Source of the DNA: Diplonema japonicum | Lineage: Eukaryota > Protista > Euglenozoa: Diplonemea | NCBI GenBank assembly: GCA_964019335.1 | Contig: OZ025665.1 | Span: forward strand, 620,001 to 684,000 | DNA length: 64,000 nucleotides | Reading direction: 5' to 3' | Shown: positions 1-64,000 of the stretch, piece by piece | Layout of the letters: every line of letters starts with the position of its first letter | Position numbering within the stretch: the first letter of the stretch is position 1 | Notes under the pieces: generated by a model | Told to the model about the DNA's origin: nothing | The model's input: the letters and a program-made list of their open reading frames with translations, nothing else | Database searches by the model: none | Position numbers and translations under genes: made by a program

Positions 1-92
1 CCCATGGACACTGTCTCGAGTTCATCATCATTTTCATCGTCGTCGTCTTCTCTGTTCGATAGGTCCTTCTGCTTGCTGGACTTACATCCCAT
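1..92 (-). CDS. 5' end of a gene running off the window: MGCKSSKQKDLSNREDDDDENDDELETVSMG..., likely N-myristoylated/palmitoylated protein
   Basis: Manual translation from ATG at 92, open to window edge; MGCxSSK dual-acylation motif; same strand as all other genes. Confidence 0.6.
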   Translation of the reverse strand, partial: MGCKSSKQKDLSNREDDDDENDDELETVSM

Positions 93-304
93 TATTTCTC
101 CCCTTTTTTCTGGGGGGGGGGGGAACTTTTTTTTTTGACATTTTCAGGGAAAAAAAAAAAAAAAAAAAAAAAAAAACGAAGAGAGCCACACCGGGTAGCC
201 TCGAAAGAAAGGAACAAAAAAAAAAAAAAAATAGACGAAAACGTTGCTACTGCACACTTTTTTTTTTTTCTTCTCTTTTTTTTTTTTCTTCTTCTTCACA
301 ACTA

Positions 305-1786
305 TCACAAAGCTTTGTTTGCGAGGTACTGCCTAATCATGTAAAGGGTTTCACGGGGCTTGTAGCGAGGCGCCATGTGGCCGGCCCCACGTACGGTGGC
401 GAAGGTGAAGTTGTTGGTAGTGTAAGTAGTGACGTACCCAGTGTACGGGATGGTACCAGGAGCGTTCCAAGGGTGCCAGTTGTCAGCGACAGTAAGGTTC
501 ATGGAGTCGATCCAGCGCTGCGTGCCAACGTAAGGTACGCACGGGTCAGAGTCCCCGGAGTACTGAAGAATCCTGAAGTTCTTGATAAGAGTGGCCCTGT
601 ATGTATCCACAAGTGAGTCCTCGCTGTGCGTGTAGTAGAGAGGTTGGAAGAAGTTGAACGAGGTCTTGCCAATGAGCTTCACATGCAGAGCATCCTGTAC
701 CTCTTTGACGTTCAGCCACACATTGGTCGCGCGTTCCTGTCCACAAGCATACTCACCAGAGTTCAGGTCATATGCAGAACGAAGCCCTTTCCTTTGCAAC
801 GCAGTCTCCCTGTCGGGTGCGTCCTTCGAACCCTTACCGTTCAGCGCCATGAGGTCTGGCTGGCAGTTGTCATACAAGAAGTAACCCCCGCCCATGTTAT
901 AGGTGTCGCCTGCTTCCCACATCACAGGGCGGATCGGATCACCAAGGAGCGATTTGCACGGTTCAGGCGGGGCTTCAAATGTTCCCCAATGCCCTTTACA
1001 AGCTTCATTAATCTTCTTGTAGGTAGCATCCTTGATCATCCCATGCCCGAAGAGGAAATCGACAGATGTCTTGGTCCCGATCCAGCCACTGTATGGCGTG
1101 CAGGTTTCAACCTTGTTCCCCGGACAGTCGTTGCCCAGGGCGAAGCCTTTAAGGGACCACGGGGCGGTGTTCCTGTTCGCATCGGTACGGTGCGAGAGGA
1201 TCTGCAAAGCAGCGGTGGGGATGAGAACCCCGGCATAGCTTTCCCCAACCATGAAGAACTCGTTCGACGCAAGCTCGGGGTACGCCTTGAAGAAGTTCAC
1301 CATAAAGTTGTAGTTCACAACCGCCTGTGTTGAGTCGGTCCATGTACAGTTTTCTGTGCAGTACGAGAAGCCTGTCGGTGCAGGGTGCTCTACGTATAAG
1401 ACGTTCGCAGGAACAGTGTGCCAGCTGTTAGGGTTCAGGAAGACAGTAGGAATGCCCGACTTGGCGTACTCTTCGGTGTTGAACGAATCGTCATTCAACG
1501 TCAGCGGGCCGTGTTCTGTGAAGAGGCCCATCAGTGAGCTAGAGCCGGGGCCGCCGTTGTTCCACAGAATTGTCGGGGCCTTTGGGTCTTTGGCGCTGTT
1601 CTCCACCAGATAGTAGTGGAAGAAAGCGTCACCTCCAGCGGGGACCTCCGCCTTAATGTACCCGCTCCAGTGTCTAGTCGGTAGCTCCCCTTGCAGCCCC
1701 GGAACATTCGTCACCCTGTCGCCAGGAACCTCACCCATGGCGCACCCCACCGCACACCCGAACAGCAGTAGCGCTGTCTTTTTCAT
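305..1786 (-). CDS. Serine carboxypeptidase (peptidase S10), secreted/lysosomal
   Basis: Signal peptide MKKTALLLFGCAVG (ATG 1786, after an A-run); motifs WNNGGPGSSS, GESYAG, YSGDSD, GAGHMAP. Confidence 0.93.
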   Translation of the reverse strand: MKKTALLLFGCAVGCAMGEVPGDRVTNVPGLQGELPTRHWSGYIKAEVPAGGDAFFHYYLVENSAKDPKAPTILWNNGGPGSSSLMGLFTEHGPLTLNDDSFNTEEYAKSGIPTVFLNPNSWHTVPANVLYVEHPAPTGFSYCTENCTWTDSTQAVVNYNFMVNFFKAYPELASNEFFMVGESYAGVLIPTAALQILSHRTDANRNTAPWSLKGFALGNDCPGNKVETCTPYSGWIGTKTSVDFLFGHGMIKDATYKKINEACKGHWGTFEAPPEPCKSLLGDPIRPVMWEAGDTYNMGGGYFLYDNCQPDLMALNGKGSKDAPDRETALQRKGLRSAYDLNSGEYACGQERATNVWLNVKEVQDALHVKLIGKTSFNFFQPLYYTHSEDSLVDTYRATLIKNFRILQYSGDSDPCVPYVGTQRWIDSMNLTVADNWHPWNAPGTIPYTGYVTTYTTNNFTFATVRGAGHMAPRYKPRETLYMIRQYLANKAL

Positions 1787-2031
1787 TTTTTTTTTTTTGT
1801 TCTTCGACCTCCCTCCTCCTGTGTTTGCGTGATGTTTTGAAAAGTATTCAAAAAAAAATTTTTTTTTTTGCAATAAACATACAACGAGGGGTGGGGGGAC
1901 AGGGGGGGCAAGACCATTTTTCATGGACACTTGAAAGAGAAGATCAAACAAAAGGAAGCTGGTTTTAACGATTAGAAGAAACGAAGAAGGAAAAAAGAAA
2001 AAAAAAAAAGATTAGAGCAAGAGAAACGAAA

Positions 2032-5000
2032 CTAACTCAGCTCGCCCGTACCGCTTGCCAAAGGGTTGGTGCCCGACGGTGTGGTCTCGGTGTCCGACAG
2101 AGACGACGGTTCAGGGACCGTTCGGGAAGGGGTAGATAAAAATCTGGGCGGAGGGGTGTTGGTGCTTGAGAAGAATAGGGTGTGGTAAGCCTTCGTGAAC
2201 TCCACCTCGTCCAGATACCCATCACCATCCTCATCGAACGAACGGAATGCCGCATCGATCGCCTGAGGCTCTGTGGAGACGGAGGGATACGTCCGAGCAG
2301 CATTGCGGAGCAGGGTTGCAAACCCATCTTTCGCAACACCCATCTGCAAACCTTCATCGAGCTCAACCAGTGCTTTGTAGTCATTCTGGATCATCTCTGA
2401 CTCACGCGCGGTGACACCAAACCCTTGAAGCCAGCATTTTGCCGCCGCTTCCCTCGCCGTTTGGGAGAACAGCCGCAGCAGCTCATCAAACCCAATCACA
2501 CCTTTATTTTCAATATCGAGCTCAACCATAAATTTCCGCAAGGCTTCTTCTGTCGGTGGGTGTTCGTACAGTACTGAGTACAACTGCGCGCATGCCACGC
2601 CTGACAAATCTCCTTTCGCGTTTTTTTCAAGCAGCTGGTAATGTTGCCGGACGGCCTCGATGCCGTCGGGGGTCAGCCCGTCGCGCATTTTCTTCCGTCG
2701 CTGGGCGCGTCGGGCGAACGGGACGCAGAATTCCGTGAAACTGATGACACCGGAGCTGTTCTTCAAGGTCTTTGTGGTGAAGTCTTGAACTTCTTGAACG
2801 GTTCCAGGCACACCGTGATAACATTGGTACATCGAGTAGAACTCCTTATCTGTCGTTAGGACAGAGTCGTTACCGGTGTTGACAATGCTGAACTCCCTTC
2901 GGAGAGCCTGGACCTCGGTGTCGCCCAACACGGACCGGACAAGCCCTGCTCGTTCCTGTTTTAGATTCTTGTAGGGCTTCGCAAAATCTTCAAATGAGAC
3001 CCTTCCGGTTCTCGAAGGGTCCATGACCCCGACAAACCAGTCTAGCTCCTCCTCAACAGGGGTTCTACAGAACAACACGAAAAACCATTCCCGAAACTGT
3101 TGTCGGGAGGTGAGCACACCGGTATTTCTGTCGAGTTTTTTAAACTCCCTTCGTAGGTATGAAACTTCACCCGGGACAATGCTTCCTGCGATCTGCGGGT
3201 CGGCTAGTAACATCTTCCTGCAGCCCGGTCTAGCAGGAGCTGAAGAGTATCTATGGTCAAAGGGTTGGTACACCGCAACAAACTCCTCGAACGAGATTTT
3301 CCCGTCGCCGTCAACATCGATGGCGCTTTTAGCGGTTTCTATGTCGGTGTCAGTTGGGGCTTCACCCAAGGCGATCTCCCAGAATAGCATAGCTTCGTCT
3401 TTGTCAAGAGCGCCGCTTCCATCTTTGTCGGCTTTGTTGAACTCGATTCGCAACGCTGCGATCTCTTCGTCGGTCAACGGGGTGGATTGCACCATTCCTT
3501 CTTCATCATCGGACTCGTCCAAATCAAGTGTTGAGAGGCCGAGAAGACGATGTCTTCTTCTTCTTTGCATTTCCGTTCGCTTTGTTAACACTGCCATCAC
3601 GATTGTTAAAAGCCCTGCCACAACAGCGAGTAAGACCACCGTGACGGCGAGAAGAACGCCTCCCGCGGGTTTGAAATTTCTATCGATAAAAGTTTCCAGT
3701 TTTGTATAGCACGAGTCGGGATATCTGTTGGACAATTCGCAGTTTTTCGGGCAGAACGACGGTAGTGAGGCACCGCCTCCTAGCGACGAACAAGATTGAA
3801 GAAACCCACTGCAATGAGCATACGCTTGGAACGCACATACATCTGACGGATTGTCGTCCACAGCAGAGTCCCACTCTGACGACAAATCACCCCTTAACGA
3901 TGGGGAATCGATGTTCCTTGCTGTCCACAACAAAAGACAACCAAGAAGAAGCGTTCCAATGCTTAGAACCATCGTCAGCATGCTGCATATAAGTATCCAG
4001 GGAACAACACGCAGAACTATAGAAGCCAAGAGAAACAAGGACAGCAACATTACAAACCCGGACAGAACGATCCACCCGAGCATAAGACTCTTCCCGAATA
4101 TCTTCGACTGCTCGTAGTAGTAAAACCCCACTGTAACGGAACAGATGCTTCCGATCATAACGACGGCCGTGGAGGCGGTCAGGAACTTTTGCAAGGTTTG
4201 CATGTTGTCGGACAGTATAACAACCTCAAGGATTTTTCGTTTTCTCCACCTCAATACGAACCCGGCAGCGCAGGCGATTGTGAAGACACCAGCACAGAGG
4301 ATGATGCCGCCTACAAGCAAGGTATACCCCCATGTCACACCAACAGAATCTTTTTGAGACGTGTCGATTGTTTTCAATGTGATTTTATTGGCGTTTGAAC
4401 AGTTTCTTGATGTGATCGGGTCTTCACAGACCGAGCAGTGCGGAGGGTCCTGCCACCCTGGACCCGCGCAGATTTTGGTCGCGCAGTTGATCGGTTTATC
4501 AAGAACCCTTCTGATGGTAAATGTTGACTTTGATTTCATGTTTTCTGTTTTCTCCAACACCATGGGTGTCAGATCGTCCACAGTAACCGTCACAACATGT
4601 TCGCCGAGAACAGGAAAATCGCTTCCGCTCACATCGTAGTAAGGTTGTGATATTTCATCAGGGGTGTTGATTTTTCTGCTGGTGGGTGCGTTCCACGTGA
4701 CACTTACATCGCTGTTCTCAACGAAATTAGACATCACTCGCAGCCGTACCGTGTCGGTTATGGTGAGATACACAACTTCGTAAGGCGGCGGGCAACGTTG
4801 TGCCGCAGTTTCAATCGGTTTCCGGTAAAGCGATTTCACCATGGCTTCCTTGCACACCGCACACATCCTTGGGTAAGACGTTCCCATGATACACGATTCG
4901 GAAGGTTTGTAGTAATTCGTGTAACCGCAGGGTTGAACAGGGTTCTTGTCGGCCAATCCAAGATCAGCCCATGCAACGAATTTTTTAGGGTCCGGCGAAC

Positions 5001-5850
5001 AGTTCGGGATGTTTAAATCCCTCGATTCTTCTACATTGTAAGAGTATTCATCTCCAAGCCCGCCGAAAGCGTGCCCCACCTCGTGGATCATCAACAATGG
5101 AAGGTCCTCACCATTGTACATAACTGCAACGCCTGTAGTGGTATTTCCAGGAGGACCAGGGTCACCTGTTCCACCATAAATATCGTCGTTGACGAGGACT
5201 ATGTATAAATCTGTCTGTGGTGCGTAGGAGCCCACTGTTAAAACGGTTGCCCAGTCGCATTGTAGCATTTTGACTTCGGGTGTGCCGTACCGGCATTGAA
5301 GATTGTTTGAGGTTGATTTGGGAAAAGCGCCTGATTCCGTGCTTTCTTCAAACAAACTGTACAGGTTTAAGGACGGGAAGTATCTCGGCCACGGTGCGGC
5401 GTCAAGATGTAGAGAATCCGGGTTTGAATTTTGCAGCGTTCGCCAGGCACGTGCCACGTCATTGTTGAAAAGCGTTTCTTCGTTCTTTGTGTAGCCGGAC
5501 GAGATGAATGTAATGGTAATATGACGCTCAACACTGCCCACTTCTTGAAGGGTTTTTAGTTTAGGTGTTGATTCTTGTTGAATTGACGATTGACGGGGTG
5601 GGGGTAGGATGGAGCCGTTGAGGTGTAGGTGTTCCCCTTCTGGTAGCCATGCTGGGAGGTATCGGTCGGTTCTTGCTGGTCGCAGGTTGTATGTTGAGGT
5701 TTGTTGTGCTTGTGTCATGCAGTTTGATCTGGGCACCCTTCGCTGTTTTACGATAGCTTTTTCTACGGTGTCCACCAATGCCCATACACATCCCTTTTCT
5801 GAGGGAATTTCATGGGATGAAAGTAACAATACTACGATCAGTGTAATCAT
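2032..5850 (-). CDS. Multidomain membrane protein: M64 (IgA-peptidase-like) zinc metalloprotease + TM + tetraspanin-like 4TM module + multiple EF-hands
   Basis: 1272-aa ORF; signal peptide; ISSGYT, HEVGHAFGGLGDEY, SCIM..MCAVCKE; five hydrophobic helices with a Cys-rich loop (FQAYAHCSGF...SCYTKL); EF loops DKDGSGALDKDE, DVDGDGKISFEE, DPSRTGRVSFED, DIENKGVIGFDE, DEDGDGYLDEVE. Confidence 0.8.
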   Translation of the reverse strand: MITLIVVLLLSSHEIPSEKGCVWALVDTVEKAIVKQRRVPRSNCMTQAQQTSTYNLRPARTDRYLPAWLPEGEHLHLNGSILPPPRQSSIQQESTPKLKTLQEVGSVERHITITFISSGYTKNEETLFNNDVARAWRTLQNSNPDSLHLDAAPWPRYFPSLNLYSLFEESTESGAFPKSTSNNLQCRYGTPEVKMLQCDWATVLTVGSYAPQTDLYIVLVNDDIYGGTGDPGPPGNTTTGVAVMYNGEDLPLLMIHEVGHAFGGLGDEYSYNVEESRDLNIPNCSPDPKKFVAWADLGLADKNPVQPCGYTNYYKPSESCIMGTSYPRMCAVCKEAMVKSLYRKPIETAAQRCPPPYEVVYLTITDTVRLRVMSNFVENSDVSVTWNAPTSRKINTPDEISQPYYDVSGSDFPVLGEHVVTVTVDDLTPMVLEKTENMKSKSTFTIRRVLDKPINCATKICAGPGWQDPPHCSVCEDPITSRNCSNANKITLKTIDTSQKDSVGVTWGYTLLVGGIILCAGVFTIACAAGFVLRWRKRKILEVVILSDNMQTLQKFLTASTAVVMIGSICSVTVGFYYYEQSKIFGKSLMLGWIVLSGFVMLLSLFLLASIVLRVVPWILICSMLTMVLSIGTLLLGCLLLWTARNIDSPSLRGDLSSEWDSAVDDNPSDVCAFQAYAHCSGFLQSCSSLGGGASLPSFCPKNCELSNRYPDSCYTKLETFIDRNFKPAGGVLLAVTVVLLAVVAGLLTIVMAVLTKRTEMQRRRRHRLLGLSTLDLDESDDEEGMVQSTPLTDEEIAALRIEFNKADKDGSGALDKDEAMLFWEIALGEAPTDTDIETAKSAIDVDGDGKISFEEFVAVYQPFDHRYSSAPARPGCRKMLLADPQIAGSIVPGEVSYLRREFKKLDRNTGVLTSRQQFREWFFVLFCRTPVEEELDWFVGVMDPSRTGRVSFEDFAKPYKNLKQERAGLVRSVLGDTEVQALRREFSIVNTGNDSVLTTDKEFYSMYQCYHGVPGTVQEVQDFTTKTLKNSSGVISFTEFCVPFARRAQRRKKMRDGLTPDGIEAVRQHYQLLEKNAKGDLSGVACAQLYSVLYEHPPTEEALRKFMVELDIENKGVIGFDELLRLFSQTAREAAAKCWLQGFGVTARESEMIQNDYKALVELDEGLQMGVAKDGFATLLRNAARTYPSVSTEPQAIDAAFRSFDEDGDGYLDEVEFTKAYHTLFFSSTNTPPPRFLSTPSRTVPEPSSLSDTETTPSGTNPLASGTGELS

Positions 5851-7910
5851 TTTTTTTTCTTTTTTTTACATTACAGTTTCGTTGCCCTCCTGAGGTTTAT
5901 GTTTTTCCCCCCCCCCCCTCCAATTTTTTTGACGGAAAAAAAAAAAGAGAAAAATAAAGGAAGGGAAAAGAAGAAAAAAAAAATGGAAACGTGATAGAGT
6001 AAAAAGAAAGGGAGAAAAAAAAATAAAAAGAGAGGGAATAAGGGAAAAGAAGAAATAAAAAATATATATAAAAAAAAAGCTCAAAAGGAGGGGGAAAAAA
6101 AAATTCCCAGTCGTTTGAGGTATAAAAAAGTATAAAAAGAGAAGGGTGTGTGTTTAAAATATTTGTGAATTGTAGTAGGTGAAAGCATCCAAGCCTATGT
6201 TCCCCCCCCCCCCCCCCCCCCCTGCTCCCCTGACTGCTGAAGGACGTATTTCTACATTTTCAAATCTACATTTTCCATGAAGAGCAGTGGGGTTGGGGGG
6301 GGGGGGGGGGGAGTCTTGGATTTCGTTCAAGCCAGAATTCTTTTTTTTTTACCCAAAGAAGTTATACTTGGTTACTTGGGCAACCAAAGAGTGAAGGAGT
6401 GAAAAAAAAAAAAAAAAAAGAAGCCAGTATAAAAAGAATAAATCATCAGGTTTTTGTTCTCTCTTTTTTTTAATTTTTTTTTTAAGTGCTTGCGTTCTAT
6501 TTGGTCTATTGGCATCGAAAGGCAATATGAAGTTTGCATGACAGCAAAAAGAATTTTTTTTTTCCTGCCTTCGATTTGGTTTACCGTATCCTTCTCCTCA
6601 GAGAATCAAAATTCAAAATATTCCTTTTTTTTTAAAAGTTGTTAAATAATCAAAGGTCTTGACTTTAAAAACTTAATTTCCTTTTTCAAAATACGGCAGT
6701 TTTTTTCTTTCTTTTACTTCTTTCTTATTTTTATTTTTTTTTTTCCAGAAAAAAAAGAACAAAGGAGGGGGGGTATAAAAAAGGGGGATGCTTTTAATAT
6801 GGAAGTACAAAAAAAAAAGAGGAAATCACTAAAGGAGAGAAAATAAAAATAAAGGGGGAAATATAAAAAAAAAAAAAAAGAAAGGGGGGAAAAATAGTTT
6901 TTCCCCCATTGTTAAAAAAAAGAAATTTTTAAAATCTTAGTTGTAAGAGGGAGCAGGTGGAGAAGCAAAATAAAATAAAAAAAAAAAAAAAAAAAGAAGA
7001 AACCATTGGGTCTTCAAGAAGTACGAACTTTAAGCGTTTTTTTTTTTTCCTCTTTTTTTTTTCTTTTGATTATACTAGCAAGTGTTTTTCATCATAAAAA
7101 AAAACAAGTTGTTATGTATAGGTTTTTCTTTCTCTTTTTTTTCCCTCTTTTTTTTTCTTCTCCAATTGAAAAGGGGAGAAGAAGAAGAAGAAGAAGAGAA
7201 GAAAAAAAAAAAAAAAACAAAAACAAAAAAACGAAGAAGCCTTTACCATCACGGGCACCGAGGACACCGTGTCCTTAAGAAATTCATGACTTCCCCTCGG
7301 CCTTCTTTAAAATGTTATGTTTCACACCTTTCTGTCAAAGAGGGGCCTTGCTGTTCGGGAAGGGAGGGGGGAGTAATGGGATTCTAAAACACTTTTTTTT
7401 AAAAGGTGTTTCCCCCACATTTTTTTTTTTTTTTCCTGTTTCTTTCTAGGAACGTAAAGGTATAAAGATACAAAAAAAAAAGAAGAAAAAAAAAAGGGCT
7501 AATCATTAGCACCCTTTTTTCCCTTTTTTTTTCCCCTCCCCCTCTCTTTAAAGCCAATGCCCGAACCTGACCCACTCATAGTGATTTACACCTTATATTC
7601 TCTAAAACCAGTTATTGCCAGAAAAAATCGTTTTTTTTTTCTTTTTTTTTCTTTTTCTTTTTTCCCTCTCTCTGAATGATTTAAAATGCTATCCTAAATG
7701 AAAAGCCAAGGTTTTTTTTTTTTTCAAAAAAGATTTTTATTTATTTTTTTTTCATTTAGATTTTGTGGGTTTAGAGATATGGGGTGTTAAAGAACTTCAC
7801 TCTGATGGGGAGGGGGGGGGGCAAAAAGAAAAATTGTATTTTTTTTCCCCCACTCTTCTGAAATTGCTCCACGGCTACGGACAATATGGTATTCTTTTTG
7901 GGGGGAATAG

Positions 7911-7945
<35 letters not shown>

Positions 7946-8481
7946 AAAGGTCAATCCACCAGTTCATGCATTTGAACGGGGTACGCAAAAGAAAGCATGT
8001 ATAATTATAAGAAAAAGAAAGAAGAGGCTGATTAGAATAAAAAAAAGCCGTTCCATCCCTACCTGAACCTCTCATTTACGAGACTTTTTTTCCTTGCCGA
8101 CATTTTTTTTTTTTTTTTTTTTAAAGGATAAGCCTATGTGTCAAAAAAAAAAAAAAAAAAAAAAAAAAAACATTAATTTGGTGCGGGAGGGCAGGTTTTT
8201 CAGAGGGCATCAAGGAAGGGTGAGGGAAGAACTGCGTTTAGATATGCAACTACTTTCTTTTTAATACAAAAAAAAAAGTTCACCCACACCAAAATAAAAA
8301 AGGGGGGGTAGTAATTCATCCAGTTCCTAGTACCTTACAAAAAGACGAATAAAACAGATGAAAGCTTCTGCATTCTTTTATGGGTACTAAGTGAATTACC
8401 CCCCCCCCCCGAGAAAAAACAACTACAGTCACCCTTTTTTTTTCTCTTTTTTTTTCTACGTTCATCCTGAGATTAAACTAG
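5851..8481. repeat. Low-complexity intergenic region rich in A/T/G/C homopolymers
   Basis: Numerous 10-30 nt mononucleotide runs; ORFs are only poly-K/F/P/G. Confidence 0.85.
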
Positions 8482-8681
8482 NNNNNNNNNNNNNNNNNNN
8501 NNNNNNNNNNNNNNNNNNNNNNNNNNNNNNNNNNNNNNNNNNNNNNNNNNNNNNNNNNNNNNNNNNNNNNNNNNNNNNNNNNNNNNNNNNNNNNNNNNNN
8601 NNNNNNNNNNNNNNNNNNNNNNNNNNNNNNNNNNNNNNNNNNNNNNNNNNNNNNNNNNNNNNNNNNNNNNNNNNNNNNNNN
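8482..8681. other. Assembly gap (200 N)
   Basis: Run of N. Confidence 1.
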
Positions 8682-8831
8682 CGACGCTCCACTATGTGTA
8701 TTTTCTTTTTCTTTTTTTTAAAAAAAAAAAGGAAAACATACATTGGTGTCATAAGAGCTCCTCTGCTATAAAGAGAAACATGTTCAGACATCTGTTGGGG
8801 TTCGTCGGTGTCCTCACGGTTCAATAACGTA

Positions 8832-8868
<37 letters not shown>

Positions 8869-10629
8869 CTTTCTCCTCAAATTCCTCACACCTACTAACG
8901 CGTCAACATTCAATCCTTCGTCTTGTTCCTTTTCTTCAACAGATTTGCAGTGATCGGCAGGCGGGCCCAACAAAGCACTCCCCGGCAACAAGCCCAACGG
9001 GGTATAAGGCGGTTCCTGCCCAGGGGAATCGCTCGGTGAACTGTCCCACAAATCCAGCGTGTTCAATGTATCCTTCAAAACAGCTTCTGAAGACTTCCTC
9101 TTCAGCTGCACTTTGCTCGCCTGCGTGTACGACGGTGAAATAGGCGTAGAAGGAGTCTGATTAGGAACCCCAAGACAATGCCCATTCCCACTCGCACCAA
9201 GATTGCTCCCCCCGGACAGGTTCAAAAAGTAACAGTGAGTTATATCAGGAAGGGTTTTGCTGTTCGACAAAAGCTCGCGAGAAAAACAAACCGGCGGCAG
9301 GGGGATACACAAAATCGACTTTTCAGTAACCTTGTTCACATCCATCAAGCCAGCCCCACCTTTCGAGTTGGCAATAAACGATGCAAGAGCAAGCACACCG
9401 CTGAAGTAAACCCCACGTGTGGGGGACATCTTCGATCCTAGGTTTTCATATGAAAACGGGTCCACTATACAGTATGAGGTGTGGACATGGTAAGGCGGTG
9501 TTTTGAAAAGCGTTTTCCGACAAGCTGCTTCGTCGATTTGAAAATCCTGTTTTGTGGGAGGGTTTCTCGAGGGTGGCTCGTGGATGGTGACCACGGATGT
9601 ACCCCATTCAAACTTCGAAAAGTAATCAAAAAACCCCGCCAGGATGACCTTCACCTCCTCCATGTCAACATTGCTCGTCGTTACCGGAATCGCTCCCAAA
9701 TCCGCGTTCACAATGGAATTCGGTGGGATGAACACCGCCCTGTTGCACACTACCAAATAATGCGCGAGCATAACAAGCAAGCCTTCTACTGGAATGAACT
9801 GAACAATACCGTGGGCATGGCCCCAGCTTCGAAGGATCTTTGCAGTTGCTGTGTGGTGGTCGGAGGTTTGCAGGTAGGTGCGCAAAAGAACAGTTCGCCT
9901 GAAACTCGACTTGTCGGAGAATCTAAGGTGGATGGGTTGATCAGTCATGCAACCGGGCACCTTTTCAAAACAACACCCTGTAACAAACGTGTTTATCAGA
10001 AACGCCACCGCCATGGAGAGACTGGAGAATTTTATGATATTTGCCGCCTCGTCTACCGCCGTTATGGTAAGCCCCATTGCTTGGAGCCTCAATAGCTCCG
10101 ATCCGATCATGGGTGTCTGCGGTAAGCGGATTTCGAACATAGTGTTGTCCTGCTTATTGGGCGGTGCGTCGATCACCATCCCAGTGTCCGAGAGGGTAAG
10201 GTTGGCCTCGGGTATGTTGAAGGTCGCAGATATCTTTTTTCTGAATTCAGTTAATTTTTGCATCCGGAGGTTAGGATCGACGTCTTCGCTTCCCGTTAAA
10301 ATAGTCACCTCCAGGATATCTCCACCTCTCGGCAGGCCTAACATGTCTGTCCCGCCAGCAATGGCTGTCCATTCACAGGGCAAGCCTATTGTGGCCAGGC
10401 CTGCAGCTTCCATTCTCCGTTGGCCTACGGGTACGGCGGCTTCTTCTGCTGATGCGAGTATATTGTCCCATTCCCCCTCGTCCTGTTGAAGATTGAAATT
10501 TTGCTTCGAGACAGCCTCGCTGATCCCGGCCCATTCTCTCAAGACCCCTACCAGTTCATCATGCGAGTTCAACACCTCCCCCGCCATGGGCTTGGACACT
10601 ACCGCTTCGTCCAGCCCGCACCATAACAT
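8682..10629 (-). CDS. TUTase/Cid1-like nucleotidyltransferase-fold protein with PAP-associated domain, degenerate active site; 3' end runs into gap; exons 10629-8892, 8832-8742, 8691-gap
   Basis: ATG 10629 (MLWCGLDE); LLRTYL, KILRSWG, GFFDYFSKFEW, CIVDPFSYENLG resemble ncPAP/TUTase central and PAP-associated motifs; first intron joins ORF 8821-10938 in frame to ORF 8462-8824. Confidence 0.7.
8692..8741 (-). other. Cis-intron, 50 nt (TUTase-like gene)
   Basis: GTATGT...cacatAG; T/A homopolymer interior; downstream exon only 10 nt before gap. Confidence 0.6.
8833..8891 (-). other. Cis-intron, 59 nt (TUTase-like gene)
   Basis: GTGTGA...(A)nAG; removal eliminates spurious poly-Lys and restores frame (LVG-TLLNREDTD). 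Confidence 0.75.
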
Positions 10630-11050
10630 TTTTTTCCACCCCCCCTTTTTTTTTAAAATTGAGAAAAAGAAGAAAAAAGGGGGGGGGAGCCATGTAAACT
10701 TGTGGAGGGGGGGGGGGGGAGAGAAATATAACCCCGGGTTAGATTTTTTTTTTTTTACCCATTTTTTTCTTTCTTCTATTCTCACCCCCCCCCCCCCTCC
10801 CCCATTCGACACGAAGCGTGAGTTTCGTGTGCAGACAATAAATAAAATGAAAAAAAAAATCAAAACAAAAAAAAAGAGATACAAAAGAAAATAATATTGC
10901 AAAACGTTTGTTTGTTTTTTTTTTGTGTGCACCAGCAATTTTTTCTTTTTTTTTTTGTATTACAGCGGGAGGAGGAGGAGGAGGGGGGGGGGGGGGACTT
11001 CTATCTTTTTTTTTAAAAAAAAAATAGACCTCAATTTATTTTGCACCCCG

Positions 11051-12559
11051 CTACGAAGGAGGAAGATGTGGAGATGCCTTCCCATCACGGTAGCAGAAAC
11101 AATTCAGATCGGAACGAACCGTTGAGGGGTCACAGTCTAATAGCATCACAGCAAGATGTTCCGGTTGGCTGAAGGAATTTTCACGAAGCTGCAACTGGGT
11201 CAGACTCTTTGAATTGCGCAACGACACCGCACAACCCTTAGACACAAAGACGTTCTCCGTAACGTTAGCATTAAAAGGATTCCCAAGAACAGGTATCGCA
11301 AGACAATTACCTTCCTCCTCCGAGCGAAGTTCGTTTCTCGAAATCTGTAGAGTGCCAACATGTGGCGAATCGCCGGAGTGGAGCAATTTCAAACAACTCC
11401 CGTGGCTCGGCCCGATTTTGGAATCGTTCAATACAACAGAAGCGGTTCCAGATATTTGCAGATTAGTGATGTCCAAACCCTCTAAAACAGCAGAGGCTCG
11501 CTTCTGGACAACGATACCACCTGATGTTGTCCCCTTTACACGGCTTCGCGATATTGAGCAGGTACCCTGTACAATCTTAACTCCTGTTGAAAACCCGGAA
11601 ATATTGCACAGGTTGATCGAGGTTGTCACACAGTCAGCGACGTGGACACCATAAGGAGCTTCACCCCTGCCTTTACTATTCCGTAGATTGTCTCTATCCA
11701 TGAACAGCGATCCACCGCTTTGCAAAATGCTTCCGGTGATTTCAGTGTTTTCAATGCAGACCTCGGCGGTGTCTGACACATGAACTGCCACACCACCTGA
11801 CGTCAAAATGAGATTTCTCAATACAACACTCCCGCTTGTTATATGCAGCATGGTGTAGGCACTGGACGAACCAGATGAAATGGTGCCTAGTCTGTCTGTG
11901 GCCGTGTCGAGTATCCCGTAGATCGTAACAGGACGTGTTACCTTAAGGGTTGTTGGGACAAAGTAAGATCCTTTGATGGCAATGCAGTCTCCAGGTCGGG
12001 AACTCTCGATCGCTGACGACAATGAAGAAAATTTCTGTTGCACTCTATATCGGTATGGGATGTTGAGATCGTGCCGTCGCCGTGTGGCGTCTTCCTCGCA
12101 CACCTGAGCACCGTTTTCCACATACCGCACAGTGGGCAGCCATGACACGACTTCCCTCAGTAAATCGGGTATTAAGTAGTGTTGAGGTGCTGTTGAATAT
12201 AGACGAGGGGGTCTGAGGCATGGGTGTGCTTCCCGCCATTTATCTAGGATTTCATCAGCGTGAGTGGCGCTTCGCTTCAGCCTCATTGTGGAGAGGTACA
12301 GGATCATGATGGCTTGGCGGTATGTATCGTTGCTTTGTGGGTTGGTCCCAGTTAGGATGTTGCTTTTGACTTCGAACAGGCTTCTGACTTGCAGCGGTGG
12401 GGGGACGGGTGCTGCCGGTGTTGGCGTTGCGGGTGTGGCCGTCGTTGTCGTCGCGGGCACCACGGTGCTTCCGAAGAGCGACCTCTTGCGATCCTCCATT
12501 TTTTCCTTCTGCTTCGCCACTAGGTCCGCGATCCCTTTGCTCGACAGCAGCGACGCCAT
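11051..12559 (-). CDS. Hypothetical protein with right-handed parallel beta-helix (pectin-lyase-like) repeats
   Basis: 502-aa ORF; FSSLSSAIESSRPGDCIAIKGSY cap motif followed by I/V-x-N/G beta-helix-like repeats. Confidence 0.7.
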   Translation of the reverse strand: MASLLSSKGIADLVAKQKEKMEDRKRSLFGSTVVPATTTTATPATPTPAAPVPPPLQVRSLFEVKSNILTGTNPQSNDTYRQAIMILYLSTMRLKRSATHADEILDKWREAHPCLRPPRLYSTAPQHYLIPDLLREVVSWLPTVRYVENGAQVCEEDATRRRHDLNIPYRYRVQQKFSSLSSAIESSRPGDCIAIKGSYFVPTTLKVTRPVTIYGILDTATDRLGTISSGSSSAYTMLHITSGSVVLRNLILTSGGVAVHVSDTAEVCIENTEITGSILQSGGSLFMDRDNLRNSKGRGEAPYGVHVADCVTTSINLCNISGFSTGVKIVQGTCSISRSRVKGTTSGGIVVQKRASAVLEGLDITNLQISGTASVVLNDSKIGPSHGSCLKLLHSGDSPHVGTLQISRNELRSEEEGNCLAIPVLGNPFNANVTENVFVSKGCAVSLRNSKSLTQLQLRENSFSQPEHLAVMLLDCDPSTVRSDLNCFCYRDGKASPHLPPS

Positions 12560-12746
12560 TCTTTTTTTTTTTTTTTCTTACCCTTTTTTTTTGATTTTTT
12601 TTTTTGAAATGAGAATACAATGGAAAGAATGGGGCGAGGGGAGGGGTAAAGAGAAAAAAAAAAAAAAAGAAATTTTCATAGAAATGAAATTCTTACAGGA
12701 GGGGAATCTATTTCGAGCTGGAAGAAGAAAAAAAAAAAACTTTGTT

Positions 12747-15700
12747 TCACCAAAAATAACATAAGACTGTCGCGAGCACGACAAGAAGGCAACGCACGGC
12801 TAAGCCCTGCGGCTCACATACAGAACCCATCGATATGGGAGACAAGTACGACCCGGGAGGGAAGATAGGGGTAAAGTACTCAGAAGGAGCAGGGGTCGGC
12901 TGCTGGGTGAGAACAGGAGCAAAAGAAGAAATAAACGCCGTATCCGGATTCAAGGAGTACGCACGCCGCAAGGGCGAAGCAGGGTCTGAAATAGCCGCAC
13001 GACAAGCTGAAAAAATATCATTTGACAAGAAAGTATCCGTGGGGCTAGGCACAATAACGGAAAACTCCACCACCGTAGAGCAACCCGAAGCTTGGCAATC
13101 TTCAACGGAAAGAACAGATGCATCCCTAACGGTCAGATCCCGGCATATAGAAGGGGTTTGTCTATCTGTTTCGGTCAACCCCTCAGCTAACTTTGATATT
13201 GGTTTCGAGCACAAATAAACCAACACCACGTCTTTCAGATCGCTGGGATACTTAGCGTACCCTTTGAGAGAGTCCAGCAGAACCATTTCCATCTTTGTCT
13301 TCTCCGTCTCGTCAAACCCAAACGCCTCCAGGTACCCCATGTCCAATACAATACTGGGCTGTGTTGGTGTTGTAATGTTATCCCGCATCCCCAACCCAGG
13401 GGCGACATTTGGTATGTTTTCCATTACTTGAAAGACAGTCGTCTTTAAGAACAGAGTTCTCGGCACGCCGAGGATTTCACATTTGAAGCTCAGGACGGCT
13501 TTGGAGCAGGAACCATAAAACGCTATTTTTGTGAATCTCGAGAAGCCTTGTACAGCAGTTGACGTGTTCCATCCGTCAGGGGTGTTGACTTGACTTCCGG
13601 ACACACCGCCTAGCTTGCCGACTCTGAACTGGACGAACCCTTCCAAGCACTCTCCAGACACGGTCACGGTGCTGAAGTCATCGCCCTGCAGTGCCATGTT
13701 GTCAGAATCGCGAATTGATATTAATAAATCTAACGCGGTATTGCTCAGCACCGTTGCTTCGATGGCAGCTTCTTCAAGTTGGAGGTGGTGTGCCTCTTGC
13801 ATTATCAACCCGAAGTCGTGTTGGAACTCCTCTGTGACGAGCCTTGCCTTCACAAACCCAAGCCTTGCCCCCATGTAAACCGTCGTGCGGGTGATCCCAA
13901 CTCCGTTTTGTATCATCGTTGTGCGGTTCTGTGGGATTTGCGACAAGCACCCCACCCTCTGCACCCCCAGCTTTGCTGTCACCCATGTGAGTACCCCATT
14001 GTACACGGTGCTGTGAGTTGCATTGGTGGCTTGGAGTAGCATTCGCACCACCTTCGATCCGTACACCACCTCCACTTCGTCTCCTACCTTTGGTTCTTCT
14101 GAACACGAGAACCAATGTGTTGTCTTGCACTGTGGTATGGTGTTGTTGCTGCACGGCATGGTGTCATGCCCCCTCCATGTCTGGTTGCCTTGCAACGGCG
14201 GCATGCATGAGGTTGCCAGCCACCTATGATCCTTGTCCGTCTCCATGCATGATATCTCGTAAGGGTCGAAGGACACTTCCCCGTTGTACGAGACGATGGC
14301 ACGTTCGGGGGAATCGTCTGTGACTTGAATCTTGAACTGCATCCACAGCCCTGTCGCCCAGTGCGTTGAGGGTGTCACGTCGCGCCAAGGAAACTCTTCA
14401 ACTCCCAAGAACGGGACCATCCTGTACTGCACCCGCACGTTTGCGATGCCAGGGACAACATGCAAAGGTGGGAGCCGCACTGCCATGCCGCCCTCGACGC
14501 TGACCGTCACTTCCCACGGAACGGAATCCGTGCTCTGCTTGGGTTTGAAGTAGACAACCCCTGTCCCTCTCGCCACCGTAACGAACTCTTTCACAAAAAC
14601 ACCCAACCTCACCGCCTGCAGTTTGACAACAGTCTGGAAATCTCCGTAGGCCACGCTGCCCTCAGCAGTCAGCATCGCCACCTGTACCCCCACAACCCTC
14701 CCCACCACGGCTGTAGCAACACTCGTGCTCGCTTCGAGTCCTGTGTAGTTCACAGGAGGACTGTTTGGGTCCAGCGATTGCGGGAGTACCTTCAAGCTGA
14801 CAGGTTCAGTCCCTGTCACCTTCAGGGAGCCCGGCAGCAGCGTGCTCGACGGGATCACAGGCAACCCGAAGCGCTGGAGTCCAACGATCTCGCAGGGCAG
14901 CTGAGCGAAGCTGCCATTCATCACGATGACAGTGCCGTACTGGTTGAGGTGGTTGTTGTGCGGTGTCCAGCAGTCCTGCGGTATTGACGCGAACCCTGCG
15001 TCCTCCAGTCCCAGGCTCGGCCAGGTGACCAAACCTCCTATGTTAGACTCGTCGTACTGCTGCGTGTATGCACGGAGGATAACCTGTGCAAACCGATGGA
15101 GTCGTGACACGGCAGTCTTCCTGAGCGTGGACGGGGAGCCTGTGATGAGCAGCGTGGGAGATGTCGAGAAGACCCACGTATGCCGCTCCGACAGGAACAC
15201 GTGGAAGACTAGTGTTCTGGGTGTGAAGTTATCGTGTTGAAGCAACGCAGTGCAAGTACCTGTGCGCTCGCGCAGGCCGTTCACCAGTACATTAAATACA
15301 GCAAGACTGCCAGTAAATTGCACCACCTGATCATCGACGACGCAGCCTTTGCAGGTACTGCAGTCGAAGGTGATGTTGAGGTTGGCCGTTCCATATCCAG
15401 CACGGTGTGTTGTGAGGCCACCCAGTGCATCTACCACCTCCCCGATAGCGTAGACAGGCACGCTGATGGGGATCTCGGGGAAGATGTTGTACGGTTCGGA
15501 GTCCTGCACCTCCATGTCGGTGGCCTCGATGACGCGCGAGATAACAGGCGGCAAGCCCCCCTTCCCCCACTGTTTCGTTGGCAGCACGGTCCCGTCCGAC
15601 AGCGTGAACTGCAGCTCGTAGGAGCTCATGACCATACCCGACACAGTTACCCTGACCACCCCAGGAGGGGTGCCCTCCCCGCAGAGGGCACCATGAGGAA

Positions 15701-18700
15701 TTCCATTCACAAAACACGTGCCTTCCACGTGAATCACAGGGTCCTCTTTTGGGATGTCCGACCGCCACGTGATGACAGTGGTACTAGGGGGTTTGTTTAG
15801 TGAGAGCGAGACATTCTGGATTACAGGAGGGTTCGGATGCCACGACAAGGGGGTGGGGCCACCCAGCGAGAACGAGCGGTCTCCTGTGTCGTCAGCTGCG
15901 TACACCGTGAAGGTGAAGGTGGAGGTGTCGTTGCAGCAGTCTTGTTGGAGAGGGGTGTGTGGGAGGGCAACGAGCTGTGTGGGCAGCGACAGGATGGCTA
16001 CCTTGTGTGTGTACGTTGCGAACTTGACGAGGCACTCGTAGCAGCTGCGCGATGCCTGCAGCTTGACCATCGCGACGCCATTGTCGGCAAGAGCTGAGCC
16101 GTTCGAGATAGGCGACATTAGCGTCCACACCCCACCACCGCCGTTGCCACCCTCCACTTCGGGAATGCTCACTTCAGCCCAGACATTTCCCTCCTCGTCC
16201 CATGCTGACTGGTGGTTCATGTCCACACGCCACGCTGTCAACGAAAAGGGTCTCCGTTTTGTCACGGACGGCAGCGGGACACCTGCTAGCAGCCACTTCA
16301 CTCCACATGTTGTGACCCTGTACCGCAGCACTGCTCCTGCTTGGTCGCGCAATGGAAACATCTGCGTGGCACCGTTCATGACAGAGTGCACCCACACTTC
16401 GCACCCGTCGCAAGGCCGCACAAACATAAACCCAGTTTCTTTTCCCACCTCCAGCGCGACACCGAACTTGCTGGCGTGGTCGAACTCCGTAGGGTGGATG
16501 CTGCACGACCCGCTTGTGCCCTTCAGCATCGAGAGGAAAGCGCCGTTGCCATATTTAGCTTTAGAAGAAACGAACTCCGTCATCCCAGCCCATTTGTTCA
16601 CAATGTATGCCTTGTAGTTGGCACTAACAGGGAAGGCCCATGAGTTCATCTGCACAACAGTCTTGACTCGCACCGTGAAAGGGTCACCAACCTGAATAAT
16701 GGACCCCGACGGGAGCAGCTGCTCGGATACGACAACAGACGATGCACTGCCTACCTCGACTGTGAAGGGTTTCGTGACAAACGTGCGGTCAGCAGGTGAG
16801 GGCCCGTTCGGCAGCGCTGCTTCAGGAAGACACGTCCCCTCATTGACAGCACCTGGCGCACAGAGCTGAAATTTCAAAACACACGCCTGGCAAGGCTCGG
16901 AGAAAACACCCCACACTGAAGCAACACCCCCTTCAAGCACAGCTGATGAGACTGGTTTGAAGGAGCTCAAGGAGTCGATGGTACCCTTAGGAACCTGCAG
17001 GGAGAAGACACCACCTGTGCCGCATCCATGTGTAGGCTGAATCACGCTTACCAAGACAATGGAACGTGTGTATGCCCATGCTCTACCACCGTTGGCAGGT
17101 TCGATGTATATCTGGATAGGAAAGGGGATGTTTTGCAGCGCCTGTGAATAGTAGACACCCCTACCAGCGTCGGGGGAGATAGTGAGGTACCCATTGCTGT
17201 TGGTGTTCATGCCGACGGTCATGGGGCACTCTGAGAAGTCGGTGATGACGTCGCTTACGCGCAGCCCCACGTACTCGAGGGAGGGGTACCGCGTGGAGTA
17301 CTCCCTGCCCGTCGTGGCGGGGAGCAGAGCCGCCCCATTCACAGTGCCCTCTAGAGAGAAGGATGCGTAGTCCACTTCATTTAAAATAGAAAACGTGAAG
17401 CGGATCCCAAACTCAGACACCAGCGTGTTGCTCTTTGTGATTGTCTTCATGGCCTCATTAGCGGTGGCATCCACGAGGGTCGTCTGTCCGCCGTTGTGGT
17501 AGAGAGTCATGGAGGCGTCCGTATCATATTCTAGATAGTGGGTGTCCCCTAGGGTGAAGTAAACCACGCCCCAAACGACAACGATGGACACCTCACGGCC
17601 ACATGAGTAGTGAGCAACGAGCCCCCCTGGGTTGAGCACCACGTTGGACTCTGTCAAACCGGTGGCCATTGTCGCGGCGACGCTGTAGATACCCACTTGG
17701 TACTGCGGTGTGGGGTGCCGCACCCACAGGCGGACAGTAACACACCCCGGTGAGACCACCTCCTCGGCAGTGCCCGACGAGACCGCGCAGATTTCAATCG
17801 AAGCATCTCGCACAGGTCTGGGGTCGGTTACATCTAAGAATATAATACCTCTCCCGTCCCTTGCAGTGTGCGACGCGTTTATATACCTTGTGAATTTCAC
17901 AGGGCCATACGACCCGTAGGTGTAATTTTTCTTCACACCCGAGTCATCTGTACCGTGCTTGTCCTCATACATGGGCTTCAACACATACCCTGTAGACGTT
18001 GTGCAGAGCCCAGTGTCCGTGACCCCCTCGCAAACGTACTGAGGCAGGTTTCCGTTGACACGCACTGAAATGTTGTAATGTCTGTAGTCACGCACGACCA
18101 CTGAGGATGTGGTGTTCCAGAACAGTACCTCAAACTCCAACCTATTTGCGGTGGTCTGTACTAACCATTCTTGGCAGTTGCAGCTACTTGCTGTGCAGGG
18201 ACACAGAGCAGTACCCCCTGTCACAGAGGCGACTGTCAAAGAAGAGACGTTAGTGATAATGACGGGGTTGAGGCCGAGAGGTGTCGCACAGGTGTAAACG
18301 ATGGAGGTGCTGTCTTGAGCAAAGGCGAGGACGCGGAAGGTAACGTCAATAGTAGTGAGGATCTTCGGGGGGTTTTGACCGGTGGCAATCAGGTTGAAGA
18401 CGGCAGTGCTTCCATCAGCTGTGCTTTGCATCTGCGTGGAGGCTGTAACCATGCTGGGGCTCCCTACCACCTCGAGCCTGTACGATGGGTTGCTAACCCC
18501 GTCCACCAGGTCGACGAGTACCCACCACTCAGGCCACACAGTGTTCTGCCCAGATGCCGACTTCGGCCACACAGACACTTGGAAGGCATCACTTTTGAGG
18601 GTGTCGTCCTTCCAGTCGATGCTCTGCAGGGACACGTCACAGCCCACACCCACCGTCCCGTCCATGAAAGTGACTGTAATGCGTCCGAAGACGCCCGATG

Positions 18701-21700
18701 GGGACGCACCGTAGTCGCTGTGGAAAGTAAAGCTACATTGGGAGCAGGGGCGAGTGACGCGTAGGGACCACTCAGCGCCCCACACACCGTGCACTGTGTC
18801 GTTGATCGTGCGCGTAATGGTAGCCAGTGTATGGCGCGTGGTGCCACCCACGATTTCGATGCCGTCTGAAGAGCGCACACCGTCAGCACCATCGATAAGA
18901 GCAAAGATGTCCCCGTAGTGAAACTCGTCGTTGATGAAGACGTTGTCGAGGACAGAGCCAGGGATGACCACCACAGGCAGCCCTGTCCGCATGTAGGTGC
19001 TGGTCATCGGAGCTGCGCTGAGCGTTTTTGTAAAGATATCCTCTGATGGCATTACGATCCGCAAGGTGCTGGCTGGGACCCGCACAGGGGTCCGTATCGT
19101 CGCCACCCGTACATGCCCCAGCACGTCCCGCACAAATAACTGCACATCACAACCCTTTCCCTTTGGCTCTGTTGTGATCGGCCTGTTGTCATTGAGCCTG
19201 GAACACCCAACACCGCCCGCGATCACAAAGGATACCCGCCACAACCCACCCGTTCCTACCTCTGGGCTCTCCCATCCCACCTCACTCCCATTCATATTTG
19301 TAGCATATGTTGCTCCCTTGCTTGAAACACCCACTTTCACGTTCAACCCTTCTGTGTCTTCCAGCACCCCGCCACTTGCATCCTTCACCTGGTAGTCTAT
19401 CCTGTACGGCACGCCAACCTGAAGGTAACTACCGTCCGCCGCTTCCAGCAAACTGCTTGGTTCTGCATACGCGTTGCTAGAAGATGTAGCTGGTTCCCAT
19501 GTTGGTGCCGGCGGTGAGCCTTTCCCTCGGAAGTCGCCTTCAATATCGATGGGCACCACCAAATGGGTCAACACCACCTCTGGCATCTTTCGTATGATAT
19601 TGATGCTGAACACTGTAGAGGCACCACTCTCAAGCTCTGCCTTCAGCACGACGGACGCGCGGACCGTAGCATCGCTCAGCACCGGCACAAGCGACAAGAA
19701 AGATCTCCCATAGCGGTCCCATGATAACTTTGCAGGATTGGCCAATCCCAACTGCGTGATTTGCCCGCTGAGAGGCTCGTAACTAAAGCTGATGTATCCC
19801 AAAGCTGCAAAGAGCCTTGGTCCGTTTTTGCGGGCCGTTACGATAGAAGTGCAATGTGTGTTGTGGATGCACGTAACGCTCACATTGCAACCCTTCTCGA
19901 CGGCGGTGCAGGAAGGGACCTTCACGTCATCCACGGAGATGGAATCAGGGTAGAGAGGCGTGTTTAGAAGCTTGAGGGTCTGAGAAGCCACGCGGATGGT
20001 GTTCATGGTAGAAAAAAAGCGGATAATGCAGCCGATGCTAGGGCACAGTGACTCGACGCTGATGTGGTGCTGGATGGTGCCGTAAGGGGAGAAGAGCTGC
20101 CTGCGACCCCAGGGCTCCCAGCCGTATCGGGTGGCAGTGTCTCCTGTACATGTTGAGATGCTCACAAGTGAGAATGGCCGTTGGTTCAGGTCAGCAGCAC
20201 ATGTTTCATCAGCACACAACGCAAGCGTCACGAGTCCTCTTGCTACCACTGCCCGGGTGTCCACAGCAGCAGCGACTTGCACGTGGATGAGCTCCCCTGG
20301 CGCCATGTGCACAGGACCCGACAGGTCGTGCGTCGTAGAGGTCAGCAGTAAGTTGTTGATCTCACCTGCCTCCATCCAGAAGAAGGACCCGCCGCCGTAT
20401 GCAGTGGGCCCCTTGTTCCAAGCAGTGTACGCAACCCCTTTCTTTGTTATGTACGGCCCTTTCATTGCTTGTGCAGCCTTGTACACGCACACCTTGAAGA
20501 TCGATGATGTGGACCCAGCAGGTGGGAACTTGAAGTACTTCTCCTCTCCTGATACCGACGCCGCTATCATGTCCCCTGCATATGAGTCCATCGCGAACCA
20601 CCCTGCTGTGTCCTGCACAGGCGGGTGGCACACTTCGTTCTCTTGTAGCAGCTTCACCATATCTCCGCAGCCCGGACCACACCAGCCTTGCAGTGTTTCC
20701 TTCCCCACCCAGCTCACCCTCAGGTCGTACACAGTGAGGTTCACAGTCGAGTCCTGCGTGTACTCGAGGTAGCTGGGCACTGTACGGATCTCAGCACCGC
20801 CCTCCCTTGAAGGTACCTTCAACCAAGGACCGTTGCGAATCTTCACGCATAGGTAGTATCCACCTGGGGAAGGGAGCGTCATCTCCATGACGTAGCGAAA
20901 GCTGCCCTGCAGGTACCCCCTCACACATGTGGTACACGAGGTGTTAGTCGGAGTGGTGAGTCGTGCGGCAGGTGCTTTGCACACGGCCTCTATGGTAGAA
21001 GCCACCGCTCCCCATAACCAGCCGTTGCCGGAAGAGTTCAATGGTACCCGCAAGTCCGGTACTGTGACACGAACAAGCTTGAAAGTAACACCGGCGACAT
21101 TGGGGGAACTGAAAACAACCGAGAACCCAGGCTGGCTGGGTTGGGTTTGCAGAGCAGTTGAAGCACCTGCGACACCAAGCATGTAGGAGTTCAGCCCCAT
21201 GTTGTAGAAGGGGGAGAGGGAGGGGTGCAGGTCGAAGTGGGAGACGTGTGAAGGTGAAGTCCGGAAGGGCGCCCCTAGTGAGGGAACTGCTTCAACCCAT
21301 ACCCACTTGTCAAGAGACTTGAAGTAGCTAAAGACGCAAACATGGTATGTTTGAGGTGCGTCACCAGGTGCAGCTGGGATGTCAATGGTGAAGGATGCAA
21401 TGGAGTTAGGTCCGTCACCAGGACCGAGGTTGGTTACGAGACGTCCTATGGGTGTGGGGCCGGTGTCGGGTGCTTGACATGTGGCGTACTCTGAGATGAG
21501 CATGGCTTTGTCCATTCCCGGTGAGGTGTTGAGGACACCTCCGTCGGTACGTGTCAGTCTGATGGTGATGCTGCCCATGTTAGTAAGGGGGTCTTCTGCT
21601 AGCCACGAGATACCATTGCTTGTGACAGTGTACACGCCAACTGTCATCCAGCTGACGTCCATGTAGTAAGATGTTACAAACCGCAGGCATAGCCAATAGT

Positions 21701-24700
21701 CACCACTATTCTGTGGGACGAGCATGTTCAGCACACCAGGTATCGTCATGCGTGTGGCAGAGGCTGTGCTGTTGGTGGCTGTCCCTGCTGGTGGGTTCAT
21801 GCAGTTGTCGTTGGCTGCCTCAGGAACACGCCGCACCATCTTCCCTAGGACTTCTTGGAAGGTACCGGATACTACGGTAAATACTTGATGTGAGGAGCCG
21901 ATGAGGCTGGCCTCAGGACCGGGCTCGATAGTGACCTGCAATCCCTGTGGCTGCCATCCTTGGCCGGGGGAAAAACCGGATGCGTCACGCATGATCCGTA
22001 GCCACCCCGAGTGAAACATCTTATAACAGATAGAGTAAACTGACAGGCCTTGTGCGGGGATCTTGAAGAGCCCTACTGTCCCGAACAGCTTCACGCCGTG
22101 TGCGTCGTAAGGTGTGATGTCGTCAAGCACGTCGGGCGTCACCTCCAAGTACCTCGCTTCTTCGTCAGCTGTCATCTTGTGCTGGTTGCAAGGATACGTG
22201 AACGCTCCTGAAGTATTCACGATCCCATAGCCAGGGTTCCTGCAGTATGGCTGCAAGTGGTTGTCTGTCGCAGTGGGTGGTAGATCCGACATGCAAGAGT
22301 TCGGCTCCTGCTGGAGGCTTGTGATGGGGAACCAGGCGTTGTAGAACCCGTCGATGCCGAAGGACATGCGAACGTTCGAGGCTTGGAAGTCCCAAATCAG
22401 TCCGAATTCACCCAAATACGCAAAGCTCTGTGGGACCGTGGGCGGCCCGATGACCAAGACCTTCTCACCCAGCCGCAGTGGGACATAAGAAGGCATTAGC
22501 CAGGCTTCATCCAAGGTGGACAGGTCGCCTTTCGGATCGGTGAAGACAAACACGGCGTCCATCCCCTCACGGTCCTCGATGTTGCTGACTGTGATGAGAG
22601 GCTTCGGGAGAAGAGTCAGCGGTTCTGCCATGGCAGAGGATCGCTTGTTGGACAGCTCGTCGGCATGCGGCGGAGAAACCCAGTTCGCGAGCCCTTGCCG
22701 GAAGCAAATTCTGGCAGGCTTCTTAAGTACTTCGCCTCGAGGCATGGCGAGGGTGAAAACAAGACCTAGCCCATCACTTGCAGCTTTTCCCCTCGTGCTC
22801 TCGGTGCTGTTTCGAGACATTAGCTCCTCTTGCATGTACTGCCCGTCGCAAGGCGACTCGTAGTCCACCACACGCAGCGACACATCAGCCCCCAGCTTGC
22901 CTGCAATAGGCGCAACGTTGATGACGCACTCCACCTCAGCACGCGTCTCATTCTGCCCTTCCCACCATACCACAAACGGCGTAGGCTCTTTCAGTGCAAA
23001 GTACCTCCCGGGTACCAAGTTCTGTTCCGTATAGTTCAGCCCTCCATAGTAGGGGTGCACAGGATTGGCCGCATCGAAGCTCAGGACCCTCCACAAGCCC
23101 ACGTCACCGTTCTTCCTGTAGCATATTTGGAAGATGCCATCGGAAGGAATGTACAAGCTTGAGAAAGTAGCATTGCCCACCAGCCGCATGTAGTCATCAG
23201 GGTCGGTCGGGTCTCCTGTAAGGTGCGTGCTGCCGTCGACATATGGCGACGTGTTGTCAAGTGTCCCAAAGCACCCTGAGTCCACCATGATCTCACCGAG
23301 GTACCTTGCGGTGGACAGGCGGAAGGCATCGCCCGCGGGGTTGAGGTTGTGTGTGTTCGTTGTGGGGAAACGCTTCAGCCATTCACCTTTAAAATGGATT
23401 ACACCCCATGTCTCGGGGGTGAGGTCGTACATCACCCACGTCATTGTCTCGTTCAGCACCACAAGCGATGAGTCCCCGGACTTCCCATCGCACGCTGTTG
23501 TAGCGTTCGTGCAGGGGAAGATCTTCCGCCACACAGGAGACGTGTCTAAAGTAGCTCGTGCAACAATGGTTGAACGGGACTCCTGTGTCGACAAGCACAC
23601 ATCGTATTCTCCTGGGTCGGGCAGCTTCACGTACGCATAGGCCCTCTTCAGCCCGTCACTGTCGGCAGACATAGTTTGCGATGACCACGACCCAGTGAAG
23701 GGGCTCTCCGCCCCCAGCCCAAATCTGCCCAACCCACCGATTCCGGTTCCTTCGTAGTACCTGCTCAGCCCCGCTGTTGTCCACGACCCATCTGACGACA
23801 CCAAGTGTGACCCAGGGAACTCGTACCCTACCTGCTGCCTGTCAAGCCCGCTGCATAGCGTGCCTTTCGGGACAAGCTTCATCACGTCCCCCGTCGCGCA
23901 ATCTGTGGCTCCCGCAGAAGCACACAACGAGCTTGGCACCGTGAAGCTCCATGACTCGACAGACACGAACTTCAGCGGGAGGTAGCCCCCAGACGTCGCT
24001 ACAGAGGGGGGCTGGAAGAACGCGTACGACTGCAACGCCTGATGCCACCACTTGCCACTAGGATGGGAGTTCACGAAGTAGCCGCCGAAGGCAAGCAGCA
24101 CCCACTCGCCAGGGTTGGAGTACCCAAAGCCCTCATCCATGTATCGCAAACAGAACAAAAACTGTATCTCCGCAAATGGAGCTGAGAATGTGAAGTACGC
24201 CTCGTTGGTGTACACACGGGAGTCGTAGAGGCGCAAGCCGAACTGGTCCATTTCACTCAGAGGTGTGACGCTCCCGACGTAATTAGCGCAGTCCCACGGC
24301 TTGTCCAGTTTCCAGTTCACTTCGAACATCTTGATGGCAAGGGACCCGATGCGTGACGTGTTGAAGGTGGCTAGGACCTGCTGCGTGTCGCCATGCAGCG
24401 TACTGCTCACTTTCATGCGCACCTCTTGACCCTCGTAATAGCTGTTTGTCGAAAAGGAAGCTGTGAAGTTATTCATGCGGACCCAGCTCCCTGTTGCCGA
24501 CTGCGTGACGGTAGGGAGCGTCAGTGACTCGCTATACGTGTCGGTGCGGGACACTGTGGCAGTGCCCGTGTTGATGGTGATACTGTGAGACCGTGTGACG
24601 GTGATGGTGAAGGACGCGGACAAGGTAGGGAATGAGGCAGAATGTGAGAGAGAGAAGGTCGGGGAGGCAGTGAGGGATGCAGTGGGAAGACTCAGAGAGA

Positions 24701-25211
24701 TGGTGAACGTGTCAGTCCCTGTAGGGACAGTGTAGGTCCCAGTGTAGGTTGCGGAGAGCGTTCTGGTGGGAACAGTGATGGAGAAGCTAACGGTGTCGGT
24801 GGGCATGGTGATGGTCCCGACTGTGTAGGTGCCAGTGAGCGAGAAGCTATCTGAAATAGACACCGATGCAGTGGGCAGCGACACAGTAGTGGATGCAGTG
24901 ATGGTCGGTAAGCTGAAGGTTGCAGACACTGTATCCGAGAATGTCAGCGACACTGATTCTGAAGAACTCAAAGACACAGTCGCTGTCGCCGTGCCCATCG
25001 TGATGCTCACCGTCTCTGTGCTTGTCACTGTGCTGCTCTCCGTCGCAGTAGGCACTGTCACTGTTGTCGTCACCGTTTCTGTGAATGTCCCTGACTCACT
25101 CACGCTCTCTGTGCTACTTTCTGTGCTCGTTGGTAGTGTTACCGTCACCGTCTTAGTGACCCCGCCCACACCCACAGCACCTAGCATGACGAGGATTAAG
25201 ACAGCCTTCAT
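12747..25211 (-). CDS. Giant (~4150 aa) cell-surface protein: signal peptide, Thr/Ser-rich region, repeated Cys-containing beta modules, C-terminal hydrophobic (GPI-type or TM) tail
   Basis: Uninterrupted 12.4-kb ORF; ATG 25211 MKAVLILVMLGAVGVGG; ~240 aa T/S-rich; ends LAVRCLLVVLATVLCYFW*. Confidence 0.85.
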   Translation of the reverse strand: MKAVLILVMLGAVGVGGVTKTVTVTLPTSTESSTESVSESGTFTETVTTTVTVPTATESSTVTSTETVSITMGTATATVSLSSSESVSLTFSDTVSATFSLPTITASTTVSLPTASVSISDSFSLTGTYTVGTITMPTDTVSFSITVPTRTLSATYTGTYTVPTGTDTFTISLSLPTASLTASPTFSLSHSASFPTLSASFTITVTRSHSITINTGTATVSRTDTYSESLTLPTVTQSATGSWVRMNNFTASFSTNSYYEGQEVRMKVSSTLHGDTQQVLATFNTSRIGSLAIKMFEVNWKLDKPWDCANYVGSVTPLSEMDQFGLRLYDSRVYTNEAYFTFSAPFAEIQFLFCLRYMDEGFGYSNPGEWVLLAFGGYFVNSHPSGKWWHQALQSYAFFQPPSVATSGGYLPLKFVSVESWSFTVPSSLCASAGATDCATGDVMKLVPKGTLCSGLDRQQVGYEFPGSHLVSSDGSWTTAGLSRYYEGTGIGGLGRFGLGAESPFTGSWSSQTMSADSDGLKRAYAYVKLPDPGEYDVCLSTQESRSTIVARATLDTSPVWRKIFPCTNATTACDGKSGDSSLVVLNETMTWVMYDLTPETWGVIHFKGEWLKRFPTTNTHNLNPAGDAFRLSTARYLGEIMVDSGCFGTLDNTSPYVDGSTHLTGDPTDPDDYMRLVGNATFSSLYIPSDGIFQICYRKNGDVGLWRVLSFDAANPVHPYYGGLNYTEQNLVPGRYFALKEPTPFVVWWEGQNETRAEVECVINVAPIAGKLGADVSLRVVDYESPCDGQYMQEELMSRNSTESTRGKAASDGLGLVFTLAMPRGEVLKKPARICFRQGLANWVSPPHADELSNKRSSAMAEPLTLLPKPLITVSNIEDREGMDAVFVFTDPKGDLSTLDEAWLMPSYVPLRLGEKVLVIGPPTVPQSFAYLGEFGLIWDFQASNVRMSFGIDGFYNAWFPITSLQQEPNSCMSDLPPTATDNHLQPYCRNPGYGIVNTSGAFTYPCNQHKMTADEEARYLEVTPDVLDDITPYDAHGVKLFGTVGLFKIPAQGLSVYSICYKMFHSGWLRIMRDASGFSPGQGWQPQGLQVTIEPGPEASLIGSSHQVFTVVSGTFQEVLGKMVRRVPEAANDNCMNPPAGTATNSTASATRMTIPGVLNMLVPQNSGDYWLCLRFVTSYYMDVSWMTVGVYTVTSNGISWLAEDPLTNMGSITIRLTRTDGGVLNTSPGMDKAMLISEYATCQAPDTGPTPIGRLVTNLGPGDGPNSIASFTIDIPAAPGDAPQTYHVCVFSYFKSLDKWVWVEAVPSLGAPFRTSPSHVSHFDLHPSLSPFYNMGLNSYMLGVAGASTALQTQPSQPGFSVVFSSPNVAGVTFKLVRVTVPDLRVPLNSSGNGWLWGAVASTIEAVCKAPAARLTTPTNTSCTTCVRGYLQGSFRYVMEMTLPSPGGYYLCVKIRNGPWLKVPSREGGAEIRTVPSYLEYTQDSTVNLTVYDLRVSWVGKETLQGWCGPGCGDMVKLLQENEVCHPPVQDTAGWFAMDSYAGDMIAASVSGEEKYFKFPPAGSTSSIFKVCVYKAAQAMKGPYITKKGVAYTAWNKGPTAYGGGSFFWMEAGEINNLLLTSTTHDLSGPVHMAPGELIHVQVAAAVDTRAVVARGLVTLALCADETCAADLNQRPFSLVSISTCTGDTATRYGWEPWGRRQLFSPYGTIQHHISVESLCPSIGCIIRFFSTMNTIRVASQTLKLLNTPLYPDSISVDDVKVPSCTAVEKGCNVSVTCIHNTHCTSIVTARKNGPRLFAALGYISFSYEPLSGQITQLGLANPAKLSWDRYGRSFLSLVPVLSDATVRASVVLKAELESGASTVFSINIIRKMPEVVLTHLVVPIDIEGDFRGKGSPPAPTWEPATSSSNAYAEPSSLLEAADGSYLQVGVPYRIDYQVKDASGGVLEDTEGLNVKVGVSSKGATYATNMNGSEVGWESPEVGTGGLWRVSFVIAGGVGCSRLNDNRPITTEPKGKGCDVQLFVRDVLGHVRVATIRTPVRVPASTLRIVMPSEDIFTKTLSAAPMTSTYMRTGLPVVVIPGSVLDNVFINDEFHYGDIFALIDGADGVRSSDGIEIVGGTTRHTLATITRTINDTVHGVWGAEWSLRVTRPCSQCSFTFHSDYGASPSGVFGRITVTFMDGTVGVGCDVSLQSIDWKDDTLKSDAFQVSVWPKSASGQNTVWPEWWVLVDLVDGVSNPSYRLEVVGSPSMVTASTQMQSTADGSTAVFNLIATGQNPPKILTTIDVTFRVLAFAQDSTSIVYTCATPLGLNPVIITNVSSLTVASVTGGTALCPCTASSCNCQEWLVQTTANRLEFEVLFWNTTSSVVVRDYRHYNISVRVNGNLPQYVCEGVTDTGLCTTSTGYVLKPMYEDKHGTDDSGVKKNYTYGSYGPVKFTRYINASHTARDGRGIIFLDVTDPRPVRDASIEICAVSSGTAEEVVSPGCVTVRLWVRHPTPQYQVGIYSVAATMATGLTESNVVLNPGGLVAHYSCGREVSIVVVWGVVYFTLGDTHYLEYDTDASMTLYHNGGQTTLVDATANEAMKTITKSNTLVSEFGIRFTFSILNEVDYASFSLEGTVNGAALLPATTGREYSTRYPSLEYVGLRVSDVITDFSECPMTVGMNTNSNGYLTISPDAGRGVYYSQALQNIPFPIQIYIEPANGGRAWAYTRSIVLVSVIQPTHGCGTGGVFSLQVPKGTIDSLSSFKPVSSAVLEGGVASVWGVFSEPCQACVLKFQLCAPGAVNEGTCLPEAALPNGPSPADRTFVTKPFTVEVGSASSVVVSEQLLPSGSIIQVGDPFTVRVKTVVQMNSWAFPVSANYKAYIVNKWAGMTEFVSSKAKYGNGAFLSMLKGTSGSCSIHPTEFDHASKFGVALEVGKETGFMFVRPCDGCEVWVHSVMNGATQMFPLRDQAGAVLRYRVTTCGVKWLLAGVPLPSVTKRRPFSLTAWRVDMNHQSAWDEEGNVWAEVSIPEVEGGNGGGGVWTLMSPISNGSALADNGVAMVKLQASRSCYECLVKFATYTHKVAILSLPTQLVALPHTPLQQDCCNDTSTFTFTVYAADDTGDRSFSLGGPTPLSWHPNPPVIQNVSLSLNKPPSTTVITWRSDIPKEDPVIHVEGTCFVNGIPHGALCGEGTPPGVVRVTVSGMVMSSYELQFTLSDGTVLPTKQWGKGGLPPVISRVIEATDMEVQDSEPYNIFPEIPISVPVYAIGEVVDALGGLTTHRAGYGTANLNITFDCSTCKGCVVDDQVVQFTGSLAVFNVLVNGLRERTGTCTALLQHDNFTPRTLVFHVFLSERHTWVFSTSPTLLITGSPSTLRKTAVSRLHRFAQVILRAYTQQYDESNIGGLVTWPSLGLEDAGFASIPQDCWTPHNNHLNQYGTVIVMNGSFAQLPCEIVGLQRFGLPVIPSSTLLPGSLKVTGTEPVSLKVLPQSLDPNSPPVNYTGLEASTSVATAVVGRVVGVQVAMLTAEGSVAYGDFQTVVKLQAVRLGVFVKEFVTVARGTGVVYFKPKQSTDSVPWEVTVSVEGGMAVRLPPLHVVPGIANVRVQYRMVPFLGVEEFPWRDVTPSTHWATGLWMQFKIQVTDDSPERAIVSYNGEVSFDPYEISCMETDKDHRWLATSCMPPLQGNQTWRGHDTMPCSNNTIPQCKTTHWFSCSEEPKVGDEVEVVYGSKVVRMLLQATNATHSTVYNGVLTWVTAKLGVQRVGCLSQIPQNRTTMIQNGVGITRTTVYMGARLGFVKARLVTEEFQHDFGLIMQEAHHLQLEEAAIEATVLSNTALDLLISIRDSDNMALQGDDFSTVTVSGECLEGFVQFRVGKLGGVSGSQVNTPDGWNTSTAVQGFSRFTKIAFYGSCSKAVLSFKCEILGVPRTLFLKTTVFQVMENIPNVAPGLGMRDNITTPTQPSIVLDMGYLEAFGFDETEKTKMEMVLLDSLKGYAKYPSDLKDVVLVYLCSKPISKLAEGLTETDRQTPSICRDLTVRDASVLSVEDCQASGCSTVVEFSVIVPSPTDTFLSNDIFSACRAAISDPASPLRRAYSLNPDTAFISSFAPVLTQQPTPAPSEYFTPIFPPGSYLSPISMGSVCEPQGLAVRCLLVVLATVLCYFW

Positions 25212-25244
25212 TGTTACATTTTTTTTTAAAGTGCACAGATCTAC

Positions 25245-25282
25245 CTGGAAGGTTGTTGAAGGGGGAAAAAGAAGAAAAGAAG
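25245..25282 (-). promoter_or_regulatory. Putative trans-splice acceptor (pyrimidine tract + AG at 25246-25245) for the giant surface protein gene
   Basis: Sense-strand T/C-rich tract, then caacaaccttccAG, 33 nt upstream of ATG. Confidence 0.45.
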
Positions 25283-25305
25283 AACGGCAACGATACTGTA
25301 ACTTT

Positions 25306-26724
25306 CTATTCAAATTGGGTCTTTCGTTCCCAGACGTCCCCGTTGTCCCACACAATCTGCGAGGAGGACGTCTTCACAAGCTTCACCCCGAGCAGGGTTA
25401 CCCTCCCGTCGGTTTTCGTTAGTGAATAGGCTTCCTTGTAATTAAGGTAGCGCACACGTGTGGTGTCGAGGAAGACTAAGTCGCCGCTGGGGATGGTGTA
25501 GGTACCGGCGAGCTTCTTGAGCTCCGGGTAGGGGTTGGGGGGGGTAATAGGGGTGCAGCAGTGCACGGGGAACCACCCCGTGGGTTCGTATTTCCCACCG
25601 ACTTCTTGTTTTCGCCCGTAGAGCCAGAGCTTGCGGAAGCGCGACACAACAAGAACGTCCCCAGGAACTATCGACAGCCGCGGCTCGTCAGGCGCCGGAC
25701 ACGACCAGACCGCACGCCACCCAAGGAACCAGCATTGTGGGGCGCAGCATAGACACCAGGAATACCAGTTTCCATTGAACTTCTTGTCAGCTTTGTACTG
25801 TTTCGTAACTTGTGTTTTCTCCGCCTTCTGCGACAACTGTTCCATCGGAAGGTCAAATTGCGTAGCAACCGGCGTGTCCAGCTCCCAATAGACAGTATAA
25901 GGAAGCACCACAGGGAGGAGCTTCAAGTACCCACCGAAAACAATGTCAAAATTCTTCCTGAAACCCAAATCATACGGGAAGTGAAAAGGGTAAGGATCGG
26001 CATGGGTACGCCCTCGTCGAGACTCTGCCTTGTCTATGATGTACTCCTCTATTTGAGTGGTGTTTGAACGTATGGTGTCGCACTGCTGTTTGAGCAGCAT
26101 GCCGACGGCAGCTACAAGCGCGAGGGACATGGCGAAGCACCAGCACCCGATAATGGTGTGGTAGATACCGTGGGAGAGCTTTGCACTGAGGATCCGTGTC
26201 ACGAAAGGGAACAATAAGTACGCGGTGTGGCTGCAACCTATCGGGACGTAGAACACAAAGAGGGTGAAGGCTCGATGATTCGTCGCATGCACGCAATTGT
26301 TTATCCAAGGGCAGTGGTGGTCCATCTTGCTGACGCAAACCCCGCATTGTGTGCAGTGATGCGCTCTCGGGGGTTTGTAACTATCGCACAACCTGCAATG
26401 CTGCAGCACGTCAGATGGTTCGACGACCGCATTCTTCTCGTTGAACATCTTCCTAAGTTCCTCACCTCCATGTTTGTACAACTCTTCCTTAGACGGGTTA
26501 AAGGTGTGTCGCCTCGGGACGGTGTACACAGCCACCAGGTAGCTCCATAGCAGCATCACAAGCTCTATGCAAAGCACCACCTTCACACCCCAACCACACT
26601 CCCCAAACAGCTCCAGCACAAAGACATAATACACCACCGCGCTGAAGATTCCGAACACCAAACAGAAGGTTGTCAACACACCCCAATGCAACAATCGCCG
26701 AATAGCCCACAGAACCTTGTTCAT
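25306..26724 (-). CDS. DHHC palmitoyltransferase with C-terminal SH3-like domain (ZDHHC6-like architecture)
   Basis: CRLCDSYKPPRAHHCTQCGVCVSKMDHHCPWINNCV; 4 TM; TTQIE, PYDLG; SH3-like LSIVPGDVLVV...WLYG...GWFP. Confidence 0.93.
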   Translation of the reverse strand: MNKVLWAIRRLLHWGVLTTFCLVFGIFSAVVYYVFVLELFGECGWGVKVVLCIELVMLLWSYLVAVYTVPRRHTFNPSKEELYKHGGEELRKMFNEKNAVVEPSDVLQHCRLCDSYKPPRAHHCTQCGVCVSKMDHHCPWINNCVHATNHRAFTLFVFYVPIGCSHTAYLLFPFVTRILSAKLSHGIYHTIIGCWCFAMSLALVAAVGMLLKQQCDTIRSNTTQIEEYIIDKAESRRGRTHADPYPFHFPYDLGFRKNFDIVFGGYLKLLPVVLPYTVYWELDTPVATQFDLPMEQLSQKAEKTQVTKQYKADKKFNGNWYSWCLCCAPQCWFLGWRAVWSCPAPDEPRLSIVPGDVLVVSRFRKLWLYGRKQEVGGKYEPTGWFPVHCCTPITPPNPYPELKKLAGTYTIPSGDLVFLDTTRVRYLNYKEAYSLTKTDGRVTLLGVKLVKTSSSQIVWDNGDVWERKTQFE

Positions 26725-26837
26725 CTCCTTTCTTTTCTTCTTTCTTTTTCTTCCCTCGTCTTTTCCTCCCCCTCTTCTTTTGTTCGTTGGTGTTTTTGGG
26801 AGGAGGGAAAAAAGAAGAAAATAAAAAAAAAATAAAC

Positions 26838-26873
<36 letters not shown>

Positions 26874-26900
26874 CCTTTCCGGAAGGATCGGAAATTCATA

Positions 26901-28010
26901 TTATTTAATATAAAAGTTCCACATTAATTGGATAAATTCGGTTATGTCTAAGAGGCCGTCGTCGCTCTTATCGACCTTAGCAAAATACTCTTCCACATCA
27001 ACACAAAGAGCTGACTTGCTGATGCCTTTCTTGAGCTCAGCGACGGTGAGCCTCCCATCGCCTGAGGTGTCGTAAGTGGTGAAGATGTCCTTTATTTCAT
27101 TAAGCTGCTCAACAGAGAGCTCCGGAGGAGGGATGTAGTCGGGGTACACAAATTCAGAGTAGCAATCGATGAAATACAAAATATCATCTTCTGAGGAGCC
27201 GGGGAATGCAGAGACGAGGTATTCCAAAAGGGTGATCTCGCCATCCTTGTTGGTGTCAATCCGTCGGAATATAGACTCGTTGGCTGTCAGCCCCGCACCA
27301 ATACCTTTCTCTTTGCCTGCGACTTGCTGGCAGAGCTCTGCCAGAGAGACAACACCCGAGCGGTCTTTGTCAATCGAGTCGAACAAGGCTTTGGTTTCAA
27401 ATAGAGCTTTTCTATCAATCCGGGATCTCGACTCCATAAGCTTTTTATTGTGATCTCCTGTCTTCTTTCGGTTGTCTTGCAGGTGCTTGTCGATGGTGGT
27501 TTGTATTTGTTTCGAAACTGATGTTTTGTTCAGAGACAGGTGCATGAAGTTTTGGTTCGATTTTACCATCTTCAGGCATGCTGTGCCGACTTCGAGAGAC
27601 AGGTTCTTGTTGGAAGACAGGTCTAGAGAGACCACTCGCGAGCTCTCCTCTCGTAGCAGTTTTATCAGCTGTAGCACACTTGCGTTTCGCAGCCCGTTGT
27701 CAGAGAGGCGGAGCTTACCCAGTCCCTTGTTGCATTTTATTATGGGGAGCAGTGTCAGCAGGCCCTTGTCACCTATGTAGTTGCACCCTATGTTCAGGTC
27801 TCTCACCGACATTTGCCCGGGGGTCTTGGGGAGCTGGTCGAGGATCGTGGTGTTTGGCTTCACGCCTATCTTTTCACACTCCATTTCGTAGATTTGGCTG
27901 CATGAAAAACAACTGGTTCCAGTGTGCGCCGTGAGCTCTAACCCTTTGTACTTCCCGAAGGTCTTGTTTTCCAGAATTTTCCCCGCTGGGGGTGTATCGG
28001 GCGCTTGCAT
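26901..28010 (-). CDS. Leucine-rich repeat (RNI-like) + four EF-hand protein
   Basis: ATG 28010 (MQAPDTPP); LNIGCNYIGDKG, LRLSDNGL, LDLSSN; EF loops DKDRSGVVSLAE, DTNKDGEITLLE, DTSGDGRLTVAE, DKSDDGLLDITE. Confidence 0.88.
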   Translation of the reverse strand: MQAPDTPPAGKILENKTFGKYKGLELTAHTGTSCFSCSQIYEMECEKIGVKPNTTILDQLPKTPGQMSVRDLNIGCNYIGDKGLLTLLPIIKCNKGLGKLRLSDNGLRNASVLQLIKLLREESSRVVSLDLSSNKNLSLEVGTACLKMVKSNQNFMHLSLNKTSVSKQIQTTIDKHLQDNRKKTGDHNKKLMESRSRIDRKALFETKALFDSIDKDRSGVVSLAELCQQVAGKEKGIGAGLTANESIFRRIDTNKDGEITLLEYLVSAFPGSSEDDILYFIDCYSEFVYPDYIPPPELSVEQLNEIKDIFTTYDTSGDGRLTVAELKKGISKSALCVDVEEYFAKVDKSDDGLLDITEFIQLMWNFYIK

Positions 28011-28067
28011 TTTCCCCCTCTTTTTTTTTCCCTCTTCTCTTTCTTCTCTCAAGGGGGGGGGGGGGGG

Positions 28068-28511
28068 GGGGGGGTCATAAGGGGGTCGTTATTTGCCCTT
28101 TTTCAGGCTCTTCGCCAAGGGCATTTTGGGCCCTTAAAAAAACTGTAACCACCCCAAAAGTGCCCACAAATCACCCAAACCCCCGTTTCCCGATGGTTTC
28201 CGGCCCCAAAAGTGCCCAGAATCATGTTCTAATTTTGGGGCCCCCCGTTTGGTACTTTCCCTATGTAATCCTAGGGAACATAAAATAGGGGCCCCTAGGA
28301 TTACATAGGGAAAGTACCAAACGGGGGGCCCCAAAATTAGAACATGATTCTGGGCACTTTTGGGGCCGGAAACCATCGGGAAACGGGGGTTTGGGTGATT
28401 TGTGGGCACTTTTGGGGTGGTTACAGTTTTTTTAAGGGCCCAAAATGCCCTTGGCGAAGAGGCTGAAAAAGGGCAAAAAGTGGCCCTTTTTAAGGACCAT
28501 ATGACCCCCCC
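28068..28511. mobile_element. Foldback/long inverted repeat: 185-bp arms (28092-28276, 28293-28477), 16-nt loop, outer GGGGGGGTCATA/TATGACCCCCCC termini
   Basis: Arms are reverse complements with one mismatch seen; CCCCAAAAGTGCCCA twice per arm. The repeat is certain; the transposon call is inference. Confidence 0.65.
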
Positions 28512-28696
28512 TAGGGCTATGCTGGCAGGAAACGTGGAAACGTTTCCGTTTCCGTTCCCGTTTCCATACTTTTCAAAATTCTTATGGAAACGGCTTCCTT
28601 CTTAAGGAAACATAAGGAAACGTTTCCGTTTCCGTTTCCGTTTCCCTTTTTTTCAAAAAATGCATGGAAACGCGTTTCCATGCCAGCATAGCCCTG
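28512..28696. mobile_element. 185-bp non-autonomous hAT-like (Ac/Ds-type) MITE
   Basis: TIRs TAGGGCTATGCTGGCA / (rc) CAGGGCTATGCTGGCA; interior tandem (CCGTTT)n and GGAAACG repeats; no TSD visible. Confidence 0.65.
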
Positions 28697-28849
28697 GGGG
28701 GGGGGGGGGGGGGGGAGGGTACACTGAATCTCAAACAAAAACAAAAAAAAAAAACAAAAAAGAATCTCAAATGTCAAGGAAAAACACTCCCTTTCCCGCT
28801 TCCCCAGGTACTCTAATAAGGTATTTAAGTGTGCCAATCCCCCGATCCT

Positions 28850-29674
28850 CTAAAACACAAAATCCTCCAGCGGTTGTCCTGTTTCATCAGTTGCACGGAG
28901 CACCACGGTGCCCACTTCTTTCGGGACAAGAACGGAGTTCCCATGCACCCGGTTAAGCCATTTCTCGGTGTTGTCTTTCAAACTATAGACGTCCGTGTGC
29001 TGCACGGGGCCCGAGGCGGTGAACTCGATCAGGTTCTTACCATTATCGAGAATGGTCATTTTCGGGTTAGAAAGCTTGAGAGCAGATGGGCGGAGTGCCC
29101 CTGCCACCATGGTGAATGAACCGACAAGCCCTACATGAGGGACCCCGTCCTTCTTGACGCAAATCAAAGAAACTGAGGCAAGAGCTTTAACGTCTTTTGT
29201 GGGGACTGTCCACGTTGCCAGTACCCAGCCCGCGCTCTTCTCCTCACGCGTGCAGTAAACATTGCACATGGGAAGGCCACCAGGGGGCCCCGACTCACTT
29301 GGGTGCAATACGAAGTTCGCAGCTTCATTCTGAATAGTCGTGAAAGCGACCAGCAGCCCTATGTCCGCAGACTTGGTGGCTATCTGTAACGTGAAGCCCT
29401 GCGGTGTCGGTTTCACCTGCTCACCAAGGTCAAAGAGCCTCCCCATCACATAAGCTCCACCCTGCGAGAAGTCAACTTTCAAGCACGAGCACCCATCGTA
29501 CCCGCCGCTGTTCTGCATCTCTGACCTGAGCCCTGTTTCTGTAGCAAGGGGCAACGGCGGAACAGGGCTTGTCTGCGACAGGTCGTACCAAGGCTCTGTG
29601 GTGAGGGAACGGCCTTTGCTATGGAACCTGTCCCCGCAGCCGGTGTTGAAGGTGGTGGTGAACGGAAGGGATAG
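28850..29674 (-). CDS. Endo-beta-N-acetylglucosaminidase (GH85, ENGase)-like, C-terminal part only; 5' part lost in gap
   Basis: Frame open from gap: LSLPFTTTFNTGCGDRFHSKGRSLTTEPWYDLSQTSPVP...GYDGCSCL resembles the post-catalytic ENGase region (LPF.T.F..G.G...PWY.LS). Confidence 0.7.
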   Translation of the reverse strand, partial: LSLPFTTTFNTGCGDRFHSKGRSLTTEPWYDLSQTSPVPPLPLATETGLRSEMQNSGGYDGCSCLKVDFSQGGAYVMGRLFDLGEQVKPTPQGFTLQIATKSADIGLLVAFTTIQNEAANFVLHPSESGPPGGLPMCNVYCTREEKSAGWVLATWTVPTKDVKALASVSLICVKKDGVPHVGLVGSFTMVAGALRPSALKLSNPKMTILDNGKNLIEFTASGPVQHTDVYSLKDNTEKWLNRVHGNSVLVPKEVGTVVLRATDETGQPLEDFVF

Positions 29675-29874
29675 NNNNNNNNNNNNNNNNNNNNNNNNNN
29701 NNNNNNNNNNNNNNNNNNNNNNNNNNNNNNNNNNNNNNNNNNNNNNNNNNNNNNNNNNNNNNNNNNNNNNNNNNNNNNNNNNNNNNNNNNNNNNNNNNNN
29801 NNNNNNNNNNNNNNNNNNNNNNNNNNNNNNNNNNNNNNNNNNNNNNNNNNNNNNNNNNNNNNNNNNNNNNNNNN
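29675..29874. other. Assembly gap (200 N); probably a placeholder size
   Basis: Run of N; the missing GH85 catalytic domain cannot fit in 200 bp. Confidence 0.95.
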
Positions 29875-30551
29875 ATCAACTCATCTAGTGTTTGATCCCT
29901 TCTGTCGTGGTAGTGCCTTAGGCCCGTCGTAGTATCTCATCAGCAGCTTGGGCGTGAAACCGACTAGCGAGTTGTTGAGGATGCAATGCGTTCGCAGTTG
30001 CTCCTCTAGGATCGAGTGGGTGACCTTCGGGGACGCGAAGATCGGACGAGTGGAGTAACCAGTGACGGCACGTAGTGAGTGTACTGACTTCATAGTTTCT
30101 GCCGGAATCAGATGATTCCCCGTCCCTTTTAGATGGATCCTTTCTAAGACGCTGAGAATCCTGCCAGCACGCTATGTCTTCCCCTTTCCGTTGCAATGAG
30201 GTCGACTGCTAGTTCCGCCTTAGAAACTTGCCCGCCTTCCTCGCCCCATTTTAGGGCATTCAGCCAGTTGAGGACAAATGGGATTAGGCCTGGGAAGTAT
30301 TTCTTCTGCAGCCCATGTTCTGTGGTACCAGGGGAGAGGCTTCGGGGTTAAGAGGTTCCCCGGTCGGAATGGTCTATTCCAGAAATGCTGTTTCGTATAC
30401 CTGACCTGCTTGTCGGCCGGCTTTTCACTGATATACTGATACTTAACTATCACCTCGCTGTGCTCCGTAATACTTGCTGCTGATCTTTGATCTATTTTTT
30501 TTTTTCTTTTCAAACCGCTCTACCTGGTTCCTTTATTGGCACGGTCGATAC

Positions 30552-30590
30552 CAATAAAGTACAGAAACTGTAGCTTTAGAATCGTTGGTA
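30552..30590 (-). ncRNA. Spliced-leader (SL, mini-exon) sequence, diplonemid type, followed by GTAT; SL RNA gene variant, pseudogene or retroposed SL relic
   Basis: Minus strand (T)ACCAACGATTCTAAAGCTACAGTTTCTGTACTTTATTG|GTATCG; conserved kinetoplastid/diplonemid 3' half CAGTTTCTGTACTTTATTG and diplonemid-like 5' half ACCAACGATT. Confidence 0.9.
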
Positions 30591-30599
30591 AAAAAAAGT

Positions 30600-31159
30600 C
30601 CAGCTGCAAAAAGAGAAAATCAGATTGGTTGGTACTACAGTAATTAAGGGGTTTTTTTTTTTTTTAAATACTGTAACTCGTTTTTTTTTTTTTTTTTTTC
30701 CTTTTTTTTTCTTCCTTCCCCCCTCCTTCTTCTTGCCAAAAAAAGAAAGGTTAATGCTAAACCGAATCCCCCCCCCCCCCACCCCCTCTTCGCATTTTTT
30801 TAAAATAGAAATTGGAGCGCGGGAGGAGGGGGGGAGAAAGAAAAAAAAAAAAAAAGAGAAATATGGGAATCGTGATGTTGTTTAATATAAGGCGTGATTT
30901 GAATATTTTTTTTTTCTTCTTTCATATGGTTTCCGCCCTCCTTTAGGAGGAAAGTAGTGGACAACTGCACATTCACACACAAGGAATAGTATAATATTTT
31001 TTTTTTTTTTTTTTTTTTTTGCTTGCTGTGTGTTTGGCGGGGTCCTCAGTCTGGCACCGGTTCTTCGGTTCCATTTTCCTCTCGTTTTGGTGTTTTCTTT
31101 CAATTTTTTAACGTGATTTTTCTTTTCATTTTTCTTTGGGGGGTCCAGCAGGAAATAAA

Positions 31160-31216
<57 letters not shown>

Positions 31217-32068
31217 TTGGGAAGATAAAACCAGCAAGTAAGCAACGTATATTTGTTTCTCATTTTATTTAAGTTTTTTTTTTATTTAAAAAAAAAAAGA
31301 ACATAGATACTTAATCAATAGGGGTGCTTTTAAAATCGTAAAAAAAAAAAAAGAAAACCTTTTAAAAAAAAAAGAAAAAGGAGATTCACTTGACACGAAA
31401 TCATTTTTTTTTTTTCTTGTAACATTTTTTTTTTTTTTTTTTTTTTTAAAACTCATAATGGCTTAGCACCCAAATAAACCTGCAGCCTCACTTTTTTCTT
31501 CTTTTTTTTTCTAAGAGAGACACAGGTTTGTAGAGTGGGTGTGGAAAGAAGGAATACATTGGATGAGGCCCAATAACAGCACTAACCAAGTGATCCCCTG
31601 TCTAGTTAAACCCTCAAAAAAGAAAGGGGGCGATGAAGGTGGTAAAAGGACTTTGCAATAAGCCTTCCTCCATAAAAGAAAAGAGCATAAGGGTGAATGG
31701 TTGGTGGAAAAAAAAAAGGAAGTCCAAAAAAGAAAAGGAAGGACACCTTCCCAATAATGATCAGAAAAACTAAAAGACCCCCCCCCCCCCCCCGCTCTCC
31801 TCTATCTCTTTCTCTCTCCTCATTTATTTGATTGCTTGAGCGGTTTTTTTATTATTTTTTTTTATTATTTTCTCCTTTGGTACAATAAATGAAACACAAA
31901 ATGTTGTTGTTTTTTTTTTTTTTTTTTTTTATTGGACGTGTTCTATTGGAAGGGGAAAGGGGGGGGTGGAAAAAAAAAGAAAGAGGAAAAACTATAAACA
32001 TCAGATACTGAAAGAAAAAAAATCTTTTTTTTTTATTTGTGTTGTTATGTGAGTTTTGTTGTTCTTGG

Positions 32069-32107
<39 letters not shown>

Positions 32108-32811
32108 TCCAACAAAAAGAGAAATAGAGAGAAAGAGATGAAGTCCCCAAAACATAAAGTTAGAAAAAAAGGGGGAGTTGGTATAGAAAGGCGATTACTG
32201 GCATATTGTTTGTTTTTTTTTTTTTCTTTTTTTTTTTTGAAGGGCCGTGGGAAGAAGAAAAAAAGAAATGCCCGGAATTTATTTTATTATTTTATTATTT
32301 TATTTTGATATAATCATATTGCATTTAAATGGAAATAAGAAAAAAAGAAAAAAAAAAGGAAGAAGGCGGGGAGGGTGTGGCAAGGAAGTCCCATCAGACT
32401 CCTTTTGTTTTTCTTCTTTATATTCCCGCATCCAGTCGTCCTGTAATTTTCTGTATTATTCCCCCGATATTTTCTTATTTTTTTATTTTTCACCCTCTCA
32501 AAAGTATTTTCATCTCCCCCTCCAAAAAAAAAAAAAGTTAAAAAGATTTTTTTCCTCCTTTACGGGTTTTTTTTTATTTCTTTCAAAAGATTTTGGTTCT
32601 TCAGGTTCATTATTTTATTTCTTCGAAGATTTTTGAAAGGGGGGGGGGGATGAAGGGAGGAGTTTTTTAAAGTAAAAATTGATGCCTTTAATTGGATGTC
32701 GGTGACAAAGAAGAAAAAAAAAAAAAGAAAATCCCCTTCTTTTCTTAAGAGTCAAAATTTAACTCGAGTTTCAACCACTCGCTTGGAACCGAGCGCTCTG
32801 TCAGATAGCCA

Positions 32812-32848
<37 letters not shown>

Positions 32849-33294
32849 AATCGATTTTGGGGTTTTTTTCAGTGCACACATACAAAAATTTGTTTTTTAT
32901 AAAAAACAAATATTGGGTGTGTGGAGTACCCTTATCGAAAGAGGGGGAAATAGAACGCGACCCCTCCCCCCGAATCCCTTGATGTCATTGTTGTTTTTAG
33001 TTTATTTTTATTTTCTTCATTCTTTTTCTTTTGTAGAAAAATATCTTATAAGGAAAGGGAGTGAAGGGGGGGGGGGGGAACAAAAAGAGGACGTTCCCAA
33101 AAAAAGACATCAATCGTACGCAATGTGAGTGGAAAAAAAAAGAAAAAAAAGGAGACATTTAAGGGTACCTGCGGTATGTAGCAGGATGCCTAAAAAAGAG
33201 GGGAAAAAAAGAGGGAAAGGGAAATAAACATACTTTTTCATTATCTAGAAAAATGGGGGATGGGGAAGGGAAGGGGGAACTTTTATGCACCCCC

Positions 33295-33334
<40 letters not shown>

Positions 33335-33636
33335 CTGCAAAAGAAATAGCCCTACAGAGCTTTTTACAAAAAAAAAGAAGAAGAAGAAAAGGAATTCTTG
33401 TTTCTCTCAACACGAAAAGAAAAGGGGGAGAAAAAAAAGGGGGGGAAACCTTTTTTGAGTTTTTTCTTCTTCTTTTTTCATTATTTTTTTTTTTCCCCTT
33501 TCTTCTTCTTTTTTTTTTTCGTTCTCTTCATTTATATAACTAAATCGGGTTTCAAAGCTCCAATAACGTGACTGAGGCAAATTTTTTCTTCCTTCTTTCG
33601 CCCTTCTTAAACCTAAATAACCACATTAACAATTTG

Positions 33637-33682
<46 letters not shown>

Positions 33683-33751
33683 ACAGTTTTCGTTCCCCTC
33701 GTTTTTCTCGAGCGACTCCATTGTGAAGATTATTGTTCTTTTTTCTTCTTT

Positions 33752-33785
<34 letters not shown>

Positions 33786-34020
33786 CCTCGTTATTGGACT
33801 GTACGACCCTCAGGTTCAAGTTTTTTTTTCCAAAAAAAAAGAAAAAAACCTCCTCAGCCTACAGAAATTTCCCGCCAAATATGTTTTTTTTTTTTCTTTT
33901 TTTTTTTTTCTTCCTTTTTTTTTTTTTTTTGAAAACTTCTATCCGGCTGGATGGGAGGAGAGGAAAAAAAATATATATAAATTGTTATAAAAAAAAAAAA
34001 AAAATCTTCTTTTTTTTTTT
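30600..34020. repeat. Low-complexity intergenic region rich in homopolymers
   Basis: A and T runs up to about 50 nt; no credible ORF. Confidence 0.85.
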
Positions 34021-34476
34021 TCACCCCCTCATCGCCCTGTTGATGGAGCAAAGGTAGCTGAGGGAAGACCCACAGCGTGTGATATTTTCGGAGGCGAGAA
34101 CAGGGCAAGGAAGAGGGATCGTTAGCCCTTCTTCGCTCGTCGAGTCCTCATCCTCATCTTCCTCCTCCACCTTTACGTAGGTCAAGATGTCAAGAACCGG
34201 GTCTGGTAAGAGGAGTTGGTCTGAGGAGAACGAGGACAGCCTACCAAAGCTCACCTTCTTTGTTGTAACCAACGGCGATAACAGAGGGGTGCTGTTCACG
34301 CTACGCAGGATCGACCTCGGACTCTTCATCTCCTTGAGCTTTGCCTCCCACGCAGCCTCAAAAACCATCAACTCAGCCTCCTGCTGTTTGATGACCTGCA
34401 CACGCGACGTCCATTCAGTAACTTCGATAACAATAAGAGATGACATTTTTTTTTTCTCTCTTTTTTTTTTTTTTTT

Positions 34477-34509
<33 letters not shown>

Positions 34510-35867
34510 TGGGAACGAAAAAAAAAAAAAAAAAAAAAAAAAAAATTCTCCCGCTTGAAAAAACGGGGGTGCGGAACTCTCACCGTAAACCGTCAGAAAA
34601 TTTCGTCTGCAAAGACTCATCTGTAAGCAACGCAGGGTTGGCTGTTTTTTTTTTTTTTTTTTTTTTTCTTCTTTCTTTCTTTCTTTTTGTTCCCCTGCTT
34701 CATACGCCCCGGAGACCCAGATTGTTTCCCATCATCTATTAGAAACGTATGTAATTTTGTGAGCTTCGGCAAAGCAACCCACTCCTCCCGTGACCTTTCG
34801 AGCCCTCTGTACTCATAAAACGCCTGCTCATCCTTGACAGCGTGCGCATCAGACGGGTCTACCTTGCTGTGCAGATAGTTAAGCACCCTCAGACAAGCAC
34901 TATGCGACAACAAGTTCCTCGCGATGTTGAGAGATTCCAGAGAAGAGAGATGCAGGTTCGCGATGAGGCACCTGACAGATGACAAACAGTTGCCTTCCAA
35001 GATAAGTGTTGTGAGGCACACTGAAGGGAGCACCTGAAACAATTTCGAACAGGACTCATCGGTTAAACAACAATTCCGCAGGTTCAAAACGGCCAGCTTG
35101 GGACACGAGGAGAGAGCATTGCAGAACACTGCAAAGCTACCGTCGCACAAACTGTTGAAACTAACGTCTAGATTCGATATTTTCTGCATCGGGTAGACCT
35201 GTTGGACCGTGCTGGCTATCATGTCCATCCCTCGGACAAACGACCTTCGCTTCCCTGTTTTTGTAACGCCTTGCAGAACAGGGGTCGCAAGGTGGTTGAT
35301 CCCTTCAATTTTCAACCCACACCCTTCAAGGTTCAGGACTGCAATGTTGGACAAGTTCAACTCTTGTGCGAGGTACCTTATGCCTAGGTCCCCCAACGGG
35401 TTGTTGCGCAGGATGATGGTTGTTATTGAACTACTTCCCAAGCAGCGTGTAAAGTATTGCAAGCCTCTGTTTGTGATGCGGTTACTCCGAAGGTTCAACA
35501 GGGTTACCTTTGAAAAGGGCAGCACAGTGGCGAGCTCCCGCACGCCTTCATCGCCGATCAGATTCCCCCACAAATTTAAGCATTTTATCTTTGTGTTGGG
35601 GAGTATATCTGCTATTGTCAGTGTGCCTTTGGGGCCGATCATGTTTCTACTAAGGTCCAGATTCATCACCCCGGTGTTTTTCAAAACACCGCTCAAGCAT
35701 TGCATACCCTGCCCTCCGAGGAAGCAGCTGCCAAGAACCACAGTTACCGTCTTCTGCTCTCCTGCCAAATACCTCGCTACTTCCTGTACCATATCACTCG
35801 TCAGTGGTATTCCGCTCAAATCTATTACTGCATCGCTTGCAGACAGCAAGGACATCACCTCTTCCAT
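34021..35867 (-). CDS. RNI-like leucine-rich repeat protein; 3' structure uncertain (proposed exons 35867-34779, 34735-34706, 34620-34584, 34421-34021)
   Basis: Many LxLxxNxIGxxG repeats in ORF 34617-35867; three GT-AG introns would remove poly-K/poly-F runs and join ORF 34021-34620. LRR part is confident, the join is tentative. Confidence 0.65.
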
Positions 35868-36565
35868 GGTTTAAGAAGAGGAGGCCTTTTTTTTTTTTGG
35901 CGGGGGAGGGTAAGAACAAAAAATTATTTATTTAATAAATTGAGGGGGTGGGGGTAAAAACGTTGAAATCTTTTTATTCGGGGGGGGATAATAAAATCTA
36001 TAAAAAAATATATGGGGAGGGTTAAATTTTTTCATTTGGTCGCTTTTTTTTTTAAAGTCTTGAACCAGTTTGGCGAGAAAATCCCAATTTCTTTTTTTTT
36101 CTTCTTTGTTCATAAGCCATCCGTCGCGCTGTTGACCTCTGGGCTTGTTTTTACAATTCGTATGGGTGGGAACCAAATCAGGTTTTTGAACAAAAAAAAA
36201 GCAAACCCGATTTTTTTTGACCAAAAACGTCAAAAAACCTTTGGGAAAGAGCGACCTTATCTAAAAGGAAAAAAAAAGAAAAAAAAAATACTTCTTCTGG
36301 ACAACCCCCGACACTTTTTTTTCTCTCTCTCCTTTTTTTTCTTGCACCCGGAACAGAAATGGAAGGGAAAAAAAAAAAAGGTGCTTCTTTCTTTCCCCAA
36401 TTCTTTTTTCCCCCGCTCCCCCCATGGGCTAAATAGAGAGGGAGGAAGGGGGGGGAAAAAAAGGGGGAAAGAAACAAGCATTAAGTACCTTTTTTTTTTA
36501 CTCCCCCCCTTTTTTTAATTCTTCTGTATCCTCCTATAGTTTTTTTTCTTTTTTTTTTTCGTACC

Positions 36566-37693
36566 CTAGTTTTTCAGCAGAAGTTGAACTGGAACGTGGT
36601 CGCTCCCCTCATAGGCAGAGAGGATGGAGCTGGCCACCACCTTGTCCATGAGGGAGTCATTTACGATGAAGTAGTCCAAACGCCACCCCATGTTCTTCGC
36701 ACGACCGTTTGAACGGTAACTGAAATATGTGTAGAACCCGGTTTTGGTGGGGTGGAGCTCCCGGAAGGTGTCGGAAAAACCTGTTTCAAGTAGTTCTGAG
36801 AAAGAGTTCCGCTCCTGCGGAGTGAAACCAGCAGACTTCTGGTTCCCCTTCGGGTTGTGAATGTCAACATCGAGATGCGCCACATTAAGGTCACCGGTAA
36901 GGATCACACTCTTACCATTGTCCACCTCGCGCTTCATGTAATTACGCAGCGCAACGTCCCATTCCTTTGTTCGATACTCTAAACGTTTCAAATCGGCGCC
37001 TGCATTGGGGACATATGTGTTGATCAATAGGAAATCCTTGTCTTCAAACTCTACAACCTGTATCCTCCCCTCGTCATTGAACCCACCGCCGAGAATGCTA
37101 GTTGTGATGGTTGTTTTATTGAAGATGTCTTCACGGATGAGCAGGGCGGTGCCGGAGTAGCCTTTCTTGACCGTGCAGGGGTTCCAGACTGTTTGGTAGC
37201 CTTTTATCACAGTTGGAATTTTGATGGCTTCTGTCTCGTCAAGCTTTATCTCTTGAAGGCATATAACGTGGGGTTTTTCTTTCTTCGCCATCTCGTCAAA
37301 TACGGCGAATTTTTTGATAACAGCTCGCAGACCATTGACATTCCATGAGATGATGTTGAAGTGGTCTGCAGTGTCGTTGCCTTGGTAGCTTTTCACCCCG
37401 TCGGCTTGCTTGTGAACGGTGCCTTTCATCAAGTCATCAACCGGGATGCCAGCTGTGGTAGTTGTTTTTGCTGATTTCTTTGCAGGGGGTGTCGAATCGG
37501 CCGCGCGTGCTCTTTTTAAGCTGGGCATTTTCTTGAGGGTTTTCTTTCCTGGTGGTGGTGTTGATGGTAATGTTGGTGACATGGCCAAAAACCGGGCAAA
37601 GCAATTCTTCCCGTTCAACGACAATGGTAAAACCGACTTTGCAAAACCACCATGAATAAAGGCAGGCAACAAAACTCGTTTGGCAATGAGCAT
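36566..37693 (-). CDS. APE1: AP endonuclease (exonuclease III/APE1 family)
   Basis: ISWNVNGLRA, CLQEIK, GYSGTA, EGR, YVPNAG, GDLNVAH, GWRLDYF, GSDHVP. Confidence 0.93.
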   Translation of the reverse strand: MLIAKRVLLPAFIHGGFAKSVLPLSLNGKNCFARFLAMSPTLPSTPPPGKKTLKKMPSLKRARAADSTPPAKKSAKTTTTAGIPVDDLMKGTVHKQADGVKSYQGNDTADHFNIISWNVNGLRAVIKKFAVFDEMAKKEKPHVICLQEIKLDETEAIKIPTVIKGYQTVWNPCTVKKGYSGTALLIREDIFNKTTITTSILGGGFNDEGRIQVVEFEDKDFLLINTYVPNAGADLKRLEYRTKEWDVALRNYMKREVDNGKSVILTGDLNVAHLDVDIHNPKGNQKSAGFTPQERNSFSELLETGFSDTFRELHPTKTGFYTYFSYRSNGRAKNMGWRLDYFIVNDSLMDKVVASSILSAYEGSDHVPVQLLLKN

Positions 37694-38607
37694 TTTTTTT
37701 TTTTTTGTTGTTGTTTGTTATTTTCTCCCTCTCTCCTTCTTCCTCTGCTTTTTTTTTTAAGAAGAGAAAAAATATGGGGGGGGAGTGAAGATTTTTTAAA
37801 AAAAATATTCCTCTCCTTTTTCTTCTCTTTTTTTAAAACCCCAGACATAATTTGTGGGGGCAGGTTTCCCCCCCCCCCTTTTTTTTCCCCCGCCCGAAGC
37901 TTTTTTCTTTTTTTTTCTTGTCCTTACTTCATATTTGTGTGTGTGTATGGTACTTCTTCCTTTATTTCTTTTTTTCTTTGCTTGTAGTGGGGGGGGGGGG
38001 GGGGGGGGTAAGTGTAGTAAAATGGAGATTAAAAGATGCACTAAAAAGGGGGGAGGGTAATGCCCCCAAGTATAGGCCCCATGTGCCAGGCATGTCTGTT
38101 TACTTTTTTTTCTTCTTCTTTTTTTTTAAACACAGGGACACGGCAATAACGATATAAAAAACAAAAAAAGGGGGGAAGGGTAAAAAAAAAAAACCAAGTA
38201 AAAATTCACTATCCCCTCCCTAGGCTAAAAAAAAATAGAGAGTCAGGGGAATTGGTTAGGAGCTCTCTCTCTCTCTCTCTCTCTCTCGCAGTCGGTGGTT
38301 CATCGCTTTTGTTATATTTTTTCTTCTTTTTTGTTTACTTTGTTATTTTTTTCCAAGCTACCCCCCCCCCCCCCCCCCTCCCTCTTAAAAAAATAGCCTC
38401 TAATCAAAAAAAAACAAACAAATTCAAAACGATAAAAAAAAAAGCTAGGGTTATATCTTTTTTTTCTTCCTTTTTTTTTTCCATCTCCAAAATGCCTCTC
38501 CCCCTTCTCCCCCATTAAAAAAAAGAAAAGTGTAAAAAAAGCTTTCAAATTATTCCCCCCCCTCCCGTCCTTCTTCCCCCCCCCCCCCCCCCCCCCCCCA
38601 TCTCATT

Positions 38608-39479
38608 CTAATCTCTTGCAGAAGCTCGCTCCCGAATGTCCTCTGGAATAGTAGGGACGACTTGAGTCAAGAACTTGTCGAGGGCAATGTTCTCATCAGA
38701 ACTGGGAACTTTCTGCAATGCGTGGATCGTCTTCAGCATGGCAATGAGCAGATCAGCGATTTTATCTTTGTCCTGCTGCACTGTGTTCTCCTTAATGTAC
38801 CTCGCCACGTTGGTCGAGACCACCTTTGTAAGACTCGTCTCACCGAGCGCCGACTCCAGCAAGGAAAGCACGGCCACCTGTGCCCTGCTGATTCTGCACA
38901 GCTTCGAGAACATGATGAAGCACAAAACCTGTCGTTTTTTTTTTTTTTTTTTCTTTTTCTTTTTATATTATTTTATCCACACCTGAATATCCTGTCCCTG
39001 GTTGGCCTGCATCCCCATCACAAGTGTTGAGGCGACCGTCATGTAGTCATTTAGGTAGTCGAGCAAGGAGTCACCTGAGAAGCTCCCGTCGAGAAGGATG
39101 TCAATACACTCGAAGGCCGACTTGCGAAGCTCCAAACCATCGTCGACCTGTGTTTTGTGTATTTTATTTCTCTTTTTTTTTTAATGTAAACACCTTGTGC
39201 ATGAAGGGCCCCAGGTTGACGGACCTCACCAGTTCGCTGTCGACGACGCACTGTGAGAGAAGGTCCTTCATGTACTTCTGGAGGTTCAGGCGGACCTGTT
39301 GATTGGCGTGTTTTGGTGTTCATGTGTTTTTGTTTGCGTACCACATCAGGCTTGGAGTGCACAGCGGAGGTCAGCAGTTGGACCGCCGCACGGCGGATCT
39401 TGACGTTTGCCAGGTTGGTCTCCTTGTCGATGCCTTCGGGCTTCGTGATGTACGATAGGAAGAACTGTTTTGTTTTATG

Positions 39480-39522
<43 letters not shown>

Positions 39523-42500
39523 CACACCTCCATGTCCTCCTCCAGCTTCTCGTACCTGAAACCCGCCTCGCTGACCGCGTACTTCATGGCCGTGATGATG
39601 GTGGCTGTTGTGTCGCACACCGTCCCGCTTGTCACAGCAGTCTCGTGCATTCCCCTTGGGACCACATCGGGTTCCAGCGAAGCAAGCTTCCCGAGACATT
39701 CCGACACGATGTTCCTGATGCCCTCGTCGGGGGACCCGGCGTAGGCCAGGCACGCTTTCAGGATGGTGTTGTGCTTGTTCTTGATGGGGTCGAAGTCGTT
39801 CAAGGCGTTCGACCTTGCAAGCGCCTCCTTCAGTGCCCTGAACAGCAGGTACCTCGACTTCTCGTCCGTGTCGATGGATCCCAGCAGCTGCGGCAGCAGG
39901 TTCTCCGGACTCCCTACGGTGATCTTCCCTAGTGAGATCGACGCAAGTGTCTTGACATCCTCCTCAGAGTGCTCGAACTGCATCTTGATGGCGCCCAGAG
40001 CACGCTGGTTGGAAGAGATGTTGACGTACTTGCCGATTTCGCCCAAGCAGGCGATGCCCATGGAGCATGTCTTGCTGTTCTTGTCGCCAATGTAGCTGAT
40101 GTACTGCTCGATGGTCTTCGCCTGCTGGTCTTCGGACGCCAACGACGTGATCCTTGCAGTGACGGCCGCAATGGAGGATAGGACTTGCCTGTTGTCACCA
40201 GTGTTCTCAGCCGCGGAGATGACCTTCTGCAGCAGCGGGTGGTAGCCCATTGTGCAGAGTGGCCAGAAGGTCACAAACACATTCTCTAAGCTCTCAAGTG
40301 CACTACCTTGCAGCAAAGGGGACTTCAGCAGCTCGATGAACTTGCCCAGCACATGCGATTCAACAACAGGTGCCATGTCTCTGCTGCTCTTCAGTACTGC
40401 ATCGCACAAGTCGATTGCGAGGTGGCTCAGGTGCAGGTCCACGTCTGTGAGCAGGGGTGTCAGCTCTACGAGGATCTGCTTCAAGAGGTCTGGCTTCACA
40501 TTGTTCTTGCGCTCGACGAGTGTCTTCAAGCAGTGCAGAGATGCCTGTCTCAGGGGCCTCGAGGCTTTTCGCAGGAAGGTGCTGATCTCTGTGATGAACT
40601 TGTTGAGGGTGTCAGTTTCCATGTCCACGCTTTTGGTGAGGGTGAGGGCCTTGAGGACGGGGACGCGCGAGTAGTCGCTGCTCAGCAGTGCGAGGTACTG
40701 CTTGAAGGACTTGGTGACCATGTCGCTGCTGAGGTACTGCTTGGAGTGTGCCTGAGACCCTGCGTGCCTCAGGATATGGCCCATGGTGGCGATGGTGCAG
40801 TCCTTCACCTCCTGGTCCACATCGGGTGTGCTCAGCCTGTCGAACACGGCATCGAACAGCTGCACCGACCTCTGCTGTGCGTCAGGCGCCCTGACTACCA
40901 CAGGTGCCAGCTCCCCACAAACCCTCAGCGCTTCCGAGGTGATCTTGTAGTACCTGTCTGTGACACATGTAAGCACCAACGGCAGCAGCTCGGGCACAAC
41001 CTGCTGTGCTTCGGGGGACCCACTCGAGCAAGATGCAATGATCAGCAGTAGGAACTGCAGCACCTCTGTTTTCAAGGCAGAGGTAGTGTCCTTTGCACTC
41101 AGAGTGTCTTTGATCACCTTCAAGAACTTCCTGATAGAGCCCTCGAGCTCGCCCTTCAACACGCAAGAAAGGGATTTGAGAAGCATGAAACAGGTGGTCT
41201 TGATCTTCATGGACTTATCCCTCGAGGCCTTGATGATGCTGTCGACGATGAAGTCCTTCACTTCAAGGAGGTTCCGCACCTCAGGGCGGGACTCTACCTT
41301 CATGTGGAACGATGCTGAGTAGCTTCCTGACATGCCGGACGTGTGTGCCTGGGACTTGTCAGCTGTGGATATTTGGGTAGCTTTGAGCAGGTCGGCAAAG
41401 ACCTTGAAGATGTCGAGACGCACAGACTCTTCGCGCTCCTTGAACCTCTCAGGCAGGCACTTCCTATCCGAAGGGCTCTCTGCCTTCGTGTCGAGCTCCT
41501 TGGCCTCCTTGGAGCAGATGGCCTTGTACACGTAGTCCAGGCAGTCGCTGCGCGATGTGATCAGGGCCGACAGGCATTTTGCACTAGCCTTGCGCACCTT
41601 CCACGACACATCGTCGTCATCGTCCGCCTCTGCCTCCAGCATGTCTTGGTAGTCGTCCTCTTCATCGTCGAACTCTTCCATCTCCTCGTCCTCACCGTCG
41701 TCGTAGTCGTAGTAAGGATCATACGACATGCCCTCCTTGCACACCCCGACGATCTCCTCCAAGAAGGGTGTCACCTGCTGAGGGCACCTCACAATGAGGG
41801 ATTCAAACGCATGCAAAATGTTCTCGCGCACCTCATTCCTCTCACCATCGTCCTCGATCTTCCCTAGGCTCTCCTCCGTGATATTGGCCAGCAGTAGTGG
41901 CATGATCTGCGCGAGGAAAGCGCCCACCCTCTGGCCAGCTGTCCTCGAGATGGTGGAGCACAGCTGGATGCACTTCCTGAGGGAATCTCCAGACGCTCTC
42001 TCGATGCCTGCGATGACCTCTCCGGTGATGACGCCTTGGAAGAGCGCGTCCGATGTGTGCACAGAGAGCACAGCCAGGCAGTTGATGGCCCTCTTGCGCA
42101 CCGACTGGTTGGAGGACCCCAGAGCGGAGATGAGCACGCTTTGTAGCTGTTCGTGTTCCAAAGTCAGAATGCCGCCGAACCTCCTGAGCAGGTCGGTGGT
42201 CACGTCCATGATGTCCAACTTGATCTCGTCAGTCGAGGCCCGCATCAGCTTCACAAGCCTGAACGCCAGTGTGTGCATGCACTCCTTGTACGTGGATGGC
42301 GCGTTGTCCACAATGTACTTGAGTGAGATAGTAGCTATATCACGGTGCTCCTTCTTCGTGGCGGTCAGCTTCTCAGAGAGCCTCTCGATGCCGTCTGCGA
42401 TGAAGGTTTCCTTCACCTTCTTAACTAGGGCAGGGATGCACTTCACGGCAGCACCCTGCACGTCACTGTGGCTGCTCTCCAACGCCTGCTTCACCACGTC

Positions 42501-42647
42501 CTGAAACACATGCTTCTGCACACCCTCGTCCAACACGACGCCTTTCTCAAGCTCTTGGTTCAGGTCGAAGAGAGCCTGGTGGGGCTTGTCAGGGTCAGGG
42601 TCCTTCATCTCCTCCCTGAAGGTTAGGTAGTCCCATTTTTTTGACAT
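38608..42647 (-). CDS. CAND1: Cullin-associated NEDD8-dissociated protein 1 (TIP120); exons 42647-39528, 39464-39342, 39295-39194, 39147-38983, 38928-38608
   Basis: HEAT repeats; DDDDVSWKVRKASAKCL, RFKEREESVRLD, RNIVSECLGKL; spliced C-terminus LVRSVNLGPFMHK|VDDGLELRKSAFEC rebuilds the TIP120 motif. Confidence 0.95.
38929..38982 (-). other. Cis-intron, 54 nt (CAND1)
   Basis: GTGTGG...(A)ncgacAG; contains in-frame stop. Confidence 0.85.
39148..39193 (-). other. Cis-intron, 46 nt (CAND1)
   Basis: GTGTTT...aacacAG; removal rebuilds GPFMHK|VDDGL. Confidence 0.92.
39296..39341 (-). other. Cis-intron, 46 nt (CAND1)
   Basis: GTACGC...tcaacAG; shifts into the conserved frame. Confidence 0.88.
39465..39527 (-). 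other. Cis-intron, 63 nt, in frame and stop-free (CAND1)
   Basis: GTGTGC..(A)n..aaaacAG; retention would insert VCI(K)12MHKTKQ. Confidence 0.85.
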
Positions 42648-42743
42648 TTCTTTTCTCCTTTTTTTCTCCCTCCTTTTTTAAATTTTAAAATACGAAAGTG
42701 TTGTTTACAAAAAGAGGGGAAAAAAACCATTAAAACCACCCCG

Positions 42744-43613
42744 TCAGAAGGCAGGGCGTGAAAATGCGAAAATGCTAGAGACACGGCGAGGCTCGATGCG
42801 GGTCTCGAGGAGCGTAGCTGTCTGGATGGGGGAGGGCTGCATGAAGGTGGCGAACTCTTCGAATGTGAGCTTCCCATCACGATCGGAGTCGAGTTCAGAG
42901 AATGCAGGGCCGAGGGGGATGGTGTCCCGCACTGAGGGAGGGCACAACTTGTGGAGATCCTCTAAACCCATGAGGTGGGAGGGGGAGGTCAGGGTGAATA
43001 GATCCGAAAGCTCCTGCAAACGAGAAGGGGTGTAGTGCAGCTTCCATGGAAGCAGCACATCAGGGCGAAGGGATGCTGCAGCTGTGTCTGGTTCACCCCA
43101 ACGATGCACGTTAAAAGAAGCAGTGGTTTCTTGCAGCCCAGCAACAGCACACAACATACCCTCAAAGCTCACAGGGTGATCGAGGGGCACTGCTGCTCCG
43201 TGGGAATTCACAAATGGTGGTTGCGATGAGGGCACCACATCAATGAAGTCCCGTACACGGAGCCCGCCATCGTCCAGAAGCCGCTCATATAGCCTTCTCC
43301 ATTCTAGAAACTGACTTTTTGAGAACACAGGTTCCCTCCCCCCCCTCACATTGAACGAGATGACTCTCTCTACTGCGATACTCTCCTTGTCGGTCTGCCC
43401 ACCGGGCTTCAGCTGCGCTAGTCCGCGTTCGGGCGTTGCTCTTTTTTCAACACGGGTGATCTCTGACTTCCTGTCCATGTCCACCACCTTTTCCCTGCTC
43501 TCTTTAATTTCATAAATCTTCTCTCTCTTCCCCAGCTTCTTCAACGGTCTCCTCAACTCTTCCACCCTCTGAAGAGCCCTTGCGTACCTTTCTCGTATCT
43601 TACTCTTCTTCAT
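42744..43613 (-). CDS. Hypothetical protein with C-terminal EF-hand
   Basis: ORF from ATG 43613; DSDRDGKLTFEEF. Confidence 0.7.
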   Translation of the reverse strand: MKKSKIRERYARALQRVEELRRPLKKLGKREKIYEIKESREKVVDMDRKSEITRVEKRATPERGLAQLKPGGQTDKESIAVERVISFNVRGGREPVFSKSQFLEWRRLYERLLDDGGLRVRDFIDVVPSSQPPFVNSHGAAVPLDHPVSFEGMLCAVAGLQETTASFNVHRWGEPDTAAASLRPDVLLPWKLHYTPSRLQELSDLFTLTSPSHLMGLEDLHKLCPPSVRDTIPLGPAFSELDSDRDGKLTFEEFATFMQPSPIQTATLLETRIEPRRVSSIFAFSRPAF

Positions 43614-44166
43614 ATATTTCAAAAAAAAGAACAGAAGGAGGGGGGGGGGGGGGGGAATACTCCACCCCTTTTTTTTTCTTAATTTCTATGGGGAAAAGGG
43701 GGCAGTGGGGGGAATAATGTCTTATTTCTTTAGGGAAAAATAGTTTAGGGAATACGGAGAAGGGGAATAGAGGAAGAGGGAGAAAAAAAAAAAAGGAGGG
43801 CGAGTCACGGCAAAAAAAAAAGAATTTTTCGGGTTCTGTGCGAATCCAAAAAAAAAAAAAAAAAAAAGGTCAGCGCCCCCCTCCCAGGAGAAAGTAAAAC
43901 ACACAAAGGGTGAGAAAGAGGTAATGAAGAATGAGAAAAAAGGAGATCAGACGAGAAAAAAAAAAAAAAGATACAAGCACCTCCCAGAAGGAAGATAGTT
44001 TGCCTCGTGTTTTCCTTCTTCGTCTCTCATTCCTCTTCCTCTCCTCAGAGGGGGGAGGTGGAATTATCAAAAAAAAAAGTATTCACAGGAGTGGGGGGGG
44101 GGGGGGGGGGGGGAAATAGAATTTTTCATTCTTCTTAATCAATTTTTTTTTTTTGTTTCTTTCATG

Positions 44167-46403
44167 TTAATTCGCAGTGGTGGTAGTGTTCCCGGGTTTT
44201 ATGCCTGGCAGAGAGACAAGTTCGTGGGGTACAGCATTGTTGTTGATGGATGTCACGTGTTGTTGTGTAACTTGAATCTGCCGCTTGAGGTGTTCGATCT
44301 CATTCCTAATCGGCACGGAGTCGACGTGGCCAATGGCGATGGCTTTGAATTCTACCATTTTGGCACGTGTTGCCAGGGTCATGTCCTCGTGCTCCACCAC
44401 GGGGTGGATGAACTCCACATCAGCCGCTTTGAGTGCCTGTTCCGAAATTACGAACTTCTCCAACGCACTCGAGGCCTGCTCCTTGAGACACCTTACATCT
44501 TGCTCAAGGTCATCCCTCACATGAAGAAGCTCTTTTTTCACATCAGAGAACTTTTTCGCGTTTGGATTTAATGTATCGGCGCACAGTTCCTGGTTGATGT
44601 GGCTAGTTTGGATCTGTTTGTCGACCTCTTCTATCTTCTTTTCTTTCTTGTGGGTCAGCTCTCCCAACGCTAGGAACAGGCCTCTGAACATCGCGAGGTG
44701 TTCCTTGTGGAGGTGCAGTTGGACTTCGGATAGATTCTTCGTCTTGCTTTGGAAGTCCTTGGCAAGCCCCCCGAACCCGCCCTGAACGAATTCGCCAACC
44801 AGGTTTGCAACATGAATCAAAGACTCACAGTTCTTGATGGTCAGATCTAGGTGTGCGATATGTTTGTCGCACACGGTGCAGAACCGGTCGAACTCCATGC
44901 GTCGCTGCTCGTCTTTTTCCTTGTCGTCGATGCGCTTCTTCACTTCCTTATGTCTGTCCTTCTCCAGCATCGCAAGCTCGGTTTCGCATTCTTCGATCTG
45001 TTTGTGTTTGTTGTGTGTTTTGTAACACACCTTCGCCCAGCACCTGTTCAGCCTTTCCGTGTTCTGCTGCAGCATCGCGTCGCTCTTCCTGCAGTCCTCC
45101 GCCATCTTCAGAACCATCTGCTTCTCGACATCTTCGATTCTCTCCCTCAGCGAGAACAGCTTCCGTGTGTCGTCTTCGCACAGGTTCTTCAGCCTTTCCT
45201 TGTGCGCTTTTATCCTGTGCGGTGTGTTGTAAAGGTTTCATCTGCATACTTTCTGACCTCCTCAGCTGCCTTGTCCTGGTAGTTACCTCGCACCTTGTCA
45301 AACACCGCCGTTTCCTTAAGAGTGTTGCCTGCGATGTTCAGCTTCTCGAGCACAGTTGCCTGCAGCTCTTCGTAGTGCTCCACGATGGAGTAGTAGTGCT
45401 TCTCAGCCAGCTGCATCTCGCCGTCTTCAAGGGCCTCTTCCCTGTCCTCTTTTGCCTGCTCCAGTTTGAACAGCAGGTGCTCCATGGACTCCTCGTGCGA
45501 CTCCAGCAAGGTCTGTATCGTAGGCGACGTGAATACGTGCTCCAGCTGGATGAGCAGTGTGTCGGGCACCCTTGCCAGCTCAGTCGCGTCCACTTGCGAG
45601 TTTTTCAGCTCCTTCTCAACACGCTCCAAGCGTCTCATGCCGTTGTTCACGCTCACCTTGTGCGGCCCGTACTGTTCCTTCTCGTGGTGGTCTTGTTTCA
45701 GTTTTTGGAGGTTTGCCGCCTGCTGCACGATCTCGAAGTACTGGGGTTCCGCGTCTGAGGAGTACAGCTGCTCGCCGTGCAGCTGCAGGCCTGCGTCTTT
45801 GATGATGTTCTCGACGGTGTACTTCGACTTCAGGTTCCACCCTGTGCCCTCCTCCATCTCGCGCAGGAGGTCAGCTGCCTGACTGCGGACCTTCGAGAGA
45901 TCACGCTGCTCCTCGTGACGGTGGGATTCAAAGGAGGTGATGAGCTCTTCGAGCTTATTGTGGCACTTGTGGAGGTCTTGCTGCTGCTTCAGGAACTGGA
46001 TGTACTCCTTGGATGCCGCATCAATACCTGGAGCGCTGGTCGGAGCGTCTTTTCTCTTCGCAGCAGAGACGGCACTCCCCACAGGTGCACTCTTGGTCAC
46101 TACCGCTGCTGGAGCTGGGGCTGCAGCTGGAGCAGCTTTCGTCTTGCTAGAAGGTGCAGGTGTAGGTGCTGGTGCAGCCGCGGCAGGTGCAGCATTTGCC
46201 GGGGACGCAGCAATGGCGGGTTCAGCAGCAGGGCTCTCTATCTTCTTTGTTGCACGCTCTTTCGGTGCCACAGCTGGTGATTCCACAGGGCTGCCACCCC
46301 CTGCAGCAGGAGATGCTGCGTCACCTTTATCTTTCTTGTTCTTAAAGGCTGTGTAATTCTGCCCTGCAGAGAAATAGTACGCCCGCAGCAGATCAGCTTC
46401 CAT
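44167..46403 (-). CDS. Paraflagellar rod family protein (divergent PFR paralogue); exons 46403-45250, 45214-44167
   Basis: IQTSHINQELCADTLNPNAKKFSDVKKEL, VEFIHPV match the PFR1/PFR2 C-terminal region; two ORFs joined by a 35-nt intron. Confidence 0.88.
45215..45249 (-). other. Cis-intron, 35 nt (PFR-family gene)
   Basis: GTATGCagatgaaacctttacaacacaccgcacAG; restores EEVRK-IKAHKERL. Confidence 0.88.
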
Positions 46404-46840
46404 TTTTCTTTTTAAATTCTCCTTTAAACCTCCCTTCCTTTTTGTCTGTAGCCCTTCCTGTGCTTGGATGTACTTTGTTTTGTATTTTCAATGAGGGGAA
46501 GAGGGGGAGATGGCGCGCAAAGTCACGAAATGTTCCGCCACGGTGAAGAGGAGGGGAAAGAAAAAGAAGAAACACTTCAAAAAAATAATAATAATGAGTG
46601 GTAAGACAAAAAGTATCGAGAAAAGTGGGGAGGGGGAGCCTCTTCTCTCCATCCGCCTCTTTCAACATGACGAAAACAAAACAAAAAACTATTTTTTTTT
46701 TCTTTGTCATTTCTATTCCCCCCTCTTTTTTTTTTTGCTAAAGTATGGTCTTTTATTTTCTTCCATCTTCATCTGAAGAGGCATCAGGGGTGGAGGAGAA
46801 TGAAAAAAAAAAAAAAAAAAAAAAAAAAAAACACGACTTC

Positions 46841-46921
46841 TTACTTTTCATCCTCAGAACCCTGGACGGGCCCTGCGACAATACCAGTCTTGGGGTCTCG
46901 GTAACGGATACCTGTAAATTC

Positions 46922-46958
<37 letters not shown>

Positions 46959-47450
46959 CTTTCCCTTCCCCTTCCATGGTTCCTCTCCCATACCAGCGTT
47001 CTTGAACAGGTCGGCAAGGTCCCCGCTTTCGTGCATTTCAATCATCAAATCACAGCCCCCTACGAACTCACCGTCGACAAAAAGCTGGGGGATAGTGGGC
47101 CACCCGGAGATCTCCTTGATCCCTTCCCTTACTGCGGGGTGGGCCAGCACGTTGTATGAGGTGTAAGGGACTGCGTACTGAGCCATGAGGTCCACGACCT
47201 TCCCGCTGAAGCCGCACCTTGGTGCCTCAGGCTCACCCTTCATGAAAAGGCACACCTTCATAGCCTTGATATCGTTCCTCATTTCATCCATGATCTCTTT
47301 CTGCTCTGCTTCCGCACCTGGTCCTCCGAAGTTCCACCTTGTCTGCACCGGTTTCATGCTTCCCATAACACCTTCCCTTGACACCCTCATCCCCTGCACT
47401 GCAACAGCCCTTCTCGCACTCCTCATACCCATTCTGCATAGCGACTGCAT
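46841..47450 (-). CDS. GRX5: Monothiol glutaredoxin (CGFS), mitochondrial Grx5-like; exons 47450-46994, 46911-46841
   Basis: FMKGEPEAPRCGFS, WPTIPQLFVDGEFVGGCD; Arg-rich presequence. Confidence 0.92.
46912..46993 (-). other. Cis-intron, 82 nt (Grx5)
   Basis: GTATGG..(A)n..tttacAG; gives AG-IRYRDPKTG...DEK*. Confidence 0.82.
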
Positions 47451-47748
47451 TTTTACTATTTTTTTTTGTTCTCTGGGTGGGAGAAAAAAAAATGGTTTAA
47501 ACGTCTACATTGGCAAAGCAAGCAAACAAAAAAAAAAAGGAAAAAGAAAGAAAGAAAGAAACCAAGTTATCCCTTGATGGATCTAAAAGTGAACAAATGG
47601 AAAAAAGTGGAAAAAAGAAAAATAAAAAAAAAGGAAATCCTTTAAAATTGAATGCGATAAAAAATAAAAATATTTAAAAAAAAAAAAAAAAAGGGAAGGG
47701 AGAAGGTAAACGCCTTCTCTCACTTCCTACCTCTATACCCACTTTTGT

Positions 47749-50700
47749 TTACATCTTTTCGGAGAACAGAGCAGTAAGGGCAAGGGTACAATCGTATTCG
47801 TCATGTGCAGAGGTGACTGCGGCTATGGCTGCGGTGTACTGTCTGCAGGCCGCCTTTGCTCGGATATCGTATTGGGGTAGGTTTCCGATCTGCGTGGGTT
47901 TTTTCCTCCCCTCTTCTTAAACCCCAACATACCATAGCGGAAGGTCCCTTTTTAGGACTCAGCAACACCTTAAACAGCGCTCGGCGCTTCGCCACTTGCT
48001 TCTCACTCGCCAGGCTCCGGTTAAGCTCTGCAACAGTCTGTGTGGGTGGTCCTTCGTTGTCAAGACTGCATACCTGGTGGGCGAACCCCAGCTGAATAAG
48101 CATCTGCGCGGGTTCGGAGCTGCTCTGGAACAGCCCACAGTACAGCTCGCAGATGAGGTTGATGAGGTAGTTGGAGAGCTGCGATTCCTTGTTGGCTCCT
48201 GAGGAAGACGGCTTTGCCTTCAATGAAGAGAGACGATGCAGCGAGGCTCCCAAAAGGTGCACAAGCGTCGGGTGCAGCGAGGCGTGCAGCAGCACCTTGG
48301 GTGCCAGCTTCTGCAGTGCCTCGACAGACCGAACAGCAGAAACAGGCGACGGCCAGCTCACAGCACCTATTAACAACAGCAGCATGCCATGTAGCAGTCG
48401 TGTGTCGTTGCACAGTTGCACGCACACACTGCTTATCACGTCACTCTCTTTCGGTTCTCTGCAGTACCTCTTAAGCTTTGTGTTACCTACAAGGCCACCC
48501 TGCGAGATGGTCGCAACATGGAAGAAGCTTCCTACCACCTCCGAGGACGCATCCGCCAGCACCTTGTACTCCCACCCCTCGTCCGTCGTCACCTTCCCGT
48601 TGCTCTTGAAAGCCCCTCCCGAAGAGGCCCCTTCCTTCGCGCACCATTCCATCCATCCCCTGCTCAATCTCTCAAAGATAAATCCACACACAGACGGGAA
48701 CACCTTTGCCAGGACCCCGTAAGCGTCCGCCGGTGTCAGCAGCGTGAAAGGCATGCAGAAGTCGCCCCAGAAGTACTTCAGATGCAGCAGCTCGATGTGC
48801 TTCAGGGGGTCGATAAATAGCCTGCTGTACACTTCCGTCATGTAACTACTATAGTTTGCTGAGTTGAAGGCCGTGAGTGACCCCAGCAGCACGTACACAG
48901 ACGCCCGCACCTGGCTGATGTACTGCCGTGCTAGGAACATGGTGTTCGAATGTTCCCTCGACGTGAGGCCCCCACCTGTCGCCTGCTCCTTCTCTTCTGG
49001 AGTAATGGCGAGGAGCGTGCCTGCTTTGCCTGCCATCTGCCCAGGGACCATCATTGTGTTAATGCACTTAGCGAGGTCCAGGAGAGGAGACACTAGGATG
49101 CCCGAGAGCTGGATGAGAGACGACGAAGATGAAGTGGGGATAGAGCGCTTGAAGACGCCTTGGAACACGCACAGGCACTTCTTGAGGTTTGCCCGTGCTG
49201 CTTCCAGATCTGGGCGTGTGCCTTTCGGATCGAGCAGGTTCTCTACCATAAGTTGGAAGGCAGGGGGAGAGGTGCATATGGGCTGCAGTGCCCGCCAAGG
49301 GGCCATCATGGGCTCCATGATCTTGCACAACACAGCATCCCTCCTGGTGCCTTCCAGACGCCCCGTCAGCGAGATCAAGCTCTCTGCAAGCAGCGACACC
49401 TCCTGGTCCGTCAGTCCTGCTTGTGACTGGTGCTCCCATGCCTGCAGGATGATCCCTATGTGTGCTTCTATCTCTTGTGCGAAAACTGTCGACAGGTGGA
49501 CAAGGACCGCATGCACCTTCCTCCTTGCGGTGACAGTGTCCATCGTGAGCTCTGTTTTGTCAGCATCCGTCTTGAAAGGCATCAAGCTCACCAGCTTTGC
49601 GATCACCTTGCCCAGCACATCGGAGCGATTCCTGCAGAGCAGCAGTGCAAGGCACTGCAGAATCGCCAGGTACTTAGGGAGGATAGAGTTGTCGGTGGTG
49701 CTGTAGTCGATGAACCTGAGTGTGATGCCCTGCAGCTTCAGCACCAAGTCTTTGGGTATGCCGGGGTGCTCTTCGATGTTGACGGTGCCTGCCAAGGTGT
49801 CCACGAAGTGCGTAAAGACTTGGTCTGCAACAGCCCATTTGCAGTATGTTTGTGTCTGATGCGTGACACCACCACCCGCAGGCTTCTTACTTTCTGCAGG
49901 GTTTTGTGCTCCGTAAGAGCCCAACAGCTCCTCCAGCAACATGCCAAGGTAAGTAATAGTCGCATGCGGGCAGTGTTTGTTGATTAGGTGCGCAACCTCC
50001 TTGTGCACCGACGTCAGCACACCGTGGTGCAAGAGGTACTCCTCTTCCTGGTCCTCGAAGTCCAGCATATGGTACACGCCTGCAGCGCCCTCTTGCTTGC
50101 CCGTTACTCTCAGCAGGTGGGCGTCATTGATGAACTGCAACAGAGGCAACAGGAAGCCTTCACCAGCCTGCAACAAACCTTTCAAAACCTTTGGACAGGA
50201 GAGAAGCTTTTTTACAAAGGTAAGGGAGTGCAAGTGAATAACCGCAGCGGGGTGCATCACAAGGGCGACGGTGCAGTTCTTGAGGACTTCCATGTGCCCG
50301 TTGGCAACAAGCTTCTCGAGCAGCACTTCGTTCTTCACGATGGCCACCAGCACGTCGGAGAGGCGCAGAGCGAACCTGTGGGCCGCACTGAGCTCGTCCT
50401 CATCCATGGCAAGGTTTTTCGCGGCGTCACGCTGGAGCGCAGTCGTGATGAAGTTCATGAGAGCAGACAGGAAGCCGAGGACGGGCTTCCAGTCCCTTAT
50501 GTCGTCTGAGGGTATGCTAGTGGCCTCCACCAGGTCGTGCAGGAGGTCTGCGATGCGGCTGCACACCTCTGGGTGGGTGATAAGCTTCGCCCAAGAGGTG
50601 AGGTTGTGCAGCACAAGCTTGTAGAGGCTGAAGACGGTGCCGTACTCGGCGACGAGTTCAATGCAGAGTTCCATCTGCGTGGCGAGCTCGTGGTTCTGGG

Positions 50701-51343
50701 GGTTCGCGAAGTACGCGTCAACAGACTCAACAAAGTAGGTGTTTGTCATCTGCAAGACGGAGAGGGCGTTGGCCTCCAAGCCCAGGAGGACTTCCGACTT
50801 CCTGTCGGCTTCTATGTGCAAAGAGTCCCATCGACCTGTGGCGGTTGCTACAGATTTTTCGTGCGGTGTTTTTTGTTTGTAGTTGTGAAGAGCTGTTTCT
50901 TGCGGCATGGAGAGGAGGACCCGCTGGGCCATCTCGCGGGATTTCGGGGATGTCTGCCACATCATGGAGAGGGTGGGGAGGAGCTCGGCCCATTGCTGTG
51001 GCCAGATGCGCACGCACAGCATGCCGATGAGTTTGGAGAGCTTTTCCTGAATGACGCGTTCCTGAACTGCTCCACACATGTCGAGGAGGCGTCGCTTCCA
51101 CTCCGCCACCTCACCACTGCCGTACTCCCCCCAGTGCCGTTCCACAGCCGTCTCGAGGAGGTGGTACCCGAAGTGCTGCAACACAACGTTCCCCGTCATC
51201 TCTGCATACCCAAAACCATACTCTGCTATGCCCTTGCCTTTCTCTCCTTTTACCTTTTCGATGTATGCCTCCGCTGACTGCCTGCTGCTCTGATCTGTCC
51301 CGCTGTATGCGACCTGCGCAGCTTCGGTGAGTTGTTCCTGCAT
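47749..51343 (-). CDS. XPO5: Exportin-5/Msn5-like karyopherin; exons 51343-48074, 48037-47933, 47889-47749
   Basis: QHFGYHLLE..V..HW, KLSKLI..L..RIWPQQW; spliced tail IGNLP...LTALF resembles the exportin-5 C-terminus; start codon tentative. Confidence 0.78.
47890..47932 (-). other. Cis-intron, 43 nt (exportin)
   Basis: GTATGT...cacgcAG. Confidence 0.82.
48038..48073 (-). other. Probable cis-intron, 36 nt, in frame and stop-free (exportin)
   Basis: cag|GTATGC...cacacAG, same signature as frame-supported introns. Confidence 0.68.
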
Positions 51344-51566
51344 AGATGGGCGAGGCCCCTGTCCCACCTGTCCTGTTGTGGGGCTTTAAGCTCAAGCCGA
51401 CAAAGAGATGAGATACACATTAGACAACAGAAAAAAAGAGGGGAATAGGGGGTATAAGAGATAAAGGGCCCAGTGTTGGTGCTCCCTTTAAAAAAAAAAA
51501 AAAAAAAAATAGAAGAAAAAAAAAAGGGGTATTATTTTTTTTTTTCTTTATAATTATTTTCCGTCA

Positions 51567-52157
51567 TCAATTGGCATCCTTAACCACTTTCTCTTCGGCT
51601 TCGGGAGTTGTTGTTGTTGCCGCTTCTTTCTCTTCTTCTTTTTCAGCTTCTGCGGGTTTTTCGACTTTCTTCTTTTGCGGCTTTTGTTGCTTGTTGGGTT
51701 TTTCCGCAATCTCGGGAGCATCCAGAACGAGGGTAACGGGGCCATCGTTCTGGATGTGAACCTGCATGTGTGCACCGAAAGAGCCTGTTTGGACCCTATC
51801 ACTCTTATAGGCCGCTCGTAGGGACTTTACAAGCTCATCAAAGAAAGGTTCTGAGCCACTGCCTGGCATGGCGTTGTGGAAGTCAGGCTTGGCACCCTTG
51901 AGCACGTGGCACAGCGTGAATTGACTTACGAGCATGATTTCACCTTCGATATCAGTTACATTCTTTGCCCAGCTCTTCCCATTCTCATCCTCAAAGATGC
52001 GCAGGGAGAGTAACTTCTTCACCATCCACGGAATTTGTCCCTTTGTGCTAGCATTGCTGATCCCTACCAGCACACACATGCCTTTTCCCACCTTCCCTAC
52101 CTCTTTTTCCCCCACAGTCACCGAGGCCGAAGCCACCCTTTGCACTACTCCACGCAT
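51567..52157 (-). CDS. DTD1: D-aminoacyl-tRNA deacylase with charged C-terminal extension
   Basis: MRGVVQRV, LVSQFTL, FGAHMQV, NDGPVT. Confidence 0.95.
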   Translation of the reverse strand: MRGVVQRVASASVTVGEKEVGKVGKGMCVLVGISNASTKGQIPWMVKKLLSLRIFEDENGKSWAKNVTDIEGEIMLVSQFTLCHVLKGAKPDFHNAMPGSGSEPFFDELVKSLRAAYKSDRVQTGSFGAHMQVHIQNDGPVTLVLDAPEIAEKPNKQQKPQKKKVEKPAEAEKEEEKEAATTTTPEAEEKVVKDAN

Positions 52158-53839
52158 TTGGTTACGATATAAAAAAAGAGTGCTTTTTTTTTTTTTCTTT
52201 TTTGTCAAATTTGTTTATTGGTGGTGTACAAGAAGAAAAAAAAAAGTTTTTTTTTTTCCTTGAAAGGGTAGAGTGGTGGAAGAGAGAGAAAGAGAGGAAG
52301 AGAGAGGGGGAAAAAAAAAGGAAAAAGAAGAAGAGAAAAAAAAAATAAAGTCTGAGATCCCCCCTTTTTCCAACCCTTTTTATATTTGATAGCACTTTTC
52401 TTTTCTTTTCTTTTCTCTTTTTTTTTTTTTTTTTTTTTCCTTTCTTTTTTTTTCGTGTCTTCAAATCTAAATAAGAAGAGGAAAATAAAAAAGAGGGGAA
52501 AAAAACTTGAAAAAAAAAACAGGGGAGAGAAACGGGGTGAAAATAAATAAAAAAAAGGAAGGAAAAAAAAAAACATAAAAAAACAAACGTAAAATAAAAG
52601 ATTCTCCTAAAAGTATTTTTATTTCCCCCCCTTCCACGAAATTTAACCCCCATTTTTGTTATCCCCGGTTTCAACAGACCTAAATAAGAAAGGAAATAAA
52701 AAGGGGAGAGAAAAAAGAATGGGTGGGTTTACTAACTTATGTGGGACCCACTGCGCGCTAAGTTATGGCGGTAATAGTGGGGGAAGGGGAGGGAAGGGGA
52801 GGGGTGGCCGAACTTTTTTTTTTTCCCCTTTTTTTTTTCCTGCATGGATAGGGAACGAAAGGAGTGGGGGAAAAAAAAAGTAAATATTACTTTACCGATA
52901 CCCAGTTCCCCGAGCTAGGGCCACATGTGGTTCACATTTAAAAGAAAAAAAAAAAGAAAACAAAACAAAAGGTGGGGGTGGGAAGGTATATCAGGAAAAA
53001 CTTTTGCTTAAAACCTGAAACCCCCATTCCATTGTTGAGATTGTTGAGAATGAGAAAATTTTATGCAACACTGGAGAAAAAAAAAAAAAAAAAAAAAAAA
53101 AACTTTACAAAAATCTCAGTGGAAGTTCTTTAATTTTTACTTTTCTCTTTTTTTTCCTCTCGTTCTTCTCTTTCGCTCTAGTACTTTACAAGTGGGAAAA
53201 AATGGGGAGGGGGTTATTATTACTCTTTTTTTTTTTTTTTGCTTAAAACTTACTAATAACAACCATAAATTTGACACGTGAAAGGAGCGGAAAGGGTGTG
53301 ATAATTAGGGGCAACGAAAGGGAAGCAAAAGATAACTTGGAAATACCACAAAGAGGAGGAGGTTGGAAGGGAATGGAGTTTCTCTTCTTCTTCCGTTTTA
53401 TTCTTGAAACTGCCAAACTCCGTCACAATAGGAGCCATGGGTCAATTATGCCATCCATAGACTCTTTTTTTTTTTTTTTTTTTTTTTTTTGAAAGAACAT
53501 TGTTCTCCCCCCCCCTTCTTTTCCCGTTCTTCTTACCCTCTAGGCGAAGCGACCTTTTAAAAAAACGAAGAAAATACACAAAGAAAACGAAAAAAAAAAA
53601 AATAACGAAACCAACAAATTCTTCCCTCCTCCCCTTTTTTTTTTTCCCTTTTTTTTTTTTTTTTTTACCAATCAAGGACAATTTCTTTATTTAATATACA
53701 ATTTTCGTTCTTTTTTTTTCCCCTTAAACTCTTTTTTTTTTCTCATTTTTGTTTCTAAAAAAAAAAAAAACGTACACACAAAATAACAGTTTCTGTTCTT
53801 TTTTTTTTTCCCCAAAAAAAAAAAATTCTCCCCTGTTCT

Positions 53840-55096
53840 TCAAAAATGTGACTGGGGGGTTCTAATGGGCTTCCCAGGAGTCGAGATGTCTCTACGGGGA
53901 AACAGAGGGGGTTCAGAATTTGCAACGATAGATGCCCGTTTGTTCTTTTTATAAAAGAGAATGTACGGCTTATCACCGCTAACAACAGGAGTGGCAGCCA
54001 CCTGCGCTACATAAGAGTCGTCACAAGAATGCCAAGACCCACTAGGGGACGACACGAGGCTGGTGTAGTGCCCCGAACCAAGCCCACCAGAGTGGTTAAT
54101 AACCCCGTAAAGACTGTATTGCGTGGACAGGTTCTCAGGAAGGCTACGGCTTGAAGGGGAAATGTATGGTTTCAAATCCAGCTCGTGAGGTATACTCACA
54201 TCGTCCGACAACTTATAACACCCATAGTTGAACCGCAAGAGGTGCACCAGAAGGTACTCTGGTGACCGCATGATCTGCAGCTGCTTAACAGATCTCGTTT
54301 GGGTTTTACATTTCCGGCAATGGAATCTGTCATGCCCGTCCAAGGTCTCCGTGTCGCAGAAGCGTCGTAAGCAGTCTGTTAAATCGTGTTTCTGGCTCAT
54401 TCTGTACGCGGGGGTTCGGGTAACTTTCGGTATTGGGACCGATAGGTCCAGAAAAGGGTCGAAGGCAAGGTGTGGTGTCTCGCAGACTGTGCATGTCACC
54501 GACGACATCAGCTGCCCGCCGAAGGTGTCATATACAACACTGTCGTCTCTTTTCTTGGTGTACGCCCACCAGCGTGAGGAGGTGTCGAGGACTTGTTCCC
54601 CTTCCACGTCGTCGAGCTGTTCATAATGCGGTTTTCCTCTATTTCTGTTCACTTCTTGATGCAGCCCTTCGAGCATGAACCGGAGGAACTCCTGTGCGTC
54701 GTGCTGCCCGTAGCCCATGAATGTCGGGTTGAAGCCTCCTATCGCTGTTTTCACCCCTCTTGGAACCACCACTCTGTCCCGTCCCACAACCCCTCGCCTT
54801 GCTGCTTGGATGTCCGCCGTCATTGTTTGGAATGCTTCCAACAGGTCGATTTTGGTTGGGTCGCGTGGTTTTTCCATCGCCACCATACCGCAGAACCCCT
54901 GTGTCGCGACGAGGCACTGCAGTGCTGCGTTCATGAAGCAGGTGTTTCCCAGGTTGCTGAGGCCGATGGGTCCGTTGTTTTCTTCTCGTACTCTTCTGTA
55001 CTCAGTGACAGGTGGCGGGGTGCTTGGGTAATGGGAGTAAGCGTGCTTCATGGTGTTGGGGGCATAAGGTTGCTTGTACCATCGTGTTGTGTACAT
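53840..55096 (-). CDS. Ubiquitin-specific protease (peptidase C19, USP2/8-like catalytic domain); start uncertain
   Basis: GLSNLGNTCFMNAALQCL, QHDAQEF, HLLRF, NHSGGLGSGHY, YILFY. Confidence 0.92.
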   Translation of the reverse strand: MYTTRWYKQPYAPNTMKHAYSHYPSTPPPVTEYRRVREENNGPIGLSNLGNTCFMNAALQCLVATQGFCGMVAMEKPRDPTKIDLLEAFQTMTADIQAARRGVVGRDRVVVPRGVKTAIGGFNPTFMGYGQHDAQEFLRFMLEGLHQEVNRNRGKPHYEQLDDVEGEQVLDTSSRWWAYTKKRDDSVVYDTFGGQLMSSVTCTVCETPHLAFDPFLDLSVPIPKVTRTPAYRMSQKHDLTDCLRRFCDTETLDGHDRFHCRKCKTQTRSVKQLQIMRSPEYLLVHLLRFNYGCYKLSDDVSIPHELDLKPYISPSSRSLPENLSTQYSLYGVINHSGGLGSGHYTSLVSSPSGSWHSCDDSYVAQVAATPVVSGDKPYILFYKKNKRASIVANSEPPLFPRRDISTPGKPIRTPQSHF

Positions 55097-55268
55097 GGCC
55101 ACCTGTGGGTTGAGGAAGGGGATTGGCAACAAATAAAAAATTTAAAATAGAACAAAAAAATGGAGGGGTTTAAATAGAACAAGACTACAAGAAAAGAGAA
55201 GGGGGAGGGGGGGGATGGTTGTAAATGTATTTTCTTTTTTGTCTTGTGTTTTTTTCTTCTTTTTTTTC

Positions 55269-55482
55269 CTACTTTCCCCGGTGCACTTTCTTGTGCATGT
55301 CCATCCCTGTGTGTGTCTTGAACTCGGTCACTGCTGCGTCAAATCCCTGTTATGTTTTTTTTTTTAATGTTCCCCCCCTTTTTTTTCCGTACCGCTAGAA
55401 AATCTTTATTGTTCCACATGCTGTGGTGTGTAACTTTTGGGTGAGGTGTACTCCCACTTCCTCCGCTGGTCGACTTTCCCAT
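55269..55482 (-). CDS. Possible small spliced ORF (55 aa; intron 55347-55392) or upstream exons of the USP gene
   Basis: aaaaacATG context; GTACGG...taacAG intron keeps frame: MGKSTSGG...NNKDFLA|GFDAAVTEFKTHTGMDMHKKVHRGK*. Confidence 0.35.
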
Positions 55483-55515
55483 GTTTTTTGTCGTCCTGTT
55501 GGTCTTCGTAAATAC

Positions 55516-55927
55516 CATGGACCGAAGTCATTATGAGTCATGGAGTCATTATAGGTGATTGAGGAGTTTTTTAAGCAGGACCCGTCAAGAGGCGTGTGAA
55601 GAACTGGGGGAAAAAAAGTCTTCGCCGGCACCATTGACGTGGATGCCGGTGAAGAGCATGAGAGGGTGGTAAGCAAAGGGCACAGCAGGCCAGGAGCTGA
55701 CGGACTTCGTACGGTTGGCCGCTTACGCGGGTTGACTGGAAGTCAGCTAGCGGTGCTCAGTCACCACCTGAAAATTCATACAGCGACATCCCCACCTTCC
55801 TCTCGATTTTTTCCTCTAGAGCTTTTTTCATGATGGTTTTGCCCTGTTTCCACCCAGACTGATAATAGGTCGATTGTGGGACGATTTTTTTGGCATCGGC
55901 CATGACTCATAATGACTTCGGGCTATG
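55516..55927. mobile_element. 412-bp non-autonomous DNA transposon (MITE) with 28-bp TIRs and 6-bp TSD
   Basis: TIR CAT(G/A)G(A/C)CCGAAGTCATTATGAGTCATGG (inner 22 bp perfect: 55522-55543, 55900-55921); AAATAC at 55510-55515 and 55928-55933. Confidence 0.82.
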
Positions 55928-56308
55928 AAATACAAGAGAAAAAAAAAAAGAAAAAGAGACAACAAAATAAGAATAAAACTCGCTAAAATTTCAGCGTGCA
56001 CGTGGGAGGGGGGGGGAGGGTGCTCAATGAGATTGCAAACTAATCTTGTTTGTTTCGCTTCTTTTTTTTTCTTTTTTTTTCTTTCTGTCGGAAACAAGAA
56101 ACACCAGGAACCTTGGGTCCGCCAATGTGTTGTTTCGAGCCAAGTACAAGAGTGTGGAAGTGAGTCACGTAACAGGGAGAGAAAGTAAAAAGATTTTCTT
56201 ATTCTTGAAAACACAAACAGAAACTAACTTTTTTTTGTACTATCTTGGAAAGAGAGATGCGCACTGGGTCACACGGCGTTTTGGTCAATGACATGGCTTG
56301 ATGCAAGC

Positions 56309-58660
56309 TCATGGCTTGAAGGTGTAAGAGAACCTCCCCTGGGAGACGAGGTTGGAGCAGTCGACGGTAGCGGTGGTGGGGATGTGAAGGCCCTTGGCGC
56401 CGTTGTAGAAGACGCAGAAGTTCTCAGCAGCGCCCTGCTCCTGGTGCTGCGCAGAGGACGGGCAGGGGTAGCTCGCAGGGGGTGACACAGACCCGTCCCA
56501 GATGTAGCTGAAGGAGTTCTCCTTAGGCCAGTAACTGCAGTCAGCGCTGAGGGACTGCGGGGGCGGGATGATGACACCGTTGGTGTTGTTCCTCCACTCG
56601 CAGGTGCGCGTCCCGTCGGTGTTGTTCGTGACCACTGTCTCAGGGGGGCACTGGGGCTGCGGCATCGGAGCGCCGCCCTGCACGAAGGCCAGCGTGGGCG
56701 CAGATGTGATCCCACACTGGTCGCTGCCCCTCTCCAGCCTGATGTACCCGTCCTCGCCCCAGTCCGCACCCCATGAGTTCTTGATAAGCCAGTACTTGGT
56801 CCCCTGGTCCACACCGTACCCAACGAGCAGCACTGCATGGTCGGGCTCGTGGTTGCAGCACCCCGTCATGATGCCCCCTGTGTACGGCCACCACAGCTGC
56901 GTCATCGCGTCCACTGTGATGGACACAGGGCCGTACTTCACAAGAGCAGCCGCCATGGCGTCCTCGCTGTTGTTCACACCGTAGTAGCCGGTCACCTTGA
57001 CGTCTGCCATGGTGTGGCCCGCAGTGCACTGGGGGACGTTGCCCTGCCCGGACACGTACGGGTAGCTCTCTTCTGTGGCGTCCCCGTTCTGCTTCACATA
57101 CTCGATCGCAAGGTACGGCCATCCGCCGTCGCACCCGTCGCAGTTCTTTTCGCAGCTCACCAGCTCCTGCTCCGAGAGGCTCTGCAGCGAGTTCCCCGCC
57201 ATTGCCCACGCACCCTCGATCACACCGGTGGTGCTGAACGACCAGCAAGAACCACACTGGGCCTGGTTCTTCACAGGGGTGACAACACCCTTCGTCCTCC
57301 AGTCGATGGACTCGGGGAGGCTCCTGACGTCCTCGTCGGTGATGGCAAGCTCCTTCGGGAGTGGCGGCACAGCACCCTCAGGTGTCTTCCTGGCACAGTC
57401 TCTGTAGTGGAGCTCGTACTCGGCCTTCGACCAGTCGGCAAGGCTGTTCGGCATGCCCGTTGCCTTGTTCTTCATGAGGAAGGCGCTCAGGTGCTTCCTG
57501 AAGTTCTCGAACCTCTGCGCCTCCTCCACAGGGTTCGCGTACTGCTTGCTGTGGTGGGCCTTCCACTTCTGGAACATCTCTTGGTGCCTGTCCAGAGTGT
57601 GGGTGCGGTCCACAGGTTCCTCCGAGGTAGCGGGTCTCTTCTTCCAGTCTGGGAGCTGCTTCGAGTCCCCGAAGATGGACCTGTTCGCAGCGATGGCTGT
57701 GCTGATGGAGAAAGATGCGGCACCCCACTCCATCTGGCAACTGAACTCGGCGTTGGGGGGAAGGAGGAAGTAGCAGCCTCCCTTGTTCCCAAAGTCGTTC
57801 TGGTTGGAGCCCCATGCGCAGACGTTCGCACCACCGATCCCGCAGTGGAAGGAGTTGTAGCCGTTGTTCGTGCTGGACGAGGTCACCATCACAACGAGGT
57901 CCCGGTCGTTGTGGTTGTTCGTGTAGGCACAGTCGCACATGTTGGGCTTGGGGTAGGACACCAGGGGGCAGTCCCACTTAGTCTCGACGGCGGCGCTGGG
58001 GGTGAGGTAGGGCTGCTTGAAGGACAGGGCAGATGAGGTGCGCATGTTGACGCTGCCCTGGGCACGGCAGGTCATCGACGTCTTCGCGGGGAGGATGTAG
58101 CCGCAGGAGTAGCCACCTGTCCCGTTCACGGCGTAGCTGCACAGTGTCATTGTGGCCCCTGCGTTGCTGTAGGTGCAGTCGTATGTGTTCCGGGAGCTGC
58201 CGGAGGTTTCGAAGGACTGAGCCACCCACATGTCAGTGGACTCGGTGTTGGTGAAGGTGCACGAGCCGCCGGTGCAGGGGACGTGCTTCTGCTCCGTCGA
58301 GAGGACCGAGCCGGCCAGGGGGGCAGAGTGGGCCCCGATGAAGTGGATAGTCCCCTGCGACTGGCACTGGAACTGGCCCCCTGCGGGGAGGAGGAAGTAG
58401 CAGTCCCCTGCGCTCCCGCTGTCCGCCGCTGACCACTTCCTGCTGCAGTAGGTCATCTGCCCGTCGCTGCAGCTGAACGACCCCTCCGTCTCCCCAGACG
58501 CAAGCTCTACCTGGAAGAAAATGCTCACAGCCTCGTCCGCGCTTCCCGTGTTACGGTAGTTGCAGTTCCCACTCCCCGACGGGCAGTTGATGGACGTCCA
58601 CTGCATCGCCTGCGCCGAGGCGGCCAGCAGCAGGGCCAGCACTGTGCGTGTCGCGGTCAT
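56309..58660 (-). CDS. Papain-family (C1A, cathepsin L-like) cysteine protease with I29 propeptide and extra N- and C-terminal Cys-rich repeats
   Basis: Signal peptide; FQKWKAHHSKQY..EEAQRFENF; DWRTKGVVTPVKNQAQCGSCWSF, DHAVLLVGYG, YWLIKNSWG. Confidence 0.95.
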   Translation of the reverse strand: MTATRTVLALLLAASAQAMQWTSINCPSGSGNCNYRNTGSADEAVSIFFQVELASGETEGSFSCSDGQMTYCSRKWSAADSGSAGDCYFLLPAGGQFQCQSQGTIHFIGAHSAPLAGSVLSTEQKHVPCTGGSCTFTNTESTDMWVAQSFETSGSSRNTYDCTYSNAGATMTLCSYAVNGTGGYSCGYILPAKTSMTCRAQGSVNMRTSSALSFKQPYLTPSAAVETKWDCPLVSYPKPNMCDCAYTNNHNDRDLVVMVTSSSTNNGYNSFHCGIGGANVCAWGSNQNDFGNKGGCYFLLPPNAEFSCQMEWGAASFSISTAIAANRSIFGDSKQLPDWKKRPATSEEPVDRTHTLDRHQEMFQKWKAHHSKQYANPVEEAQRFENFRKHLSAFLMKNKATGMPNSLADWSKAEYELHYRDCARKTPEGAVPPLPKELAITDEDVRSLPESIDWRTKGVVTPVKNQAQCGSCWSFSTTGVIEGAWAMAGNSLQSLSEQELVSCEKNCDGCDGGWPYLAIEYVKQNGDATEESYPYVSGQGNVPQCTAGHTMADVKVTGYYGVNNSEDAMAAALVKYGPVSITVDAMTQLWWPYTGGIMTGCCNHEPDHAVLLVGYGVDQGTKYWLIKNSWGADWGEDGYIRLERGSDQCGITSAPTLAFVQGGAPMPQPQCPPETVVTNNTDGTRTCEWRNNTNGVIIPPPQSLSADCSYWPKENSFSYIWDGSVSPPASYPCPSSAQHQEQGAAENFCVFYNGAKGLHIPTTATVDCSNLVSQGRFSYTFKP

Positions 58661-58953
58661 TGTGTTCCACAAATTTGAATCTGCTCATGTTATTCATTTT
58701 TATTTGAACAAAAAAAGATAAGATTCAGAGAAAAAGAAAACAAGGGAGGGGGGGAGGGGGGATAAACTACAACAATCACACAAACCAAGGAAAAAAAAGA
58801 AAGAGAAAAAGAAGATATCGACAGTAGAGGGAGAAAAAAAAGGGGAGATAAAAGAGTTTTCAAAAAAAAAAAAGACCCCCCAACATACATTACAGGAGGA
58901 GGGGAAGAAATGGGGGAAAGAGCCTGCCAAATAACGGGCTGTGTTTCTCCTTC

Positions 58954-59898
58954 TCAATTATTGTTCTTTGACCCGGTGCTTTTTCTCTTCCTCGCAACAG
59001 AGACCCTCTTCTTCTTTGGAGGTGTGGGGTTTGCGTCATTGTCAACAGATCGCTTCATGGAAGGCTTCTTTGACGTGGAGGGGCGTTGTTTTGATGTGGA
59101 AAGGCGTTGCTTTGCGGCTTCAAACTGCTCGTCGGTGAACTCAGGTATGCCATCATCACCGTCATCGTTGTCATCCCCCATTCCATATTTCTGAGCTAAT
59201 GTAGTGAACATTGAGTTGAACTCATCTTGCATGAGCTCTTTCAAGGCAACTTGAACATCGCTCTTGTTGCCTTTGGTTGCTTGTGCGGTCATTTTTTCAA
59301 GCTGCTCAACTTCAGCTGCTTCCTCCTCAACGGTGGCTCGATATTCCTCGTAGGACTTCTTTTTTCTGTTCGCAGGTGACAGAGGTGATGTCTGTGTCCA
59401 TTCTGTTGTTCTTTCAAGAACCTTGTCGTCGATGAGCTTTGCTATTACCCTGCAAATCCGTTTCTCCTCATCCAGATCGACGGCCTGGAAATAGATATCT
59501 TCCCTGAGCTGATAGAAATCCCCGGAGTGGGTGTTGTACGCTTCAATAATCGACTCCCTTTCCTCCTCGCTGTTTTTGTACCCCGTTGAAAAATTCTCGA
59601 CCTGTTCTTTCGTCACTTGCTGGAACATCATCTTCACCAGATCGTTGAGGTTGTCCGCGTCAAGACCCCCTTCGTGCACCCGACCTGTCTGGTCATAGTA
59701 CTTCTTCTTCCCCTCGTCCTTCAGCACTGCATACACGTACCCCACCTTCTTGAACATGGTGTCATCCCCATTGTTTCTGTCGGGGTGGTACTTTAAGGCT
59801 TGTTTCTTGTATGCTTTCGCTATCTGTGGCAAGCTGCTTCCTTTTTGCAACCCTAGAACTTCATACAAACACTCATCCTCACCTAGGATTGAGTCCAT
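58954..59898 (-). CDS. DnaJ-domain protein (DNAJC9-like)
   Basis: ATG 59898; LYEVLGL..KAYKKQALKYHPDRN; YKNSEEE; basic NLS-like PPKKKR. Confidence 0.88.
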   Translation of the reverse strand: MDSILGEDECLYEVLGLQKGSSLPQIAKAYKKQALKYHPDRNNGDDTMFKKVGYVYAVLKDEGKKKYYDQTGRVHEGGLDADNLNDLVKMMFQQVTKEQVENFSTGYKNSEEERESIIEAYNTHSGDFYQLREDIYFQAVDLDEEKRICRVIAKLIDDKVLERTTEWTQTSPLSPANRKKKSYEEYRATVEEEAAEVEQLEKMTAQATKGNKSDVQVALKELMQDEFNSMFTTLAQKYGMGDDNDDGDDGIPEFTDEQFEAAKQRLSTSKQRPSTSKKPSMKRSVDNDANPTPPKKKRVSVARKRKSTGSKNNN

Positions 59899-60690
59899 TT
59901 TTTTTTTTCTCCCTTCCTCCTTTGGGGGCGGCAATGCTGCAATTACAAAAAGAAAAAAAAGAAGAAGAAAAAAAAAAAAAAAAACTCCACAAAAAAAGGG
60001 GAAATGTAGCCCGACGTGTGGTCCCTTCCTCTCTTTGTCCATTCTATTTTTTGTTTCCTTCGGGAATTTTTTTTTCTTTTGGAAATAGGGTGGGTAGGGG
60101 GGGGGGGGGGGGGGGGGAAGGGGAAGAGTGCCGGCAAAAAAAAGGGGGGCCGTTGCTATCACTAACTCCAGTTATTAACGAAAAGTAATATGAGCTCGTC
60201 CGGAAATAAAAAACTAATGTCAACAAATGACCCTCGCAGATTTCATTACATAAGTAAAAAGGAGTGGTTCGCCTGTAGACTGGCCATCTTAGCTTGAACA
60301 CCATGTAGGTCACAGGGCACGGCGTTTGTTTTATTTTTAAAACGCGCAACGACATTGTTTTTTAGAATGGTTTCTTGTCTTCCGCCCTCCTCCCGTACCC
60401 CAAACACCAAGGTATCACCCCAAATGTTGGCATCTTATTCCGGAAGAGCTTCATATTATAGAAGAAAAAGAAGGAAAAAAACTCCCCCGTCTTAAAAAAA
60501 AAAGGGTTAAAAAAAAAAAAGGTTAACAGGAACAAGGGGGGGAAAGGAGATTCACCGCCTATTAAGAAAGAAAAAAAAACCCCCCACTCCCCGGCTTTCT
60601 CAAAGATGGTTTTGTTTCCTCTGCTTTTCCTTCTCAAATAAAATAACGAAGCCGAATGGTTAAGCAAACAAAAAAAACAAAAAACAAAAT

Positions 60691-63600
60691 CTAGCTTTGC
60701 TCAGCCCCTGTGGGGGGTTCCTCCGCTGGTTGCTCAGCCACAGAAGAGGAATTCAGCCAATCACGGGGATTCGGGTTTTGTATTTTTTTCACATCTTTAA
60801 TATCTACAACCTCCTCGCACATCATGCAGGGTTCTCCCTAGTGTTGGTTTAATACCCCCTTTAAAAAAGAACACACCTGTCTCACCATCTCAGAGTAAGG
60901 TCCAAACAGTGCAGGGAATTTGCAATTAGGGCAACTCGACCACTCCGATAGCAACATATGCTGCCTGAGAAAGAAAAATTTAAAAAGAAATAATAAAACA
61001 AAAAAAAAGGGGGGGGAAGTCCCTCTCCATACCCCGTGGCAATGCAGTAGGGGACATTGTTCTTGCACCTCGGGCAGTCCAGCATGGTCATCGGCACAGC
61101 AGTGTTGCAGAAGGGACACGGCCCCACAGGCTCCGGTGGGTCGGTCAGGTCTGCCTCCTGTGTTGGTGGTGTTAAAGAACAAAAAGAAAATAAACAGTAC
61201 GCACCGTTTTCTTCTTCCCGTTGTTGTCCTTTGAGTAGTACCCTGGCTTCCTCACTATCGTGTCCATTCGCTTCCTGTGCTTTTCGGGGATCTCCTTTCT
61301 ATCGGATGTGACCAGCTCCTTGGCGTAGTGGTAGGCACTCTTGTCGAAGCCTGCCTTGTTGCACTCCGTCACACACGACGTGAGGATGGGCACAACGTGC
61401 TTGGGGAACTTCGGGATGTTCTTCGCCACTCTGATCAGCATGCGTGACGCCTTCTCGTGGTCCTGCAGCGCCTTCATGAGCGGTTTCGCGATGAGGTACG
61501 AGTGCAGCAACATGAGGTTCCACCTCAGCTCCGATGGGATAGTGATGCCGTGTTTCTCGAGGTCCTTGTACGTCTGGAACAGTAACCTGTGTGCGATCCT
61601 GTAGTGGCCCATCTTCTGCTCTCTGCGTGCAATGACAATAGCCATGCCGCACCCCTTGTCGTACTTCCCAAGTGCCATGTACAGTGAGAACAAGTACTTT
61701 GGATCCCTCGGCACTTGGCTGTCCTCGTCTGTTGTGAGGAACGTGATCAGCACCTTGTTCAGCTTGTCGTTTTGTGCCTCACCCACGACCTCGATGGCTT
61801 TGTTGATGCAAACATCCGTCTGCTTTACTCTGCTCTCCTCGTCCTCCGCACGATGGATTCCTTGTTCCAGCGTGCTCACCATGTCTAAGTACTTCTGCAG
61901 CGCCTTGTCGTACCTCTTGCACTTCAGGTAGTAGTCGCCCGCCTGTTGTGTTGTACTTCATATGTTGCTGCATACCGTGTTGTTCTTGCCCTTCTCCTCA
62001 TAGTAGTTGGCGATGGCGAGATAGTCTTCCACCGACCCATTGCTGCTCAGCACAGACGCGTACTGTTTGTGTTTTTTTTTTTTTTTTTTTTCCAATATTT
62101 CCCCCAACATACTGTGTGCATGTGGTCATGCAGCGACGCCAGCTCGAACGCTTCCTCTGTTTTCTTTGCAAGAAGGAGGAACTCGATGGCTGTCTCAGGG
62201 TTCCCGTCCTTTTGACATCTCTTCGCCACCAGTGCTGCCGCTTCAGCAGACTTCGTCCTGCGCACCACATCGTAGGCAGACGAGATGTCATTGAGGTGCT
62301 CGACAAGGAGGCGGACCACGTTGTCCCAGTCCTCCGCAGCAAGGTAGGCCTGCTTCGCCGCCTCGTAGTCCTTGTCATGCTCTTTCGCAGCACCGTAGAG
62401 ACCTTGTATTCTGTGTGAGTTAATGCGTGGCATTAGCGTTGCTGCTGCTTTCAGGTTCTTGTTCTGGCAGATGTAAATCTCAGCCGCCTTGTTGAAATTT
62501 TCCGCTTGTTCGTACAGCTGCGCAGCTTCTGTCCACTGCTTCAGCTCTTCGAAGATCTGTGCGCACTCCACTGCAAGTGACGGTGCTTCCGTCTGCATGG
62601 CGATTTGGAACCCCCGCGTAATATCTCCCATCCTGATGGTGATCCTGGCAATGCCTGCCTGGCACTGCTCGTTGTGCAAGTGGAGTTCCCTTCTCTTCTG
62701 CTCGTCCACGCTAGGGTCGATGCTGATGGCGCCCCTGTTGTACATGTCCAGCGCTGGCTGCAGCTCGCCCTTGAACTCCAGCTGCGTGGCATACTCTTTC
62801 GAGATGTAAGGTATCTCCTCGGGTGCCATCTTTTCAGACAGCTCCAACGCCTCGTTCCAATGCATGAGGTTTCTCCGCATCTCGAGGGCCAACTTGGGGT
62901 TCGAGGATTTCATGAAATGGTTTTGCGCTTCATTAAAATTCTTAAAGAGCATAGCCACGTGGCCCAGCAGCAGGGTCTTCTCGCTGACGTGTAAGAGCTT
63001 GTCCAGAGCGAGGACCATAGCAGGCTGCTGTACCATGCGATAGACCCTGATGGCCATAGGGATATCAAGAAGATGCAGGGCTCTGTCCGCGAGATACCAG
63101 CAGTCCTGAGTCGACAGCCTTTGTGCGTAGCTCCATGCTGCGTCCAGCCTGTTCAGCGACAGGCAATTGTGAAAGGCCTGCTGCACCTGGTCGCCTACAA
63201 CTCTGTTGCTCACTGTGGCGTTTACGTGTGTGTTCAAGGACACTATGGGCATGGTGCCGTTGCCCATTTGGCACACAGCACCACCGTTGTGCACCAAGAT
63301 AGGCGTGAAGTGCGCGGGCTTGTCTGTCACCTTGACTTCATCAGTAACAGGCTTTCCGGGAAGGGAGGTGCACACAGGGCCGCACTTGGGACCCCACCTT
63401 GTGTTTGGCGAGTACACGTACGTGGTGAAGTGCTTGGTGTCGCACCCAATGAAGACACCCCAGTCGGAGCTGTCCCATAACAGCTTGTCTGTGTTGACAT
63501 TGAACTGATCGACTTTGCACAGCGAGTCGTCGACAGGGGAGTAGATGTACGCGTCGTTGGCATCATCCATGAAGGCAAGTCGCGTGCCTTCCGTGTTTGG

Positions 63601-64000
63601 GAAGATGGACCGGATGCCAATTGGCGTCCGGTACTCGGAGATGATAGTCCAGTCGTCGAGGGAGAAGTAAACAATGGAACCTTGGTTCGTGCTGTACATC
63701 ATGAACTTGGGTGACATGGCAACAGATGTGATGCGGGTATCACCTTCCTTCTCAGGGAACACCTTCTGCTGCATCCGCTCGTCCATGTCAGATCGCATGC
63801 CCTCTGAGTCGAGTGTGTCGATCACGTGCAGCGTCACCTTTCCTTCCGATATCACCGCTGCATACTCCATGCTGAGTTTCACCTGCTCTACACTGTAAGC
63901 ATAGGTCCTCTGGGTGACCTTGGTGGCTGCCTGTGTGCCGGTGATGCCCCGCTCGGGGAGGTGGTAGTACCACACACAGTTGTTCATCCCAACGGCAGCG
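60691..64000 (-). CDS. IFT144: Intraflagellar transport protein 144 (WDR19), 5'-partial; exons >64000-62113, 62062-61976, 61942-61205, 61157-61033, 60964-60877, 60837-60691
   Basis: ALEMRRNLMHW..AL.L, YATQLEFKG, LMLLHSY, RMLIRVAKNIPKFPKHVVPILTS; C-terminal Zn fingers CPFC..CPRC..PYCIATG|QHM..CPNCKFPA..CMMC rebuilt by splicing. Confidence 0.95.
60838..60876 (-). other. Cis-intron, 39 nt (IFT144)
   Basis: GTGTGT...acactAG. Confidence 0.85.
60965..61032 (-). other. Cis-intron, 68 nt (IFT144), pyrimidine-rich
   Basis: GTATGG...ttctcAG; rebuilds CIATG|QHM. Confidence 0.9.
61158..61204 (-). other. Cis-intron, 47 nt (IFT144)
   Basis: GTGCGT...aacacAG. Confidence 0.8.
61943..61975 (-). other. Cis-intron, 33 nt (IFT144)
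   Basis: GTATGC...acaacAG; contains in-frame TGA. Confidence 0.88.
62063..62112 (-). other. Cis-intron, 50 nt (IFT144)
   Basis: GTATGT..(A)n..caaacAG; restores HMHT|YASVL. Confidence 0.88.

What the first reader, a model, noticed from the sequence alone, without database searches (positions are those of the whole stretch)
2032..5850. M64 metalloprotease - tetraspanin - multi-EF-hand fusion: candidate Ca2+-coupled surface protease or receptor
Seen: signal peptide; intact HEVGH..GLGDEY zinc motif; a Cys-rich linker; one TM helix; then a 4-TM block with a tetraspanin-like large loop (CSG where tetraspanins have CCG); then roughly five EF-hand pairs, some canonical and some degenerate. Established: M64 peptidases are best known as soluble bacterial enzymes, and tetraspanins normally partner proteases (e.g. 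ADAM10) as separate proteins. Inference: five TMs place the protease outside and the EF-hands in the cytosol, giving a one-chain protease/scaffold/Ca2+ sensor. I know of no description of this architecture.
Basis: partly seen in the sequence, partly recalled or inferred. Interest (0 to 1): 0.82.

Follow-up and report, generated by a model that had tools for sequence, protein, structure and literature searches.

The report
Protease-tetraspanin-calcium sensor fusion, euglenozoan family
One gene encodes a membrane protein with a zinc protease outside the cell, a tetraspanin-type four-helix anchor and calcium-binding modules inside; it is real, but it belongs to a large unstudied family found across euglenozoan protists and is not a one-off.

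Summary
Window 2032-5850 (minus strand) is one uninterrupted 1272-aa ORF. Pfam finds Peptidase_M64, Tetraspanin and five EF-hand pairs, all above curated cut-offs for the whole protein.

- **Protease:** every igalysin/M64 hallmark is present. These are HExxHxxxGxxD, then Glu-Tyr, a C-I-M Met-turn and a CxxC.
- **Membrane block:** a profile of it hits tetraspanins in the PDB (CD9 3e-11). The family's invariant CSG aligns on their CCG.
- **Topology:** hydropathy and charge put the protease outside and the EF-hands in the cytosol.

The claim of uniqueness does not hold.
- An exhaustive search found 1361 relatives. Among the best 40 cluster representatives, 35 carry Tetraspanin and 21 carry EF-hands.
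- All 12 representatives with an organism name are Euglenozoa: diplonemids, a kinetoplastid, a euglenid and trypanosomatids.
- This genome has seven M64 genes, six fused to a tetraspanin.
- The scan's first readers flagged two such fusions elsewhere in this genome.

I found no paper describing the architecture.

My best reading is a catalytically competent ecto-metzincin fixed to its own tetraspanin scaffold, with cytosolic Ca2+ sensing. Ca2+ coupling to proteolysis is inferred, not shown.

The parts
2032..5850 (-). Whole gene: 1272-aa ORF plus stop codon
   Evidence: The open frame extends only 5 codons above the ATG. There is no polypyrimidine run of 10 nt or more inside it.
5791..5850 (-). 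Residues 1-20, probable signal peptide (short h-region ITLIVVLLL)
   Evidence: Aligns with the signal-peptide-like N-termini of P0002, P0003 and P0004. No dedicated predictor was run.
4816..5553 (-). Residues 100-345, M64 (igalysin) metzincin catalytic domain
   Evidence: Pfam PF09471 at 62.9 bits. All 6 PDB hits are M64 proteins, E 3.1e-6 to 1.2e-4. It is 44-59% identical to five orthologues.
5044..5085 (-). Residues 256-269, HEVGHAFGGLGDEY: catalytic zinc motif HExxHxxxGxxD, followed by Glu268 and Tyr269
   Evidence: The motif definition comes from passages of PMC12237041 and PMC12402451. It aligns to HEFGHGLLGLGDEYS of 9ekk_A.
4852..4893 (-). Residues 320-333, CIMGTSYPRMCAVC: Met-turn (C-I-M) and CxxC. 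With Glu268 these match the ligands of the igalysin structural zinc site.
   Evidence: Aligns to CIMRDTNYQFCEVC of 9ekk_A. C320, M322, C330 and C333 are invariant in 40 of 40 family rows.
4351..4815 (-). Residues 346-500, family-specific stalk: a probable beta-rich module, then a Cys-rich stretch (C456, C461, C472, C475, C484)
   Evidence: Conserved within the family: C475 and C484 are invariant and C456 is at least 90% conserved. Nothing significant in PDB or Pfam; the best hit is HYR at E 0.054.
4252..4326 (-). Residues 509-533, extra transmembrane helix TM0, followed by RWRKRK
   Evidence: Hydropathy and charge count. It is present in the family alignments.
3580..4185 (-). Residues 556-757, tetraspanin-type four-helix block (TM1-TM4)
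   Evidence: Pfam PF00335 at 37.9 bits against a cut-off of 32.1. The genome-wide scan gives 43.4 bits. The A6 profile hits CD9, CD53 and CD81 at 3.3e-11 to 3.7e-9.
3661..3921 (-). Residues 644-730, large extracellular loop with six Cys and CSG at 680-682
   Evidence: W660, C680, S681, G682, C687, C700 and C714 are invariant in 57 of 57 rows. CSG aligns on the CCG of CD9, CD53 and CD81.
3241..3495 (-). Residues 786-870, EF-hand pair 1 (loops 808-819 and 845-856, both canonical)
   Evidence: EF-hand_7 at E 9.5e-14, 51.9 bits. The loops are conserved in orthologues.
2947..3213 (-). Residues 880-968, EF-hand pair 2 (loop 907 degenerate; loop 944-955 canonical in this protein only)
   Evidence: EF-hand_7 at E 4.6e-5, 24.1 bits, below the 30-bit cut-off. 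Loop table.
2701..2937 (-). Residues 972-1050, EF-hand pair 3 (both loops degenerate)
   Evidence: EF-hand_7 at E 2.3e-5, 25.1 bits, below the cut-off. Loop table.
2446..2688 (-). Residues 1055-1135, EF-hand pair 4 (loop 1075 degenerate; loop 1112-1123 DIENKGVIGFDE is half-canonical)
   Evidence: EF-hand_7 at E 5.4e-5, 23.9 bits, below the cut-off. The second loop is canonical in P0161 and P0159.
2161..2433 (-). Residues 1140-1230, EF-hand pair 5 (loop 1165 degenerate; loop 1206-1217 canonical)
   Evidence: EF-hand_1 at E 1.3e-6, 28 bits, above its 25.4-bit cut-off; EF-hand_7 at E 1.6e-5. Loop table.

Best explanation
**Shown**
- The gene encodes one multi-pass membrane protein, in this order:
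  - a signal peptide;
  - an igalysin (M64) metzincin domain with every catalytic and structural residue in place;
  - a family-specific stalk with a Cys-rich end;
  - one extra membrane helix (TM0);
  - a tetraspanin-type four-helix block of a lineage-specific 'CSG' subtype;
  - a cytosolic tail of five EF-hand pairs, in which four of ten loops look able to bind Ca2+.
- It is one orthologue group within a large euglenozoan family. That family's common core is M64 + stalk + TM0 + tetraspanin, usually followed by one EF-hand pair directly after TM4.

**Inferred**
- The protease faces the outside, or the topologically equivalent lumen of a vesicle or pocket. It is held at a fixed height and orientation by its own tetraspanin. 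This would be a one-chain counterpart of the two-chain ADAM10-TspanC8 'scissor'.
- Ca2+ binding to EF1, EF2 and EF10 changes the tail. The degenerate hands would act as structural partners. The change then alters the tetraspanin block's conformation, its clustering or its trafficking.
- Cleavage of surface or cargo proteins would therefore follow cytosolic Ca2+ signals.
- M64 enzymes studied so far cut next to proline, so Pro-rich surface proteins are plausible substrates.
For: **Architecture and residues**
- Pfam hits, hydropathy and motifs.
- Zinc motif, Glu-Tyr, Met-turn and CxxC match the igalysin description in PMC12237041 and PMC12402451. They align residue for residue with IgA protease 9ekk_A.
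- These residues are kept in all five closer orthologues and in P0160.

**Tetraspanin relationship**
- All 4 PDB rows with E below 1e-8 are tetraspanins.
- CSG aligns on CCG, CP on the conserved CP, and the last Cys lies before TM4.

**One mRNA**
- Complete single Trinity ORFs of Lacrimia, Hemistasia, Namystynia, Artemidia, Papus and Ploeotia carry the modules.
- There is no internal polypyrimidine tract.

**Selection on the tail**
- The EF tail is 42-51% identical between orthologues. The catalytic domain is 44-59% identical and the TM block 31-39%.

**Fusion as the rule**
- 6 of 7 M64 genes in this genome are fused to a tetraspanin.
- In two trees, one branch puts all 110 TM-bearing rows plus 12 others on one side. 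The short bacterial-type M64 rows lie on the other (FastTree support 98, IQ-TREE SH-aLRT 93).

**Link between catalysis and Ca2+ sites**
- Among 97 rows with tails of at least 90 aa: 60 have both an intact motif and a canonical EF loop, 19 have neither, 13 have the motif only and 5 have EF only.
Against: - There is no experiment of any kind. I have no localisation, activity or Ca2+-binding data for any member.
- No 3-D model could be made (structure prediction closed). Contacts between stalk and large loop, and between tail and TM block, are untested.
- The catalysis/EF association is not significant once relatedness is allowed for. There are 6-7 independent pairs; the EF state goes the same way in 2-4 and the other way in 0, median p 0.125.
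- Whole subfamilies lack part of the arrangement:
  - the trypanosomatid members have lost HExxH and recognisable EF-hands;
  - paralogues on C5 and C20 end right after TM4.
  So neither proteolysis nor Ca2+ sensing is essential to the family core.
- Six of the ten EF loops here are degenerate.
- The signal peptide is weak.
- The canonical CCG is absent.
Confidence: 0.5

Rival explanations
1. It is a digestive or trafficking protease of endomembranes. The protein would live mainly in food vacuoles, lysosomes, multivesicular bodies or the flagellar pocket or feeding apparatus. The M64 domain would face the lumen. The tetraspanin block would act as a sorting or vesicle-budding module, and the EF-hands would couple Ca2+ to vesicle fusion rather than to proteolysis itself.
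For: - The topology is identical for the lumen and the outside.
- A secreted-type S10 serine carboxypeptidase gene lies directly downstream on the same strand.
- The family has many paralogues with varied cytosolic adaptor domains: PDZ in 4 of 40 and WW in 1 of 40. That fits sorting or scaffolding.
- Tetraspanins are classic markers of extracellular vesicles (titles and abstracts listed).
Against: - No sorting motif or localisation was tested.
- The stalk, Cys-rich end and TM0 sit in a fixed register next to the tetraspanin and are conserved. That fits positioning of a membrane-proximal active site at least as well.
- Gene adjacency in same-strand euglenozoan clusters is not evidence of shared function (established knowledge of polycistronic units).
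Confidence: 0.25
2. It is a receptor or adhesion scaffold in which the M64 fold mainly binds a ligand. Signalling would run outside-in to the EF-hand tail and its partners. Proteolysis would be dispensable or vestigial.
For: - 25 of 110 TM-bearing rows lack the relaxed zinc motif (85 of 110 keep it).
- All four named trypanosomatid members lack it. PMC12402451 notes this for 11 Trypanosomatidae entries (section 7 read).
- Those proteins keep the stalk, TM0 and tetraspanin block.
Against: - In this gene and all five closer orthologues, every catalytic and structural residue is kept.
- The catalytic domain is the best conserved part of the protein, at 44-59%.
- All seven M64 genes of this genome keep HExxH...DEY.
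Confidence: 0.2
3. It is an artefact: two or three neighbouring genes read as one ORF, or a mis-assembly.
For: There is no transcript of this gene itself. The assembly has an N-run about 2.6 kb upstream.
Against: - It is one uninterrupted frame.
- The colinear architecture recurs in independent transcriptomes and genomes.
- Linkers are conserved, for example the polybasic/acidic stretch and PLTxEEI after TM4.
- There is no internal polypyrimidine tract.
- Five further fused paralogues sit on other contigs.
Confidence: 0.02

Closest known systems
Igalysins / MEROPS M64: Thomasclavelia ramosa IgA protease (IgAse, ThomasA; PDB 9EKK, 9QDH, 9I4Z, 9QA6) and the Bacteroides lipoproteins 3P1V and 4DF9 (BF3526)
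   Same: - The same zinc motif HExxHxxxGxxD with Asp as third ligand, then Glu and Tyr.
- The same Met-turn beginning with Cys, and the same CxxC.
- Pfam PF09471 is above its cut-off.

   Different: - The bacterial enzymes are secreted, wall-anchored or lipoproteins. Their accessory domains are lectin-like, wrapping or beta domains.
- Here the domain is followed by an unrelated stalk, five membrane helices and EF-hands.
- Sequence similarity is confined to the catalytic domain: query 6-245 of 706.
Tetraspanins CD9, CD53, CD81 (PDB 6K4J, 6WVG, 5TCX)
   Same: - Four helices with a small and a large outer loop.
- Pfam PF00335 is above its cut-off.
- Profile hits of 3e-11 to 4e-9 align TM2 to TM4, the CxG motif, the CP motif and the last loop Cys.
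   Different: - CSG replaces CCG, and this is invariant in 57 of 57 family rows. It also occurs in a free 206-aa tetraspanin of this genome.
- There are six loop Cys in a different spacing.
- The N-terminus is not cytosolic. It continues through TM0 into a 500-residue ectodomain.
- The C-terminal tail is about 515 residues rather than a few.
ADAM10-TspanC8 'molecular scissors' (review PMC8268256 and preprint 10.1101/2022.10.22.513345; only the search listing and the start of each abstract were seen)
   Same: - A membrane-anchored metzincin works together with a tetraspanin.
- The order protease, Cys-rich stalk, TM helix resembles ADAM10.
- This is a 'works like' comparison only.
   Different: - Two chains there, one chain here.
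- The protease there is an adamalysin (M12B) with a disintegrin domain; here it is M64.
- TspanC8 has eight loop Cys and CCG; here there are six and CSG.
- ADAM10-TspanC8 has no built-in EF-hands.
- The match of the A6 profile to Tspan15 (8esv_B) is weak, E 0.69.
Trypanosomatid 'IgA Peptidase M64, putative' or 'Peptidase M64' proteins: Angomonas deanei CAD2214964.1, Trypanosoma melophagium XP_067185569.1, T. rangeli ESL09957.1, Strigomonas culicis EPY18820.1. PMC12402451 notes a cluster (CL-X) of 11 Trypanosomatidae M64 entries without catalytic residues; that these named proteins belong to it is my inference.
   Same: - They are homologous over M64, stalk, TM0 and the tetraspanin block in one stretch (query 17/18-672/675 of 706 for P0030 and P0038, 12-662 for P0041).
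- They have CSG and five TM segments.
   Different: - No HExxH and no canonical EF loops.
- No Pfam EF-hand reaches its cut-off. Only EF-hand_15 appears, at E 0.038, in 1 of 4.
- Pfam Tetraspanin is below its cut-off in 2 of 4 (17-24 bits) and unlisted in the other 2. That may explain why the fusion has gone unremarked.
- They are about 950-1015 aa long.
Diplonema papillatum KAJ9469326.1, named 'Caltractin' in NCBI (P0027)
   Same: M64 + Tetraspanin (67.2 bits) + an EF-hand pair in one 1504-aa protein.
   Different: - It is a paralogue group at 29% identity.
- It has one EF-hand pair plus a WW domain, not five EF-hand pairs.
- The database name reflects only the EF-hands.
EF-hand-regulated membrane enzymes such as NOX5 and DUOX
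   Same: Cytosolic EF-hands in the same chain as a multi-pass membrane enzyme, giving Ca2+ control. This is a 'works like' comparison only.
   Different: The fold, chemistry and side of the membrane are unrelated. No homology is claimed.

Membership tests
Peptidase M64 / igalysin (metzincin clan) | Match to Pfam PF09471 above the curated cut-off | tested here: met
   62.9 bits against a cut-off of 26. 51.2 bits in the genome scan.
Peptidase M64 / igalysin (metzincin clan) | Zinc motif HExxHxxxGxxD, with an extra residue before Gly and Asp as third ligand | tested here: met
   H256, E257, H260, G264 and D267. The definition comes from PMC12237041 and PMC12402451.
Peptidase M64 / igalysin (metzincin clan) | Family-specific Glu and the 'Tyr switch' directly after the third ligand; a Met-turn starting with Cys; two Cys in the C-terminal helix (structural zinc site) | tested here: met
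   E268, Y269, C320-I-M322, C330 and C333. They align to the same residues of 9ekk_A. E268, C320, M322, C330 and C333 are invariant in 40 of 40 rows.
Peptidase M64 / igalysin (metzincin clan) | Metzincin fold and peptidase activity | not testable with these tools
There is no assay.
Tetraspanin (Pfam PF00335) | Match to the family profile above the curated cut-off | tested here: met
   37.9 bits against 32.1, covering profile positions 4-218 of 225. 35 of 40 relatives match, best E 4.4e-21.
Tetraspanin (Pfam PF00335) | Four membrane helices with a small first and a large second outer loop | tested here: met
   Hydropathy gives 556-577, 588-611, 616-643 and 731-755, with loops of about 10 and about 87 residues. 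This is a crude window method, not a dedicated predictor.
Tetraspanin (Pfam PF00335) | CCG motif in the large loop | tested here: not met
   CSG at 680-682, invariant in 57 of 57 rows. It aligns exactly on the CCG of CD9, CD53 and CD81. I therefore file the block as a tetraspanin-type domain of a divergent 'CSG' subtype, not as a canonical tetraspanin.
Tetraspanin (Pfam PF00335) | Further conserved loop cysteines (the Cys-Pro motif and a Cys shortly before TM4) | tested here: met
   C700-P701 and C714 align to the corresponding residues of CD9 and CD53. They are invariant or at least 90% conserved.
Tetraspanin (Pfam PF00335) | Both termini cytosolic and short | tested here: not met
   An extra helix TM0 carries the N-terminal 508 residues outside. 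The C-terminal tail is about 515 residues.
EF-hand | Paired helix-loop-helix units matching the EF-hand pair profile | tested here: met
   EF-hand_7 at 123.3 bits in 5 stretches. Each of five segments alone hits at E 9.5e-14 to 5.4e-5; segments 2-5 fall below the 30-bit cut-off individually.
EF-hand | 12-residue loop with oxygen ligands at positions 1, 3, 5 and 12 (Ca2+-competent) | tested here: inconclusive
   Met by 4 of 10 loops (808, 845, 944, 1206). One loop (1112) is half-canonical and 5 are degenerate. Actual Ca2+ binding is untested.
ADAM10-TspanC8 scissor complex | Adamalysin (M12B) protease with a disintegrin domain, and a TspanC8 tetraspanin with eight loop Cys | tested here: not met
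   No adamalysin or disintegrin family appears in the Pfam list at E up to 1. There are six loop Cys. The comparison is functional only.

The most novel reading that the evidence does not exclude
Euglenozoa hard-wired the protease-tetraspanin partnership into a single polypeptide before their main lineages split, and gave it its own Ca2+ sensor. If so, tetraspanin-guided, signal-regulated ectodomain cleavage is not an animal invention. It would be either an ancient eukaryotic principle or a striking convergence. The catalytically dead trypanosomatid members would be relics of a Ca2+-gated sheddase, now used as scaffolds or receptors on parasite membranes.
Probability: 0.3. Interest if true: 0.75.

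Novelty: new variant of a known kind. Interest (0 to 1): 0.58.

Why it matters
**For the tetraspanin field.** Tetraspanins are known as partners that place and tune membrane proteases. The evidence comes almost entirely from animals and from non-covalent complexes. A natural fusion would be independent evolutionary evidence that tetraspanin and metzincin functions belong together. This one is conserved across diplonemids, kinetoplastids and euglenids, and it accounts for six of the seven M64 genes in one genome.

**As a model.** It offers a simpler one-chain system for asking how a tetraspanin positions an active site.

**For Ca2+ signalling.** The built-in EF-hand array makes Ca2+ control of extracellular proteolysis directly testable.

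**For parasite annotation.** Trypanosomatid genomes carry proteins annotated 'IgA Peptidase M64, putative'. These are in fact tetraspanin-anchored pseudoproteases. Current domain annotation largely misses this, because Tetraspanin is sub-threshold in 2 of 4 and unlisted in 2 of 4.

**For marine biology.** Diplonemids are among the most abundant marine heterotrophs, and this is an expanded surface-protein family in them.

Tried and rejected
**Closed or failed tools**
2. I wanted look-alikes in the ESM Atlas. It did not hold the sequence and its reader was closed.

**Bacterial donor of the M64 domain**
4. This is not resolved.
- The search for related loci on A4 found no stretch conserved enough.
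- The word-index search with the ectodomain gave only 8 unnamed hits. Three carry PF18962, which I recall as the Bacteroidota type IX secretion sorting domain.

**Sensitivity of the searches**
5. The word-index homologue searches found only 4 and 9 proteins. The exhaustive phmmer search found 1361.

**The stalk (residues 340-500)**
6. No significant PDB or Pfam match. The best hits were an ATP synthase delta subunit at E 0.44 and HYR at E 0.054. I treat both as chance.

**Other 4-TM families**
7. I rejected these. The only non-tetraspanin PDB row was an antiporter subunit at E 1.

**Coupling of catalytic motif and EF loops**
8. The raw table is strong (60/13/5/19). The independent-pairs test is not significant, so I report it only as suggestive.

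**Method limits**
- Labels for the trees came from crude hydropathy and regular expressions.
- 3 rows with partial domains were dropped before both trees.
- 4 long or odd rows (P0172, P0165, P0115, P0140) were dropped before the IQ-TREE run.
- The set includes eight near-duplicate cluster members (P0151-P0158).

**Literature limits**
- Supplements of papers were not opened.
- Appendix Fig. S1 and the network tables of PMC12402451 might list the euglenozoan entries.

**Organism**
- I read it as a diplonemid. The best orthologues are diplonemid transcripts, and an SL-exon-like sequence on the minus strand near 30540-30590 resembles the diplonemid leader as I recall it.
- 'Hpha' = Hemistasia and 'Rhum' = Rhynchopus humris are my readings of name prefixes.

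Full report
**1. The observation**

Window 2032-5850 on the minus strand is a single ATG-initiated ORF of 1272 codons. The open frame reaches only five codons above the ATG.

All 17 ORFs of at least 300 aa other than two antisense overlaps lie on the minus strand. The 1.25 kb upstream is AT-rich and full of polypyrimidine tracts. This is the look of a same-strand euglenozoan gene cluster.

Pfam hits on the whole protein:

| Family | Bits | Cut-off | Residues |
|---|---|---|---|
| Peptidase_M64 | 62.9 | 26 | 101-288 |
| Tetraspanin | 37.9 (E 2e-9) | 32.1 | 556-744 (profile 4-218 of 225) |
| EF-hand_7 | 123.3 | 30 | five stretches |

NCBIfam added nothing above its cut-offs.

**2. Anatomy**

*Protease domain.*
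- The only HExxH is HEVGHAFGGLGDEY at 256-269.
- Two 2025 papers on the Thomasclavelia ramosa IgA protease define the M64/igalysin hallmarks (passages of PMC12237041 and PMC12402451):
  - the motif HExxHxxxGxxD, with Asp as third zinc ligand;
  - a following Glu that binds a second, structural zinc;
  - a Tyr 'switch';
  - a Met-turn C-I-M;
  - two Cys in the C-terminal helix.
- All are here: H256, E257, H260, G264, D267, E268, Y269, C320-I-M322, C330 and C333.
- They align directly on those residues of chain 9ekk_A. All 6 PDB rows in that search are M64 proteins (E 3.1e-6 to 1.2e-4).

*Membrane segments.*
- Hydropathy gives five segments: TM0 at about 509-533, then 556-577, 588-611, 616-643 and 731-755.
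- K+R counts are 6 after TM0 and 8 after TM4, against 2 in the short loop between TM1 and TM2.
- The 87-residue loop 644-730 holds six Cys. The ectodomain holds 15 Cys and four N-x-S/T sites. The 515-residue tail holds 6 Cys.
- This supports protease outside and tail inside.

*Tail.*
- It contains ten EF-hand-like units in five pairs. Each pair alone matches EF-hand_7 (E 9.5e-14 to 5.4e-5). Only the first exceeds the 30-bit cut-off by itself.
- Loops 808, 845, 944 and 1206 are canonical. Loop 1112 is half-canonical. Five loops are degenerate.

**3. Is the 4-TM block a tetraspanin?**

I built a 14-row profile of TM0 to TM4 (A6) and searched the PDB. Seven rows came back at E up to 10:

| Hit | E-value |
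|---|---|
| CD9 | 3.3e-11 |
| CD53 | 3.3e-10 |
| CD81 | 1.1e-9 |
| CD81 | 3.7e-9 |
| Tetraspanin-7 | 0.18 |
| Tetraspanin-15 | 0.69 |
| an antiporter subunit | 1 |

- In the three printed alignments the family's CSG lies on CCG, its CP on the tetraspanin CP, and its last loop Cys just before TM4.
- CSG is invariant in 57 of 57 rows.
- A free-standing 206-aa tetraspanin of the same genome (82.8 bits) also has CSG. CSG is therefore a lineage trait of these tetraspanins, not a decay of the fused copy.
- Because the canonical CCG is not met and the N-terminus is not cytosolic, I call the block a tetraspanin-type domain of a divergent subtype.

**4. One gene or several?**

- The CDS has no pyrimidine run of 10 nt or more. 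The 1250 nt upstream has 19.
- The same colinear protein is encoded by single assembled transcripts of:
  - Lacrimia lanifica (P0002, 'ORF type: complete');
  - an 'Hpha' transcriptome (P0004);
  - Namystynia, Artemidia, Papus and Ploeotia.
- No transcript of this gene itself was available.

**5. How widespread is it?**

- An exhaustive phmmer search with residues 95-800 found 1361 proteins at E up to 1e-3. Of these, 246 were at 1e-10 or better and 66 at 1e-30 or better. The search covered 1.84 billion cluster representatives.
- Many proteins of 1000-1500 aa match positions 5-675 of the query in one stretch.
- Pfam on the best 40:

| Family | Members matched (of 40) |
|---|---|
| Peptidase_M64 | 40 |
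| Tetraspanin | 35 |
| EF-hand_7 | 21 |
| PDZ_2 | 4 |
| WW | 1 |

- Of 174 rows with a full catalytic domain, 102 have CSG between TM segments and 8 more have at least three TM segments.
- I looked up 30 representatives. Twelve have an organism name or prefix, and all are Euglenozoa:
  - diplonemids: Lacrimia, 'Hpha', Namystynia, Artemidia twice, and Diplonema papillatum KAJ9469326.1 (named 'Caltractin');
  - the kinetoplastid Papus;
  - the euglenid Ploeotia;
  - trypanosomatids: T. rangeli, T. melophagium ('Peptidase M64'), Angomonas deanei ('IgA Peptidase M64, putative') and Strigomonas culicis.
- The other 18 come from unnamed metagenome or read-archive assemblies. Occurrence outside Euglenozoa is therefore not excluded.
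- The trypanosomatid members lack HExxH and canonical EF loops. Tetraspanin reaches only sub-threshold scores in 2 of 4 and is unlisted in the other 2.
- PMC12402451 mentions in one sentence 11 Trypanosomatidae M64 entries without catalytic residues. It says nothing of a tetraspanin (section 7 read in full).

**6. This genome**

The 62.5-Mb assembly has seven M64 loci.
- Six lie in the same open frame as a Tetraspanin match above the cut-off. They are on contigs C18 (this gene), C19, C83, C20, C5 and C72.
- The seventh (C4) is M64 + CUB without TM segments.
- Tails differ between paralogues:
  - C19 has one EF-hand pair;
  - C83 has a weak EF-hand and a PDZ domain;
  - C5 and C20 end just after TM4.
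- Only this gene has five EF-hand pairs.
- Two first-reader notes describe such fusions on other pieces of this genome.

**7. Orthologues and selection**

Five proteins share the five-pair tail: P0002, P0161, P0003, P0159 and P0004 (43-46% identity for the first four, 37% for P0004). Identity to the window protein by region:

| Region | Identity to the five orthologues |
|---|---|
| Catalytic domain | 44-59% |
| EF tail | 42-51% |
| Stalk | 32-42% |
| TM block | 31-39% |

- EF1, EF2 and EF10 are canonical in nearly all orthologues.
- The degenerate loops are conserved in their degenerate form.
- This speaks for a structured tail under constraint, not decaying repeats.

**8. Origin of the fusion**

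- Two trees of the catalytic domain each contain one branch with all 110 TM-bearing rows plus the same 12 rows without a tetraspanin block on one side. On the other side lie 52 (FastTree) or 48 (IQ-TREE) mostly 350-600-aa rows.
  - FastTree, 174 rows: support 98.
  - IQ-TREE quick, LG+G4, 170 rows: SH-aLRT 93.
- The 12 include fragments, single-TM forms and the C4 paralogue.
- This fits one origin of the fusion with later losses. The trees are unrooted, the methods quick and the labels crude.

**9. Mechanism**

*Shown:* a catalytically complete metzincin ectodomain, a tetraspanin-type anchor and Ca2+-type EF-hands in one chain.

*Inferred:*
- The tetraspanin positions the protease. This would be a one-chain analogue of ADAM10-TspanC8 (listing and the start of each abstract only).
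- Cytosolic Ca2+ acts through the tail on conformation, clustering or traffic.

*Suggestive but not significant:* among 97 rows with tails of at least 90 aa, an intact zinc motif and a canonical EF loop go together (60 both, 19 neither, 13 motif only, 5 EF only). Only 6-7 independent contrasts exist, with median p 0.125.

*Against a strict coupling:* pseudoprotease and tail-less subfamilies exist.

**10. Literature**

| Search | Result |
|---|---|
| tetraspanin + diplonemid | 0 papers |
| 'peptidase M64' + trypanosom | 0 papers |
| tetraspanin + Trypanosoma brucei + EF-hand + metalloprotease | 0 papers |
| 'IgA peptidase M64' | 3 papers held, 2 listed; one on Bacteroides, one on oomycetes |
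| tetraspanin / M64 / EF-hand | none of the 15 listed concerned this architecture |
| tetraspanin + kinetoplastid | none of the 15 listed concerned this architecture |
| tetraspanin / Euglenozoa / Diplonema / Euglena | none of the 15 listed held the term tetraspanin |

The D. papillatum genome paper does not mention M64, tetraspanin, EF-hand or peptidase in its main text. Subscription journals and supplements were not covered.

**11. Verdict**

It is one member of a large, database-visible but apparently undescribed euglenozoan family, not a singular invention. The function is unproven.

Noticed in passing
window 305-1951 (-): An S10 serine carboxypeptidase gene (Pfam Peptidase_S10, 305 bits) lies directly downstream of the M64 gene on the same strand. 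That makes two secretory-type peptidase genes side by side.
   Followed up: partly
window about 30540-30590 (-): A spliced-leader-exon-like sequence ends in ...CAGTTTCTGTACTTTATTG followed by GT. It is a solitary copy inside the gene cluster and resembles the diplonemid leader as I recall it. A first-reader note also flags it (s1-866420).
   Followed up: partly
window 26901-28052 (-) and 25306-26724 (-): A 383-aa multi-EF-hand protein and a DHHC palmitoyltransferase are adjacent on the same strand. Tetraspanins are typically palmitoylated (recalled), but I assume no link.
   Followed up: no
window 12747-25355 (-): A giant 4202-aa ORF. I did not examine it.
   Followed up: no
window about 8480-8770: A run of N (an assembly gap) appears as X in both ORF translations. 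Long G and C homopolymers at about 6200-6320 lie in the intergenic region upstream of the gene.
   Followed up: no
G000:C23:284325-284909 (L009): A free-standing 206-aa tetraspanin (82.8 bits) carries CSG rather than CCG, like the fused blocks. Another on C19 (L019) has CTG. Euglenozoan tetraspanins may generally lack CCG.
   Followed up: partly
G000:C58:219388-220116 (L010): A tetraspanin match (67.6 bits) is interrupted by one TAA and a lysine-run insertion just before its C-S-G / C-C-G region. This could be an intron or a broken gene.
   Followed up: no
G000:C4:430198-431271 (L005): This is the one M64 paralogue without membrane helices. It is an 863-aa protein with a signal-like N-terminus and M64 plus a CUB domain. 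It nests inside the fused clade in both trees.
   Followed up: partly
window 5290-5330 (-), residues about 175-177: Relative to P0002, P0003 and P0004, this protein lacks a loop of about 24 residues with two Cys in the catalytic domain (MPHG...C..GC.P in the others).
   Followed up: no
P0004 (Hemistasia-type orthologue) and G000:C83 paralogue (L003): PDZ domains are inserted at different places. In P0004 the PDZ sits in the ectodomain stalk. In the C83 paralogue it sits in the cytosolic tail.
   Followed up: no
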